From Candidatus Limnocylindrales bacterium (GTDB lineage: Bacteria; Chloroflexota; Limnocylindria; Limnocylindrales; CSP1-4), in assembly GCA_036003325.1 (NCBI GenBank), contig DASYSM010000036.1, positions 1,941-65,940 of the forward strand: 64,000 bases of DNA, read 5' to 3'. The first letter of the stretch is position 1. Every line of letters starts with the position of its first letter. Below the pieces are notes generated by a model that saw only the letters and a list, made by a program, of their open reading frames with translations, was not told the origin of the DNA and did no database searches. Of this stretch, positions 1 to 64,000 are shown piece after piece. A program made the translations under genes and the position numbers.

Positions 1-1078
1 GTGATGTCCGCCGGGGTCGGTGTCCCGAGGAGCGCCAGGGTCAGCTCGAACTCTTCGCGCAGCAGCCGCAGCGCGTGTTCGACGCCCGCCTGGCCGCCGA
101 CGGCGAGCGCCCACAGCATCGGACGACCGACCAGGACGCCGCGCGCGCCGAGGGCGAGTGCGATCGCGACGTCGAGCCCGCGGCGGACCCCGCCATCGAC
201 CCAGACCTCGACCTCGCCCCGGACCTCGGCCACGATCGCCGGGAGGGCATCGATGCCGGCCTGGACGCGATCGAGCTGGCGAGCGCCGTGGTTGCTGACG
301 ACGATGCCGTCGACCCCATGGTCGACCGCGAGCCGCGCGTCCTCGGCGGTGAGGATGCCCTTGAGGACGATGGGCAGCGGCGACCAGCTGCGGATGGCGG
401 CGATGTCGGCCCAGGTCAGGGTCCGCGGCGTCGACGCGTCGTCGAGGGGCTCGTCCTCGGCCGGCACGTCGGACGTCGCTCGGACCGGTCGATGGGTCGG
501 CAGCCGATCGACGAAGTTGCCGAGCGAGGTCATCTCGAAGCCGGACCGACGGTCGCGGTCCCGATAGCCGAGGACCGGCAGGTCGACGGTGAACACGATC
601 GCCTCGTAGCCCGCCGCGGCCGCCCGCTCGACGAGAGCGCGGGATCGGTCAGGCTCGCGTTGGACATACAGCTGGAACCACCGGGTGCCGTCGGGCGCCG
701 CCTCGGCGACGTCCTCGATCGAGCGCGAGGCCATCGTCGAGAGCGTGAATGGCACGCCTGCCGCCGCCGCCGCACGCGCCGTCGCGATCTCCGCCTCGGG
801 GTGCGCCAGGCCGTGGATGGCCATCGGGGCGATGGCCACGGGCATCGACGACGGCGATCCCAGCAGCGTCGTCGACGGGTCGATGCTCGCGACGTCCACC
901 AGCACCCGCGGCCGGAACCGGCGCCGTGGCCAGGCCGCCTCGTTGTCGGCCAGCGTGATCTCGTCCCAGGCGCCTCCGGCGATGTAGTCGTAGGCGGCCG
1001 GTTCGATGGCAGCCCGTGCCAACGGCTCGAAGTCGGCGAGCCGCACGATCCGCGTGAGGTCGACGGCGGGCCCGGTCG

Positions 1079-1082
<4 letters not shown>
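1..1082 (-). CDS. FMN-dependent alpha-hydroxy-acid dehydrogenase/oxidase family protein (L-lactate/glycolate oxidase-like); the C-terminus lies beyond the window edge
   Basis: Absent from the ORF track because it runs off the window. Hand translation of the reverse complement from GTG (1080-1082) gives VTTGPAVDLTRIVRLADFEP..AYDYIAGGAWDE..PVAIAPM..WFQLYV..ILKGIL..GIVVSNHGARQLD..VWVDGGVRRG..GRP. These are hallmark motifs of the FMN alpha-hydroxy-acid oxidase family. The GTG start overlaps the pcrA stop as GTGA. Confidence 0.8.
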
Positions 1083-3760
<2,678 letters not shown>

Positions 3761-3793
3761 CCACCCATTGTAGGTGAGCCGCTCACCCCGCTC

Positions 3794-4585
3794 TTACGAG
3801 GCGGGCTTGATCTGGTCGGCCGGCGGGGCCGTGATCGAGACCGGCTCATCCCACTTGGAGAAGGTCAGATCGATCGTCGCGCTGCCGTTGCTCGGGGTGG
3901 TCACGTCGGCCGTCACGCCTGCGAGATGGTTCGGCAGGTCCTTCTCGACGTGGAGCGTCAGCTTCACCGTCGCCCCCGACAGGTCGATCGGCACGCCCGC
4001 GATGGACCCGGAGGCGTAGGCGGCGACCGTCGACGGGTCGAGGTCCGTGGTCACCGTGTAGCACTGCTTCGAGCCGCACGCGACGTCATCGCCCTTGACC
4101 AGGACCACGCCCTGCTTGAGCAGCAGGTCGCCGAGGTTGTCGATCAGCCCGGGCGCCTGCGACGGGGACGGCACGGAGCCGCTCATGTCCGTCTCCTGAT
4201 ACTGCGGGCCGGTGAGGGTCGTCTTGACATACATCTTGCCGTCGACGGCGATCAGCTCACCGGCGAACCCGAGCATCGCGGGGACCGAGAAGGTCACCTT
4301 CGCGGCGCTCTTGGCCAGGTCCACGTCGGCGGACGCGGTCGTTCCCGTCAGGTCGATCGGCGTGCCGGAGGAGCCCGCGATGGGCAGTGGCACGGTGGCC
4401 GTCCCGCTCGCGGCCAGCTCGAGGTGGACGCTCCTGGCCGACTCGGCCGATGTCAGCGCCGCCGTGACGATGGCGGTCGGGTCCGTGAGGACGGGGGCGT
4501 TGGAGGTCCCGTTGCAGGCCGCCATGACTGTCGCGAAGGCGACGGCGATGACGACGGCCGGGATCGTCGAGGGTCGGCGAATCAT
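3794..4585 (-). CDS. Secreted lipoprotein, LppX/LprAFG (LolA-fold)-like
   Basis: I trimmed the 439-aa track ORF to the ATG at 4585. That gives MIRRPSTIPAVVIAVAFATVMAAC, a signal peptide with a lipobox. The remaining ~240 aa have the beta-rich composition and layout typical of LprG-like lipoproteins. The family assignment comes from pattern memory only. Confidence 0.55.
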   Translation of the reverse strand: MIRRPSTIPAVVIAVAFATVMAACNGTSNAPVLTDPTAIVTAALTSAESARSVHLELAASGTATVPLPIAGSSGTPIDLTGTTASADVDLAKSAAKVTFSVPAMLGFAGELIAVDGKMYVKTTLTGPQYQETDMSGSVPSPSQAPGLIDNLGDLLLKQGVVLVKGDDVACGSKQCYTVTTDLDPSTVAAYASGSIAGVPIDLSGATVKLTLHVEKDLPNHLAGVTADVTTPSNGSATIDLTFSKWDEPVSITAPPADQIKPAS

Positions 4586-4676
4586 GTGGCTAGGGTCGTC
4601 GTGAGAGCGAGGACCTGTCAAACGCCCCGACGGACCACGAGAGGAGAATGCCGTTGCTATCGTCCGGAAGCGGTCG

Positions 4677-4919
4677 TTGAGGCGTCTGGAGGGCGGCCCG
4701 CGGCAGCCTTCCGTCATGGAACTCCTGTCGCTTGCGACGGTCGCGATCATGGTCGGGGCGCTGCTCCTGTGGAGACTCCCCGAGGCGGCCTGCGACCAGT
4801 GCGAGCATTGCCTCTCGGCGCGTCGCGCCAAGGAGCGGGAGCGCGAGGACGAATGGCACCGCAAGGTGCATGCGTGGTCGGGCGGGGAGCACTGCCCGGT
4901 CTGCCGACGGGACGGCTGA
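4677..4919 (+). CDS. Small single-pass membrane protein with a Cys-rich (CxxCxxC...CxxC) cytoplasmic tail; hypothetical
   Basis: 80-aa ORF with high GC3. One TM segment (LLSLATVAIMVGALLLW) is followed by CDQCEHC and HCPVC. Start is TTG at 4677, or alternatively ATG at 4716. No family recognised. Confidence 0.4.
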   Translation: MRRLEGGPRQPSVMELLSLATVAIMVGALLLWRLPEAACDQCEHCLSARRAKEREREDEWHRKVHAWSGGEHCPVCRRDG

Positions 4920-5024
4920 TCCGGGAACGCCCGGCCACGTCCCGGGCGTGGGACCGCCGGCCACGGGTCCGGACGCGATCCTGACGGCTGTTCCCGCCGG
5001 CGCGTCGCGGGTACAGTCCCGGCC

Positions 5025-6074
5025 ATGACCGACTTCGACCTCCGTCCGATGGAGCCCGGCGACGGACCCGCCATCGACGCGCTCATGCGCGAGGACGCAT
5101 CGACGACCGGCATCTCCCTGACGACGCACTTCCAGCACGATATCTACGAGGCCCTGCTCGCTCAGCACCCGACCCTGTTCGGGGTGGTGGCGACCATTCC
5201 CGATGACGACGGGCTGGCGGGCTTCGCGACCGCGTTCACCGACGAGGTCATGATCGGCGGCCGCGCCTGGCCGGCCGCGCAGCTCGAGAACCTGAAGGTC
5301 CGTCTGGACGTGCGACGCCTGGGCCTCGGGGCGCGGCTCGCCGCGTGGCGGATCGACGAGGCGCGCCGTCGGTTCGGTGGCGAAGGCATCATCGCCACCG
5401 GCCTCGAGACGAGCAATGCCGCGTCGCTTGCGACCGCTCGCCGCTGGTGTACGAACATCCTCGGACCCGTCCGCGTCGTCATCGCCGGGACCACCTCGCG
5501 CCGGCCAGGCGCGCGCGGCCTCCGGTTCCGGGCGCTCGAGCAGCGTGACCTCGACACGGTGCTCGCATCCCTCGACACCTTCTACGCAGGCTACGACCTG
5601 TACCCGCGGATGACCACTCAGCGACTCGCAGCGCTGCTCGCGCCGACGCCGCTCGGCGAGCCGATCCGCCAGTACCGTGTCGCCGAGGCGGACGACGGGA
5701 CGCTGGTCGCCGGCGGGATGGTCGGCGAGAGGTTCAAGCTCATGGTCGACGAACTCGGGAACATCCCGCGACGGCTGGAGCTGCTGTCGCGCGTCGTGCC
5801 GCTGCTCCCCCGTGACAGGGTGGTCCGGACGATCGAGGTCAACCTGGCCTGGCACGCGCCGGGTCGCCTCGACGCCGGCCAGGGCCTGTGGGATGCGATC
5901 CGCTACGAATGGCACGACCGCGCGACCCACGTCTCCGGCCAGGCGGACCCGCGCGGGACGCTGGTCGAGATGTTCCGCATCGGCCGGACGATGATCCCGC
6001 AGATCGAGATCGTCATCCCGGTCAACAGCCCGGTCGCGCTCGACGAGCGTCGCCCGGTGTACGTCTGGCGCTGA
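5025..6074 (+). CDS. GNAT-family N-acetyltransferase-like protein (two-domain, ~349 aa)
   Basis: The N-terminal ~150 aa show the acetyl-CoA binding pattern (LENLKVRLDVRRLGLGARLAAWRIDEA). The ORF has high GC3 and sits directly upstream of the enolase-superfamily gene. Confidence 0.65.
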   Translation: MTDFDLRPMEPGDGPAIDALMREDASTTGISLTTHFQHDIYEALLAQHPTLFGVVATIPDDDGLAGFATAFTDEVMIGGRAWPAAQLENLKVRLDVRRLGLGARLAAWRIDEARRRFGGEGIIATGLETSNAASLATARRWCTNILGPVRVVIAGTTSRRPGARGLRFRALEQRDLDTVLASLDTFYAGYDLYPRMTTQRLAALLAPTPLGEPIRQYRVAEADDGTLVAGGMVGERFKLMVDELGNIPRRLELLSRVVPLLPRDRVVRTIEVNLAWHAPGRLDAGQGLWDAIRYEWHDRATHVSGQADPRGTLVEMFRIGRTMIPQIEIVIPVNSPVALDERRPVYVWR

Positions 6075-6091
6075 GCCGAGGAGGGCAGCCG

Positions 6092-7213
6092 ATGGCCGTT
6101 CGCGCGACCGTCATCGACCGGGTCGAGGTGTACGGCTACGACCTCACCTACGCGCACGGCGACTACGTGATGTCGTCGGGCCGGGTCGTCAACGTCCTGC
6201 CGAGCACGGTCGTCCGCGTCTCGACCCGCGGCGGCGTCGAGGGCTTCGGGGAAAGCTGTCCGCTCGGACGGACATACCTGCCCGCGTTCGGCGAGGGTGC
6301 CCGGGCGGCTCTGCACGAGCTCGCGCCGGCGCTCATCGGCGTGGACGCGGCGAACCTGGCCGCGGTCGGCAGGGCCATGGACGCGACCCTGCGAGGCCAC
6401 GAATACGCAAAGAGCGCCGTCGACGTGGCGTGCTGGGACATCCTCGGCAAGATCGCCGGCCTGCCGGTCGCCACTCTCCTCGGCGGCGCGCTGCAGGCGG
6501 AGCTGCCGCTGTATGTCGCGATCCCGCTCGGTCCGCCCGACGAGATGGCCGCCTTCGTCGAGCGCGAGCGGGCCGGCGGGATCCACCACTTCCAGCTCAA
6601 GCTCGGCGACCGGCCCGAGCGCGACGTGGACCGTGTGTCGGCCGTCCACGCCGTGACCGGCCCCGAGGACGCCATCATCGGCGACGCCAACGGCGGCTGG
6701 CGTCGCCAGGACGCCATCATCGCCGCGCGCCTCCTCGCCGGGTTCGACCGGTTGAGGCTCGAACAACCCTGTCCGACGCTCGAGGAATGCCTGGCGGTCC
6801 GCCGCCTGAGCACGCTCCCGTTCGTCCTCGACGAGATCATCACCGACCTGCCGACCCTGGCCCGCGCGGTCGCCCTCGACGCCATGGATCACGTCAACCT
6901 CAAGATCGGCCGCGTCGGGGGACTGACGAAAGCGCGACTGATGCGCGACGCCGCGATCGAGCTCGGGCTGACCCTCACCATCGAGGATTCGTGGGGCGGC
7001 GACCTGGTCACGGCTGCTGTCAGCCACCTTGCCGCCGGCGTTCCGACGGCGCAGCTGTTCGCGGCCTCGTACATGAACGACTGGACGGTCGAGCACGTCG
7101 CCGGCTACCAGCCACGCTCTCGCGCTGGCCGGGGACCCGTCCCGGACCGCCCGGGGCTGGGTGTGGACGTCGACCTCCATCGCCTCGGCGCACCTCTGTT
7201 CACCGCCGGCTGA
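6092..7213 (+). CDS. Mandelate racemase/muconate-lactonizing enzyme (enolase superfamily, MLE subgroup) protein
   Basis: Trimmed to the ATG at 6092, preceded by GAGGAG (6078-6083). It has the KxK motif (FQLKLG), metal ligands in IGDANGGW, LEQP and VLDE, and a second base in NLKIGRVGG. Confidence 0.85.
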   Translation: MAVRATVIDRVEVYGYDLTYAHGDYVMSSGRVVNVLPSTVVRVSTRGGVEGFGESCPLGRTYLPAFGEGARAALHELAPALIGVDAANLAAVGRAMDATLRGHEYAKSAVDVACWDILGKIAGLPVATLLGGALQAELPLYVAIPLGPPDEMAAFVERERAGGIHHFQLKLGDRPERDVDRVSAVHAVTGPEDAIIGDANGGWRRQDAIIAARLLAGFDRLRLEQPCPTLEECLAVRRLSTLPFVLDEIITDLPTLARAVALDAMDHVNLKIGRVGGLTKARLMRDAAIELGLTLTIEDSWGGDLVTAAVSHLAAGVPTAQLFAASYMNDWTVEHVAGYQPRSRAGRGPVPDRPGLGVDVDLHRLGAPLFTAG

Positions 7214-7285
7214 CGCCTCGCGGGAGCGACAGACGCCGCCATTCCCGGGGCTCACCACCTGGGAGTCGCGAGACCGGCCCGACAT

Positions 7286-7320
7286 CCGAATCGAAAGACC
7301 CCCGGCGTGGCCGGGGGTCT
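7286..7320 (-). terminator. Intrinsic terminator downstream of groEL
   Basis: 11-bp GC stem AGACCCCCGGC-gtg-GCCGGGGGTCT (7296-7320). On the minus strand it is followed by TTTCGATTCGG. It lies between the convergent enolase-family gene and groEL. Confidence 0.6.
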
Positions 7321-7347
7321 CGTGATCGCTGGGGAGCGAGGTTCGGA

Positions 7348-9036
<1,689 letters not shown>

Positions 9037-9351
9037 TCAGTCCGTGACGATCGCGAGGATGTCCTTCTGGCTGACGATGAGCAGCTCGTCGCCGTCCACC
9101 TTGAACTCGGTCCCGGCGTACTTGGCGTACAGGACCTTGTCGCCGGTCTTGACGTCCATGGCCTCGCGCTTGCCGTCGTCGAGGATCTTCCCGGGACCGG
9201 CGGCGACGATCGTGCCTTCCTGGGGCTTCTCCTTGGCCGTGTCGGGCAGGACGATGCCGCTCTTGGTCATCTCCTCGCGGGCGCTCGGCTTGATGACGAC
9301 GCGATCGCCCAGCGGGCGGAGCTTCGTCGTGGTGGCAGTGGCTTTGGCCAA
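9037..9351 (-). CDS. groS: Co-chaperonin GroES (Cpn10)
   Basis: The track ORF starts too early. TTG at 9351 is preceded by AGGAGG with a 9-nt spacer. The product (M)[44 protein letters not shown] is about 104 aa, a typical GroES. Confidence 0.92.
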
Positions 9352-9532
9352 CGTGCATACCTCCTGTGACGGCCAGGGCCGGCCGCGGGGCGTGGACTCG
9401 TGAGACATCGGGCGGCCGGGTGCGGCCGCGTGGGCGATGTCCCCCGGAACCTCTGTCGAGGCATCGCGTCGAACCCCGTCCGACCCTCCAGCCGATCACC
9501 CAGGCCCGTTCGGACTCGGCGGTTCGCGATGC

Positions 9533-9559
9533 TTGGCACTCTCACTGCGAGAGTGCCAA
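9533..9559 (-). promoter_or_regulatory. CIRCE operator (HrcA binding site)
   Basis: Perfect inverted repeat TTGGCACTC-N9-GAGTGCCAA. The canonical form is TTAGCACTC-N9-GAGTGCTAA. It lies upstream of groES, immediately downstream of the candidate -10. Confidence 0.85.
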
Positions 9560-9563
9560 GTGG

Positions 9564-9593
9564 AGACTAACGAACCGGGGACCGGGCTGTCAA
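9564..9593 (-). promoter_or_regulatory. Candidate sigma70-type promoter of groES-groEL
   Basis: The minus strand reads TTGACA (9588-9593), an 18-nt spacer, then TAGTCT (9564-9569), directly abutting CIRCE. Confidence 0.55.
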
Positions 9594-9606
9594 CCCGGGC
9601 CGTCGC

Positions 9607-10248
9607 TCACCCGTGATCGATGGTCAGGGTGATCGTGTTCTCGTCACGTCCGAGAACGACGCAGCCCCCCTTGTCGTAGCCGATGTACCAGCCGATGGTG
9701 CCCTCGGACGCATCGAACTGCGCGGCCTTGCGCAGGGCCGGCAGGTTCGGCGTGAGCTCGGTCGGGCCCGTGAACATCTCCTCGCCGGCGTCGTTCTGGA
9801 GCGACATGCCGGTGAACACGAGCTGGACGACGCTGTCACCGGTCATCTCGATCGGGGCGCCACTGCCTGCCTGCGTATAGGGCGGCCGGGCGATCGAGAG
9901 CGAGCCCTTCGGCGGACTCGCCGGACCTGGCAGCGAGCTGTCCCCGAACACGAAATCGAGGCGGTCCGACGTCGCACCCGGAGTGACGGTGACGGTGGTG
10001 AGACGGTCCGACGGGAGATCGGTCTCCGACGTCGTGGTGCACGTGGCGGCGCTCGACGGCGACGCCGCGGCCGTCGACGCGCTGGGGCCGGTCGTCGGCG
10101 CCGTGCTCGCCAGGGTCGGTGCCGCCGATGGCGTCGCGGCCACGGATGGGACTGTGCTCGCGGCGCTCCCGGTGCAGGCGACGACGGCGAACGCAAGCGC
10201 GAGGGAGGCAGTGATCACGGCTGGAAGGCGGCGGGTCGCGTGGGTCAT
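9607..10248 (-). CDS. Hypothetical lipoprotein with a Ser/Thr/Ala/Pro-rich linker
   Basis: Trimmed to the ATG at 10248 (MTHATRRLPAVITASLALAFAVVAC, lipobox). GGAGGA lies upstream. The ATGA overlaps the tatD stop. The C-terminal ~130-aa domain is unassigned. Confidence 0.6.
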   Translation of the reverse strand: MTHATRRLPAVITASLALAFAVVACTGSAASTVPSVAATPSAAPTLASTAPTTGPSASTAAASPSSAATCTTTSETDLPSDRLTTVTVTPGATSDRLDFVFGDSSLPGPASPPKGSLSIARPPYTQAGSGAPIEMTGDSVVQLVFTGMSLQNDAGEEMFTGPTELTPNLPALRKAAQFDASEGTIGWYIGYDKGGCVVLGRDENTITLTIDHG

Positions 10249-11075
10249 GAGGTCCTCCGGGGACTCGGGAACGTTCGATCGTAGGCGGCGACGAGGTGAG
10301 GCCCCATCGCATCGATGGTCGTCCGACGCTGGTCGGCGGCCCATTCCCCTGTGACGCGTACCCATTCGGGTTGGTTGCGCGAGCGTGGTGCACCGGGTGG
10401 CGCCAGGAACGGGGAATCGGTCTCGATCAGGAGCCGCTCGGCGGGGACCAGGGCGACCGCCTCGGCCGAGGCCTCCTCGCCGCGACGGAACACCAGCCCC
10501 GAGAAGCTGACGGCGAGGCCGAGGTCGATGATCGTCCGCGCGTAGTCGACCGGGCCGGAGAAGGAGTGGATGACCGCCGGCGGCCGATCCGCGAACGCGA
10601 CCGCCCAGTCGGGGCCGCCGACGCCCGCCGTCCGCAGCTCCCCCACCAGGGCGTCCTGGGCATCGCGTCGCCCGTCGGCCGAGCGACAGTGGAGGATGGC
10701 CGGCTTGCCGGTCTCGAGCGCGAGCCGGAGATTGCGCCGCAGGTTCGCGAGCTGGTCGTCGATCGGGCTGAACACGCGGTCATAGTCGAGCCCCGTCTCG
10801 CCGATGGCAACGACCCGTGGGTCCTGGGCCCACCCGACGATCCTCCGGAAGCCGCCGTCATCGACCTTCGCGGCGTCGTGCGGGTGGATGCCGACCGCGG
10901 CGTCGAGCCAGCCGAAGCGGTCGACGCAGGCGAGGGCGCGCTCGGACGAGGCGACGTTCCAGCCGGGCACGAGGACCCGCTCGACACCGGCCAGCCGCGC
11001 CGCGCCGAGCACCTGGTCCGCGTCCGCCTCGAAGCGGTCGGCGTTGAGATGGCAGTGGCTGTCGATCAGGCGCAT
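10245..11075 (-). CDS. tatD: TatD-family metal-dependent hydrolase/DNase
   Basis: 276 aa, beginning MRLIDSHCHLN, with conserved His and Asp positions (GIHPH, ETGLDY, HSF, ETDSPF). Confidence 0.85.
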   Translation of the reverse strand: MRLIDSHCHLNADRFEADADQVLGAARLAGVERVLVPGWNVASSERALACVDRFGWLDAAVGIHPHDAAKVDDGGFRRIVGWAQDPRVVAIGETGLDYDRVFSPIDDQLANLRRNLRLALETGKPAILHCRSADGRRDAQDALVGELRTAGVGGPDWAVAFADRPPAVIHSFSGPVDYARTIIDLGLAVSFSGLVFRRGEEASAEAVALVPAERLLIETDSPFLAPPGAPRSRNQPEWVRVTGEWAADQRRTTIDAMGPHLVAAYDRTFPSPRRTS

Positions 11076-11124
11076 CGGTCCATCCGGCGATCGTCGGCGC
11101 GACCGGCGCGGCCGAGGGATGCGG

Positions 11125-12780
11125 TCAGGATGCGGCCGTCTCGGCCTGTTCGACGTCGAGCCGCGGGAAGAGCGGTTCGGGAGCCGTCAGCCGTCCCGGC
11201 TCCGCGGCATGGGCCGCCCACTCGAGCTCGGCGAGGAGCGGCGGGCCGCCAGTGCCGTCATCGGCATAGTCGTAGGCATATCCGAGCTGCGCGAGCAGTC
11301 GAGGCGCCGTCGCGGGCAGGAACGGGGCGGCCGCCAGACCGACCAGCCGGCAGCCCTCGACCAGGTCGCCGAGGACGCCACGCAGCCGCTCCCCCGCCTC
11401 TTGGTCACCGGCCTTCCAGGCCTTGGCCAGGACCCATGGCTGTTCGGCGTCGACCACCTTGTTGGCGCCGCCGATGTACGCCCACAGCTCGGCCAGCGCG
11501 TCGTGCAGCCGGTTCGCCTCGAACGCCTCGCGATACACCCGCAGCGCCTCGCCCCAGGCGTCACCGAGCGCCGACTCCCCCGCCGGGCGCGGTGCCGGGC
11601 GCTCGCCATCGAGGTAGCGCTGGGTCATCGACACCGTCCGGTTGACGAGGTTGCCGAAGTCGTTGGCGAGGTCGGCGTTGTAGCGCCGGACGAACGAGTC
11701 CCAGCTCACCTCCGCGTCCCGATCGAATGGCACCTCGCGCAACGCCACGTAGCGCGCGCCGTCCGAGCCGAACGCCGCCACGAAGTCGTTCGGATCGAGG
11801 AAGTTGCCGCGGCTCTTGCTCATCCGCTCGCCGCCGGCCGCCAGCAGCCAGCCGTGGACCCACACGTGACGCGGCGCCTCGAGCCCGGCGCTCCACAGCA
11901 TGGCCGGCCAGGCGATGGTGTGGAAGCGGGCGATGTCCTTGCCGATGACGTGCAGGTCCGCCGGCCACCAGTAGGCGAAGCCGGCCGGATCGTCGGGGAA
12001 ACCGGCACCGGTGATGTAGTTGATCAAGGCGTCGAACCAGACGTAGATCTTGCCGGCGGCCAGGTCCCACGACCCGTCAGGCAGCAGCGACGTCGTCCCA
12101 TCCTCGCGGACCGGGAACGGGATCCCCCAGTCGCCGGGCGTGCGCTCGCGGCTGATCGAGAAGTCCTCGAGCCCGCCGCGGATGAAGCCGAGCATCTCGT
12201 TGCGCCGGAAGTCGGGCTGGACGAAGTCCGGGTGATCGGCGAAATAGCGCTCCAGACGTTCCTGATAGGCCGACAGCCGGAAGAACCAGTTGCGCTCGGT
12301 GAGCCACTGGAGCGGGACACCGGGATGGTTCGGGCAGATCGTCCCGCGGTCGGTCTCGATGACGTCGCCGGCGGCGCGAAACCCCTCGTTCGGGCAGTAC
12401 CAGCCCTCGTATGTGCCGGGATAGATGTCGCCATTGGCGTGCGCCCGGCGGACCATCTCCTGTGCCGCCCGGATGTGGTCCGGATCGGTCGTCCGGATGA
12501 ACCGGTCGGGCGCGATCGCCAGGGCCGCCTCGGCCTCCTTGAACAGGGCGACCTTTTCGTCGACGAACTCGCGCGTCGGCCGGCCCTCGTCGACGGCCGC
12601 CTGGGCGATGTTGATGGAGTGCTCATCGGTGCCGGTCAGGAAGCGGGTGTCGTGGCCGACCATCCGGTGCCAGCGCGCGATCGCGTCGGCCGCGATCACC
12701 TCGTACAGGGTGTGCAGACCGGGCTTGTTGTTCGCATACGCGATCGAGGTGGTCAGGTAGAAGCGCGGGCGGTCGGCCAT
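11125..12780 (-). CDS. metG: Methionine--tRNA ligase (short form without the C-terminal tRNA-binding domain)
   Basis: 551 aa with a HIGH-like region (YANNKPGLHTLY), KMSKS (RMSKSRGN) and a CPN..CPNH zinc knuckle. Confidence 0.93.
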   Translation of the reverse strand: MADRPRFYLTTSIAYANNKPGLHTLYEVIAADAIARWHRMVGHDTRFLTGTDEHSINIAQAAVDEGRPTREFVDEKVALFKEAEAALAIAPDRFIRTTDPDHIRAAQEMVRRAHANGDIYPGTYEGWYCPNEGFRAAGDVIETDRGTICPNHPGVPLQWLTERNWFFRLSAYQERLERYFADHPDFVQPDFRRNEMLGFIRGGLEDFSISRERTPGDWGIPFPVREDGTTSLLPDGSWDLAAGKIYVWFDALINYITGAGFPDDPAGFAYWWPADLHVIGKDIARFHTIAWPAMLWSAGLEAPRHVWVHGWLLAAGGERMSKSRGNFLDPNDFVAAFGSDGARYVALREVPFDRDAEVSWDSFVRRYNADLANDFGNLVNRTVSMTQRYLDGERPAPRPAGESALGDAWGEALRVYREAFEANRLHDALAELWAYIGGANKVVDAEQPWVLAKAWKAGDQEAGERLRGVLGDLVEGCRLVGLAAAPFLPATAPRLLAQLGYAYDYADDGTGGPPLLAELEWAAHAAEPGRLTAPEPLFPRLDVEQAETAAS

Positions 12781-12858
12781 GGGACGCCGATGGTAGCAGC
12801 GCCACCGGCTTCCGAGCGGTGCGCCGTCGCTCGGCCGCGCCGGCCGGCCGTCAAGCGG

Positions 12859-13338
12859 TCAGCGCATCGAGTCGTCGATGGCCTTCTCGATCTCGTCGTC
12901 GAGCGAGGTCTGCTTGACCCGGCCATGGAACTGTCCCAGTGCGCCGACCAGCAGGCCGGTGTCGGTCGTCGGCTTGAGCTGAAGGAAGAGAGCCGAGCCG
13001 CCGGCCGGGAGGTCACCGGAGACCTCCTTCACGAAGTCCCCGTCGATCCCGCCCTTCCAGGCACGCCCGATCAGCCCGCCGACCGCTGCTCCTCCGACGA
13101 TGCCCGCCACCGGGAAGACGGCCAGGACGAGCCCTCCGAGGACCGCCCCGACGACCGCGCCCGTCTCGGTCCCGCTGGACATCTCGTTGTGCACGGTCAC
13201 CGTGCCGTCGGCGCCCTTGCGGACGACCGCGGTATCCTCGAGCCCGACCTTGTCGGCGTGCTCGAGACCGCGGATCGAGCGAAGCGCCGCCTCCGCGTCA
13301 TCGGCCCCGTCGAACGTGACCGCCAGGAAATCCGACAT
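12859..13338 (-). CDS. DUF1269-family membrane protein (glycine-zipper)
   Basis: 159 aa. An N-terminal soluble domain is followed by a Gly-rich TM region (GAVVGAVLGGLVLAVFPVAGIVGGAAVGGLIG) and a C-terminal domain, the layout typical of DUF1269. Confidence 0.7.
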   Translation of the reverse strand: MSDFLAVTFDGADDAEAALRSIRGLEHADKVGLEDTAVVRKGADGTVTVHNEMSSGTETGAVVGAVLGGLVLAVFPVAGIVGGAAVGGLIGRAWKGGIDGDFVKEVSGDLPAGGSALFLQLKPTTDTGLLVGALGQFHGRVKQTSLDDEIEKAIDDSMR

Positions 13339-13374
13339 CGTGACCTCCTCCCCGTCGTGGTGTCTGTCGTGGAT

Positions 13375-16300
13375 TCATACGATACGGCTCGGCGGCGTCC
13401 CGGCCACGCGTCGATCGGCTGCGGCGGCGCCGGTCGCGCTCAGCGCGATGGGTCCGACGGGCTCTGCAGCCGGGGCGGGCCCGGGACCGTCCTGCGTGGT
13501 GAGCCGCTCGAGGAACGGCCGGGCGCGAAGGCGCTCGAAGATCTGGATCGATCGGCCGATCGCCGCCGCGACGTCTGGTTCGGCGCGGTCGAGGACGGTC
13601 GCCATCTCGAGACCGGTCATCGCCTCGTCCCAGTCGAGGCCGAGCTCCCGCCAGCGCTCGAGGACGTCCTGATAGCCGGCACGAGCGTCCGCGGTCTGGC
13701 CCGACAGAGCCGCCAGCCCCGCGCGCATCGCGGCCCGTTCGACCGAGATCGCCTGCCCATGCACCCGCAGACCGTCGTGCTGGTCGAGGACACGTCGCAG
13801 CGCAGGACCGTCACAGCGCAGCACGGACACCCGACCCGCCAGGAACAGGTGCGCAGTCCCGCCGAGCCGATCGAGGGACAGGAGCTCGAGACACCGTTGT
13901 TCGATGTCGTCCCACCGTCCGGCGGCGAAGTCGGCCTGAAGTCGTGGCGTGAGCTTCCCGACGCCGATCTGGCGGTCGGCGTTCCCCTCGAGCGCTCCCT
14001 CGTGCGCGCTGATCTCCGCTTCGGTCGCCTCGCCGCGCAGAGCGCGGATGGTCAGCAGCACGCTCGTGAGGGCCGATCGATCCTCGAGCTCGAGCTCTGT
14101 CGCAAGGATCCCCTCGACCACGCCGACGGCCCAGTCCCACTCGCCCACCCGGACCGCCGAGTCCGCCGCATTCTGGTGGAGGGTGGCCTGCAGTGGCCTG
14201 ATCCCGAGCCGTTGAGCATCGTCGAACCCGGCCTTCGCGGTGGCCATGGCCTGCCGTGGATCACGCAGGGCGAGGAGATAGGTGAGGTTGACCCGGCCAC
14301 GCAGCGAGATCGCCGGCCAGCCCTGGCGCTCCGCGATGTCGATCCCGGCCTGGATCGCGCCCCTGCCCTCGAGGACCCGGCCGATCTCGGCCAGCGCGGT
14401 CCCCTTGGTGATCAGCGTGTCGGCTGTGAGGGCCACCAGGTCTTCCCGTTCGGAGCTCGGGAGGACCTGGTCGGCCACCTCGATCGCCTCGACCGAATCG
14501 CCGTGGAAGAAGTAGGCACGGGCGAGCTGTGCGCGGAGGGCGATCCCGGGCGGGGATTCGGCCAGGTCCTGGAATTCGACCGCCCCGGGTGCCAGGACCG
14601 CGAGGGCCTGCTCGCTTCGGAACGATTCGAGCATCGCCCGACCGAGCGCTGCGGTCGCGGCGGCCTCTCCCGTGCGATCCCCCGCCTCGCGCTTCCGGGC
14701 GATCGCATCTCGGAGCAGCTCCTGCGCTCGCGTATGCCGACCGGCCGCCCAGGCGGCCTCACCGGTGCGGATGAGGAGGTCGGCCTGCTCGCCCGGATCG
14801 GCGGTCACCAGCAAGGCCTGGTCCAGGAACGTCACCGCCTGCTCGTGGGAGCCGAGCGCGGCCGCCCGTTCCGCGGCAGCTCGCAGGGCGATCCGGGCCT
14901 GGGCGCCGACGGCATCCGCCTCCGGGCCCGCCGAGGACGACTCGAACGCGGCCAGGTAGTGGGCCGCGAGGGCTCCCACGAGCTCGTCGTCGCCGAGCGC
15001 CTCGAAGAAACGGGCGGCGGCCAGGTGACGGTCGCGGCGGTCGCGCTTGGCCAGCGTCGAATAGGCGACCTCGCGGACGAGCGCCTGGACGAAGCTGTAC
15101 TGACCACGTTCCGGCGACCGCGGGTCGCCCTGCAGGACGAGGATCTCGCGCCGGACGAGGCCGCGAAGGTGCGAGTCGAGCTCGGCTGGATCGGTCGCCG
15201 CGACCGCGGCGAGGCCCGACGGCGTGAAGCTCTGGCCGAGCACCGCCGCGTCCTGGAGCAGGGCTCGGTCGTTCGGGTCGAGCGCGTCGAGTCGAGCCGA
15301 GATGAGGGCATGCAGCGACTCGGGGACGGCCAGCTGGGCCAGGTCGCCGACGGGGACGTACCGCCCATCACGTTCTGCGAGCCGGTCGTCGGCGACGAGC
15401 ATCCGGACCGTCTCGACGGCATACAGTGGGATCCCGTCGGCACGCCGGATGATCGCCTCGGCGGCGCTGTCCGGCAGGCCGGCGACCAGCCCGTCGAGCA
15501 TCTCCCCCACCGATGCGTCCGAGAGTGGGTCGAGGTGCAGCGCGACGAAGTTCCGGCGGCCGGCGCCCCACGCCGGGCGGCGGTCGAGCAGCTCCGGCCG
15601 GGCGAGGGTGACGATCAGGATCGGGGCGGCGGTCGACCACTCGAGCATGTGGTCGATGAAGTCGAGGAGGCCCGGGTCGGCCCAATGGAGGTCCTCGAAG
15701 AGCAGGACCGCGGTCTCGGTGGTGGCGAGCCGCTCGAAGTAGGTCCGCCAGGCGGCGAACAGGCTCTCGCGACCGCCGGGCGGAGCGGGGTCGACCGCGA
15801 GCAGGGCCAGCAGCGCGGCCTCCACCCAGCGGCGCTCCCCATCGTCGGACACCAGGGTGGCGACCGACTCGGCGATCTTCTGCCGGGTGGTCTGTTCGTC
15901 ATCGGTCGCCAGCAGACCGGCTCGACCCCGGACCATCTCGCCGAGGGCCCAGAACGTGACGCCGTCGCCGTACGCCGGCGACCGGCCGACGTTCCAGTAG
16001 ACCTCGTCGACCAGGCCGTCGAGATACTTCTCGAACTCCCATGCGAGGCGACTCTTGCCGACGCCGGCCTGGCCGGTCAGCGACACGAGGTGGATCCGTC
16101 GCTCGCGAGCGGTCGCGAGGTGGAGGTCCTTGAGCAGGCGCAGCTCGGTGTCGCGGCCGGTGAACGGCGCCTCGAGCGTCTCGCTCCGCTTGCGGCCGCC
16201 GCGTTCGGCGACCACCCGCATGGCGCGGTAGGCGGGGACCGGGCTCGCCTTGCCCTTGAGCAGCTGCTCGCCCGCCGGCTCGAAGGCGATCGCCTTCGAC

Positions 16301-16956
16301 GCCGTCCGTTCGGTGGCCTCGTCGACGAGGACGGCCCCCGGCGGTGCGACCGATTGGAGGCGGCTGGCGGTGTTGACCAGGTCGCCGGCGACCATCCCCT
16401 GGTCGGTCGCGCCGAGGGTGACCGCCGCCTCACCGGTCAGCACGCCCGCTCGTGCGCGGAGCGATGGCTCGAGCCCGGGCACCCGGTCGACGAGCTCGAG
16501 CGCCGCTCGCACGGCGCGCTCCGCATCGTCCTCGTGCGCCGTCGGCGCGCCCCAGACCGCCATGACCGCATCGCCGATGAACTTCTCGATGGTCCCGCCA
16601 TAGCGGGCGACGATGTCCCGGGCGATCTCGAAATAGCGGGTCAGGAGGTCGCGGGCCTGTTCGGGATCCCAGCCGTCGGCCAAGGTCGTGTACCCGACCA
16701 GGTCGACGAACAGCACCGACACGTGGCGACGCTCGGCTTGAGCCACGGTCGGCTGGATCTGGACGGGTCGGATGGACGGGGCAGCGCTCGCGCCGTCGCC
16801 GGCCGTGTCGAGGGGCGTCCCGCAATCACCGCAGAACCGGGCCGTCGGCCGGTTCGACGCTCCGCACATGCGGCAGGCGGCCGCGAGCGCGGCGCCACAG
16901 GTGTCGCAGAAGCGGCGCCCGGCATCGTTCTCGGTGCCACAGGCCGAACAGACCAT
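13375..16956 (-). CDS. Double zinc-ribbon / class III adenylate-guanylate cyclase / AAA(STAND) ATPase / TPR multidomain regulator
   Basis: 1193 aa. Two N-terminal CxxC..CxxC ribbons come first. The cyclase domain keeps both metal Asp residues (VLFVDLVGYT, KFIGDAVMAVWG) and the NTASR motif. Walker A is GQAGVGKS. A long helical-repeat C-terminus follows, with no LuxR HTH. Confidence 0.85.
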   Translation of the reverse strand: MVCSACGTENDAGRRFCDTCGAALAAACRMCGASNRPTARFCGDCGTPLDTAGDGASAAPSIRPVQIQPTVAQAERRHVSVLFVDLVGYTTLADGWDPEQARDLLTRYFEIARDIVARYGGTIEKFIGDAVMAVWGAPTAHEDDAERAVRAALELVDRVPGLEPSLRARAGVLTGEAAVTLGATDQGMVAGDLVNTASRLQSVAPPGAVLVDEATERTASKAIAFEPAGEQLLKGKASPVPAYRAMRVVAERGGRKRSETLEAPFTGRDTELRLLKDLHLATARERRIHLVSLTGQAGVGKSRLAWEFEKYLDGLVDEVYWNVGRSPAYGDGVTFWALGEMVRGRAGLLATDDEQTTRQKIAESVATLVSDDGERRWVEAALLALLAVDPAPPGGRESLFAAWRTYFERLATTETAVLLFEDLHWADPGLLDFIDHMLEWSTAAPILIVTLARPELLDRRPAWGAGRRNFVALHLDPLSDASVGEMLDGLVAGLPDSAAEAIIRRADGIPLYAVETVRMLVADDRLAERDGRYVPVGDLAQLAVPESLHALISARLDALDPNDRALLQDAAVLGQSFTPSGLAAVAATDPAELDSHLRGLVRREILVLQGDPRSPERGQYSFVQALVREVAYSTLAKRDRRDRHLAAARFFEALGDDELVGALAAHYLAAFESSSAGPEADAVGAQARIALRAAAERAAALGSHEQAVTFLDQALLVTADPGEQADLLIRTGEAAWAAGRHTRAQELLRDAIARKREAGDRTGEAAATAALGRAMLESFRSEQALAVLAPGAVEFQDLAESPPGIALRAQLARAYFFHGDSVEAIEVADQVLPSSEREDLVALTADTLITKGTALAEIGRVLEGRGAIQAGIDIAERQGWPAISLRGRVNLTYLLALRDPRQAMATAKAGFDDAQRLGIRPLQATLHQNAADSAVRVGEWDWAVGVVEGILATELELEDRSALTSVLLTIRALRGEATEAEISAHEGALEGNADRQIGVGKLTPRLQADFAAGRWDDIEQRCLELLSLDRLGGTAHLFLAGRVSVLRCDGPALRRVLDQHDGLRVHGQAISVERAAMRAGLAALSGQTADARAGYQDVLERWRELGLDWDEAMTGLEMATVLDRAEPDVAAAIGRSIQIFERLRARPFLERLTTQDGPGPAPAAEPVGPIALSATGAAAADRRVAGTPPSRIV

Positions 16957-17020
16957 CCGAACCTCACGCAGGTGTCGCGAGGGTACCCGATACGCGACGC
17001 TCAGGCCATGCTGCCGACGC

Positions 17021-19258
17021 TCAGTGGCGGAAGTGCCGGACGCCGGTCATGACCATCGTGGCGCCGGCGGCGTCGACGGCCGCCACCGCGTCGGCGTCGT
17101 GGACCGAGCCCCCCGGCTGGGCGAAGGCCGTGACGCCGGCGGCGAGGCAGACCTCGACCGCGTCGGGGAACGGGAAGAACGCGTCGGAGCCGCACGCCGC
17201 ACCCGCGGTCGCATCGGCTCCGAGCATCGCGTGGGCCTTGGCGACGGCCTGCCGGGCCGCGTCCACGCGCGAGGTCTGGCCACTCCCCATCCCGACCAGC
17301 CGGCCCTCGTGGACGAGGACGATCGCGTTCGAGGTCACGCCGCGGACCAGCCGCCAGGCCAGGTCGAGGTCGCGCCACTCGGGTTCGGTCGGACCGCGGC
17401 GGGTCGGGCAGGACCAGCCGGTCGGGTCGTCGGGCGCGATGTCGGGCGTCGTGACGAGGACCGCGCCACCCGCGGTCCGGATGGAGCCGGTCGGATCGGC
17501 CGGGGTGGTCGGTGCCCCGTCAGCGGCGAGCGCCTCGTCGAGCACGACCCGCAGGTTGGGCTTCGTCGCCAGGATGTCGAGCGCAGCGGCATCGAATGCG
17601 GGCGCGACCACGATCTCGAGGAAGATCGAGACCAGCTTCTCGGCGACCGCGGCGTCGACCGGCCGGGTCAGCGCGACGACCCCACCGAAGGCGCTCACCG
17701 GATCGGCCTCGAGGGCGGCCTCCCAGGCCTCGACCAGCGTCGACCGCTCGGCGGCGCCGCATGGGTTGGTGTGCTTGACGATGACGACCCCGGGGCCGCG
17801 CAGGGCGCGCCCGAGCGCCGATGCCGCCGCGGCGTCGAGGACGTTGTTGTACGAGAGCGACTTGCCCTGGAGCGGACCGCGCGCGACGCCGAACGGCCCG
17901 TCCGCGAGCGTCGCCCCGGGCCGGCGGTAGCGGGCCGCCGGCTGGTGCGGGTTCTCGCCGTAGCGCAGGGTCTCGACCTTCTCCAGACCGATCGTCATCG
18001 TCGCCGGGTACGGGTCGCCGGGCGGGTCGAGCAGCCCGGCGGCGACCATCCGCCCGGGCAGCGCGGCGACGATCCGGGCGTCGTAGGCGGCCGTGTGCGC
18101 GAACGCCTCGAGCGCGAGGGCGCGTCGCCGCCGCTCATCGAGACCGCCCTCGCCGTCGAGCGCTCCGAGCACCTCGCCGTAGCGGGACGGCGACGTCACG
18201 ATCGCGACGGAGGCGTGGTTCTTGGCCGCCGCCCGGACCATCGATGGTCCGCCGATGTCGATCTCCTCGACGAGCTCGTCGACGGTGATGCCGGGCCGCT
18301 CCAGCGCATCGGAGAACGGGTAGAGGTTGCAGACGACGAGCTCGAACGGCGCGATCGCCGCGGCCAGCAGCTGGTGTCGGTGCTCGCGCAGGCGGCGGTC
18401 GGCCAGGAGCCCGGCGTGGATCCGCGGATGGAGCGTCTTGACCCGCCCGTCGAGCATCTCCGGCGACCCGGTCACCGCAGCCACGTCGGTCACGGGCAGC
18501 CCGGCGTCGCGCAGCGTCCGGGCCGTACGCCCGGTCGACACGAGCTCGAACCCGCGTGCGACGAGACCGCGACCGAGCTCGACGATGCCGGTCTTGTCGG
18601 ACACCGACAGCAGCGCCCGCCGCGGGACCGGGACGTGGCCGTCCGCGCGGTCCAGGTCGACGGTCACGTGGCGGCCGTCCACGGTGAGGGCACCGGCGAG
18701 GAGCAGGGTCACCGCGCGGGGCAGCAGCCGGTGCTCGACGGCTCGGATCCGGTCGTGGAGCGACGCCACGTCGTCCCCGGGCAGGACCTGCACCGCCTCC
18801 TGGGCGACGATCGGGCCGCCATCGAGCGTCGCGTCGACGAGATGGACCGTGCAGCCGGTCACCGTCACCCCGTGGGTGAGTGCGTCGGCGACCGCGTCGG
18901 CTCCCGGGAACGCGGGCAGCAGCGATGGGTGGGTGTTGAGGATCCTGCCGTGGAACGCGCCGAGGACCGCTGGGCCGACGATCCGCATGTAGCCGGCCAG
19001 GACCACCACATCCGCGCCGACGGCCCCGAGCGTGGCCGCGAGCGTGACGTCGTCGCCGCCCGGGATGAGCGCGGTCTCGATCCCCTGCTCCGCGGCCCAG
19101 TCGAGCGCTTGGCAGGCGCGGTCGGCGAAGACGAGGACGATCCGGCCGCCGATCTCCCCGCGGTCGGCCGCGGCGGCGAGCGCCCGCAGGTTCGAGCCGG
19201 CGCCCGACACGCCGACGGCGATCCGCCAGCCCGCGCCGGTCTCGCCGGGTCCGGTCAC
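17021..19258 (-). CDS. purH: Fusion protein: phosphoribosylglycinamide formyltransferase (PurN) + AICAR transformylase/IMP cyclohydrolase (PurH)
   Basis: Single uninterrupted 745-aa frame. Residues 1 to ~200 are PurN (RIAVGVSGAGSNL, NTHPSLLP, HLVDATLDGGPI). The rest is PurH (ALLSVSDKTG, GRVKTLHP, C-terminal RHFRH). The GTG start at 19258 overlaps the purM stop as GTGA. Confidence 0.85.
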   Translation of the reverse strand: MTGPGETGAGWRIAVGVSGAGSNLRALAAAADRGEIGGRIVLVFADRACQALDWAAEQGIETALIPGGDDVTLAATLGAVGADVVVLAGYMRIVGPAVLGAFHGRILNTHPSLLPAFPGADAVADALTHGVTVTGCTVHLVDATLDGGPIVAQEAVQVLPGDDVASLHDRIRAVEHRLLPRAVTLLLAGALTVDGRHVTVDLDRADGHVPVPRRALLSVSDKTGIVELGRGLVARGFELVSTGRTARTLRDAGLPVTDVAAVTGSPEMLDGRVKTLHPRIHAGLLADRRLREHRHQLLAAAIAPFELVVCNLYPFSDALERPGITVDELVEEIDIGGPSMVRAAAKNHASVAIVTSPSRYGEVLGALDGEGGLDERRRRALALEAFAHTAAYDARIVAALPGRMVAAGLLDPPGDPYPATMTIGLEKVETLRYGENPHQPAARYRRPGATLADGPFGVARGPLQGKSLSYNNVLDAAAASALGRALRGPGVVIVKHTNPCGAAERSTLVEAWEAALEADPVSAFGGVVALTRPVDAAVAEKLVSIFLEIVVAPAFDAAALDILATKPNLRVVLDEALAADGAPTTPADPTGSIRTAGGAVLVTTPDIAPDDPTGWSCPTRRGPTEPEWRDLDLAWRLVRGVTSNAIVLVHEGRLVGMGSGQTSRVDAARQAVAKAHAMLGADATAGAACGSDAFFPFPDAVEVCLAAGVTAFAQPGGSVHDADAVAAVDAAGATMVMTGVRHFRH

Positions 19259-20409
19259 GCCCGGCCTCCGAGGCTCGCCTCGACATAGCGCGAGCCGTCG
19301 ACATCGGCGGCGTCCACCACCTCGCCGACCACCGTGGCCGGGATCCCGAACGCCTCGATGGCCTTGACCGCCGCGGGCACGGCCGCCGATGGCAGGACGG
19401 CGACCATCCCGAGACCGCCGTTGAACGTCGCCCGGACCTCTTCGTCGTCGAGCCCGCCGAGGGCTCCGAACACGCGCTGGACCGACGGCATCGACCAGCG
19501 GCTCGGGTCGAGACGCGCGGCGAGGCCGTCGGGCAGGACGCGCGGCACGTTTCCGGGCAGGCCGCCGCCGGTGATGTGGGCGAGGCCGTGCAGGTCGGCG
19601 CCGGTGGCGCGGACCGCGGCCCGGGCGGCGAGGACGGCTCGGGCGTAGATACGGGTCGGCGTCAGCAGCACGTCGCCGAGGGTCGCCATCGCCTCGTGCG
19701 GAGCGACCGCGAGGGCGGCGTCGGCCTCGGCGTCACCGAGCGTCCGCCGGAGCCGGACCTGGTACGGCTCCGTCAGGTCGAGGTCCCACTGTGCCACCAA
19801 CGCCCGGACGAGCGAGAAGCCATTGGAGTGCAGGCCGGACGCCGCCAGGCCCAGGATGACGTCGCCGACGCGGACCGCGGACCCGTCGATGACGTCGCCA
19901 CGGTCGACGACACCGAGACAGCAGCCGGAGACGTCGAACTCGTCCTCGTCCATCAGCCCGGGGTGCTCCGCTGTCTCCCCGCCGATGAGGGCGCAGCCCG
20001 CGTCGCGGCAGCCGGCCGCGACCGAGCCGACCAGCTCGGCCACCCATTCGGGGACGACATGGCCGACCGCGATGTAGTCGAGGAACGCGAGCGGTTCGGC
20101 GCCGCAGCAGACGACGTCGTCGACGCACATCGCGACGAGGTCGACGCCGATGGTGTCGTAACGCTCGAGCGCGCGCGCGATCGCCGTCTTCGTCCCGACA
20201 CCGTCGGTCGAGGCGACGAGCAGCGGCTCGCGATAGCCGGCCGGGATGGAGATCGCGCCGCCGAAGCCGCCCAGGCCCCCGACGACCTCGGGCCGTCGGG
20301 TCGACTCGACGTGAGCGCGCATCAGGTCCACGGCCTGCTCGCCGGCGGCGACGTCGACCCCGGACGTCAGGTAGGCCGTGCGGTCGGAGGTGCCCTTCGA
20401 CCCGGCCAT
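19255..20409 (-). CDS. purM: Phosphoribosylformylglycinamidine cyclo-ligase (AIR synthetase)
   Basis: The 668-aa track ORF was trimmed to the ATG at 20409, which overlaps the purF stop as ATGA. The sequence includes VASTDGVGTK, GGETAEHPG and HITGGG. Confidence 0.92.
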   Translation of the reverse strand: MAGSKGTSDRTAYLTSGVDVAAGEQAVDLMRAHVESTRRPEVVGGLGGFGGAISIPAGYREPLLVASTDGVGTKTAIARALERYDTIGVDLVAMCVDDVVCCGAEPLAFLDYIAVGHVVPEWVAELVGSVAAGCRDAGCALIGGETAEHPGLMDEDEFDVSGCCLGVVDRGDVIDGSAVRVGDVILGLAASGLHSNGFSLVRALVAQWDLDLTEPYQVRLRRTLGDAEADAALAVAPHEAMATLGDVLLTPTRIYARAVLAARAAVRATGADLHGLAHITGGGLPGNVPRVLPDGLAARLDPSRWSMPSVQRVFGALGGLDDEEVRATFNGGLGMVAVLPSAAVPAAVKAIEAFGIPATVVGEVVDAADVDGSRYVEASLGGRA

Positions 20410-21863
20410 CAGCGGATCACTGCCTCCTCGAGCACGAACTTGCGGCTCGCGGCGTCGTACGGCACGGGCTCCGGGTAGTGCCCGTCGAAGCAGGCGAAGC
20501 AGAACCGCTCGTACGGCAGGTCGAGGGCCGCCAGCACCCCGCGGATCGACAGATAGCCGAGCGAATCGGCACCGATGAACGCGCGGATCTCCGGCTCGCT
20601 GTGCGTCGCCGCGATGAGCTCGGTCTCGATCTGCGTGTCGATGCCGTAGAAGCACGGGTGGTAGATCGGCGGGGCGCTGATCCGGACGTGGACCGCGGTC
20701 GCGCCGGCCTTGCGCAGCAGCTCGACGATGCGTGCCGTGGTCGTGCCCCGCACGATCGAATCGTCGACGACGATCAGCCGCTTGCCGTTGACCACTTCGC
20801 GCAACGGGTTGAGCTTGACGGTGACCCCGCGGTGGCGGAGGCCGGCCGACGGCTGGATGAACGTCCGGCCGGCATAGCGGTTGCGGTACATCCCCTCGCG
20901 GTACGGCAGCCCGGACGCCTCGGCGTAGCCGGCCGCCGCGGGGGCGCCGGTGTCGGGGACGGGCATGACCAGGTCGGCGTCGACGGGATGCTCCAGCGCG
21001 AGCTGGACGCCCATCCGGCGGCGCGCCTCGTACAGGTTCCGCCCCTCCATGTACGAGTCCGGCCGGGCGAAGTAGATCAGCTCGAACACGCACAGCGCGG
21101 GCGTCGCCGCCGCGAACCGCACCGACCGCGGCGCCTGGCCCCGCTCGAGGATGACCATCTCGCCGGGCTGGACGTCGCGGACGTACTCGGCGCCGACGAT
21201 GTCGAGCGCGGCCGTCTCGGACGACAGGCACCAGCCGGCGTCGGCATCGTCGCCGCGCCACAGACCGTCATCGGCGCCGCCATCGCTCGCCCGGGGCAGC
21301 CGGCCGAGGACGAGCGGCCGGAAGCCGAACGGGTCGCGCACCCCGATGACCCGGCGCTCGTCGAGGATCACGAGGCTGTACGCGCCGCGGACACGCGGCA
21401 GGACCCGTTCCAACGCCTCGACCGTGTCGGCCGCCGGCTCGTCGGCGAGCAGCGCGGTCAGGAGCTCCGTGTCGGTCGAGGCGGGGAGCCGTGCGCGACC
21501 GCCGCTGAGCTGGTCGAGCAGCTCGCGGGTGTTGACGAGGTTGCCGTTGTGACCGATCGCCAGGGCTCGCCGTGGACCGAGGCGGTAGGTGGGCTGGGCG
21601 TTCTCCCAGATGGTCGAGCCGGTCGTCGAGTAGCGGCAGTGGGCGATCGCCAGCTGGCCACGCAGGCTGGGCAGCCGCCGCTCATCGAGGACCGAGCTGA
21701 TCATGCCCAGGTCCTTGTAGAGCATCAGCTGCTCGCCATCGCTCACTGCCAGACCGGCCGACTCCTGGCCGCGGTGCTGGAGAGCGAACAGGCCGAGCGC
21801 GGCGATCGAGGCCGCCTCGTTGGGCTCGCCACCCGGCAGCACGACCCCGAACACGCCGCACAT
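20409..21863 (-). CDS. purF: Amidophosphoribosyltransferase
   Basis: 484 aa, beginning MCGVFGV (N-terminal nucleophile Cys). Also has LQHRGQESAG and a PRTase motif (VVDDSIVRGTT). Confidence 0.95.
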   Translation of the reverse strand: MCGVFGVVLPGGEPNEAASIAALGLFALQHRGQESAGLAVSDGEQLMLYKDLGMISSVLDERRLPSLRGQLAIAHCRYSTTGSTIWENAQPTYRLGPRRALAIGHNGNLVNTRELLDQLSGGRARLPASTDTELLTALLADEPAADTVEALERVLPRVRGAYSLVILDERRVIGVRDPFGFRPLVLGRLPRASDGGADDGLWRGDDADAGWCLSSETAALDIVGAEYVRDVQPGEMVILERGQAPRSVRFAAATPALCVFELIYFARPDSYMEGRNLYEARRRMGVQLALEHPVDADLVMPVPDTGAPAAAGYAEASGLPYREGMYRNRYAGRTFIQPSAGLRHRGVTVKLNPLREVVNGKRLIVVDDSIVRGTTTARIVELLRKAGATAVHVRISAPPIYHPCFYGIDTQIETELIAATHSEPEIRAFIGADSLGYLSIRGVLAALDLPYERFCFACFDGHYPEPVPYDAASRKFVLEEAVIR

Positions 21864-21866
21864 CGG

Positions 21867-24191
21867 TCAGCCCTCCCAGCCGAGGGCGCGAGCCAGGCCG
21901 TGGTCCCAGGCGTGGCGGAGGTCGCGCAGCAGGACCTCCAGCGCGTCGGCGACCCCGCCGCCGCGGTCCTCGACGGTGCCGGTCGCACCGGCCATCGACA
22001 GCTCGACGACGAGCCGGTCACCACCGACCGTGCCGATGGTCGCGACGGGCAGGCCGTGCTGGCGGGCCAGGAGCTCGAGCGCGGCCGCATAGCGCGGCCG
22101 ACAGGTCACGACCAGGCGCGACGGGCTCTCACCGAACAGGTCCACCGCCGGCGAATGGTCGACCGCGATGCGGACCGTGGCGCCCAGACCGCCCCACATC
22201 GCGCATTCGGCGAGCGCAACGGCGAGACCACCGCCCGAGACGTCCTGCGCCGAGGCCACGAGGCCGCGGGCGATCGCCTCGCGGACGAATGCCTGGAGGG
22301 CGGCTTCGCGCCCGAGGTCGAGCGCCGGCGGGTCGTCCTCGCTCGCGCCGCCCGCCAGCGCGGCATACGCGGACCCGACCAGGCCCGGGACGACCTCGCC
22401 GACGAGCAGGACGGCATCGTGGACGCGATCGAACGCCGGACCGACCAGGGTGTCGATGTCGTCGAGCAGACCGACCACGCCGATCTCGGCCGTCGGGACG
22501 ATGGCCCCGGCCGGCGACTCGTTGTAGAGCGACACGTTGCCGCCGGTGACGGGCAGCCCGAGCGCGCGGCACGCATCGCCGACGCCACGCACCCCCTCGG
22601 ACAGCTGCCAGAACGCGGCCGGCCGGGTCGGGTCGCCGTAGTTGAGGCAGTTGGTCACACCCAGCGGCCGGGCGCCGGTGATCGAGACGTTGCGGGTCGC
22701 CTCGGCGACCGACCACGCGGCGCCGAGCCACGGATCGACCGCGCCGACCGCCTGGTTCCCGTCCGTCGTGGCGACAAGCGCCTTGGTGGTGCCTCGCACG
22801 CGCAGGACGGCTGCGCCGCGACCGGGGCCGGCCACCGTGTCCGCGCCGACCGTCGAGTCGTACTGTTCGAAGACCGCGTGGCGCGACGCCAGGTTGGCGG
22901 AGCCGAGCAGGGCGAGGAGGACCGCGCCGGGATCCATGCCACGCTCCGGGAGCCGGTCGCTGACCCGCGCGGGTGCGCCCGAGACCGGGACGCCCCGGCT
23001 GTGGGTCGGGGCGGCGGCGGTCCGTTGGTGGACGATCGCGTCGCTGGTCAGCGCGCGGGCCGGGATGCGGGCCAGCTCGCGCGCGCCCGGGGCGGCGCGA
23101 CCGTCCGCTTCGAGGCCGCCGGTCACGACCGTGATGTCGCCGTCGGTGGTGACCCGACCGATCACGGCCACCGGCAGGCCCCAACGCTCGCACACCTCGC
23201 GGACCGCGTCCCACTTCGCGGGCAGCACGGCGGCACACATCCGCTCCTGCGACTCGGAGATCATCACCTCGAACGGCTCCAGACCCGGCTCGCGGCGCGG
23301 GATGGCGTCGAGGTCGACGGCGATCCCGGTCCCGGCCCGATCCGCCGTCTCCGACGTGGCGCAGGTGATGCCGCCCGCACCGAGGTCCTGCAGGCCCTCG
23401 ACCAGCCCGCGTTCGATCAGCTCGAGGCTCGCCTCGATGAGCAGCTTCTCGGCGAACGGGTCGCCGACCTGGACCGACGGCCGCTTGGACGGGTCGTCAT
23501 CGGTGAAGGTGGCGCTGGCGAGGACCGACGCGCCGCCGATCCCGTCGCGCCCGGTCGCTGATCCGAACAGCACGACCAGGTTGCCCGGCCCAGGCGCGGC
23601 GGCCAGGGTCAACCGGCGCTCCTCGAGCAGGCCGATGGCCATGACGTTGACCAGCGGGTTGCCGCCGTAGGTCGGGTCGAACACCAGCTCGCCGCCGACC
23701 GTGGGGACGCCGACGCAGTTGCCATAGCCGCCGACGCCGCGGACGACACCGTCGACGAGATGGCGCGTGTGCGCGTCCGCCGGATCGCCGAAGCGGAGCG
23801 CGTCGAGGACGGCGATCGGTCGCGCGCCCATCGTGAAGATGTCGCGCAGGATGCCGCCGACGCCCGTCGCCGCGCCCTGGTACGGCTCGACCGCCGAAGG
23901 GTGGTTGTGCGACTCGATCTTGAATGCGACGGCCAGCCCGTCGCCGATCGAGATGACCCCGGCGTTTTCGCCCGGGCCGGCGACGACACCCTCGCCGGTG
24001 GTCGGGAGCGTGCGCAGCAGCGGCTTCGAGCTCTTGTACGAGCAGTGCTCGCTCCACATGACGCTGAACATCGCGAGCTCGAGGTCGTTCGGGTCGCGTC
24101 CGCCGAGGCGCTCGTGGATCGCTCCGAGCTCCTCGTCCGTCACGCCCAGGCGGCGATGGAGGGGCTCGACCGGTCGCTCGGCCACGGTCAT
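21867..24191 (-). CDS. purL: Phosphoribosylformylglycinamidine synthase subunit PurL (FGAM synthase II)
   Basis: 774 aa with [10 protein letters not shown] and ESHNHPS. The start overlaps the purQ stop as ATGA. Confidence 0.95.
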
Positions 24192-24928
24192 CGCGACCCT
24201 GCGGCCACGGCCGACCGATTGGCGGCGCGCGCCGCGCTGTCGACCAGCGAGCGGACGATCCCGAAGCCGTCGTCCGAGCCGAGGACGGTCTCGGACGCCC
24301 GCTCCGGATGCGGCATCAGGCCGGCGACGTTGCCGGCCCGGTTCGAGACCCCGGCGATCGCCCGCAGGGAGCCGTTCGGGTTGGCCGCATCACCCGGCAG
24401 AGCGGCCGCCCCGGAGGGATCGACGTATCGGAACAGCACCTGCCCGTCCCGCTCGAGCGCATCGAGCGTGGCGTCGTCGGCGTAGTACAGCCCCTCGCCG
24501 TGCGCCACCGGCATCCGCAGCGGCCGGCGCGCGTCGAGGGCGTGCGTGAACGGCGTGTCGAGCCGCTCTGCGGCGATCCGGACGTCGTGGCCAGCGAAGC
24601 GCAGGGTGTCGTTTCGCAAGAGGGCCCCGGGGACGAGCCCCGCCTCGGCCAGCACCTGGAAGCCGTTGCAGATCCCGAGCACGAGGCCACCGTCGGCCGC
24701 GAACGCCGCCACCGAGCGCATGACCGGGCTGAACCGGGCGATCACCCCGGCCCGCAGGTAGTCGCCATACGCGAACCCGCCGGGCAGCACCACTGCCGCG
24801 GCGCCGTCGAGCGAGGCCTGCTCGTGCCACAGGACGACCGGCTCGGCGCCGGCCAGCTCGAGCGCATGGACCGTGTCGCGGTCGCAGTTGCTGCCCGGGA
24901 AGACGACGACGCCGATGCGGACCGGCAC
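24188..24928 (-). CDS. purQ: Phosphoribosylformylglycinamidine synthase glutaminase subunit PurQ
   Basis: The 514-aa track ORF was trimmed to the GTG at 24928, 2 nt after the purS stop. The sequence includes [21 protein letters not shown] and MPHPER. Confidence 0.9.
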
Positions 24929-24930
24929 GC

Positions 24931-25221
24931 TCAGCCTTCCCCCGCCCCGGCCCCGACCGCGGGCGACGCTGCTCCGAGCGGCTCGATGGCGAAGACCTCG
25001 ATGAGCGGGTTCGACAGCAGCTCGGCGGCGAGTCGCTCGACCATCGGCCGCGCCGCCGTCTCGTCGCCGGCCTCGACGGTCAGCTCGACCCGGCGCCCGA
25101 CGCGGACGTCGTGGATCCCCTCGAGTCCGAGGTGGCCGAGCGACCCCTCGACGGCGCGCCCGGCCGGATCGAGGATCCCGGGCTTCGGCGTGACGTTGAC
25201 GGCATAGCGGAAGCTGGTCAT
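24931..25221 (-). CDS. purS: Phosphoribosylformylglycinamidine synthase subunit PurS
   Basis: 96 aa from the ATG at 25221, which overlaps the purC stop as ATGA. Begins MTSFRYAVNVTPKPGILDPAGRAVEGSL. Confidence 0.85.
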   Translation of the reverse strand: MTSFRYAVNVTPKPGILDPAGRAVEGSLGHLGLEGIHDVRVGRRVELTVEAGDETAARPMVERLAAELLSNPLIEVFAIEPLGAASPAVGAGAGEG

Positions 25222-26105
25222 GGGGCGATGACGTCCTCCTCGAGATAGCGCGCGAAGCTCGCGCCGGTGATCCGCTCGTAGGCCTCGATGTAGCGCGCCC
25301 GGGTGCCCTCGACGACGTCGGCCGGCAGCTCCGGCCCCGGGTCGGTCTTGTCCCACGGCTGGGTCTCCAGCCAGTCGCGCACGAACTGCTTGTCGAAGCT
25401 GGCCTGCGGACGGCCGGGCTCGTAGGTCGAAGCATCCCAGAACCGCGAGGAGTCCGGCGTGAGCGCTTCGTCGATGAGCAGCAGCTCGCCTGTCTCGCGG
25501 TCGATCCCGAACTCGAACTTGGTGTCGGCCAGCAGGATCCCGACCGATGCCGTCCTGGCCGCTGCGTAGCGGTACAGCTCGAGGGCATGTGCCCGCACCC
25601 GGGCCGCGAGATCGCCGCCGACGAGGCCGGCCATCGTCTCGAAGGCGATGTTCTCGTCGTGCTCGCCCTGGTCGGCCTTGGTCGCGGGCGTGAAGATCGG
25701 CTCGGGCAGACGGTCGCTCTCGCGGAGACCACTCGGGAGGTCGACCCCGCAGACCGTGCCGCTCGCCCGGTATTCCTTCCAGCCCGACCCGGCGAGATAG
25801 CCGCGCACGACGGCCTCGATCGGGATGACGTCTGTCGGGCGGCAGACCATCACCCTCCCCCGACGCTCGTCCTCGAACGGCCGCCCGGGCGCGACCAGGT
25901 GGTTGGGCACGATCCCGGCGGTCGCCTCGAACCAGAACCGCGACAGACCGGTCAGGACCTTGCCCTTGTCGGGGATCGGCGTCGGCAGCACGACGTCGAA
26001 GGCGGAGATCCGGTCCGACGCGACGAGTGCCAGCCGACCGTCCGGCAGCGCGTACAGGTCGCGCACCTTGCCCGAGCGCAGGAATGCGTCAGCGGCCAGC
26101 ACCAT
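25218..26105 (-). CDS. purC: Phosphoribosylaminoimidazole-succinocarboxamide synthase
   Basis: Trimmed to the ATG at 26105, with GGAGG upstream. The sequence includes GKVRDLY, SDRISAFD, LADTKFEFG and DSSRFW. The purB 3' end overlaps the start by 17 nt. Confidence 0.9.
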   Translation of the reverse strand: MVLAADAFLRSGKVRDLYALPDGRLALVASDRISAFDVVLPTPIPDKGKVLTGLSRFWFEATAGIVPNHLVAPGRPFEDERRGRVMVCRPTDVIPIEAVVRGYLAGSGWKEYRASGTVCGVDLPSGLRESDRLPEPIFTPATKADQGEHDENIAFETMAGLVGGDLAARVRAHALELYRYAAARTASVGILLADTKFEFGIDRETGELLLIDEALTPDSSRFWDASTYEPGRPQASFDKQFVRDWLETQPWDKTDPGPELPADVVEGTRARYIEAYERITGASFARYLEEDVIAP

Positions 26106-27450
26106 CGTGGACCTCCATCGGCTGTGGTGGCGGCTGGACGCCGAGCCGCTCGGCCAGGCGGTCCAGTCGGGAGATGACCTCGGGGACGTGCTCCAGGAAC
26201 GACGCGTCATCGAAGCAGGCATCGAGACGCGCCAGCGACAGCCGCTGCGCCACGGTCGGATCGACGGCCAGCAGGTCGCGCAGCGGGGCGCCTTCGTCCG
26301 CGGCGCGCAGTGACGCCCGCTGGACGATGGCGTAGGCGTCCTCGCGGCTCATCGACGCCTCGTCGACGAGGGCGATGAGGACGCGTGACGAGGCGTGGAG
26401 ACCGAGGCCGCGGGCGATGTTCTCGCGCATCCGCTCGGAGCGGACGATGAGACCGTCCACGAGGCCGGTCGCCTTGACCAGCATGTAGTCGAGCACGATC
26501 GTCGCGTCGGGCAGGATCACCCGCTCCGCGCTCGAGTGGCTGATGTCGCGCTCGTGCCACAGCGGCTGGTCCTCGAGCGCGGTGTGGGCGTAGCCGCGAA
26601 GCAGCCGGGCCAGGCCGGCGATCCGCTCGGACAGGATCGGGTTGCGCTTGTGGGGCATCGCCGACGAGCCCTTCTGGCCCACCTTGAACGGCTCCTGGAC
26701 CTCGCCGATCTCGGTGTGCTGGAGATTGCGGATCTCGGTCGCGAAGCGCTCCAGCGAGCCGCCGACGATGGCGATCGCGGTCAGCAGCGCGGCGTGCCGG
26801 TCGCGCTGGACGATCTGCGTGCTGACCGGGTCGACGTGGAGACCGAGCGCGCCCAGGACCTCGGCCTCGATCGCCGGCTCCAGGTGGCTATACGTCCCGA
26901 CCGGCCCGGAGATCTTGCCCGTCCCGATCTCGTCGACCGCTGCCGCCAGGCGAACGTGCCCCCGCTCGACCTCGAACGCCCAGCCGGCGAGCTTGAGCCC
27001 GAACGTCGTCGGCTCGGCGTGGACCGAGTGGGTCCGGCCCATCATCACGGTCGTCGCCTCGGCGCGTGCTCGGGTCACGAGGACCGCCAGCAGACGGTCC
27101 AGATCGAGCAGCAGGCGCTCCCCGGCGGCGCGGAGCTGGAGCGCCAGCCCGGTGTCGACGACATCGCTGCTCGTCAATCCGAGGTGCAGGTAGCGACCGT
27201 CGGGCCCGACCGCCTCGGCGACCTGGCTGACGAAGGCGATGATGTCGTGATCGGTCGTGCGCTCGATCTCGGCGATGCGGGCGACGTCGACGCGCGACTT
27301 CGTCTCGAGCGCGACCAGCGCCTCGGCCGGGATCTGCCCGCGCGCGGCCTGCGCGCGCGCGACGGCCAGCTCGACCCGAAGCATCGCCTCGAAGCGAGCC
27401 GTGTCCGACCAGATGGCGCCCATCTCCGGGAGCGTGTAGCGCGGGATCAC
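26089..27450 (-). CDS. purB: Adenylosuccinate lyase
   Basis: 453 aa with the fumarate-lyase signature ([11 protein letters not shown]). The GTG start overlaps the purD stop as GTGA. Confidence 0.93.
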
Positions 27451-28814
27451 CGGACGGCCGCCGCGGCGTGCCCGGATCGCGTCGCATCCGCGTGGATGAC
27501 CCCGATGTCGGTCCGGTGCTGCAGACCGGGGGCGTGGATCCGATCAGCGGCGGCCGCGGCCGACGCGCGCGCAGCCTCGACATCCGGACCACGTCCGACG
27601 ATGGTCAGGACGCGGCCGCCGGCGGTCCGGATCGTGCCGTCGGGGTCGAACGCGGTCCCGGCATGGAAGACGAGAGCGCCCATGGACGCCGCGTCGGCCA
27701 ACCCGTCGATCCGGTCGCCGCGATGGGGCGCGTCCGGGTAGCCGGCCGCCGCCAGCACGATCGCCACGGCCGCCCCGGGCAGGGTCGGAACGCGCGCCGG
27801 CCGGTCCCACGCGGCCCCGATCTTGATGGGTCCGAGGTCGCCACGGGCACATGCCAGCAGGATCGGCCCGAGCGCGACGGCCAGCCGCGGCAGGGTCGCC
27901 TGCGTCTCGGGATCACCGAACCGGGCGTTGCATTCGAGCAGGACCGGCCCGTCCTCGGTCAGCATCAGCCCCGCGTACAGGGCGCCGCGGAACGGCGTGC
28001 CGCGTCGGGCCAGCTCGGCCAGGATGGGCCGGTGGAAGGCGGCCAGCAGCTCGTCCGCCGCCGCGTCGGGCAGGTCGGGCAACGGGCTCGAGGCGCCCAT
28101 CCCGCCGGTGTTCGGACCGCGCTCGCCGTCGAGCAGCCGCTTGTGGTCACGCGCGAGCGGGAGCGCCACGGCATCGCGACCGTCACACAGCGCGATCAGA
28201 CTCGCCTCCCGGCCGCGGAGGCGCTCCTCGACGACGACCCACGGTCCGCCCACCGTCGATGGCTCCGCGCCGGCCCCGGCGGCCAGCTGGTCGATGGCCC
28301 GCTCGGCCTCGGCCGCGCTGTCACACACGATGACGCCCTTGCCCGCTGCCAGGCCGTCCGCCTTGATCACGACACCACGCCCCTCGGCGGCCAGCTCGGC
28401 CGCGAACGCGGCGGCGGCGCGGGCATCGTCGAAGGCGGCCGAACGCGCCATCGGCACCCCGGCCGCCCGGGCGACCTCGTGGCAGAACGCCTTGCTCGAT
28501 TCGATCCGGGCGGCCGCCTGCGACGGCCCGAAGACCGCGAACCCGGCGTCCCGCAGGGAATCGGCCACACCAGCCGCCAGGGGCGCCTCCGGGCCGACCA
28601 CGACCAGCTCGGCGGCCTCGCGACGGGCGACCGCGACGACCGCCGCCGGATCGAGCGGATCCACGCCCGTGACGGAGCGGACGCGCGGCTCGGCCGCGAT
28701 CGCGGCACTCCCCGGCGCCACGACCACCTCGTTGACGCCCGGCTCCCCGGCCAGCTTCCAGGCGAGGGCATGCTCGCGCGCGCCACCACCCACGACCACG
28801 ATCCGGGTCGGCAT
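27447..28814 (-). CDS. purD: Phosphoribosylamine--glycine ligase
   Basis: The 884-aa track ORF was trimmed to the ATG at 28814. The sequence includes MPTRIVVVGGGAREHALAWKL, the ATP-grasp motifs, and ECNARFGDPE. Confidence 0.92.
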   Translation of the reverse strand: MPTRIVVVGGGAREHALAWKLAGEPGVNEVVVAPGSAAIAAEPRVRSVTGVDPLDPAAVVAVARREAAELVVVGPEAPLAAGVADSLRDAGFAVFGPSQAAARIESSKAFCHEVARAAGVPMARSAAFDDARAAAAFAAELAAEGRGVVIKADGLAAGKGVIVCDSAAEAERAIDQLAAGAGAEPSTVGGPWVVVEERLRGREASLIALCDGRDAVALPLARDHKRLLDGERGPNTGGMGASSPLPDLPDAAADELLAAFHRPILAELARRGTPFRGALYAGLMLTEDGPVLLECNARFGDPETQATLPRLAVALGPILLACARGDLGPIKIGAAWDRPARVPTLPGAAVAIVLAAAGYPDAPHRGDRIDGLADAASMGALVFHAGTAFDPDGTIRTAGGRVLTIVGRGPDVEAARASAAAAADRIHAPGLQHRTDIGVIHADATRSGHAAAAVR

Positions 28815-28822
28815 CACGAGGC

Positions 28823-30130
28823 TCACGCCGACAGCCCCGGCCGGTGACGCATCGGTCGCCACGCCCGTTCGATCGTCTGGGTGCGCTCGGGGCCGACCGA
28901 CACGAGGACGATCGGCACCCCGGCGTGCGCCTCGATGGCGGACACATAGCGCCGGGCGTTCTCGGGCAGGTCGGCCAGTGAGCGGATGTCGTGGATCGGC
29001 TGCTCCCAGCCCGCGAACGATTCGTAGACCGGCGTCGCGCGCGACAGGGCCGCCCCACTCGACGGCCAGACCTCGACCCGCCGGCCATCGATCTCGTAGG
29101 CGACGCAGACCTCGATGGTCTCGATGCCCGACAGGATGTCGAGCTTGTTGAGCATGATGCTGCTGACGCTGTTGACGGCCACCGCATAGCGCAGCGGCAC
29201 CGCATCGAACCAGCCGATGCGCCGTGGCCGCCCGGTGACGGTCCCGACCTCGTGGCCGCGCTCGGCGATCCCCGCGCCGATCTCGTCGTGCAGCTCGGTC
29301 GGGTACGGCCCCGAGCCGACCCGTGTCGAGTAGGCCTTCATGACGCCGATGACCTCGTCGACCTGGAGCGGACCGATGCCGCCGCCGGTGCATGCGCCAC
29401 CGGCCACCGGGTTCGACGAGGTGACGTACGGATAGCTGCCATGGTCGAGGTCCAGCAGGGTGCCCTGGGCGCCCTCGAGGAGCACGTGCTCGCCGCGCGC
29501 CAGCGCCGCCTGGACGAGCCAGGTCGTGTCGTCGAGGTGGTCGCGCAGCCGGTCGCCCCAGCCCAGCGCGTCGTCGAGCAGCGCCTCGACCTCGAAGGTC
29601 GGAGAACCCATCGCCGACAGGACGAGGTTCTTGTCGGGGAGCGCGCGCTCGATCCGCTCCCGCAGGACCGCCGCGTCGAGCAGGTCCTCCATGCGCAGGC
29701 CGAGCCGCCACGCCCGGTCGCCGTAGGTCGGCCCGATGCCACGCCCGGTCGTGCCGACCTTCGCCCCGCCGAGGCGGGTTTCGTTGCCCGCGTCGAGCGC
29801 GAGGTGGTAGGGCATGATCACGTGCGCGCTGCGGCTGACCCGGACGCGCGACACGTCGATGCCACGCGAGGCCAGCATGTCGAGCTCGCCGATCAGCGTG
29901 ACGGGATTGACGACCACGCCGTTGCCGATGACCGAGGTGATGTGCGGGTACAGCACGCCCGACGGCGTCAGGCGGAGCTTGAACACCTCGTCGCCGCTGA
30001 CGACCGTGTGGCCGGCGTTGTCGCCGCCCTGGTAGCGCACGACCATCGCCACCTGCTCGGCCAGGAAGTCGGTCGTCTTGCCCTTGCCCTCGTCGCCCCA
30101 CTGCAGACCGACGATGACGGTGGCCGGCAT
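28823..30130 (-). CDS. purA: Adenylosuccinate synthetase
   Basis: The 621-aa track ORF was trimmed to the ATG at 30130. The sequence includes MPATVIVGLQWGDEGKGK, GTTGRGIGP and KLDIL. Confidence 0.93.
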   Translation of the reverse strand: MPATVIVGLQWGDEGKGKTTDFLAEQVAMVVRYQGGDNAGHTVVSGDEVFKLRLTPSGVLYPHITSVIGNGVVVNPVTLIGELDMLASRGIDVSRVRVSRSAHVIMPYHLALDAGNETRLGGAKVGTTGRGIGPTYGDRAWRLGLRMEDLLDAAVLRERIERALPDKNLVLSAMGSPTFEVEALLDDALGWGDRLRDHLDDTTWLVQAALARGEHVLLEGAQGTLLDLDHGSYPYVTSSNPVAGGACTGGGIGPLQVDEVIGVMKAYSTRVGSGPYPTELHDEIGAGIAERGHEVGTVTGRPRRIGWFDAVPLRYAVAVNSVSSIMLNKLDILSGIETIEVCVAYEIDGRRVEVWPSSGAALSRATPVYESFAGWEQPIHDIRSLADLPENARRYVSAIEAHAGVPIVLVSVGPERTQTIERAWRPMRHRPGLSA

Positions 30131-30143
30131 CAGCGAGCCGCCC

Positions 30144-30178
30144 GAGAAACGACGAAACCCAGACCTGACCGGTCTGGG
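30144..30178 (-). promoter_or_regulatory. Terminator-like hairpin plus U-rich tract in the purA 5' leader (candidate attenuator or expression platform)
   Basis: The minus strand reads CCCAGACC-ggtca-GGTCTGGG (8-bp stem, 30158-30178) followed by TTTCGTCGTTTCTC. This ends 14 nt before the purA ATG. There is no upstream co-directional gene for it to terminate. Confidence 0.35.
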
Positions 30179-30311
30179 CTGTGGATAGACTGCTCCCGCG
30201 GTGCGGTGGGCCGGTCGCTCGGACGTCTCACGGGACGGCCGATGCGCCACGAAAGCGCGATCGCTGACCTCCTGGTTCGCGGGGACACCGCTCGTGACGG
30301 GAACCGGGCCG

Positions 30312-30320
30312 AGTATAGCA
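30312..30320 (-). promoter_or_regulatory. Candidate extended -10 promoter element for the pur block
   Basis: The minus strand reads TGCTATACT (TGn + TATACT), about 180 nt upstream of the purA ATG. No convincing -35 was seen. Confidence 0.3.
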
Positions 30321-30467
30321 GGCGGACCCTCGCCGGACCGACCGATCAGGGGCCTCGGGCTGCTCGTGCTGGAGCCCCGACGCACCATCGTCCGCGTACT
30401 TCCGGACCACGCCTGTCGGTACGTCCGGTCGGTCCGAGACGGCCGTCCCGGCACGTAGCCTTCGGAT

Positions 30468-32153
30468 GTGACACGCCTGCTGGGGGTACTGGCGATCGCG
30501 GCTCCGGTCGCTGTCGCCCTCCTGATCCTGACGAACCCGGGGCTCACCTCGTCGTGGGTGGACGGCGGCGATCGCGCCGAGGCTGCCGCGGCGACCGCGG
30601 TGCTGATGGGCATCGCACTGACCGCGACGTTGTCGTGGCTCATCGTCCGCATCCGGTTCGGGCGGCTGGTCAGGGCCGCCGAGCGCATCGCCGGAGGCGA
30701 CTACACGATCACCGTCCCGAGCGACGGCGGCGGTCTCGAGGCGCGACTCGCGGCGGCCATCAACGGCATCTCGACCGCTCTGGCCGACACCTACGATCGC
30801 GCGACCGTCGACCGCCTGACCGGCGTGGTCAACCGCCAGGCGCTGCTGGCCGCCCTGTTCGCCGAGGTCGAGCGGGCATCCCGATACGAGCGACCGCTGT
30901 GCGTCGCATTCGTGGACATCGACCACTTCAAGGCGGTCAACGACACCTACGGACACGCCAGTGGTGACGTCGTCCTCCGTGGCGTCGCGCAGACGATCGC
31001 CGAGAACCTGCGGGCGAGCGACCTCATCGGCCGGTACGGTGGCGAGGAGTTCATGCTCATCCTGACCGAGACGAACGTCGAGGACGGGGCGGCCCTCAGC
31101 GAGAAGCTGCGCAAGCTCGTCGAGCGCTGCCGTTTCAGCGTCGACGGCAACCCCGAGCTGTCGGTGACCATCTCGATCGGCATCGTCGGTGGGGCGGGTC
31201 AGCAGCTCCGGATGGAGACGCTCGTGCGTGACGCCGATGCGGCGATGTACTCGGCCAAGTCACTCGGGCGGAACCAGACCTACATCTTCGAGGAGCCGGA
31301 CGAGGACGCGCGCGTCCCGCGGGCACCCATCTCGGACATCGGCCGGGCGCGAGCGATGGAGATCGGCCGTCGCGCCCGCGATGCCGCCACCGACACGCTG
31401 ACCGCGTTCATCGCGCCGCTGCCCCACTACCGCGGCCAGCCGTCCGCGCTGATCGCGGGGATCGTGGTCGACATGGCGCGCCAGCTGCAGCTCCCCGAGG
31501 CCGAGGTGGACCGCATCAAGGTCGCCGCCCTGCTCCACGACGTGGGCAAGGTCGCGGTGCCCGATGAGATCCTCGACAAGCCGGCGCCGCTGACGTCGGC
31601 CGAATGGCGCACCGTCGTCCAGCACCCGCGGATCGGCCAGGTCATCCTCGAGTACGCAGCCGCGCTCAAGGAGGCGGTCCCGATCATCCTCCACCACCAC
31701 GAGCGCTACGGCGGCCACGGCTATCCCTACGGGCTTCGGGCCAACGAGATCCCGCTCGGAGCGCGGATCGTGGCCATCGCCGACGCCTACGACGCGATGA
31801 TCCACGACCGTCCGTACAAGCAGGCGATGTCGCACGATTCGGCCATCCTCGAGCTCAAGGAGCATGCCGGGACACAGTTCGACCCGGAGCTCGTGACGCT
31901 CTTCTGCGACCTGTACGCGAACAACGCGCCGCTCCCCGACAAGACGGTCCTGGCGATGACCGATCCGCCGATCAGCCAGCCACGTCGCGAGCGCCGGACG
32001 AGCTTCGATGCGGCCTCGACCGCGACGCTGGCCTCGGACGCCGAGGGGCTCGTCGACCTTGGCCCGACCGGGACGGTCGGTCCGACCGCCAAGGGACGCC
32101 GCAGCGCGGGCCCCGGCACGCCACCCGACCACCGCGGGATCGCGACCGGCTGA
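30468..32153 (+). CDS. Membrane-anchored HAMP / GGDEF diguanylate cyclase / HD-GYP phosphodiesterase fusion protein
   Basis: 561 aa. Two TM segments and a HAMP-like linker come first. The GGDEF domain has an intact GGEEF and the DxLT motif (DRLTGVVNRQ). The HD-GYP domain has HDVGK and HHHERYGGHGYPYG. GTG start. Confidence 0.85.
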   Translation: MTRLLGVLAIAAPVAVALLILTNPGLTSSWVDGGDRAEAAAATAVLMGIALTATLSWLIVRIRFGRLVRAAERIAGGDYTITVPSDGGGLEARLAAAINGISTALADTYDRATVDRLTGVVNRQALLAALFAEVERASRYERPLCVAFVDIDHFKAVNDTYGHASGDVVLRGVAQTIAENLRASDLIGRYGGEEFMLILTETNVEDGAALSEKLRKLVERCRFSVDGNPELSVTISIGIVGGAGQQLRMETLVRDADAAMYSAKSLGRNQTYIFEEPDEDARVPRAPISDIGRARAMEIGRRARDAATDTLTAFIAPLPHYRGQPSALIAGIVVDMARQLQLPEAEVDRIKVAALLHDVGKVAVPDEILDKPAPLTSAEWRTVVQHPRIGQVILEYAAALKEAVPIILHHHERYGGHGYPYGLRANEIPLGARIVAIADAYDAMIHDRPYKQAMSHDSAILELKEHAGTQFDPELVTLFCDLYANNAPLPDKTVLAMTDPPISQPRRERRTSFDAASTATLASDAEGLVDLGPTGTVGPTAKGRRSAGPGTPPDHRGIATG

Positions 32154-32341
32154 TCCGGTCGGGCCACGTGCGGGCCGACCGGGTGAGCGCCAATGCAGCC
32201 TCCGGTGAGCGGCGGTGCAGGACCGCCTGATAGCGTCGCCCTGCCCGCCACGCGCTTGCCGGCCCCGCCGACCCCGCCGACCCGCCAGGGCCCGGACCGC
32301 CGGGGCCGGCACCCGACCGGCCGCGCGTCCGCCCAGGATCG

Positions 32342-32758
32342 TCAGAAGTCGCGACGGCCCTCGAAGTGGAGCAGCACCTGCGGCCGGCTGGCCTGGTAGA
32401 GCGCGATCCGGTGGCCACCGGCGGACCGGAACGAGCTGCACGGTCCCTGCGGGATCTCCAGTGACCGCTCCGGCGTCCAGCCGCGCCGCGCGAGGTCGTC
32501 GCAGGCTGCGCGCAGGTCCGCGACCCGGTAGACCAGGATCGGGCGGTCGCCCTCGAGATGGTCGGTCAGGAGCAGGCGCGGCGCCCCGGCGAGCTCGATC
32601 ATCGCGACCCTGACCCCGCCGTCCTCGATGGCGAAGATCACCCGGCCGCCGAGCGCCCCGGTCAGCTCCGCGGTGTCGGCAGCGACGTCCCGGCTCGGCG
32701 TGTACAGGAAATCGAGGGCTTCGACCACCGGTCTGACATCGCGACCATCATCGGGCAT
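32342..32758 (-). CDS. VOC/glyoxalase-like family protein
   Basis: 138-aa ORF with high GC3 and a beta-alpha-beta-beta-beta-like pattern. The assignment is tentative. Confidence 0.5.
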   Translation of the reverse strand: MPDDGRDVRPVVEALDFLYTPSRDVAADTAELTGALGGRVIFAIEDGGVRVAMIELAGAPRLLLTDHLEGDRPILVYRVADLRAACDDLARRGWTPERSLEIPQGPCSSFRSAGGHRIALYQASRPQVLLHFEGRRDF

Positions 32759-32917
32759 CGCCGATCTCCTCTCGTACGGTCACCTCGACCGGTGCACCGC
32801 GGGATAAGCGTCCGATACGTGGCGATGCAGCGTCGATCGCTAGGGTACCGACGTCATCCCGCCGGAGACGCAGGGTCGTGATCGGCGCAGCCGGCCGACC
32901 GGGAAGGAGATCGGACC

Positions 32918-33403
32918 GTGAACAAGGTCCTGCTCACGGGGCGCCTCACGCGCGACCCGGAGATGCGCAGCCTCGCCAGCGGCAAGAACGTCACGACGTT
33001 CACCGTGGCCAGCAACGAGTTCATCGGTGGCGGCAAGGAGAAGTCGGAATATCACCCGGTGGTCGCTTGGGACCGCCTGGCCGAGATCGCCGGGCGCTAC
33101 CTGGGGAAGGGCCAGCAGGTCGCCATCGAGGGCCGGCTCCAGACGCGCTCGTGGGACGACGACAAGGGCGCCCGGCACTGGAAGACCGAGATCGTCGCCT
33201 CGCACGTCGAGATGCTGTCGGGTCGCAAGAAGAAGGACTACGAAGCGCAGCAGGCGGCCGATTCGCTGGCGGCCCAGGCGGAGGCCCTCGGAGAGGCGCA
33301 GGCCACCGAGCCCATCGCCGAGGCCGTGTTCGACCCGGGGTCGACCGACGACGAGCTCGAGGACGATCTCGGATCGGACACGGGCGCGGAAGTCGCCGCC
33401 TGA
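32918..33403 (+). CDS. ssb: Single-stranded DNA-binding protein (stand-alone paralog)
   Basis: GTG start preceded by AAGGAG. The OB fold reads MNKVLLTGRLTRDPEMR..VVAWDRLAEIAGRYLGKGQQVAIEGRLQTRSWDD. The tail is acidic but ends ..DDLGSDTGAEVAA instead of D-D-D-I-P-F. Confidence 0.85.
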   Translation: MNKVLLTGRLTRDPEMRSLASGKNVTTFTVASNEFIGGGKEKSEYHPVVAWDRLAEIAGRYLGKGQQVAIEGRLQTRSWDDDKGARHWKTEIVASHVEMLSGRKKKDYEAQQAADSLAAQAEALGEAQATEPIAEAVFDPGSTDDELEDDLGSDTGAEVAA

Positions 33404-33510
33404 CCCGTTCGCATCTGTCAACGGCGGCGGCGCGACCCCCTCCGCGCCGTCGCCGCATCCGATGTCGCGGGGGGGCCGTGAATGGTGTCGCGCGGGGCCG
33501 TCGACGGCGG

Positions 33511-34614
33511 TCAGGGCTGGATCGGCGGCCCGTACCAGACGCTCGCGGCGATGATCACGTACAGCCCGAGCAGCGCCAGGCCTTCCAGCCAGGTGCTCTC
33601 GCCGTCGAACACGATGACCGCCGCCAGCAGCGCGGCCAGGACGACCGCACCGACGAGCAGCGGCGTCAGGACGAGGGTCAGTGCGCCGGTGCCGAGGACC
33701 AGCGAGATGAGCACCAGGGCCGGTGTCAGGGCGATCGCGACCTGCAGGCTGCTGTTGAGGATGAGGCTGGTCGCCAGGTCGGTCTTGTCGGCGGCGGCCG
33801 CCTGGACGCCGACGACGTTCTCGACGGCGTTGCCGGCGATGGCCACGACGACCAGACCGACGAACGCCTCGGACAGGCCCAGGCTGGCCATCGTCGGCTT
33901 GAGCGCCTCGACGAACAGGTCGGACGTGAGTGCGGCACCCGCCGCGCCCGCGACCAGGACCCCGAGCGCGAGCGGCAGCGGCCACGGCGCCCCACCCGTC
34001 GGATCGCGCAGCTCGCGGCTGGCGCCACGCCCGCCGGCGAGCGAGAACGGGATCGACGCCGCGAACACGACGAGCAGGACGACCGACACGATGGCGCTCA
34101 GGTCGGTGGCATGGCCGGCGTCGGGTTCGCCGGGCATCGTGGCCAGGGTCGGGATGGCCAGGGCGGCGACGGCCAGCAGGAGCAGGGTGGCCAGCGTGCG
34201 GACCGCCGGCGCGTGGAACGTCTGCGTCCCGTGGCGCAGCCCGCCGATGAGGAAGGCGAGGCCGAGCACGAGCAGCGTGTTGGCCAGGATCGACCCGATG
34301 AGCGCGGTCTGGACGACGACGACCAGCCCGGCCTGCAGCGCGAAGATCGAGATGAACAGCTCGGGCAGGTTGCCGAGGGCCGACTGGAGGATGCCCGTCG
34401 TGGCCGGCCCGAACCGCTCGCCCAGCTCATCGGTCCCCTGCCCGATCAAGGTGGCGAGAGCGGCCAGCGCCACGGCGCTGACCACGAACACGACCGTCTG
34501 GCTGACGCCCGCGGCGTCGAGCGCGAACGCCAGCGCCGTGGTCACGACCGCGGCGACGATGACCACCATCGCGGTCCGGCCGAGGATCGAGGGCAGGGAG
34601 CGAAGGGTCGTCAT
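33511..34614 (-). CDS. Ca2+/H+ antiporter (CaCA/CAX family)
   Basis: Trimmed to the ATG at 34614, which overlaps the rsmI stop as ATGA. It is polytopic, with the two alpha-repeat signatures GNLPELFIS and IAGNAVENVVG. Confidence 0.85.
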   Translation of the reverse strand: MTTLRSLPSILGRTAMVVIVAAVVTTALAFALDAAGVSQTVVFVVSAVALAALATLIGQGTDELGERFGPATTGILQSALGNLPELFISIFALQAGLVVVVQTALIGSILANTLLVLGLAFLIGGLRHGTQTFHAPAVRTLATLLLLAVAALAIPTLATMPGEPDAGHATDLSAIVSVVLLVVFAASIPFSLAGGRGASRELRDPTGGAPWPLPLALGVLVAGAAGAALTSDLFVEALKPTMASLGLSEAFVGLVVVAIAGNAVENVVGVQAAAADKTDLATSLILNSSLQVAIALTPALVLISLVLGTGALTLVLTPLLVGAVVLAALLAAVIVFDGESTWLEGLALLGLYVIIAASVWYGPPIQP

Positions 34615-35525
34615 CTTGGCCCCTTGCCCCGTGCTCCGACCGGCACCCGCCGGCGGCCCGCATCGAGACCGTACAGGCTCCGGCGAGGGAGGCCGGTGCT
34701 GACGGCGACGCGCCGCGCCGCGTCGCCGCGGGCGAGGCCGCCGGCGACCAGGGCTTCGACCTCCGCCTGGGCCGCCGCCAGGGCCGATGCGGCCGCGCCC
34801 TCCTCTGCCGGTCGTCCGCCGCGCCAGTCCCCGACCACGATCGCGAACTCGCCACGGGGCGGGATGTCGCCACCGGCCTGGGCGGCCGTGGCCAGCCCGC
34901 CGAGCGACCCGCGCACGATCGATTCGTGGACCTTGGTCAGCTCGCGACAGACCGCGCCGGGGCGGTCCGGCCCACACGTCTCGGCGAGCTCGCGCAGGGT
35001 CGCGGCGACGCGCGTCGGCGCCTCGTACAGGATCGTGCCTCGGTCGTCGGCCGCGATCCGGGCCAGTCGCTCGCGACGTTCACGTCCGGACCGGGGCAGG
35101 AACCCCTCGAACGCCCAGCGCGGCCCGGCCACCCCGGAACCCGCGACCGCCGCGAGCACCGCCGAGGCGCCGGGGACCGGCACGACGACACCACCCTCGT
35201 CGGCCCAGGCCGCGATCAGCTCGCCGCCCGGGTCGCTGACCGCCGGCGTCCCGGCGTCGGTGACCAGCGCGAGATCGGAGCCGCCGCGCAGATGCTCGAG
35301 GAGCGAGGCGGTCCGGCCCGCGTCGCTCCGGGCGTGGTAGCTGGTCATCCGGGTGGCGATCGCGTGGTGGTCGAGCAGCCGCCGCGTGTGGCGCGTGTCC
35401 TCGGCGGCGATGAGCGGGACGGCGCGGAGCACCTCGATCGCCCGGAGCGTGATGTCGCCGAGGTTCCCGATCGGCGTCGCGACGACGTACAGGACACCGC
35501 CCGGCCCCGGCCCCCCGCCCGTCAC
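34611..35525 (-). CDS. rsmI: 16S rRNA (cytidine1402-2'-O)-methyltransferase
   Basis: Trimmed to the GTG at 35525, which overlaps the nadE stop as GTGA. The sequence includes LYVVATPIGNLGDITLRAIEVL, AAEDTR and DAGTPAVSDPG. Confidence 0.88.
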   Translation of the reverse strand: MTGGGPGPGGVLYVVATPIGNLGDITLRAIEVLRAVPLIAAEDTRHTRRLLDHHAIATRMTSYHARSDAGRTASLLEHLRGGSDLALVTDAGTPAVSDPGGELIAAWADEGGVVVPVPGASAVLAAVAGSGVAGPRWAFEGFLPRSGRERRERLARIAADDRGTILYEAPTRVAATLRELAETCGPDRPGAVCRELTKVHESIVRGSLGGLATAAQAGGDIPPRGEFAIVVGDWRGGRPAEEGAAASALAAAQAEVEALVAGGLARGDAARRVAVSTGLPRRSLYGLDAGRRRVPVGARGKGPR

Positions 35526-36433
35526 CCGCGCGACGACCCCGGCCGGCGACGCGGATAGAGGTAGTCGACGCCGGCCGTCCGCGGCCCGAGCTTGGCGATC
35601 GGCGGGACCTGGCGCTTGAACTCGGCGCCGGCGACCATCCGGTCGACCCGCTCGACCATCGCCGCATCGAACCCGAGCGCGACCATCTCCTCGACCGACC
35701 GCCGCTTGTCGACCCGCCAGAACAGCAGCCGGTCGAGGACCGGATAGCTGAAGCCGCCCTCGTGCTCGTCGGTCTGGCCCGGCCACAGGTCGGCCGACGG
35801 CGCCTTGCGGACGATCGCGTCGGGGACGCCCAGGGCGACGGCCAGCTGCCGGACCTGGCTCTTGTACAGGTCGCCGATCGGGTTGAACGCGCAGGCCGCA
35901 TCGCCGAACAGGGTCGTATAGCCGATGAGCGATTCGGTCTTGTTGCCGGTGCCGACCACCAGCCCGCCCCACGTCACCGAGCGGTCGTACAGGACGGCCA
36001 TCCGCATCCGCGCCGCGAAGTTGCCCCGCCGCAGCGGCCCGGCGACCGTGCTGTCGGGACCCTCGGCGCCGGGCATCGTCCCCGTCCCGAAATAGCCGTC
36101 GACCATGGCCGTGATGTCCACGATGTCGCTGGCGCAGCCGATGGCGGCGACGACCGACTCCGCGTCGGCCCGCGACGCGGGCGACGACGTCCGGTACGGC
36201 AGCATGACCGACAGCAGACGGTCCGCCCCGATCGCCTCGGCGACGAGGAAGGCGACGAGCGCAGAGTCGATGCCGCCCGACAGCCCGAGGACGGCGCGCT
36301 CGAACCCGGCCTGCTCGAGCTGGCCGCGGATGAACTCGGCGATGACACGGCGGGCGACGTCCGTGTCGATCGCCAGCTCCTCGGGCAGCTCGAACGGTGC
36401 GCCGGCTCCCGGGGCGGGCTCGATGACGGTCAT
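35522..36433 (-). CDS. nadE: NAD+ synthetase, synthetase (ATP-pyrophosphatase) subunit only
   Basis: Trimmed to the ATG at 36433, which overlaps the stop of the upstream CN-hydrolase gene as ATGA. It has the PP-loop SGGIDS and GTGNKTE. Confidence 0.88.
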   Translation of the reverse strand: MTVIEPAPGAGAPFELPEELAIDTDVARRVIAEFIRGQLEQAGFERAVLGLSGGIDSALVAFLVAEAIGADRLLSVMLPYRTSSPASRADAESVVAAIGCASDIVDITAMVDGYFGTGTMPGAEGPDSTVAGPLRRGNFAARMRMAVLYDRSVTWGGLVVGTGNKTESLIGYTTLFGDAACAFNPIGDLYKSQVRQLAVALGVPDAIVRKAPSADLWPGQTDEHEGGFSYPVLDRLLFWRVDKRRSVEEMVALGFDAAMVERVDRMVAGAEFKRQVPPIAKLGPRTAGVDYLYPRRRPGSSRG

Positions 36434-37437
36434 GCGCCGCGGTCCAGCCGCCGCGGTCCGCGCTCCCCGGCCGCCCCGAACCCGATCGGTCCCGCTGGCG
36501 GCTCGGCGGCGACAAGGTCGAAACCGGGCTCGGCGCCACGTTCGGCGGTCGCATCGTCGACCAGCCCGGCTCGCTCGGCGACCAGCCGCTGGAGCTCGCG
36601 GACCTGCAGCTCGAGCCGTTCGTCGCGGAGCAGTGGCAGCGCGATCCGCTCCCGGCGAACGTCGGCGAGCGAGATCTCGACCGTGTACAGCCCCTCGTCG
36701 TAGAGGGGGGCGCTGAACACGGCCCGACCGCTCGGCGCGATGACCTCCGAGCCGCCCCAGAAGGAGATCGACTCGTCGACCCCGACCCGGTTGCAGAACA
36801 CGACGAACGAGGTGGTCAGCTGGGCGTACGTCCGCATCAGGGTCCGCCATGAGGTGGCGGTGCCCAACCCGACCTCGTTCGTGGCGGCCAGGTCACGCCC
36901 GGGCGACGACGAGATGTTGACCAGGATCTGGGCTCCGTCGAGGGCCAGCACCTGGGGCACGGGCAGGTGCCAGAAGTCCTCGCAGATCGCGATCCCGAGA
37001 CCGACCCCGAGTCGCGACGGGACGGTCCGCAGCAGGTCGCCGGCGGCGAAGAAGCGGCGCTCGTCGAACAGCCCGTAGGTCGGCAGGAACAGCTTGCGAT
37101 GGACGTGACGGAGCTCGCCGTCCTCGAGCAGGGCCGCGGCGATGAACAGCCGGTGATCGGCCGATTCCTCGACGAACGAGACGATGGCCGACAGCCCGCG
37201 GGTCGCGCCGGCCAGCTCGGCCAGGCGCGGATCGTCGAGCCGCATCGCCACCTCCGACGCCAGATCCTGGAGCTGGTAGCCGGTCAGACCCAGCTCGGGA
37301 AAGACGACCAGCCCCGCGCCCTTTCCCCGGGCGTCCTCGAGCAGGGCATGGTGGGTCGCGAGGTTGACGTCGAGCGAGCCGAGCCGCGGCGCGATCTGGG
37401 CGAGCGCGATGGTGAGCGTCTGCACGCTCCGGAGCAT
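36430..37437 (-). CDS. Carbon-nitrogen hydrolase (nitrilase superfamily); likely the glutaminase partner of NadE
   Basis: Trimmed to the ATG at 37437. The catalytic triad context is FPELGLTGY (Glu), HRKLFLP (Lys) and GIAICEDFW (Cys). The C-terminus is extended by about 70 aa. Confidence 0.8.
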   Translation of the reverse strand: MLRSVQTLTIALAQIAPRLGSLDVNLATHHALLEDARGKGAGLVVFPELGLTGYQLQDLASEVAMRLDDPRLAELAGATRGLSAIVSFVEESADHRLFIAAALLEDGELRHVHRKLFLPTYGLFDERRFFAAGDLLRTVPSRLGVGLGIAICEDFWHLPVPQVLALDGAQILVNISSSPGRDLAATNEVGLGTATSWRTLMRTYAQLTTSFVVFCNRVGVDESISFWGGSEVIAPSGRAVFSAPLYDEGLYTVEISLADVRRERIALPLLRDERLELQVRELQRLVAERAGLVDDATAERGAEPGFDLVAAEPPAGPIGFGAAGERGPRRLDRGA

Positions 37438-37560
37438 ACGCGAAGGTCCGGCGCCCGAGCGATGACCTTCGTCCCGACGACGCGCCGCAGCGCCCGATGC
37501 TAGGCTTCCCGACGCCCACGCCGGCGCCCGGGGCCGCATCGATCAGGAGCAGCTGCGACC

Positions 37561-39435
37561 GTGTCACGACCACGCCGCCGGACGGCGGGATCCGCCGCAT
37601 CCACGCTGGCCGTCGTGGTTCTGCTCGCCGCCTGCGGCCCGACGATCCCGCCCATCCCCACCTCCCCGCCGACCCCCACCCCACGCGCCGAGACCCCCCG
37701 ACCGAGCGAGGGCGCCTTCGTGCCGGGCGCCTATCCGCCGTCGGACGACGCTCCGTGCGACCAGGCCAAGCCGCCGGACGCGACGCACGCCGCGTATCGA
37801 GGCGAGCTCAAGCGGATCGTGGCCAAGGATGCCTCCACGGTCCTGTTCGAGCTGTGTTCTCCCGACGTCGCGTTCCTGACCAAGCTCGCCTCGCCGGCGT
37901 TCGGGATCAACGACGCGGGCTGGCTCCGCTCGCATGTCTCGGCCGGCGGCAGCGGCGACCAGCCGATCGTGAGCCAGCTCAACGGGACCGGTCCGTACCG
38001 GCTCGGGGCATGGGACCGGGATACGCAGGTCAGCCTCGACCGCAACAGCGCCTATTGGGGCCCCGCCCCGAAGAACGAGCGACTGATCGTGCGCTGGGGC
38101 GGGGACTCGACCACGCGCGTGTCGGAGCTCCAGAACGGCACGGTGGACGGCATCGACGGCATCGACCCGGCCGGCGTGGCCACCGTGGCCGGCGACGTGA
38201 CGCTCCAGGCGCTGCCGCGAGCCGGACGGGACGTCGTCTATCTCGGCTTCTCCACGGCCAGCCCGCCGCTCGGCAGCGAGAAGGTCCGCCAGGCGATCGC
38301 CGGCGGCCTCGATCGCGCGGGGATCGTCCGAAACGACTTCCCGCCGGGGGCCGAGGTCGCGACGCACTACACCCCGTGCGAAGTCCCTCATGGCTGTGCC
38401 GGTGGCGACTGGACCGACTACGACCCGGTCCAGGCCCGCGAGCTCCTGGCCGCCACCGGCCTGTCGGCCGGCTTCACGACGACCCTCTACTACAGCGCGA
38501 CACCGACGCCCTCGATGCCCGACCCGGGCCGGGTCGCGGCGGAGATCCAGACCGAGCTCCTGGCCAACCTCGGCATCGCGGCCAGGCTCGTCGTCATGCC
38601 CGATGCGGCGTTCCATCGACAGGTCGACGACGGCACGCTCGATGGTCTCCACCTGCTCGATCGGAGCGGGGCGTATCCGGATGCGTCGGCCTATCTCGAC
38701 CCCGTGTTCGGCGGCGACGCCGGACCCGAGTTCGGCACGCCGTTCCCGGACATCGCCAAGGCGCTGGCATCGGGCCGGGCGACGGTCGACCCGGAGAAGC
38801 GCGAGACGGCCTATGCCAAGGCGAACGACCTCATCCGCCAGCACGTCCCGATGATCCCGATCGGCCGGGCGACCCAGCCGACCGCCTACCTGGCCGACGT
38901 CGACGGCGCGCAATCGTCGCCGGTCGGCCTCGAGCATTTCGCCGCGATGACCCCCGGCGATCGCCGCCAGCTCGTCTGGCTGACGACATCCCAGCCACCG
39001 GGGCTGTACTGCGCCGACGAGACCGATCCGATCGCCGCGCTCGTGTGTGCCCAGGTGATGGACGGCCTGTATGCCTTCACGCCGGGTGGGGCGACGCCGA
39101 TTCCGGCGCTGGCCACGAGCTGCGACCCGAACGCCGCGCTGACGGTGTGGACCTGCCACCTGCGGCGCAACGTCCTGTTCGACGACGGCTCGCGGCTCGA
39201 CGCCAACGACGTCGTCCTCAGCTTCGCCGTCCAATGGGACGCCGAGCACCCGCTCCATCGCGGCCGAACCGGCGACTTCGCGACCTTCGCGGCCTGGTTC
39301 GGTGGCTTCCTCCACCCGCCGGCACCACCGCTGCCGCCGAGCCCTCCCGCGTCCGCGTCGCCATCCGGCTCGCCCGGCACGTCGGCGCCGCCGTCGGGCC
39401 GGCCGCCGTCCCCGACGGCGAAGCCGAGCGGCTGA
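37561..39435 (+). CDS. Family-5 (OppA/DppA-type) solute-binding lipoprotein, apparently circularly permuted; orphan
   Basis: GTG start and lipobox (VVVLLAAC). The SBP_bac_5 core motifs are present but in swapped order relative to the two paralogs in this window (details in findings). Both termini carry Pro-rich linkers. Confidence 0.8.
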   Translation: MSRPRRRTAGSAASTLAVVVLLAACGPTIPPIPTSPPTPTPRAETPRPSEGAFVPGAYPPSDDAPCDQAKPPDATHAAYRGELKRIVAKDASTVLFELCSPDVAFLTKLASPAFGINDAGWLRSHVSAGGSGDQPIVSQLNGTGPYRLGAWDRDTQVSLDRNSAYWGPAPKNERLIVRWGGDSTTRVSELQNGTVDGIDGIDPAGVATVAGDVTLQALPRAGRDVVYLGFSTASPPLGSEKVRQAIAGGLDRAGIVRNDFPPGAEVATHYTPCEVPHGCAGGDWTDYDPVQARELLAATGLSAGFTTTLYYSATPTPSMPDPGRVAAEIQTELLANLGIAARLVVMPDAAFHRQVDDGTLDGLHLLDRSGAYPDASAYLDPVFGGDAGPEFGTPFPDIAKALASGRATVDPEKRETAYAKANDLIRQHVPMIPIGRATQPTAYLADVDGAQSSPVGLEHFAAMTPGDRRQLVWLTTSQPPGLYCADETDPIAALVCAQVMDGLYAFTPGGATPIPALATSCDPNAALTVWTCHLRRNVLFDDGSRLDANDVVLSFAVQWDAEHPLHRGRTGDFATFAAWFGGFLHPPAPPLPPSPPASASPSGSPGTSAPPSGRPPSPTAKPSG

Positions 39436-39442
39436 CCGCTCG

Positions 39443-40646
39443 TCAGGCGGGCGGTGGCGCGGTCGGCGGGACGACCGGCGGCGTCGGCACCGTCTGGCTG
39501 CCCGCCGCGGGCAGCGACATCTCGCCCGATCCGGCCGGTGTGCCCGGGACGGGACGCCCGGTGGCCTGGGCCTGCTCCGCGGAACCATCGACCTGCTCGG
39601 CGAAATGGCACGCCACCTCGTGACCGGTGTCGAGGACCCGCAGCTGCGGATCGTCGGTCGTGCAGATCTCCGGCTTGCCGAGCCGCTCACGGAGCCAGCA
39701 GCGCGTGTGGAACCGACAGCCCGATGGCGGGTTGACCGGCGAGGGGACGTCGCCCTTGAGGATGATCCGCCGCCGGCGGCTCTCGATGACCGGGTCCGGG
39801 ATCGGCACGGCCGACAGCAGCGCGACCGTGTAGGGGTGGAGCGGCCTCAGGTTGAGGTCGCGCGATCCGGCGATCTCGACCACCCGTCCGAGATACATCA
39901 CCGCGGTCCGGTCGCTGATGTGGCGGACGACGCTCAGGTCGTGGGCGATGAACAGGTAGGTCAGCCCGAACTCGCCCTGCAGCCGCTCGAGCAGGTTGAT
40001 GATCTGGGCCTGGATCGAGACGTCGAGCGCGCTGATCGGCTCGTCGGCCACGATGAGGTCCGGATTGAGCGCCAGCGCCCGCGCCACCCCGATCCGCTGC
40101 CGTTGGCCGCCGGAGAACTCGTGCGGGTACCGCGACGCGTAGGCCGGGTTGAGCCCGACCGTGTGGAGCAGCTCCCGGACCCTCTCGCGCCGCTCGTCGG
40201 TCGACCCGACCGAATGGATGTCGAGCGGCTCGGCGATGATCCCGCCGGCGGTCATCCGCGGGTCGAGGCTGGCGTACGGGTCCTGGAAGATCATCTGCAT
40301 CCGACGGCGCATGCGGCGCAGCTCGCCGCCCTTGGCGTAGGTCACGTCCTTGCCGTCGAACTGGATCCGTCCCCCGGTGGCGGGGTTGAGCCGGACGATG
40401 GCGCGCCCGGTGGTCGTCTTGCCGCAACCCGACTCGCCGACCAGCCCGAGCGTCTCGCCGCGGGCCAGCTCGAAGCTGACGCCATCGACGGCCTGGACGT
40501 CCCCGACGTGGCGTTGGCGGATGATCCCGTCGCGGATCGGGAAGTAGACCTTGAGGTCCTCGACCCTGAGCAGCGGACCGGCCGGGGCCGCTCCCACCCC
40601 GGCGGCGGCCGCCGCGGCCGTGGCAGTGGCGTGGTCGGGTGCCACG

Positions 40647-40657
<11 letters not shown>
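39443..40657 (-). CDS. Oligopeptide/dipeptide ABC transporter ATP-binding protein (OppF/DppF-like), operon 1
   Basis: Walker A is GESGCGKTT, the ABC signature is FSGGQRQR, and Walker B is IVADEP. The C-terminal region carries four Cys and a Pro-rich tail. Confidence 0.9.
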
Positions 40658-41893
<1,236 letters not shown>

Positions 41894-41897
<4 letters not shown>

Positions 41898-42787
41898 CGC
41901 CGCATCCGCGGATCGAGCGATTCGCGGAGCCCGTCGCCGAGCAGGTTGAAGCCGATGGCGCTGATGACGATCGCGGCGCCCGGGAACCACAGCAGCCACG
42001 GCGCCTGCCGGATGAACTTGGTCGCGTCGGTCAGCATGGTCCCCCACTCGGGCGTCCGCGGATCGGGCGGTCCGAGACCGAGGAAGCCGAGACCGGCGAC
42101 GTCGATGATCGCGGTCGCGAGGGCCAGCGTCGCCGCGACGATCAGCGGCGACAGCGAGTTCGGCAGCAGGTGCCGGAACAGCAGGCGCGACCCCGATGCG
42201 CCGATCGAGCGCGACGCGGTGACGTAATCCGACTCGCGCAGCGACAGCAGGCTGCCGCGCAGGATGCGCGCGAAGATCGGCACGTTGACGATGGCGACCG
42301 CGAACATGATCTGTGGTAAGCCGCGGCCCAGGAAGGCGACGATGCCGATCGCCAGCAGGATGCCGGGGACCGCGAGCATGGCGTCGACGAAGCGCATCAG
42401 CACCGAATCCAGCTTGCCCCCGACGCCGCCCGCGAACGCGCCGATGCTGCCCCCGATGAACACGCCCATCACGACCGACGCGACGCCGGCGACCAGGCTG
42501 ACCTGGGCGCCGAACAGGACCCGGCTGTACTCGTCGCGGCCCTGCGCGTCGGTGCCCATCAGGTGCTCGCGCGATGGCGGCTGGAGACGCTGGGACAGAC
42601 CGCCCTCGAGCGGACCGTACGGCGCGATGACCGGGGCAAGGATCGCCGACAGGACGAAGACCGCGATGAACACGAGGCCCAGGACGGCCGGCCGGTTGCG
42701 GACGAGGCGTCGCGCCGCGTCTCCCCACAGGCCGCGGCTCGCACGCCGGTCGGCCTGCTTGTCGAGCGGGATCGCGGGCGCGGCCAT
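41894..42787 (-). CDS. ABC transporter permease (OppC/DppC-like), operon 1
   Basis: 297 aa, polytopic, with a BPD_transp_1-type EAA region. Confidence 0.9.
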
Positions 42788-43791
42788 CAGGCGTACCGGA
42801 TCCGTGGATTGAGCACGGCGTACAGGATGTCCACGAGCAGGTTCACCACGAGGAAGATGATGGCGAAGATCAGGATCGAATTCTGGATCACGAAGTAGTC
42901 CCGGTTGAAGATCGCGTCGACGACGTACAGACCCACGCCGCCCCAGGCGAAGACGGTCTCGGTGATGACGGCGCCGGCCAGGAGGCCGCCGACCTGGAGC
43001 CCGAGCACCGTGACGACCGGCAGCCAGGCGTTGCGCATGATATGGCGTGAGCTGATCCGGCGTTCTGCCAGACCCTTGGCCCGGGCCGTCCGGACGTAGT
43101 CCTCGTTGTTCACGTCGAGGACCGATGCGCGGGTGATCCGGGTGATGATGGCCAGCGGGATCGACCCGAGCGCGATGGCCGGCAGGATGAGATGGCTGAG
43201 CCCGTTGAGGAACAGGTCCGGGCGTCCCATCAGCAGGCTGTCGATCAGGATGAAGTTCGTCTTGATCTCGAGACCCGCCCGCGGATCGATCCGGCCGGTG
43301 GCGGGGAGCCAGTTGAGCTTCACGGCGAAGATGTACTGGAGCGTCAGGCCCAGCACGAAGACCGGGATGCTGATGCCGAGCAGGGAGACGACGGTGACCG
43401 CTCCGTCCGACCAGCCCTGGGCGTGTCGCGCCGCGTAACGGCCGAGGGGGATGCCGATGCCGGCCGCGAAGATCATCGCCGCCACGGTCAGCTCGATGGT
43501 CGCCGGGAAGCGGACGAGGAACTCCTGGAGGACCGGCTGGCTGTTGATGATGCTTGCGCCGAGATCACCGTGGAGCACGTTGTTGAGGTAGTTCAGGTAC
43601 TGCTGCCAGAGCGGCTTGTCCAGGCCGAGGTACTCCCGCATCGCCTCGACCCGGTCGGGCGTCGCGTGCTGGCCGAGGATGGCCGTCGCCGGGTCGCCCG
43701 GCAACAGGTGGACGAATGCGAACAGCAGGATGGACAGCCCGAACAGGACGGGGATGACCCCGAGCAGCCGGCGGACGATGAACCGGAGCAT
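42787..43791 (-). CDS. ABC transporter permease (OppB/DppB-like), operon 1
   Basis: 334 aa, beginning MLRFIVRRLLGVIPVLFGLSILLF, a typical OppB N-terminus. Confidence 0.9.
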   Translation of the reverse strand: MLRFIVRRLLGVIPVLFGLSILLFAFVHLLPGDPATAILGQHATPDRVEAMREYLGLDKPLWQQYLNYLNNVLHGDLGASIINSQPVLQEFLVRFPATIELTVAAMIFAAGIGIPLGRYAARHAQGWSDGAVTVVSLLGISIPVFVLGLTLQYIFAVKLNWLPATGRIDPRAGLEIKTNFILIDSLLMGRPDLFLNGLSHLILPAIALGSIPLAIITRITRASVLDVNNEDYVRTARAKGLAERRISSRHIMRNAWLPVVTVLGLQVGGLLAGAVITETVFAWGGVGLYVVDAIFNRDYFVIQNSILIFAIIFLVVNLLVDILYAVLNPRIRYA

Positions 43792-43824
43792 CTGGCTGGT
43801 CCTGCCTCAGCGCGGTCGATGGCG

Positions 43825-43859
43825 CGGATCCCCCGGGGCGATTGCCGCCGGGGGATCCG
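43825..43859 (-). other. Intercistronic 12-bp GC stem-loop between the SBP gene and the first permease gene (operon 1)
   Basis: CGGATCCCCCGG, an 11-nt loop, then CCGGGGGATCCG. No U-tract follows on the minus strand. Confidence 0.5.
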
Positions 43860-43902
43860 GATGTTGACGCCTGAAGGGCGCCGATGGCGCCGAGTCAGCC
43901 GG

Positions 43903-45630
43903 CTACTTGTCGAGCCACACGTCGGTGAACAGCTCGAGCAGGGTCGGTCCCGGCACGAAGCCCTTCACGTAGGTCTGGCCAGCCGCGGGGGTCTTGCCCG
44001 AGACGATCGGCACCGACGGCATGTCGGCGACGATCTGGTCCTGGGCGGCTTCCCACTTGCTCTGCTGGGTGGCCTGGTCGGACGCCGCGAGGGCGTCGTT
44101 CATGTCCTGGTTCATCGCGTCGTTCTTGTACGCGTACTCCGGGTTCGGCGCACCGCTGTGGTAGCCGAAGAAGGCCGTGACAAGGAAGTTGTCGATGCCC
44201 AGCCAGTCGCAGTTCCAGCCGATGAGCCAGGCCGGGTAGTTGCCCTTGGACTCGGCCGCGAGGTAGTCCGGGTTCCACGGCGCTGTCATCGGGTTCGGCT
44301 TGAAGCCGACGGCCTCGAGGTCGGACTGGATGGCCTGGAACTCGCCCTTCGGATCGGGCATGTACGGCCGGCTCACGCCGGACGGATACCACATGTCGAA
44401 GGACAGGTCGGTCACGCCGCTGTCCGCGATGAGCTGCTTGGCCATGTCCGGGTTGTAGTCGGGGACCGGCAGGTCCTTGGAGAAGATGGTGCCCGGCGGG
44501 GTCCAGTTCTTGAGGACGACACCGGTCGTGCCGAAGTAGGCGTCGACGATCGCCTGCCGGTTGATCGCATAGGCGACCGCCTGGCGGATCTTGAGATTGT
44601 CGAACGGCTTGTGGGTCTGGTTCATGCCGAGGACGCCCACGTTGCAGGCGCTGCCGCGGTCGTAGAACTGGAGCTTGCTGTCACCCTGGACCGTCGGGAC
44701 GTCGACCGGCGCCAGGGTCTGCGCGACGTCGATGTCGCCGGACTGCAGCGCGTTGAGCGTGGCGGTCGTGTCGGTGATCGGCTTGAAGGTGATCGCGTCG
44801 AGGTACGGGCCGCCGGCGGAGGCGTTCCAGTACGACGGGTTCTTGGTCAGGGTGACGTGGTCGCCCTTGGTCCATTCCTTGAACACGAACGGACCGGTGC
44901 CGACCATGGCCGGCGGCCCGCCCTGGGCGTACTTGTTGTTCTTGAAGTCGGGTGCGCTCGCGTCACCGTCCTGGAGCGCCTTCGGGCTCGCGATCGCGAA
45001 CGGGGTCAGGGTCTGGGTGACCAGGAAGCCCGAGTTCGGGGTCTTCAGGGTGATCACGAACGTGTTCGGGTCGGGGGCGGCCGTCGAGGCGATCGCGCTC
45101 TTGTCGCCGTGCCCGAGGACGGTATCGATGTAGTAGGTGTAGCCGAGGTCGATGTACGACTGCGGGATGTTGATCCAGCGGTCGAAGTTGAACTTGACGG
45201 CCGCCGCGTTGAAGTCGGTGCCATCCGAGAACTTGATGCCCGGGTGCAGCTTGAACGTGTAGGTCAGGCCGTCCGAGCTGATCGTCCAGCTGTCGGCCAG
45301 GTCGCCGATGATGTCGCTGCCGGAGCCCGGCTTGAGCGTCACCAGCGTCTCCATGACGTTCTGCATCACGTACGTCGAGCTGGCGTCATCGACCAGCGCC
45401 GAGTCCGTCCACTTGATGTCGCTGGGGATGGCCACGACGGCTGTTCCGCCCTGCTTGGGCGTTTCGCCGGTCGACGCGGACGGCGCGACCGACGGCGCGG
45501 ACGACGCGCCGGTCGAGGGAGCCGCGGTCGCGGGCGCGGCCGTCGGCGCGGTACTGGTCGCCGCTCCACCGCAGGCCGCGAACACGATCGCGGTCACGGC
45601 GAACAGCGCACCGATACGGACTTGTTTCAT
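43903..45630 (-). CDS. Family-5 peptide/nickel solute-binding lipoprotein (canonical order), operon 1
   Basis: The 733-aa track ORF was trimmed to the ATG at 45630, preceded by GGAGGAGGAGGA. The signal peptide and lipobox read MKQVRIGALFAVTAIVFAAC. Confidence 0.9.
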   Translation of the reverse strand: MKQVRIGALFAVTAIVFAACGGAATSTAPTAAPATAAPSTGASSAPSVAPSASTGETPKQGGTAVVAIPSDIKWTDSALVDDASSTYVMQNVMETLVTLKPGSGSDIIGDLADSWTISSDGLTYTFKLHPGIKFSDGTDFNAAAVKFNFDRWINIPQSYIDLGYTYYIDTVLGHGDKSAIASTAAPDPNTFVITLKTPNSGFLVTQTLTPFAIASPKALQDGDASAPDFKNNKYAQGGPPAMVGTGPFVFKEWTKGDHVTLTKNPSYWNASAGGPYLDAITFKPITDTTATLNALQSGDIDVAQTLAPVDVPTVQGDSKLQFYDRGSACNVGVLGMNQTHKPFDNLKIRQAVAYAINRQAIVDAYFGTTGVVLKNWTPPGTIFSKDLPVPDYNPDMAKQLIADSGVTDLSFDMWYPSGVSRPYMPDPKGEFQAIQSDLEAVGFKPNPMTAPWNPDYLAAESKGNYPAWLIGWNCDWLGIDNFLVTAFFGYHSGAPNPEYAYKNDAMNQDMNDALAASDQATQQSKWEAAQDQIVADMPSVPIVSGKTPAAGQTYVKGFVPGPTLLELFTDVWLDK

Positions 45631-45764
45631 GCTTCCTCCTCCTCCATGTGGATCGCCTGTCACCTGCGCCGATGAGACCCGTCGGCGACGAGCGATCCGG
45701 ACGCGGCACAGGATAGCGTGGGCCCCCGGCCGGCGCATCCGGCCAGAGGGACGACGGACGGTAG

Positions 45765-47066
45765 CTAGTCCTTCCTCCATGCGTCGGCGGCGTCCGCCTT
45801 GCTGACCCCGACGTTGGGGTCCTCGGCCGCGAGGCCCTCGGTCGTCTCCACCTCGGTCCCCTCCCGGGACATGTCGGCGAAGGCGGGTGCCGAGAAGGCG
45901 GCGATCTGTTCCTCGGTCGGCCCTTCCGCGACGCCCGCCTTGAGCGAGGCGATGGCCGACGCCGGCGTGCCGCGACGGACGAGCGCGTCCCCGATGTGGG
46001 CGATGCCGACGTCGGTCTTGAGCGCTTCCGCGGCGAAATGGCAGGCGGCGGCGTGGTCGGCCCGCTCGGCGACGCTGGTGAGCGGCGGATCGATCGTCCG
46101 GCACTCCTCCGGCTGGCCGAGCCGCTCGTACAGCCAGCAGCGCGTGTGGAAGCGGCAGCCGGGCGGCGGGTTGATCGGGCTCGGGACGTCGCCCTTGAGG
46201 ATCACCCGGCGGCGCTTGCGCTCGGCCACCGGGTCGGGGACGGGCACGGCCGACAGCAGGGCACGGGTATACGGATGGCCGGGCGCCGAGTACAGCTGGT
46301 CGGGCGGACCGATCTCGACGATCTTGCCGAGGTACATCACCGCCACCCGGTCGCTGATGTGCTTGACCACCGACAGGTCGTGGGCGACGAACAGGTAGGT
46401 CAGCCCGAGACGGCGCTTGAGGTCGGTCAGCAGGTTGAGGACCTGGGCCTGGATGGACACATCGAGCGCGGAGATCGGCTCGTCGCAGACGATGAACTCG
46501 GGCTCGACGGCAAGCGCCCGGGCCACGCCGATGCGCTGTCGCTGTCCGCCGGAGAACTCGTGGGGATAGCGCTTGACGTACTGCGGGTCGAGTCCGACCA
46601 GGCGGAGCAGGTCCGCGATGCGCTCCCGCTTGGCCTCGCCCTCGGCGAGGTCGTGGGTCTCGATGGGCTCAGCGATGATCGAGCCGACCGTCATCCGCGG
46701 GTCGAGCGAGCCATACGGATCCTGGAAGATGATCTGCATCCGGCGGCGGGTGCGGCGCAGGTCGGCGCCGGACAGCGTGCCGAGGTCCACGCCGTCGAAG
46801 CGGACGGTCCCGCTCGTCGCGTCCCGCAGCCGGATCATCGCCCGGCCGATGGTGCTCTTGCCGCAGCCCGACTCGCCGACGAGGCCGAGCGTCTCGCCCC
46901 GGCGGACCTCGAAGGTCACGCCGTCGACCGCCTTGACCGTCGCCTTGGTCGTCTGGAAGATGCCACCCCGGATCGGGAAGTGGACCTTGACGTCGTCGAC
47001 CTCGACGAGATTGGCTGGATCGTGCGGGCGGACAGCGGGAGCGGCCGGCGGCGCGGTCGCCGTCAC
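45765..47066 (-). CDS. Oligopeptide/dipeptide ABC transporter ATP-binding protein (OppF/DppF-like), operon 2
   Basis: Trimmed to the GTG at 47066, which overlaps the upstream ATPase stop as GTGA. It has GESGCGKST and FSGGQRQR, four Cys, and a ~100-aa C-terminal extension. Confidence 0.9.
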
Positions 47067-48172
47067 GCGATCCAGCCTTCCGGTTCGGTCGCCCAGCAAC
47101 GGGCCATGTGGTCGGTGCCGCCGCGGCGGGTCAGCTCCGGCTCCTTCTCGCGGCAGACGTCCCGGGCGTAGCGGCAACGCGGGTTGAACCGGCACGCGTC
47201 GGCCGGCCTGATCAACACCGGCGGCAGACCTTCGATGGTCCGCAGGCGATCGCCGCGGACATCGTCGATCCGGGGCAGCGAATCGAGCAGGCCCCAGGAG
47301 TACGGCATCCGGGGCTCCTCGAACAGCTCGTCGACCGTGCCGGTCTCGACGATCCGGCCGGCGTACATCACGTTGACCCGGTCGCACATCCCGGCGGCGA
47401 TGCCGAGGTCGTGGGTGATCATCAGGACGGCCGTCCCGAATTCGCTCGACAGGGTCTGGATCAGCTCCAGGATCTGGGCCTGGATGGTGACGTCGAGGGC
47501 GGTCGTCGGTTCGTCGGCGAGGATCAGCTTCGGGTCGCACGACAGAGCGATGGCGATCATCACGCGCTGGCGCATCCCGCCCGAGAACTGGAAGGGGTAG
47601 TCCTTGAGCCGTTCCTTCGCTCGCGGGATGCCGACCTTCGAGAGCAGCTCGATGGTCCGCTCCTCGGTCGCCTTCTCCGACAGGCCCATGTGCTGACGGA
47701 TGGCCTCGCCGATCTGGTAGCCGATGGTCAGCGTCGGGTTCAGGCTGGTGAGCGGGTCCTGGAAGATGAACCCGATCTCCTTGCCGCGCAGCTTGCGCAT
47801 GTCGTCGGGGCTCAGCTTGAGGACGTCGATGCCGTCGAACAGGATCGAGCCCTTGACGATCTTGCCCGGCGGGTCCGGCACGAGTCGGGCGATCGACAGG
47901 GCGGTGACGCTCTTGCCGCAGCCCGATTCGCCGACCAGACCGAGTGTCTCGCCATAGCCGACGTCGAAGCTGACGTCGTCGACCGCCTGGACGACCCCGT
48001 CGGGCGTGAAGAAGTGGGTCGACAGCCCGCGCACTTCGAGCAGGTGCTCGGCCTTGCGTCCGATCCCGGCCTTGGCGACGGCCTCCGTGCGAGCACGGAG
48101 AACGTCGTCAGCGGACAGTTCGACGATGGTCGGTGCGTCGGCGGCGGACATGTCCTCCTCGGCGCTGACCAC
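47063..48172 (-). CDS. Oligopeptide/dipeptide ABC transporter ATP-binding protein (OppD/DppD-like), operon 2
   Basis: 369 aa with [16 protein letters not shown] and a C-terminal 4-Cys motif. Start is GTG at 48172. The alternative is ATG at 48151, just after GAGGAGGA. Confidence 0.88.
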
Positions 48173-49111
48173 CTATTGCTTCCCCTTCAGCTTCGGATCG
48201 AGGGCGTCACGGAGACCATCACCCACGAACGTGAAGCTGATCAGCGCGACCGCGATGCAGACCGCCGGGAAGAAGGTCAGCCACGGGCTCGAGCGGATGA
48301 CCGCCTGGCCGTCGTTGATGAGGCTGCCCCACGAGGCACGTGGTGCCTGGACGCCGATGCCGATGTAGGCCAGCGTCGCCTCGGCGAGGATGGCCGCCGG
48401 GATGCCCAGGGTGATCGCGACGATGATCGGACCGATCCCGTTCGGCAGCAGGTGCTTGGTGACGATCTTGCGGTCGGACACGCCGATCGCCTTGGCCGCC
48501 TCGACGAACTCGGTCTCCTTGAGCGCCAGCATCTGGCCACGGACCAGCCGCCCGACGGTCACCCAGGTGGTCAGCCCGATGGCCACGAACACCAGCAGCA
48601 GGCCGTCCATCGCCTGCCCGAACGGGGTCTGCTTGAACACGACCGTCAGCAGGATGATGAACAGCAGGTCCGGGAAGGCGTACATCACGTCGGTGAAGCG
48701 CATCAGGACGTTGTCGGTGCGGCCGCCGAACCAGCCGGCCATCGCGCCGATCGGCACGCCGATGCAGATGACCACGATCTGGACCACGATCGCCACGGAC
48801 ATGCTGATCCGGGCGCCGTCCATGAGGCGGCTGAGCAGGTCACGCCCGATCTGGTCGGTCCCGAGGATGTGCCCGCCGGTCAGCGGCGGCAGCGGCTGGC
48901 CCTTGTTGGCGACGACCGCGGTGAGGTCCTGGTCCTGGTAGTTGTAGGGGGCCAGGATCGAGCCGAAGACCGCGATGAACGTGACGAAGCCGACCATGAT
49001 CAGGCCCAGCATCGCCAGCTTGTTCTTGCGCAGCCGCGAGAAGGCGTCACGCCACAGGCTCGCCGACGGCTGGGGCTTTGCGACGCCGCCTCGGAGGGTA
49101 TCGGTGGCCAT
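48173..49111 (-). CDS. ABC transporter permease (OppC/DppC-like), operon 2
   Basis: 312 aa, polytopic, paralogous to 41894..42787. Confidence 0.9.
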   Translation of the reverse strand: MATDTLRGGVAKPQPSASLWRDAFSRLRKNKLAMLGLIMVGFVTFIAVFGSILAPYNYQDQDLTAVVANKGQPLPPLTGGHILGTDQIGRDLLSRLMDGARISMSVAIVVQIVVICIGVPIGAMAGWFGGRTDNVLMRFTDVMYAFPDLLFIILLTVVFKQTPFGQAMDGLLLVFVAIGLTTWVTVGRLVRGQMLALKETEFVEAAKAIGVSDRKIVTKHLLPNGIGPIIVAITLGIPAAILAEATLAYIGIGVQAPRASWGSLINDGQAVIRSSPWLTFFPAVCIAVALISFTFVGDGLRDALDPKLKGKQ

Positions 49112-49122
49112 CGATCGGACTC

Positions 49123-50040
49123 CTAGCTGTAGCGGATGCGCGGATCGATGAAGGCGTACAGCACATCGACCACGAGGTTGAGGAACGCGACGACGAACGC
49201 ATACAGGATCGTCATCGCCATCAGCACCCCGTAGTCATGCTGGCCGATGGACGTGATGTAGTAGCGCCCGATGCCCGGGATCCCGAAGATCGACTCGATG
49301 ATGAACGAGCCGGTCACCAGGAAGGCCAGGGTCGGGCCGAGGATCGTGATCACCGGGATGAGGGCGTTGCGGATCATGTGCCGGGTCACCACCGCGCGGT
49401 CGGCCACGCCCTTGCTCTGGGCAGTCCGGATGTAGTCCTTGCGGGTGACCTCGAGCATCGACGCACGCGTGTAGCGGGTGATGATCGCGATGGGGAAGCT
49501 GGCCAGGGCGATCGTCGGCAGGATCCAGGTGTCAGGACCCTTCCAGCCGCCGGTGGGTAACAGCTTCAATGTGACCCCGAATAACAGGATCATGAGGATG
49601 GCGAGGACGAAGCTGGGCGTGGCGATGCCGAGGACGGAGATGCCCGTCGCGGCATAGTCGGGCCATCTGTTGTGACCGAGCGCGGCGATCACCCCCAACG
49701 GGATGCCGACCGCGACCGACAGGAAGAAGGCCATCAGTCCGAGCTGGACGGTGGTCCAGATCCCACCGCTGACGATGTCGTTGACGCTCCGGTCCTGGAA
49801 CTTGTAGGACGGTCCCAGGTTGCCCTGCAGGAGGTTCGTCACCCAGGTGACGTACTGCACGGGAACCGGCTGATCGAGCCCGTACTTCTCGTTGAGGCGG
49901 GCGATCATCGACGCCGGGACGGCCTTCTCGCGGGCCCACGGTCCGCCCGGCACGGCGTGCATGAGCGAGAAGGTGATCAGAGAGACCACGAAGAGCACCG
50001 GGATGATCCACAAGAACCGACGCGCGATGTACCTGATCAT
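49123..50040 (-). CDS. ABC transporter permease (OppB/DppB-like), operon 2
   Basis: 305 aa, beginning MIRYIARRFLWIIPVLFVVSLITF. Confidence 0.9.
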   Translation of the reverse strand: MIRYIARRFLWIIPVLFVVSLITFSLMHAVPGGPWAREKAVPASMIARLNEKYGLDQPVPVQYVTWVTNLLQGNLGPSYKFQDRSVNDIVSGGIWTTVQLGLMAFFLSVAVGIPLGVIAALGHNRWPDYAATGISVLGIATPSFVLAILMILLFGVTLKLLPTGGWKGPDTWILPTIALASFPIAIITRYTRASMLEVTRKDYIRTAQSKGVADRAVVTRHMIRNALIPVITILGPTLAFLVTGSFIIESIFGIPGIGRYYITSIGQHDYGVLMAMTILYAFVVAFLNLVVDVLYAFIDPRIRYS

Positions 50041-50131
50041 CCGATTCCTCTTGTGTCAGTCCCTAGCGGTACATGTGACAAGTCCCGGGTCCGCGAGAGC
50101 GATCGTACGCGCCCACGAGCCCGGGGGTCTG

Positions 50132-50159
50132 GCGGGAGCCGGACGAGGCCGGCTCCCGC
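50132..50159 (-). other. Intercistronic 11-bp GC stem-loop between the SBP gene and the first permease gene (operon 2)
   Basis: GCGGGAGCCGG-acgagg-CCGGCTCCCGC. It occupies the same position in the operon as the hairpin at 43825..43859. Confidence 0.5.
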
Positions 50160-50180
50160 ATCTGTCGACGACCGAGTCGT

Positions 50181-51920
50181 CTAGTGCTGCGCGATCGAGA
50201 TGTTCTCGTAGAAGTAGTCGCCGATGACGACGGAGTCCTGGGCAGTGCCCTGGACACCCTGGACATACGGCTCGACTTCGTAGTTGCTCACGCGCCACCG
50301 GGTGAAGACCGCGGGGGCGTCCTGGACCAGCAGCTCCTGGGCCTGGTTGTACAGGGCGATCGACTTGTCGAGATCCGGCTCAGCGCCGGCCTTCGCGACG
50401 AGGTCGTCGTACTGCGGGTTCTTGTACTTCGAGTCGTTGTTGCCACTCTGGCTCTGGAACAGCGCGCGGAGCCAGTTGTCCGGGTGCGGATAGTCCGCGC
50501 CCCAGGCGTTCCGGGCGATCGAGAACTTGCCGGCCGGGCGGTCGACCAGGAACTGGTCGAAGGTCTCGCCGACGAGGGTGCTCTGGATGCCCAGGACGGT
50601 GCGCCACTGGTTCTGCATGTAGGCCGACGGAAGCTCGTGGCCGGCGTTGGTGTTGAACCCGAACGACAGCGGCGGAACGTCCGCGGCGGTCTTGTAGCCG
50701 AGCTCGGTCAGCGCCTGGGCCAGCTCGGTCTGCGCGCCGGCGGTGTCGTACTTGAGGCCGATGCCCTCCTGGTGACCGGGCATGCCCGGCGGGATCAGGC
50801 TGTCGGCGACTTCGCCCTGGCCGCCGTAGACGGTGGTCAGCATGGTGTCCTTGTCGATGGCCATCGACAGGGCACGGCGGAGGTGGACGTTGGCGGTCGG
50901 GCCATCAGCGGTGTTGAAGCCCCAGTAGTCGGTCACGAGGACCGGCTGGGTGGTGACCATCGGGCCAAGCGTCGCGTCGGCCTTGATGCGCGGCACGTCG
51001 GGCGGGCTCGCCGCGAGCATGTCGAGCTGGCCGGCCTCGAAGGTCGCCTGGTCAGCGGTCGGATCGCCACCGATCTTGAAGTCGATCTCGGTGAGGGTCG
51101 GCTTCTGGCCGTACCAGTTCGGGTTCGGGACGAGGGTGATGGACGCCTGGTGGGTCCAGTCCTTCATCATGAACGGGCCCGAGCTGACGTAGTTGGCGGC
51201 CTCGGTGAAGTTGGGGGTCTCGACCCACTTCTTCTGGATCGGCCCGGCGCCCCACAGCCCGACGATGTCGAGGAAGTAGCCGGCCGGGTGCGCGAGGGTG
51301 ATGACGAAGGTCTTGTCGTCGGGAGCCGACACGCCGTACTTGTCGAGCGCGGCGTCGATCTCGGCGTCCGTGGCGGCCGGCTTCTTGCCGGTCAGGGCCA
51401 GGATCTCGTCGCCACCCTTGACGTCGGAGTAGAAGGCCTGATAGGTGGACGCGGTGCGCGGATCGATGATCCGCTTCCAGGCGTACACGAGATCACCGGC
51501 GACGATCGGGTCGCCGTTGCTGTACTTCGCGTCGTCGCGGAGGGTGAACGTGTAGGTCAGGCCGTCGGCCGAGATGGTCGGCAGCGCGGTGGCCAGCGAC
51601 GGGACCGGGTTCAGGTCCTTGTCGAAGTAGATCAGGCCCCGGTTGAGGGCGTGGAGGACGCCGATGTCGGTGCTGGTCGAGGCCTTGCTCGGGTCGAGCG
51701 TGTCAGGATCCTCGGCGCCGAGGGACACGTGAAGGACCTGGTCGGCGGCAAGAGCGCCGCCCGAGGCGGCCGCGGACGGCGCGCTCGATGCTCCCGTGGA
51801 CGCCGCCGGCGCAGAACCCGCCGGCTGCGACGCCGCGGGCGCCGACGAGGTGGCGGCACCGCCGCATGCCGCCGAGATGACGGCGATGCTGGCTACGATG
51901 CCAAGTAGACGTTTCTGCAT
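50181..51920 (-). CDS. Family-5 peptide solute-binding lipoprotein (canonical order), operon 2
   Basis: The 638-aa track ORF was trimmed to the ATG at 51920, preceded by GGAGGAG. The signal peptide and lipobox read MQKRLLGIVASIAVISAAC. Confidence 0.9.
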   Translation of the reverse strand: MQKRLLGIVASIAVISAACGGAATSSAPAASQPAGSAPAASTGASSAPSAAASGGALAADQVLHVSLGAEDPDTLDPSKASTSTDIGVLHALNRGLIYFDKDLNPVPSLATALPTISADGLTYTFTLRDDAKYSNGDPIVAGDLVYAWKRIIDPRTASTYQAFYSDVKGGDEILALTGKKPAATDAEIDAALDKYGVSAPDDKTFVITLAHPAGYFLDIVGLWGAGPIQKKWVETPNFTEAANYVSSGPFMMKDWTHQASITLVPNPNWYGQKPTLTEIDFKIGGDPTADQATFEAGQLDMLAASPPDVPRIKADATLGPMVTTQPVLVTDYWGFNTADGPTANVHLRRALSMAIDKDTMLTTVYGGQGEVADSLIPPGMPGHQEGIGLKYDTAGAQTELAQALTELGYKTAADVPPLSFGFNTNAGHELPSAYMQNQWRTVLGIQSTLVGETFDQFLVDRPAGKFSIARNAWGADYPHPDNWLRALFQSQSGNNDSKYKNPQYDDLVAKAGAEPDLDKSIALYNQAQELLVQDAPAVFTRWRVSNYEVEPYVQGVQGTAQDSVVIGDYFYENISIAQH

Positions 51921-52088
51921 GGGTTCTCCTCCGAACGGGTTGCTACCCGAATGACTCCCGCTACCGCGGCCCGCCGCACATCTCAACGCCGATGAACTTG
52001 CTCGCTGGGTCCGGATCGAGCCTCCCGCTCTTTTCGGCCGATGGGCGAGCAGCGGCGCCAGCACGGATCGGGTCGGTGCGCTGCCGGT

Positions 52089-52117
52089 ACTATCCACAGC
52101 ACTTCGCGGACTGTCAA
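52089..52117 (-). promoter_or_regulatory. Candidate sigma70-type promoter of Opp operon 2
   Basis: The minus strand reads TTGACA (52112-52117), a 17-nt spacer, then GATAGT (52089-52094). This would give a leader of about 160 nt. Confidence 0.4.
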
Positions 52118-52158
52118 CTCGCGACCTAACAAACGTTCGGTCGGCTGTCCTGGGGCCG

Positions 52159-53658
52159 TCAGTCAGGGCACGGTGTCTGTGCGCCGGTCATCCCGCGCCA
52201 GCGCAGATTCGGGTGCCGCGCGGCCGCCGCCTCGTCGAGCCGGCGGACCGGGGCGCTGTGTGGGGCGCTCGTGACGAGGTCCGCGGACGACTGCGCCTCG
52301 CCGGCGATCGCGATCAACGCATCGGCGAAGGCGTCGAGCGTCTCGACCGACTCGGTCTCGGTCGGCTCGATGAGCATCCCCTCCTCGACGATCAGCGGGA
52401 AGTAGATGGTCGGCGGATGGTAGCCGTAATCGATCAGCCGCTTGGCGATGTCAAGGGTCCGGACGCCGGTGTCCTTCTTGATGGTCGCGGCCGAGGCGAC
52501 GAACTCGTGCTTGCAGGCACGGTCGTAGGGGATGTCGTAGGTCCCTGCCAGCCGGTGCTTGAGGTAATTGGCGGCGAGGACCGCGTCGTCGCTGACCTCG
52601 CGCAGCCCGGGGCCGCCGTGCGCCCGGATATAAGCGTACGCGCGCACGAGGACGCCGGTGTTGCCGACGAAGCTGCGCAGCCTGCCGATCGACGTCGGCC
52701 GTTCCGCGGGCCGCTCGAGGCGGAACGTCCCATCGTCATCGCGCAGCACGCGCGGCGTGGGCAGGTACGGCAGCAGGGTCTCCCCCACCCCGACCGGTCC
52801 GGCCCCGGGGCCACCGCCGCCGTGCGGGGTCGAGAACGTCTTGTGGACGTTGAAATGCATGACGTCGAAGCCGGCCTCGCCCGGCTTGAACCGTCCGAGG
52901 ATGGCGTTCAGGTTGGCGCCGTCCATGTAGGCCAGCGCGCCGGCCGCATGGACCGCGTCGAGCAGATCGCCGATGCGCGCCTCGAACAGGCCCAGGGTCG
53001 ACGGGTTGGTGATCATCACCGCGGCCGTCCGCGGCCCGAGGGCGGCGCGGAAGGCGTCGAGGTCCACGCCCCCATCCGCCGCCGACGGGACCGTGATCGT
53101 CTGGTAGCCGGCCATCGATGCAGTGGCGGGGTTCGTGCCATGGCTCGAGTCGGGGACGAGGACCTGGTCGCGCTCGGTGTCACCCCGGGCGCGGTGGTGG
53201 GCGCGGATCATCAGGATCCCGGTCAGCTCGCCCTGGGCGCCCGCCGCCGGCTGGAGCGACACCGCGCGCATGCCCGAGATCTCCGCGAGCGCACGCTCCA
53301 GCTCCCAGAGCAGCTGCAGGGTCCCCTGCGCGACCTCGTCGGGCGCCATCGGGTGGAGACCGGCGAAGCCCGGCAGGCGGGCCGCCCATTCGTTGAGCTT
53401 CGGGTTGAACTTCATCGTGCACGAACCGAGCGGATAGAACCCAGTGTCGACCGCGTAGTTGAGCTGGGACAGGTTGACGTAGTGGCGCACGACGTCGGGC
53501 TCGTTCATCTCTGGCAGCGCCGGGGCCGTCGTCCGCCGCGCGTCGGCCGGGATGCGCTCGAGGGCGTCCTTGGGCGGGTGCGGGATCTTGCCCCCGCCGC
53601 GGCCGGGTCGGCCGCGCTCGAAGATGGTCGGTTGGAGCCGCTCGCCGGTGACGCTCAT
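52159..53658 (-). CDS. gcvPB: Glycine dehydrogenase (decarboxylating) subunit 2
   Basis: 499 aa, with the PLP-lysine context (NVHKTFSTPHGGGGPG). Confidence 0.95.
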   Translation of the reverse strand: MSVTGERLQPTIFERGRPGRGGGKIPHPPKDALERIPADARRTTAPALPEMNEPDVVRHYVNLSQLNYAVDTGFYPLGSCTMKFNPKLNEWAARLPGFAGLHPMAPDEVAQGTLQLLWELERALAEISGMRAVSLQPAAGAQGELTGILMIRAHHRARGDTERDQVLVPDSSHGTNPATASMAGYQTITVPSAADGGVDLDAFRAALGPRTAAVMITNPSTLGLFEARIGDLLDAVHAAGALAYMDGANLNAILGRFKPGEAGFDVMHFNVHKTFSTPHGGGGPGAGPVGVGETLLPYLPTPRVLRDDDGTFRLERPAERPTSIGRLRSFVGNTGVLVRAYAYIRAHGGPGLREVSDDAVLAANYLKHRLAGTYDIPYDRACKHEFVASAATIKKDTGVRTLDIAKRLIDYGYHPPTIYFPLIVEEGMLIEPTETESVETLDAFADALIAIAGEAQSSADLVTSAPHSAPVRRLDEAAAARHPNLRWRGMTGAQTPCPD

Positions 53659-53680
53659 GCGGACGCCGTCCGGGCCCGGC

Positions 53681-55078
53681 TCACCGGACCGGCTCCGCGG
53701 TCACGGGCGGGATGTCGAAGTCGGCCAGGACCGTCGACAGGGCGCCGGCGAAGGTCGCGATCTCGGCCGGGGTGGTCAGCTCGGTGGCGCACACGAGCAG
53801 GCCGTCGGCCAGGCTCGCGTCGTCCGGCTCGGCGTCGGCGAGGACGAGGCCGGCGAGGACCCCCGACGCGAGCAGCCGCCGGTGGACGGTCCGCGCGTCG
53901 GGCACGCCGACGACGAACTCATTGAGGTACGGCCCCGGGTGCAGCCGCGACACCCCGACGGCGGCCAGCGCCGCCTCGAGCTCCGCGGCGCGGGCCGCCC
54001 CGAGTGCGGCGACATCGCGCAGGCCGTGCGGTCCGAGGGTCGCGAGGTAGATCGACGCGGCCAGCGCGAGCAGGGCCTGGTTCGTGCAGATGTTGCTGGC
54101 CGCCTTGTCCCGACGGATGTCCTGCTCGCGTGCGCGCATGGTCATCACGAATGCCCGCCGGCCGTCGAGGTCGGTGGTCATCCCGACCAGCCGCCCCGGG
54201 ATCTGGCGGACGAGCGCATCGGTCGAGGCCAGGATGCCGAGGTAGGGGCCGCCGTACTGTGGGGCGATGCCGAGCGGCTGACCCTCGCCCGCCGCGATGT
54301 CGGCCCCGTACGCGCCAGGCGGCGCGAGGACCGCGAGGCTGACCGGCTCGACGACGGCGACGAACAGGGCGCCCGCCGCGTGGGCGAGCCGGCCGATCTC
54401 GGGCATCGGCTCGAGCAGGCCGAGGAAGTCGGGTTGCGCGGCGATCACCCCGGCGACCGGGCGCTCGGTATCGGCCAGCATCCGCTCGAGGGCCGCCAGG
54501 TCGGTCGTGCCGGCGGCCTCGCCCTCGGCCACGAGGGGGATCTCCTCGAGCTCGAGCCCGCCCTCGAAGTAGGTCCGGGTCGTGGCGCGGTAGTGCGGGT
54601 GGACGCCCCGCGAGACGAGGACGCGCTCACGGCGGGTCGCGCGACAGGTCATGAGGGCCGCCTCGGCCGTGGCCGCGGCGCCGTCGTAGTGCGAGGCGGA
54701 GACGACGTCGAGGTCGACCAGCTCGGCCAGCAGCGATTCGTATTCGTAGATGCTCTGGAGCGTGCCCTGGCTGATCTCGGGCTGGTACGGCGTGTAGGCC
54801 GTGTACCACTCGCCGCGGAGCAGGAGCTGGTCGACCGCGGGCGGGCTCCAGTGGCGATACACCCCGGCCCCGAGGAACGAGGCGAGATCCGTCCGGTTGC
54901 GGGCGGCCAGCCCGGACAACCGTGCGGCGAGCTCGAGCTCCGGTTCAGGGTCCGGCAGGTCGAGGTGCGAGGCGCGGAGGCCGACCGGGATGTCCTCGAA
55001 CAGCTGGTCGACCGACGTCAGGCCAAGGGCACCGAGCATCCTCGCCCGGTCGTCGGCGGTATGCGGACCGTACGGCAT
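53681..55078 (-). CDS. gcvPA: Glycine dehydrogenase (decarboxylating) subunit 1
   Basis: 465 aa, with MPYGPHT..FLGAGVYRH..YTPYQPEISQG. Confidence 0.95.
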   Translation of the reverse strand: MPYGPHTADDRARMLGALGLTSVDQLFEDIPVGLRASHLDLPDPEPELELAARLSGLAARNRTDLASFLGAGVYRHWSPPAVDQLLLRGEWYTAYTPYQPEISQGTLQSIYEYESLLAELVDLDVVSASHYDGAAATAEAALMTCRATRRERVLVSRGVHPHYRATTRTYFEGGLELEEIPLVAEGEAAGTTDLAALERMLADTERPVAGVIAAQPDFLGLLEPMPEIGRLAHAAGALFVAVVEPVSLAVLAPPGAYGADIAAGEGQPLGIAPQYGGPYLGILASTDALVRQIPGRLVGMTTDLDGRRAFVMTMRAREQDIRRDKAASNICTNQALLALAASIYLATLGPHGLRDVAALGAARAAELEAALAAVGVSRLHPGPYLNEFVVGVPDARTVHRRLLASGVLAGLVLADAEPDDASLADGLLVCATELTTPAEIATFAGALSTVLADFDIPPVTAEPVR

Positions 55079-55082
55079 CGGG

Positions 55083-55463
55083 TCAGCCGGCGGCGATCAG
55101 GGCGTCGTAGGCGTCGGCGTCGAGCAGCGCGTCGACCTGACCCGCGTCGGCCACCCGCAGCCGGATCATCCAGCCGCCGCCGAACGGGTCGCTGTTGACC
55201 AGCTCCGGGCTCGGCCCGAGGTCCGGGTTCGTCCCGGTCACCTCGCCGCTCAGCGGAGCGAACAGGTCGCTCACCGCCTTGACCGACTCGACGACGCCGA
55301 AGGTCGCGAACTGGTCGAGCGTCCGGCCGGTCTCGGGCAGCTCGACGAACACGATGTCGCCCAGCTGGTCGGCTGCATAGGCGGTGATCCCGATGGTCGC
55401 CTCGTCCCCGTCGAGGCGGACCCACTCGTGGTCCTTGGTGTATCGCAGATCGCTCGGGACCAT
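55083..55463 (-). CDS. gcvH: Glycine cleavage system H protein
   Basis: Trimmed to the ATG at 55463. The sequence reads LRYTKDHEWV..VESVKAVSD (lipoyl-lysine motif). Confidence 0.93.
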   Translation of the reverse strand: MVPSDLRYTKDHEWVRLDGDEATIGITAYAADQLGDIVFVELPETGRTLDQFATFGVVESVKAVSDLFAPLSGEVTGTNPDLGPSPELVNSDPFGGGWMIRLRVADAGQVDALLDADAYDALIAAG

Positions 55464-55467
55464 GGGC

Positions 55468-56583
55468 TCAGGCACCCCTCTTGTAGAACGGCAGGGCGAC
55501 CACCCGCGCCGGGACGCGGGCATCGCGGATCTCGACATCGACAACGGTACCCGGCTCCGCGTCGCCCGGCGCGACGTAGGCCATCGCGATCGGCACGCCG
55601 AGGGTCGGCGACTGCGTCCCGCTGGTGACGATGCCCGTCCGCCGCTCACCGGCGAAGACGGTGTAGCCGTGGCGCGCGATCCCGCGGCCCTCCACGATCA
55701 ACCCGACCAGACGCCTGGCCGGTCCGTCACGGTCGACCTTCTCGAGTGGGGCACGGCCGACGAAGTCGCCGGGCTTGGTCAACTTGACGACACGCCCCAG
55801 CCCCGCCTCATACGGGTTCGTGTCGAGGTCGAGCTCGTTGCCGTAGAGCGGCATGCCGGCCTCGAGTCGGAGGGTGTCGCGAGCGCCCAGGCCGATCGGC
55901 AGGCCGCCGTGGGCGCGGACCGCCTCGAGCAGCACGTCCCACAGCTCGGCCGTCCGGGCGGTGTCGACGAACACCTCGAACCCATCCTCGCCGGTGTAGC
56001 CGGTCCGGGCGACGAGGGCGTCGATCCCGGCGACCGTGCCCTCGGCCGCGGCGTAATAGCGCAGCGCGCCCAGGTCCACGTCGGTCAGCGGGGCGAGCGT
56101 GTCGACCGCGCGCGGGCCCTGGACGGCGAGCAGGCCGGTGGCCAGCGAGCGGTCGTCGAGCACGGCCGCGAACCCGGCCAGGCGGGTCGCCAGGGCGTCC
56201 GACACGACCGGCGCATTGCCGGCGTTGGCGACGACCAGGTAGCGGATGTCGCCGAGCCGATAGACGATCAGGTCGTCGATGATCCCGCCATCGGGCGCGC
56301 AGATCATCGAATACTGGGCGCGCCCGACCGCCAGGCTCGGCGGGTCGGAGACGAGCGCCGCGGCGAGGGCATGACCGGATTCCGGCCCCTCGACATACAG
56401 CTCGCCCATGTGCGACAGATCGAACAACCCGACCCGTTCGCGGACCGTCCGGTGCTCCTCGAGGATCGAGCCGTACTGGACCGGCATCAACCAGCCGCTG
56501 AACTCGATGAGGCGGGCACCGAGGGCGCGATGCGCGTCGACCAGCGGCGTGACATGGATGGTCGCGTCCGCGGCGTCGGTCAC
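55468..56583 (-). CDS. gcvT: Glycine cleavage system aminomethyltransferase T
   Basis: 371 aa with GWLMPVQYGSILEEH and FDLSHMGE. The GTG start overlaps the Nudix stop as GTGA. Confidence 0.93.
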   Translation of the reverse strand: MTDAADATIHVTPLVDAHRALGARLIEFSGWLMPVQYGSILEEHRTVRERVGLFDLSHMGELYVEGPESGHALAAALVSDPPSLAVGRAQYSMICAPDGGIIDDLIVYRLGDIRYLVVANAGNAPVVSDALATRLAGFAAVLDDRSLATGLLAVQGPRAVDTLAPLTDVDLGALRYYAAAEGTVAGIDALVARTGYTGEDGFEVFVDTARTAELWDVLLEAVRAHGGLPIGLGARDTLRLEAGMPLYGNELDLDTNPYEAGLGRVVKLTKPGDFVGRAPLEKVDRDGPARRLVGLIVEGRGIARHGYTVFAGERRTGIVTSGTQSPTLGVPIAMAYVAPGDAEPGTVVDVEIRDARVPARVVALPFYKRGA

Positions 56584-57074
56584 GACGGTGCCTCGGCGTG
56601 CTCGCTGGCCACCGCCGCGGACCCACCGGGGACGGTCACTCCAGAGAGGACCTCGCCGGCGCGCGCCACCAGCGCCCGCTCGGTCTCGAAGGTGAGCATC
56701 GAGCCGGCGCTCTCGAACGTGATCCAGCGGACCTCGTCGAATTCGTGGTCGTGGGCCGCCAGGTCGCCGCCGACCGGTTCCATCAGGAAGTAATGGACCG
56801 TCTTGTGGATGCGGGTCCCCGACTGGACGAACCAGTACTCGATCGAATCGAGCGGGCCCGTGATCCGGACCTCGAGCCCGGTCTCCTCACGGACCTCGCG
56901 CAGGGCGGTCTCCTCGCGCGTCTCGCCCGGATTGGGCGTGCCCTTGGGCAGGGTCCAGGTCCGACCATCGCGTTCCCGCCGCCGGCTGCCGACCACCAGG
57001 CACGGCTGGCCCGATTCGTAGCGAACGACGATCCCGCCGGCGGAGGTGGCGGTCGAGGTCCTCAGCCTTGCCAC
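56580..57074 (-). CDS. NUDIX hydrolase (start uncertain: GTG at 57074 or GTG at 57200)
   Basis: The Nudix box is GTPNPGETREETALREVREETGL (Gx5Ex7REVxEETGL). The fold begins near TSAGGIVVRY, so the shorter form is preferred. Confidence 0.75.
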   Translation of the reverse strand: MARLRTSTATSAGGIVVRYESGQPCLVVGSRRRERDGRTWTLPKGTPNPGETREETALREVREETGLEVRITGPLDSIEYWFVQSGTRIHKTVHYFLMEPVGGDLAAHDHEFDEVRWITFESAGSMLTFETERALVARAGEVLSGVTVPGGSAAVASEHAEAPS

Positions 57075-57388
57075 GGCGCCGACGAGGCGCCCGGCCGGGG
57101 CGTGCCGGCGCGCCCGGATCTGGCCCACTGCATGATCACGGCCGGCCGCGGTCGACCACCGGACCGCCGGCCGGGGACGGCCGGCTGGATGGCGCGCCAC
57201 CCGGCGCGGATGCGGGCGAGGGGCGCCATGTCGGGACCGCGGACCACGGTCGCGTGCGGGGCCGGTGCGTTGAACGAGCTCGACGGACGCAGGCCCAGAC
57301 GGCGCTCCCTGACCCGGGTCGAGGGACGCACGAAATGAGCCGCCGGCCGGGCCGCGTACTTGGCCGCGATGCTGTGATCCATGGGAGG

Positions 57389-58498
57389 CTATGGTACCGG
57401 TTCGGGCGGGGCTTGCAAGGCCGAGACGAGCGCGTTGCGCATGTCGCTCGCCATCGCCGGTGCCAGCGCGCCACGGTCTTCGGCCAGGTCGATCTCGCGC
57501 CCGGCCGCGGCGGCGTACAGGTCGAGGACGCCTGGTGCGTGCCTGCGCAGGGTGTCCAGGTGGGCGACCAGCGTCCCGATGTCGCCGCGCGTCATCGGAC
57601 CGGTCAGCGCGGCCCGGATCCCGAGCGCGCGGGCGTTCCCGAGCGTGCCCTCGATGAGCGGGCCGTAGATCGCCAGCGCACCGGCCTCATCGAGTCCCGC
57701 CACCCGGCCCAGCTCGGCGATCGCGTCGAGCAGCGCCACGAAGCCGCCGGCGGCCAGCACGGCGGCCGCGTGATAGGCGGCCTTCGATCCGGGGGCCAGG
57801 CGGACGGCCGTCGCACCGATCGCCTCGGCCATCTCGGCGAGCATCGCGGCCAACTGGTCGTCGCCCTCGATCGCGACCGTGGCGCCATGCAGGGCCGCGA
57901 CGGCCCGCTCGGTCTCGGCGAACGCCACCAGCGGATGGAACGCGCCGATCTGGGTGCCGGCGGCCATGGCCGGCGCCAGGACCTCGGCCCCGAGCGCGCC
58001 GCTGGTGTGGATCATCGCCTGCCCGCCGTACATCCGGAGCGATCGGGCCAGCCCCGCGATCGCGTCGTCGGGCACGGCCAGGATGATCAGCTCGACCTCA
58101 TCGAGGATCGGCTCGGGATCGGCGAAGACGCGGCTGACCTCGACGAGCGAGCGGAAGCGCTCCCGATTGGCGGCGTCCCGGCTGGCGACCGCCTGGATCG
58201 GCCAGCCGCCGCGGCTCAGGGCCAGTCCGAGCGCCGTGCCCACATGGCCCGCGCCGACGATGCCGATGATGGGCGGCTCGCCCGGGCTCGAATGGACATG
58301 CGGGTGCGTGTGCTCGCTGGTGTCCTCGGGGTCGTGACGATGCGCGCCGGGGTGGGGCGGGTCGAGGTCGATCCCGGCCGCCTCGACGGCGGCCGCGGTC
58401 TCGGCGTGCTCCACCGCTCGTCGGGCGTCATGGTCGGCCGCCCGGTCGTCTCGGTGGCCGGCCGGATCGTCGCCGGGCAGGTCGCCCCAGGCCTTCAT
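57389..58498 (-). CDS. Rossmann-fold NAD(P)-binding oxidoreductase with a DUF2520 C-terminal domain and a His/Asp-rich N-terminal extension
   Basis: IIGIVGAGHVG is the dinucleotide fold. YHAAAVLAAGG and LTGPMTRGD are typical of DUF2520 proteins. An N-terminal stretch of about 75 aa (..DPPHPGAHRHDPEDTSEHTHPHVHSS) precedes the fold. Confidence 0.7.
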   Translation of the reverse strand: MKAWGDLPGDDPAGHRDDRAADHDARRAVEHAETAAAVEAAGIDLDPPHPGAHRHDPEDTSEHTHPHVHSSPGEPPIIGIVGAGHVGTALGLALSRGGWPIQAVASRDAANRERFRSLVEVSRVFADPEPILDEVELIILAVPDDAIAGLARSLRMYGGQAMIHTSGALGAEVLAPAMAAGTQIGAFHPLVAFAETERAVAALHGATVAIEGDDQLAAMLAEMAEAIGATAVRLAPGSKAAYHAAAVLAAGGFVALLDAIAELGRVAGLDEAGALAIYGPLIEGTLGNARALGIRAALTGPMTRGDIGTLVAHLDTLRRHAPGVLDLYAAAAGREIDLAEDRGALAPAMASDMRNALVSALQAPPEPVP

Positions 58499-58677
58499 CG
58501 GGATCGTGCCGTGGCCGGCCCGGGTCGTCGCTGTCGCACGGCCCGAGTGTAGCGACCACGTCGGCGCGGCCGCGCCCGGGCCGTCCTATACTGGAGGCCG
58601 ATTCGACCCGGGGCGGGCGCACCCGCCCGGCGCCGACTGACCCCGCGCACATGCGCGGACGATGAAGGAGGCGCATC

Positions 58678-61428
<2,751 letters not shown>

Positions 61429-61459
61429 GCGGACCGTTACCGAGCCGGCCCGGACACGA

Positions 61460-61491
61460 AGAAGCCCTCGGGGGAGGAACCGAGGGCTTCT
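61460..61491. terminator. Bidirectional stem-loop between convergent acnA and the channel gene
   Basis: GAAGCCCTCGG-gggaggaa-CCGAGGGCTTC (11-bp stem). On the minus strand TTCGTGTCC follows. Confidence 0.5.
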
Positions 61492-61561
61492 GCGCGGAGG
61501 AGCGGGTTGGTGTCGCCCGTTCTGACGACCGGCCCTTCCACGGCGTGACGTCCTCGGCAGG

Positions 61562-62275
61562 TCATTCTTCCGGCTGTCCACCCGGCTCGCTGCGGCGCAG
61601 CGTTCGACCGACGTTGCCGACCAGGAGGGCGACCGCCGACACGAGATAGAGCTGGCCGATCAGCCCCTCCGATACGGCTGCCATCCGCCCGACGCTGGTG
61701 GCCGCCGTGAAGTCGCCGAAGCCGATGGTCGCGAGCGTGGTGTAGCTGAAGTAGATGTAGTCCGAGGCGTCGGGCGTGGCCGTCTGGACGAAGAACGGCG
61801 CGTGGGTCAGCGTGGCCACGAGCGGGAACAGGTACGCATAGGCGAGTCCGAGCAACAGGTAGATCGCCAATGCGCCGAGGACCAGGCGGACCGTGATGGT
61901 CGGACTGAGCACGATCCGTCGCAGGATGACGATCGGGGCGACGATCGCGAGCAGGAGACCGACCAACCCCGCGGTCGCGGTCGGGACCGCGCTGCCGGCG
62001 TAGTAGGCGGCGGCCGCGGTCAGGATCGCCAGGCCGACCACGACCGCAGCCGCGCGGAAGGTCCGCCCATGCGCTCCGGCGGTATGCAGGACGAACAGGA
62101 GCGTTCCGCCGCTCAGCGCCACGCTCGCCAGCTCGCCGATCGGCCCGTCGGCCGCGGCGAAGATGCTGACGGTCAGGAGGATGAGGACGAGCGCGACCCC
62201 GAAGTCGTCCTCCCGCGCGAGCAACCGGCGCGCCGCCTTGCGGCGCGTTTCGTCGGGCTGCCGGATGGACATCAT
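61562..62275 (-). CDS. Potassium channel-like membrane protein (pore-loop TIGFGD)
   Basis: 237 aa with several TM helices. The pore helix and selectivity-filter-like sequence is YFSYTTLATIGFGDF. Confidence 0.75.
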   Translation of the reverse strand: MMSIRQPDETRRKAARRLLAREDDFGVALVLILLTVSIFAAADGPIGELASVALSGGTLLFVLHTAGAHGRTFRAAAVVVGLAILTAAAAYYAGSAVPTATAGLVGLLLAIVAPIVILRRIVLSPTITVRLVLGALAIYLLLGLAYAYLFPLVATLTHAPFFVQTATPDASDYIYFSYTTLATIGFGDFTAATSVGRMAAVSEGLIGQLYLVSAVALLVGNVGRTLRRSEPGGQPEE

Positions 62276-62466
62276 GGTCCAGGGATGGTAGGCCGGTTCG
62301 ACCCCTCGGCGGCGTGCCGGTGAGCACGCTCGTGCCGGACCAGCGTGTCGACGGCGTTGTGCGGAAGGGGCTCGAAGACGGTGACGAAGGCCTGGACGTG
62401 GCGGGTGGCCAGGCGATCTCGGCAGGACGAGCCGACGCCGAAGTCACCTGTCCCACGCACGTGCAT
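62272..62466 (-). CDS. Hypothetical 64-aa ORF translationally coupled (ATGA) to the channel gene
   Basis: High GC3, and its stop overlaps the channel ATG. No recognisable family, so it could be spurious. Confidence 0.25.
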   Translation of the reverse strand: MHVRGTGDFGVGSSCRDRLATRHVQAFVTVFEPLPHNAVDTLVRHERAHRHAAEGSNRPTIPGP

Positions 62467-62641
62467 GCTGCTGAGGATGCCAGACCGAGCCTACGTACCG
62501 CCCGATCATCAGCACGCTCCGCCGCCTGGTCGGCGCCGACGGCTGGTACCTGTCTTTCTTCGACGAGGAGCGGGCCGTGCGTGTCGACGAGGACGGCGAT
62601 GCGGGTCTGGCAGAGCTCGGGGCCCGACCGTTCCAGGGAAG

Positions 62642-62718
62642 TGGTGGGCGATACTGGATTCGAACCAGTGACCTCGCGGATGTGAACCGCGCGCTCTAAC
62701 CGACTGAGCCAATCGCCC
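62642..62718 (-). tRNA. tRNA-Val (anticodon CAC), CCA encoded
   Basis: The reverse complement is GGGCGAT-TG-GCTCAGTCGGTTAGAGC-G-CGCGG-TTCACAT-CCGCG-AGGTC-ACTGG-TTCGAAT-CCAGT-ATCGCCC-A-CCA. It folds into a perfect cloverleaf with all four stems fully paired. Confidence 0.93.
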
Positions 62719-62733
62719 GGGAACGTCGGGCGA

Positions 62734-63015
62734 TCATACCCGGAGCCCCGGCCAGCGGGCAACGATCGCCTCCGGGTCGACCCCGTCGATGACGACCAGC
62801 TTCTGGCGGCTGGTCGCGCCGGCGACGATGCGGACATCGCGACGGGCGACGTCGAGCTCGTCGGCGAGGATGCGGATGAGGGCGGCGTTCGCCGCCCCTT
62901 CGACCGCGGGCGCCATCACCCGGACCTTGAGGACCCCGTCGACCACCTCCTCGACGCGCTCGACCGCGGACCGCGGCGTGATGCGGACGGCGAAGCGGGC
63001 GGTCGGGAAACTCAC
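62734..63015 (-). CDS. DUF167 (YggU-like) protein
   Basis: The sequence reads ..VRITPRSAVERVEEVVDGVLKVRVMAPAVEGAANAALIRILADEL... I prefer the GTG at 63015 because the upstream part of the 122-aa track ORF uses rare codons (AAA, AGA, GCA). Confidence 0.7.
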   Translation of the reverse strand: MSFPTARFAVRITPRSAVERVEEVVDGVLKVRVMAPAVEGAANAALIRILADELDVARRDVRIVAGATSRQKLVVIDGVDPEAIVARWPGLRV

Positions 63016-63112
63016 GATCCCGGAAGGCGCGCCATGGGGGCGTCTTGCACGGACGGCATCGGCCCCGAGTCTACCAGCCGTGTCCGCCAGGGGGCCTTTC
63101 AACCGCCTCGCA

Positions 63113-63841
63113 TCATCCGTGCGGCTCGTGCGGGTGATGGCGCTCGCCGAACAGCGCCCGGCCGACGCGGACGATCGTCGCGCCCTCCTCGATGGCGAGC
63201 TCGAAGTCGTCGGTCATCCCCATCGACAGCTCCGGGCCGAGCTCGGGCCAGCGTGCGCGAGACCGCTCCGAGAGAGCGCGCAGGCCCTGGAACGTCCGGC
63301 GAGCCTCGGTCGCGTCCGCGGTCAGTCGGCCGACGGTCATCAGGCCGCGGACGGCGAGGTGCCGCAGCCCGAGAAGGTCCGGGAGCGCGGCGTCGAGGTC
63401 GACCACCGCGAACCCCGCCTTGGCCGGATCCTCGTCCACGTTGACCTGGACCAGGACCGGGTAGGGCTCGCCCGGCCGGACCTCCGGCACGAGACGGTCG
63501 AGCCGCCGGGCGAGCTCGACCGTGTGCACCGTCTGGATCGCATCGAACACCTCGAGCGCCCGGCGGGCCTTGTTCGACTGGAGGGGGCCGATGAGCTCCC
63601 AGCGCGCGCCGGGCACCTCGGGCGCCTTGGAGGCCCCCTCCTGGACCCGGTTCTCCCCGAGCCGATCGAGGCCGGCCGCCACCGCGTCGCGCAGTGCCTC
63701 CGCGGCGACCGTCTTGGAGACGGCGACCAGAGACACCTCCGCGGTCGCCCGTCCCGCGCGGGCGCAGGCATCCGCGATGCGGGCGAGCACGTGCTCGCGG
63801 GCGGCGCGATAGGCCTCGACGCGCGACGTCGGGTCGATCAT
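63113..63841 (-). CDS. yggS: YggS-family pyridoxal-phosphate homeostasis protein (YlmE)
   Basis: 242 aa with LVAVSKT (PLP lysine), IGPLQSNK and SMGMTDD. Confidence 0.88.
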   Translation of the reverse strand: MIDPTSRVEAYRAAREHVLARIADACARAGRATAEVSLVAVSKTVAAEALRDAVAAGLDRLGENRVQEGASKAPEVPGARWELIGPLQSNKARRALEVFDAIQTVHTVELARRLDRLVPEVRPGEPYPVLVQVNVDEDPAKAGFAVVDLDAALPDLLGLRHLAVRGLMTVGRLTADATEARRTFQGLRALSERSRARWPELGPELSMGMTDDFELAIEEGATIVRVGRALFGERHHPHEPHG

Positions 63842-63869
63842 GCGCGGATGGCCGGCACGCCGGCCAGGA

Positions 63870-64000
63870 TCACTTCCGGCGGAGGAAGCTCGGGATCTCC
63901 AGGTCGTCGGCGTCGTACGTCGTCGAGCGCTTGGTCGGGACCGGCTCGCCGACGCTCCGCTCGACCCGCGGTGCCGCGACCACGGCGGCGGCCTGATCGT
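63870..64000 (-). CDS. ftsZ: Cell division protein FtsZ, C-terminal end only (the gene continues beyond the window)
   Basis: Hand translation of the reverse complement ends ..TKRSTTYDADDLEIPSFLRRK*. This is the conserved FtsZ C-terminal peptide, and the position upstream of yggS/ylmE fits the tail of a dcw cluster. Confidence 0.8.
   Translation of the reverse strand, partial: DQAAAVVAAPRVERSVGEPVPTKRSTTYDADDLEIPSFLRRK

Follow-up and report, generated by a model that had tools for sequence, protein, structure and literature searches.

RESULTS

A lipoprotein gene with rearranged segments lies next to an Opp operon.

The window, meaning the whole 64-kb stretch of DNA that was analysed, carries at positions 37561 to 39435 a complete gene for a lipoprotein of the SBP_bac_5 family (Pfam PF00496). 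Its segments are named after their place in the canonical chain, with segment A as the canonical N-terminal part and segments B1 and B2 as the remainder. The gene and its parts are as follows.

37561..39435, + strand: type 1 (B1-B2-A) permuted SBP_bac_5 lipoprotein gene, complete; GTG start, 624 aa; Pfam matches in swapped order; colinear homologs at 53-85% identity
37561..37635, + strand: signal peptide and lipobox (aa 1-25, ...VVVLLAAC); Cys25 as the lipidation site, read from the sequence
37636..37716, + strand: flexible, Pro-rich tether (aa 26-52) of low complexity; variable among the aligned family members, AF2 pLDDT <50
37717..37806, + strand: conserved N-terminal extension (aa 53-82, F-V-P...APC66...Y-x-G-E-L); canonical proteins have no counterpart here
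37807..38472, + strand: segment B1 (aa 83-304); approximately DppA mature residues 127-343; segment HMM match
38473..38946, + strand: segment B2 (aa 305-462); approximately DppA mature residues 344-503
38947..38967, + strand: junction linker (aa 463-469, M-T-P-G-D-R-R; then Q470), the bridge from the canonical C-terminus to the N-terminus
38968..39318, + strand: segment A (aa 470-586); Pfam profile 1-55 at aa 512-566; GbpA chain 8-128 at family positions 474-586
39319..39435, + strand: C-terminal tail (aa 587-624), disordered and rich in Pro/Ser, with the stop codon; pLDDT <50; closest relatives only
39426..39441, no strand: short hairpin, GAGCGG-CTGA-CCGCTC, that runs across the stop codon and ends 1 nt before the convergent oppF stop (39443-39445)

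The GTG start is preceded by an AGGAG motif that ends 11 nt upstream. The database gene call (P0001, 606 aa) begins 18 codons further downstream, a start with which the signal peptide would lose its conserved RRR n-region. Read from the GTG, the protein opens with an export signal, MSRPRRR...VVVLLAAC, that closes in the lipobox LLAAC. Cys25 of the lipobox was invariant in the family alignment and was found in 87 of the 96 permuted open reading frames (ORFs) of related loci. A consensus scan, which was not designed for this phylum, found no promoter or terminator consensus, including T-tract terminators.

The first-pass annotation had described a Pro-rich linker after the lipobox and a Pro-rich tail at the end of the protein. 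The former description holds for aa 26 to 52; aa 53 to 82 are instead a conserved extension, in which F53, P59, A64, P65, C66, D73, Y79, and G81 were invariant in the family alignment. The tail is present in the window protein but is not a family feature: it was restricted to the closest relatives (P0002, P0005, P0006, P0008, and P0009), and in most family members the chain stops 4 to 9 residues past FGGFLNP. Between these ends, segment B1 comprises the second part of the N-lobe, the first hinge crossing, and the start of the C-lobe, and holds C99, the GTGPY motif, C273, and C279. Segment B2 completes the C-lobe, crosses the hinge for the second time, and contributes the canonical C-terminal strand. 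Segment A, the canonical N-terminal ~120 residues placed here at the C-terminal side, holds C484, C496, C521, and C532 and ends in WFGGFLHP.

The protein is circularly permuted.

The window protein matched PF00496 above the gathering cutoff (E = 4.5e-56; 191 bits versus 32.4), with profile positions 49 to 364 falling on residues 70 to 386. When the C-terminal piece was scanned alone, residues 512 to 566 matched profile positions 1 to 55 (E = 2.6e-10; 40.4 bits, cutoff 32.4), which gave the partial matches in swapped model order that had been proposed as a check. The paralogs at 43903-45630 and 50181-51920 were colinear with profile positions 1 to 367. The same reversal was observed by BLASTP against paralog 1, in which residues 80 to 460 aligned with paralog residues 177 to 568 and residues 489 to 555 with residues 82 to 149, and in a PDB sequence search, in which residues 84 to 462 aligned with residues 153 to 531 of DppA (5f1q) and residues 499 to 578 with residues 60 to 145. 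A family profile compared with GbpA (3m8u) placed positions 474 to 586 on chain residues 8 to 128 and positions 81 to 456 on residues 124 to 498. In canonical sequence the new ends therefore abut, with an overlap of ~4 residues, as expected from the earlier claim that the new N-terminus resumes where the new C-terminus stops. None of the 61 PDB sequences matching the query was colinear with it, nor was a colinear full-length alignment to any matching profile or solved structure found. With two homologous segments reversed, abutting ends, and no residual full duplicate, the window protein was confirmed as a circularly permuted OppA/DppA-type (cluster C, SBP_bac_5) lipoprotein, in the B-then-A order originally read from the sequence.

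The permuted gene is not a one-off but a member of a large conserved Chloroflexota family with further rearrangements. At least 700 homologs were found, the best 120 of which were colinear with the window protein at 85 to 100% coverage, and 399 loci were present in GTDB species-representative genomes, which carried a Chloroflexota label in nearly every case and a "Ca. Limnocylindria" label in many. A junction-spanning profile matched 139 clusters (50% identity) at E <= 1e-30, with nearly all of the matches listed forming one stretch, and the full B1-B2-A order was present in 85 of the 149 junction-profile clusters examined. Within and beside the junction linker, P465, D467, R468, R469, and Q470 were invariant across 53 sequences. 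A misassembly, with a chimeric join near 38,950 inside the gene, might be suspected in a metagenome-type sequence of 72% GC, but it was rejected and is vanishingly improbable because the same order and an invariant PGDRRQ junction recur throughout these proteins, genome loci, and clusters from independent assemblies, also on contigs of more than 1 Mb.

The protein might alternatively result from simple partial duplication, with the order A-B-A and a first A segment that decayed or lies concealed within the N-terminal 100 residues. Segment B is indeed preceded by conserved, structured sequence (residues 53 to 82), and both ends of the protein carry a short [FY]-G-G-x-[LF] motif. However, an A-segment HMM run with all HMMER filters off produced one match only, at residues 470 to 586, and BLASTP of residues 26 to 100 against A segments returned only low-complexity matches (E >= 0.1). 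In addition, the extension measures ~30 residues versus ~120 for segment A, and Pfam coverage begins at profile position 49. These data make a hidden first A segment very improbable. Thus, none of the three observations that the first-pass annotation had named as contrary to its reading (a colinear alignment, an extra A segment, or a chimeric join) was made, and the sharing of the B-A order by orthologs that it had asked after was found in hundreds of independent assemblies.

The rewired chain is predicted to keep the canonical fold.

An AF2 model of the window protein had a pTM of 0.77, with low confidence at residues 196 to 216 and 442 to 449 and at the junction (residues 464 to 468). The top Foldseek matches were the cluster C substrate-binding proteins (SBPs) DppA, GbpA, and HbpA, over the B segment (~305 to 377 columns); the TM-scores were only 0.4 to 0.5 because Foldseek aligns in sequence order. 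The native N- and C-termini of oligopeptide-binding proteins are adjacent in domain I (PMC10924461), which backs the earlier statement that they lie together there. The linker that joins these canonical termini is ~7 to 10 residues long and conserved.

In the predicted path, the signal peptide, Cys25, the Pro-rich tether, and the family-specific N-terminal extension would lead into the N-lobe near mature DppA residue 125, a site that falls in the middle of this lobe in canonical proteins. The chain would then complete the N-lobe, cross the hinge into the C-lobe, and return to the canonical C-terminal strand, which the MTPGDRR linker, followed by Q470, would tie to the canonical first strand; the chain would end after ~120 canonical residues. 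Because the canonical termini are neighbours in the sheet of domain I, this path would preserve the three-domain Venus-flytrap fold. The type 1 cut presumably falls inside the extra domain of cluster C (domain II) described in the OppA/DppA structure papers of 1994-95.

Cysteines covary in four pairs.

Apart from the lipobox, the window protein has 8 cysteines, versus 2 and 0 in the two paralogs, in agreement with the number first reported. The family cysteines were invariant in the family alignment and were kept in at least 95 of the 96 permuted ORFs of related loci, tandem paralogs included. Over 296 sequences, cysteines were gained and lost pairwise, in four pairs: there were no mismatches for positions 273/279 or 521/532, 3 for 484/496, and 2 for the N-extension cysteine and C99, with the Cys66 equivalent and C99 both present in 290 of the 296 permuted sequences. 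This covariation suggests that the protein probably contains four family-specific disulfides, Cys66-Cys99, Cys273-Cys279, Cys484-Cys496, and Cys521-Cys532. Two of these predicted bonds adjoin the regions rewired by the permutation, at the new N-terminus and at the new junction, and probably have a stabilising effect there.

The permuted gene is ancestrally linked to oppBCDF.

In most of 80 related loci, oppBCDF lies directly downstream of the permuted gene on the same strand, and the ancestral state of the permuted family is operon encoded. Two permuted ORFs were present in 16 related loci, some as a tandem pair; no second permuted copy was found in the window. The window gene is convergent with a different Opp operon, as had been noted, and ends 7 bp from the end of oppF. 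No cognate permease for the window gene was found within the 64 kb, where the best matches (43 to 47% identical) belong to a different Opp operon. Linkage to Opp genes is thus a property of the family that the window copy does not show in cis. The gene had been called an orphan, which is correct for the window's sub-lineage but not for most relatives, in which the permuted gene heads its own oppBCDF operon. Synteny with CN-hydrolase and nadE genes was conserved.

The missing permease and the position next to an unrelated convergent operon would fit a decaying relic, a gene of the window sub-lineage that lost its downstream pSBP2-oppBCDF partners and, with them, its function. However, the ORF was intact in at least 9 genomes with the same arrangement, the hallmark residues were all kept, and the locally orphaned orthologs had no stop codons and dN/dS values of 0.15 to 0.52. 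These orthologs are under purifying selection. Moreover, SBPs encoded apart from their permease are well known; for example, Pseudomonas aeruginosa has multiple DppA proteins that use one DppBCDF (PMC4206461). We consider it quite unlikely that the gene is a relic.

Alternatively, the protein might act mainly in signalling, as a sensor or co-receptor coupled to a membrane kinase or some other receptor, instead of in transport. Elsewhere in the family, the permuted module follows Ser/Thr kinase (7 representative clusters), TIR (2 clusters), caspase-FHA (1 cluster), and other binding domains in covalent fusions, SBPs of the same Pfam family stimulate chemoreceptors and sensor kinases (PMC8050422), and no permease is encoded in cis with the window copy. 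In contrast, the ortholog heads an oppBCDF operon in most related genomes, and the window protein has no signalling domain. A mainly signalling role has an outside chance.

Taken as a whole, the observations are best explained by a functional, lipid-anchored cluster C SBP with a circularly permuted chain, and this is very probably what the gene encodes. We infer a role in transport: the permuted protein would bind an extracytoplasmic ligand without the canonical dipeptide Arg/Asp clamp and pass it to an ABC importer of the OppBC/OppDF type, encoded in most relatives immediately downstream. In the window sub-lineage, which has no such operon at the locus, the partner may be encoded elsewhere or may be the adjacent convergent Opp system.

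The dipeptide clamp is not conserved.

In DppA, an Arg and an Asp hold the peptide by its carboxyl and amino groups (R383 and D436 in E. coli precursor numbering) (PMC12136057). The DppA R355/D408 clamp was not conserved in the window protein, which has T316 and A371 at these positions; among 53 family sequences, the R355 equivalent was Arg in 22 and the D408 equivalent was Asp in 3, all of these assignments being alignment dependent and in a loop region. Peptide binding therefore cannot be assumed. Scores against the NCBIfam equivalogs DppA, OppA, GsiB, SapA, and NikA were all far below the cutoffs, the best being that for DppA_dipep (119.5 bits versus 1005).

A sister clade carries a second permutation.

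A type 2 order, B2-A-B1, with the cut at the B1/B2 boundary, was established from 67 colinear homologs of P0171. Four further candidates for this order (P0197, P0258, P0226, and P0192) were discarded, as their sequences run into frameshift garbage. A type 2 model aligned over ~384 columns at 4 to 5 Å rmsd, a stretch that can only be the canonical-order A-to-B1 portion and is complementary to the type 1 match. Type 2 was monophyletic, and the closest type 1/type 2 pair was 84% identical. Orthologs of the two types occupy the same slot in a common operon, oppD-oppF-SBP-oppB-oppC-x-ferritin, with flanks 75 to 81% identical, and the internal linker of type 2 is similar to the N-terminal linker of type 1. 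In another lineage, P0190 is a fused A-B-A-B protein; it was rejected as the family ancestor, since it has neither the family cysteines nor the linker and its contig carries a family B DNA polymerase, and it serves as an analogue of the intermediate state only.

We infer that the permuted order arose by duplication and subsequent truncation. A tandem duplication with in-frame fusion would have been followed by loss of the outer segments, the signal peptide being kept, and the same process would have been repeated in the sister clade to give the B2-A-B1 form. The duplication plus double truncation proposed in the first-pass annotation has indirect support from the tandem permuted genes, the A-B-A-B protein, and the type 2 linker remnants. 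The permutation-by-duplication model of natural circular permutation was classically argued for DNA methyltransferases. The three features just named and the duplicated end motif match that model. Unlike in that model, the N-terminal signal peptide has been retained, which requires an internal first deletion that removed the first segment but spared the signal peptide, and both permutants survive as orthologs, at most 84% identical, in the same operon slot.

A broader reading is that the Chloroflexota carry a permutation series of one fold, A-B1-B2 to B1-B2-A to B2-A-B1, made up of adaptive re-tetherings. The membrane tether, or the link to a transmembrane signalling domain, would move from domain I to the putative cluster C extra domain and then to the C-lobe, altering the way in which a permanently anchored protein approaches its translocator or receptor, and the module would become a portable sensor for kinases, TIR, and caspase-type effectors. 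We regard this scheme as speculative and, although conceivable, rather unlikely.

DISCUSSION

The best sequence and fold matches of the permuted protein are canonical cluster C SBPs of the same Pfam family (E. coli and Yersinia pestis DppA [1dpp, 1dpe, and 5f1q] and Haemophilus GbpA and HbpA [3m8u and 3tpa]). As in these systems, the gene in relatives is linked to genes for an oppBCDF-type permease and ATPases, and like Mycobacterium tuberculosis DppA, the window protein is an N-terminal lipoprotein. In contrast to the canonical proteins, it has the order B-A instead of A-B, an additional N-terminal extension, four family-specific Cys pairs, and no R355/D408 clamp.

The closest precedent is TpMglB-2 (Tp0684) of Treponema pallidum, a permuted glucose-binding lipoprotein for which the terms "Cluster Bc" and "Type Ic" were proposed and which retains ligand binding and closure despite its permutation (PMC4990184). 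Its conserved family occurs chiefly in organisms whose SBPs are tethered, and the genes cluster with those for permeases (PMC4990184). Both proteins are natural permutations of a membrane-tethered SBP of an ABC transporter and come from families linked to permease genes, a resemblance of principle and not of family: TpMglB-2 is a cluster B, type I protein with a Peripla_BP-type fold, from another Pfam family and with another cut site, and neither a second permutation nor fusions to signalling domains were reported in that study. The window protein showed no homology to MglB-type (cluster B) proteins, SBP_bac_5 being its only significant Pfam family.

With regard to permease sharing, the window gene resembles those for P. 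aeruginosa DppA1 to DppA5, which use one DppBCDF (PMC4206461), in that no dedicated permease is encoded with it in cis and its neighbour is another Opp system. Unlike them, it comes from an ancestrally operon-encoded family, and sharing is only a candidate arrangement for its product.

Cluster C SBPs such as OppA, DppA, and NikA are among the most studied components of ABC transporters and are widely used as biosensor scaffolds. A literature search of incomplete coverage turned up engineered permutations and TpMglB-2 but no naturally permuted cluster C protein, a gap that is not evidence of absence, and none had been known to the first-pass annotation. All 61 matching solved structures share one chain order, and in the permuted clade the fold is seen to accommodate at least two natural cut points. 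These cut points indicate sites at which the fold can accept new termini, information of use in the engineering of sensors and domain insertions, and the family is a natural model for protein rewiring. In M. tuberculosis DppABCD, the tether lies at an N-lobe position that contacts the translocator (PMC10954201); the permutation shifts the lipid tether from that position and so poses a testable question of docking geometry. Together, the type 1 and type 2 orthologs, the linker remnants, the tandem genes, and the A-B-A-B protein allow the duplication-then-deletion model to be tested on natural material with unusual directness. In annotation by profile, all family members are labelled merely "ABC transporter substrate-binding protein," and the rearrangement is missed.

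Segment order of the window protein

The gene for the permuted binding protein (pSBP) and those for its two canonical paralogs are located as follows.

37561-39435, + strand: pSBP ORF, GTG start, 624 aa
43903-45630, - strand: paralog 1, operon-encoded, colinear with PF00496 positions 1-367
50181-51920, - strand: paralog 2, operon-encoded, colinear with PF00496 positions 1-367

The N terminus of the pSBP protein carries a signal peptide plus lipobox (…VVVLLAAC, Cys25). Part of this signal peptide is missing from the database gene call (P0001, 606 aa), whose start is placed 18 codons too far downstream. The protein belongs to SBP_bac_5 and cluster C, with a Pfam match to PF00496 of 191 bits (cutoff, 32.4); it fails the colinearity implicit in that family and falls below all NCBIfam equivalog cutoffs. 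The first-pass annotation had proposed a circular permutation in which canonical segment B precedes segment A. We found two partial PF00496 matches in swapped model order, with residues 70-386 corresponding to profile positions 49-364 and, when the C-terminal 164 residues were scanned alone, residues 512-566 corresponding to positions 1-55 (E=2.6e-10, 40.4 bits). The same swap was given by BLASTP against paralog 1, by NCBIfam models, and by phmmer against all PDB sequences, where query residues 84-462 matched Y. pestis DppA 153-531 and residues 499-578 matched DppA 60-145. When a 53-member family profile was aligned to GbpA (3m8u), positions 474-586 fell on chain residues 8-128 and positions 81-456 on residues 124-498. 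Therefore, the new C terminus ends where the new N terminus begins, with an overlap of ~4 residues, as had been claimed. Together, these searches confirm the B-then-A order far beyond chance. HMMER with filters off detected exactly one A segment, and no A-like sequence in the first 100 residues, where an extra copy had been considered. These data support the reading of the window protein as a circularly permuted OppA/DppA-type binding protein.

With the canonical order written A-B1-B2, the window protein (type 1, B1-B2-A) is divided as follows.

aa 26-52: Pro-rich tether, variable
aa 53-82: N-extension, with conserved F53, P59, A64-P65-C66, D73, Y79, and G81
aa 83-304: B1
aa 305-462: B2
aa 463-469: junction
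aa 470-586: A
after aa 586: Pro/Ser tail of ~40 residues, in closest relatives only

The Pro-rich linker originally described ahead of segment B is thus limited to aa 26-52, residues 53-82 being conserved. The Pro-rich C-terminal tail is present but is not a family trait, as most members stop 4-9 residues past FGGFLNP. By profile alignment, the type 1 cut falls near residue 117-127 in mature E. coli DppA, a position that probably belongs to the extra N-lobe domain specific to cluster C. The canonical N and C termini of oligopeptide-binding proteins lie side by side in domain I (PMC10924461), and the permutation is therefore structurally feasible.

Two 708-aa ORFs in other frames overlap pSBP (37497-39623, +; 37564-39690, -) and were rejected as genes, such ORFs being typical for 72% GC DNA. 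The stops of pSBP and the convergent oppF are separated by 7 bp (39426-39445), and a hairpin with a 6-bp stem (GAGCGG-CTGA-CCGCTC) but without a T-tract lies across the pSBP stop.

Conservation of the swapped order and of cysteine pairs

The protein search gave at least 700 homologs, and the 120 best share the B-A order, aligning colinearly across 85-100% of the window protein (53-85% identity). With one genome per GTDB species, relatives were encoded at 399 loci, labeled nearly all Chloroflexota and many Candidatus Limnocylindria or Limnocylindrales; the window itself (GC about 72%) shows 86% protein-level identity to one Limnocylindria-group MAG. We also searched 1.84 billion representative proteins with a junction-only profile, comprising the canonical C-terminal ~65 residues, the linker, and the canonical N-terminal ~120 residues. 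This gave 139 clusters at E≤1e-30, and among the matches listed nearly all covered the junction in one unbroken stretch. The full B1-B2-A order was present in 85 of 149 junction matches examined, and another 60 were fragments consistent with it. The swapped order is a conserved family, not an artefact. Two loci labeled Ca. Saccharimonadales (L023) and Steroidobacteraceae (L062) carry the permuted gene in typical Limnocylindria-like synteny; mis-binned contigs seem a more likely explanation of these labels than horizontal transfer.

Junction residues P465, D467, R468, R469, and Q470 and the eight non-lipobox Cys did not vary in an alignment of 53 members. The eight Cys reported as lacking from the paralogs are all present in the window protein, against 2 and 0 non-lipobox Cys in the paralogs. 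Among 296 permuted sequences drawn from all of the clade, Cys were gained or lost pairwise: C273 and C279 were both present in 155 and both absent in 141, with no mismatches; C521/C532 likewise had none; C484/C496 had 3; and the N-extension Cys and C99 were both present in 290 and both absent in 4, with 2 mismatches. From this covariation we infer four predicted disulfides, N-extension Cys-C99, C273-C279, C484-C496, and C521-C532. The first and third are near-universal and adjoin the new N terminus and the junction, which suggests that they may stabilize the rewired parts.

A second permutation among orthologs

One junction-profile match, P0171, was arranged B2-A-B1 (type 2); its ORF is complete, includes a signal peptide and lipobox of its own, and has a hairpin downstream of the stop. 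In a search with P0171, 67 of the top 120 matches were colinear B2-A-B1 and 53 were B1-B2-A. Genes of both types occupy a common operon slot, oppD-oppF-SBP-oppB-oppC-x-ferritin.

L081 489-2216: P0171, type 2
L083 8001-9737: P0279, type 2
L084 8001-9722: P0331, type 1, for comparison

Between type 1 and type 2 loci, flanking proteins were 75-81% identical and SBP segments 71-75%. In a tree built after the segments were set in a common order, type 2, a sub-clade within Chloroflexota, was monophyletic (66 tips) and nested in type 1, with a 12-member type 1 clade as sister; the closest type 1/type 2 pair was 84% identical. Type 2 chains are cut in the C-lobe, after '…AGY' and before 'PLxIxLxYR', at a point matching window residues 304/305. 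What were the two ends of type 1 are now connected through a linker of about 20 residues (…NTEAVEVELVETDGLLSMTAPSCDYGGEF), which is similar to the type 1 N-terminal linker (…PTEAVITADPNFQPMVVSAESCDYGGEF). Type 2 may have arisen when a tandem duplicate was fused and then trimmed by deletions, with the signal peptide kept; the linker resemblance is the trace that such events would leave. A short [FY]-G-G-x-[FL] motif occurs at both type 1 ends, and both copies align to the same GbpA residues; judged from sequence, it has the appearance of a short duplicated stretch left over from the first permutation. A 1,202-aa protein, P0190 (L086 1609-5217), is a fused tandem, A-B1-B2-A-B1-B2, of two canonical SBP_bac_5 units with a C-terminal extension, encoded between SHMT and family B DNA polymerase genes on a 7.5-kb contig. 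It comes from another lineage and therefore shows only that an intermediate of the postulated kind occurs naturally.

An AlphaFold2 model of the window protein built with the family alignment had a pTM of 0.77, with pLDDT >85 over most of the core and weaker values at the tails, 196-216, 442-449, and the junction. Its top Foldseek matches were DppA, GbpA, HbpA, and SapA; the best aligned over only about 305-377 columns (TM about 0.4), as expected when a sequential aligner meets a permuted chain. As a complementary test, a type 2 relative, where A→B1 follows the canonical order, was modeled and compared with the same DppA/GbpA/HbpA/SapA-type structures. The alignments spanned about 384 columns (rmsd 4-5 Å), a length that fits the A→B1 stretch only. 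Therefore, in the models, B1→B2 and A→B1 are each arranged canonically.

Genomic context and predicted function

Genes for a CN-hydrolase, nadE, and rsmI lie upstream of and divergent from pSBP, an arrangement kept at most related loci. Downstream, three arrangements were seen.

(i) pSBP then oppB-oppC-oppD-oppF, same strand: majority of more divergent loci
(ii) two permuted SBP ORFs, mostly in tandem and then oppBCDF: 16 loci, second copy 39-49% identical to the window protein
(iii) pSBP then a convergent, different Opp operon with canonical OppA: the window and at least 9 related genomes

Within the 64-kb window, the pSBP-linked permease has no ortholog, the best matches (43-47%) being operon 1 paralogs. 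The description of pSBP as an orphan thus holds at the window locus but not for most relatives, which have oppBCDF downstream, and orphanhood is therefore a derived, local state. Orphaned copies are intact, with dN/dS of 0.15-0.52 (purifying selection). E. coli DppA clamps dipeptide termini with R383 and D436 (PMC12136057); the aligned residues in the window protein are T316 and A371, and these positions are not conserved in the family, so the canonical peptide-binding mode should not be assumed. The best reading is a predicted tethered binding protein that feeds an Opp-type ABC importer, and its biochemical function is probably conventional. For the window lineage, the importer would be encoded elsewhere or be the neighboring Opp system.

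The window holds two complete canonical Opp-type operons in tandem on the - strand (39443-45630 and about 45765-51920). At L002, the locus of an 80%-identical relative, pSBP2-oppBCDF on the + strand takes the operon 1 position, indicating that this segment was replaced. The CN-hydrolase (nitrilase-type) and nadE seem to be two distinct, overlapping ORFs (35522-37539, -), as also at L061, L062, L066, L068, L071, and L073, and may together represent a glutamine-dependent NAD synthetase in split form. Synteny of the two with pSBP is conserved and takes two forms, divergent upstream or same-strand downstream of oppBCDF.

Relation to known binding proteins

As regards the principle rather than the family, T. 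pallidum TpMglB-2 is the nearest precedent: it too is a circularly permuted lipoprotein, but of cluster B, and 'Cluster Bc' was proposed for it. It retains ligand binding and closure, and a link between its topology and membrane tethering was suggested by its authors as a speculation (PMC4990184). The DppA lipoprotein of Mtb DppABCD has an N-terminal loop that leaves the N-lobe and follows DppB TMH2 as far as the lipidated Cys; the SBP remains docked via the hinge and N-lobe (PMC10954201). A moved N terminus therefore changes the tether geometry. Natural permutation of a cluster C protein was not described in the literature searched, coverage of which was incomplete. Natural circular permutation, known before in cluster B, now extends to cluster C. 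The permutation is accompanied by a large family, a second serial permutation between orthologs, and versatile domain fusions. The family is surprising to those who study binding proteins or protein topology, and it offers a clean natural system for testing the origin of permutations.

Fused forms

The type 1 module also occurs C-terminal to other domains.

Ser/Thr kinase, 7 representative clusters: P0134, P0159 (L082 6001-8946), P0155, P0158, P0188, P0212, P0269
TIR, 2: P0141, P0168
caspase+FHA, 1: P0183
Peripla_BP_6, 4: P0175, P0146, P0211, P0243
SBP_bac_3, 3: P0186, P0248, P0256
zinc ribbon, 1: P0220

P0159, one of the kinase fusions, is encoded in an Opp-like operon; its gene follows or precedes oppC on one side and a canonical SBP gene on the other, and canonical SBP genes flank it. 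After the permuted module, P0165 (about 590-739) and P0175 (about 1090-1244) share a C-terminal domain of about 150 residues (…DGWVLESGETTSKGG…YRPQL[IV][IL]EYYVP), for which Pfam gave no match; in P0175, a Flg_new_2 repeat precedes it.
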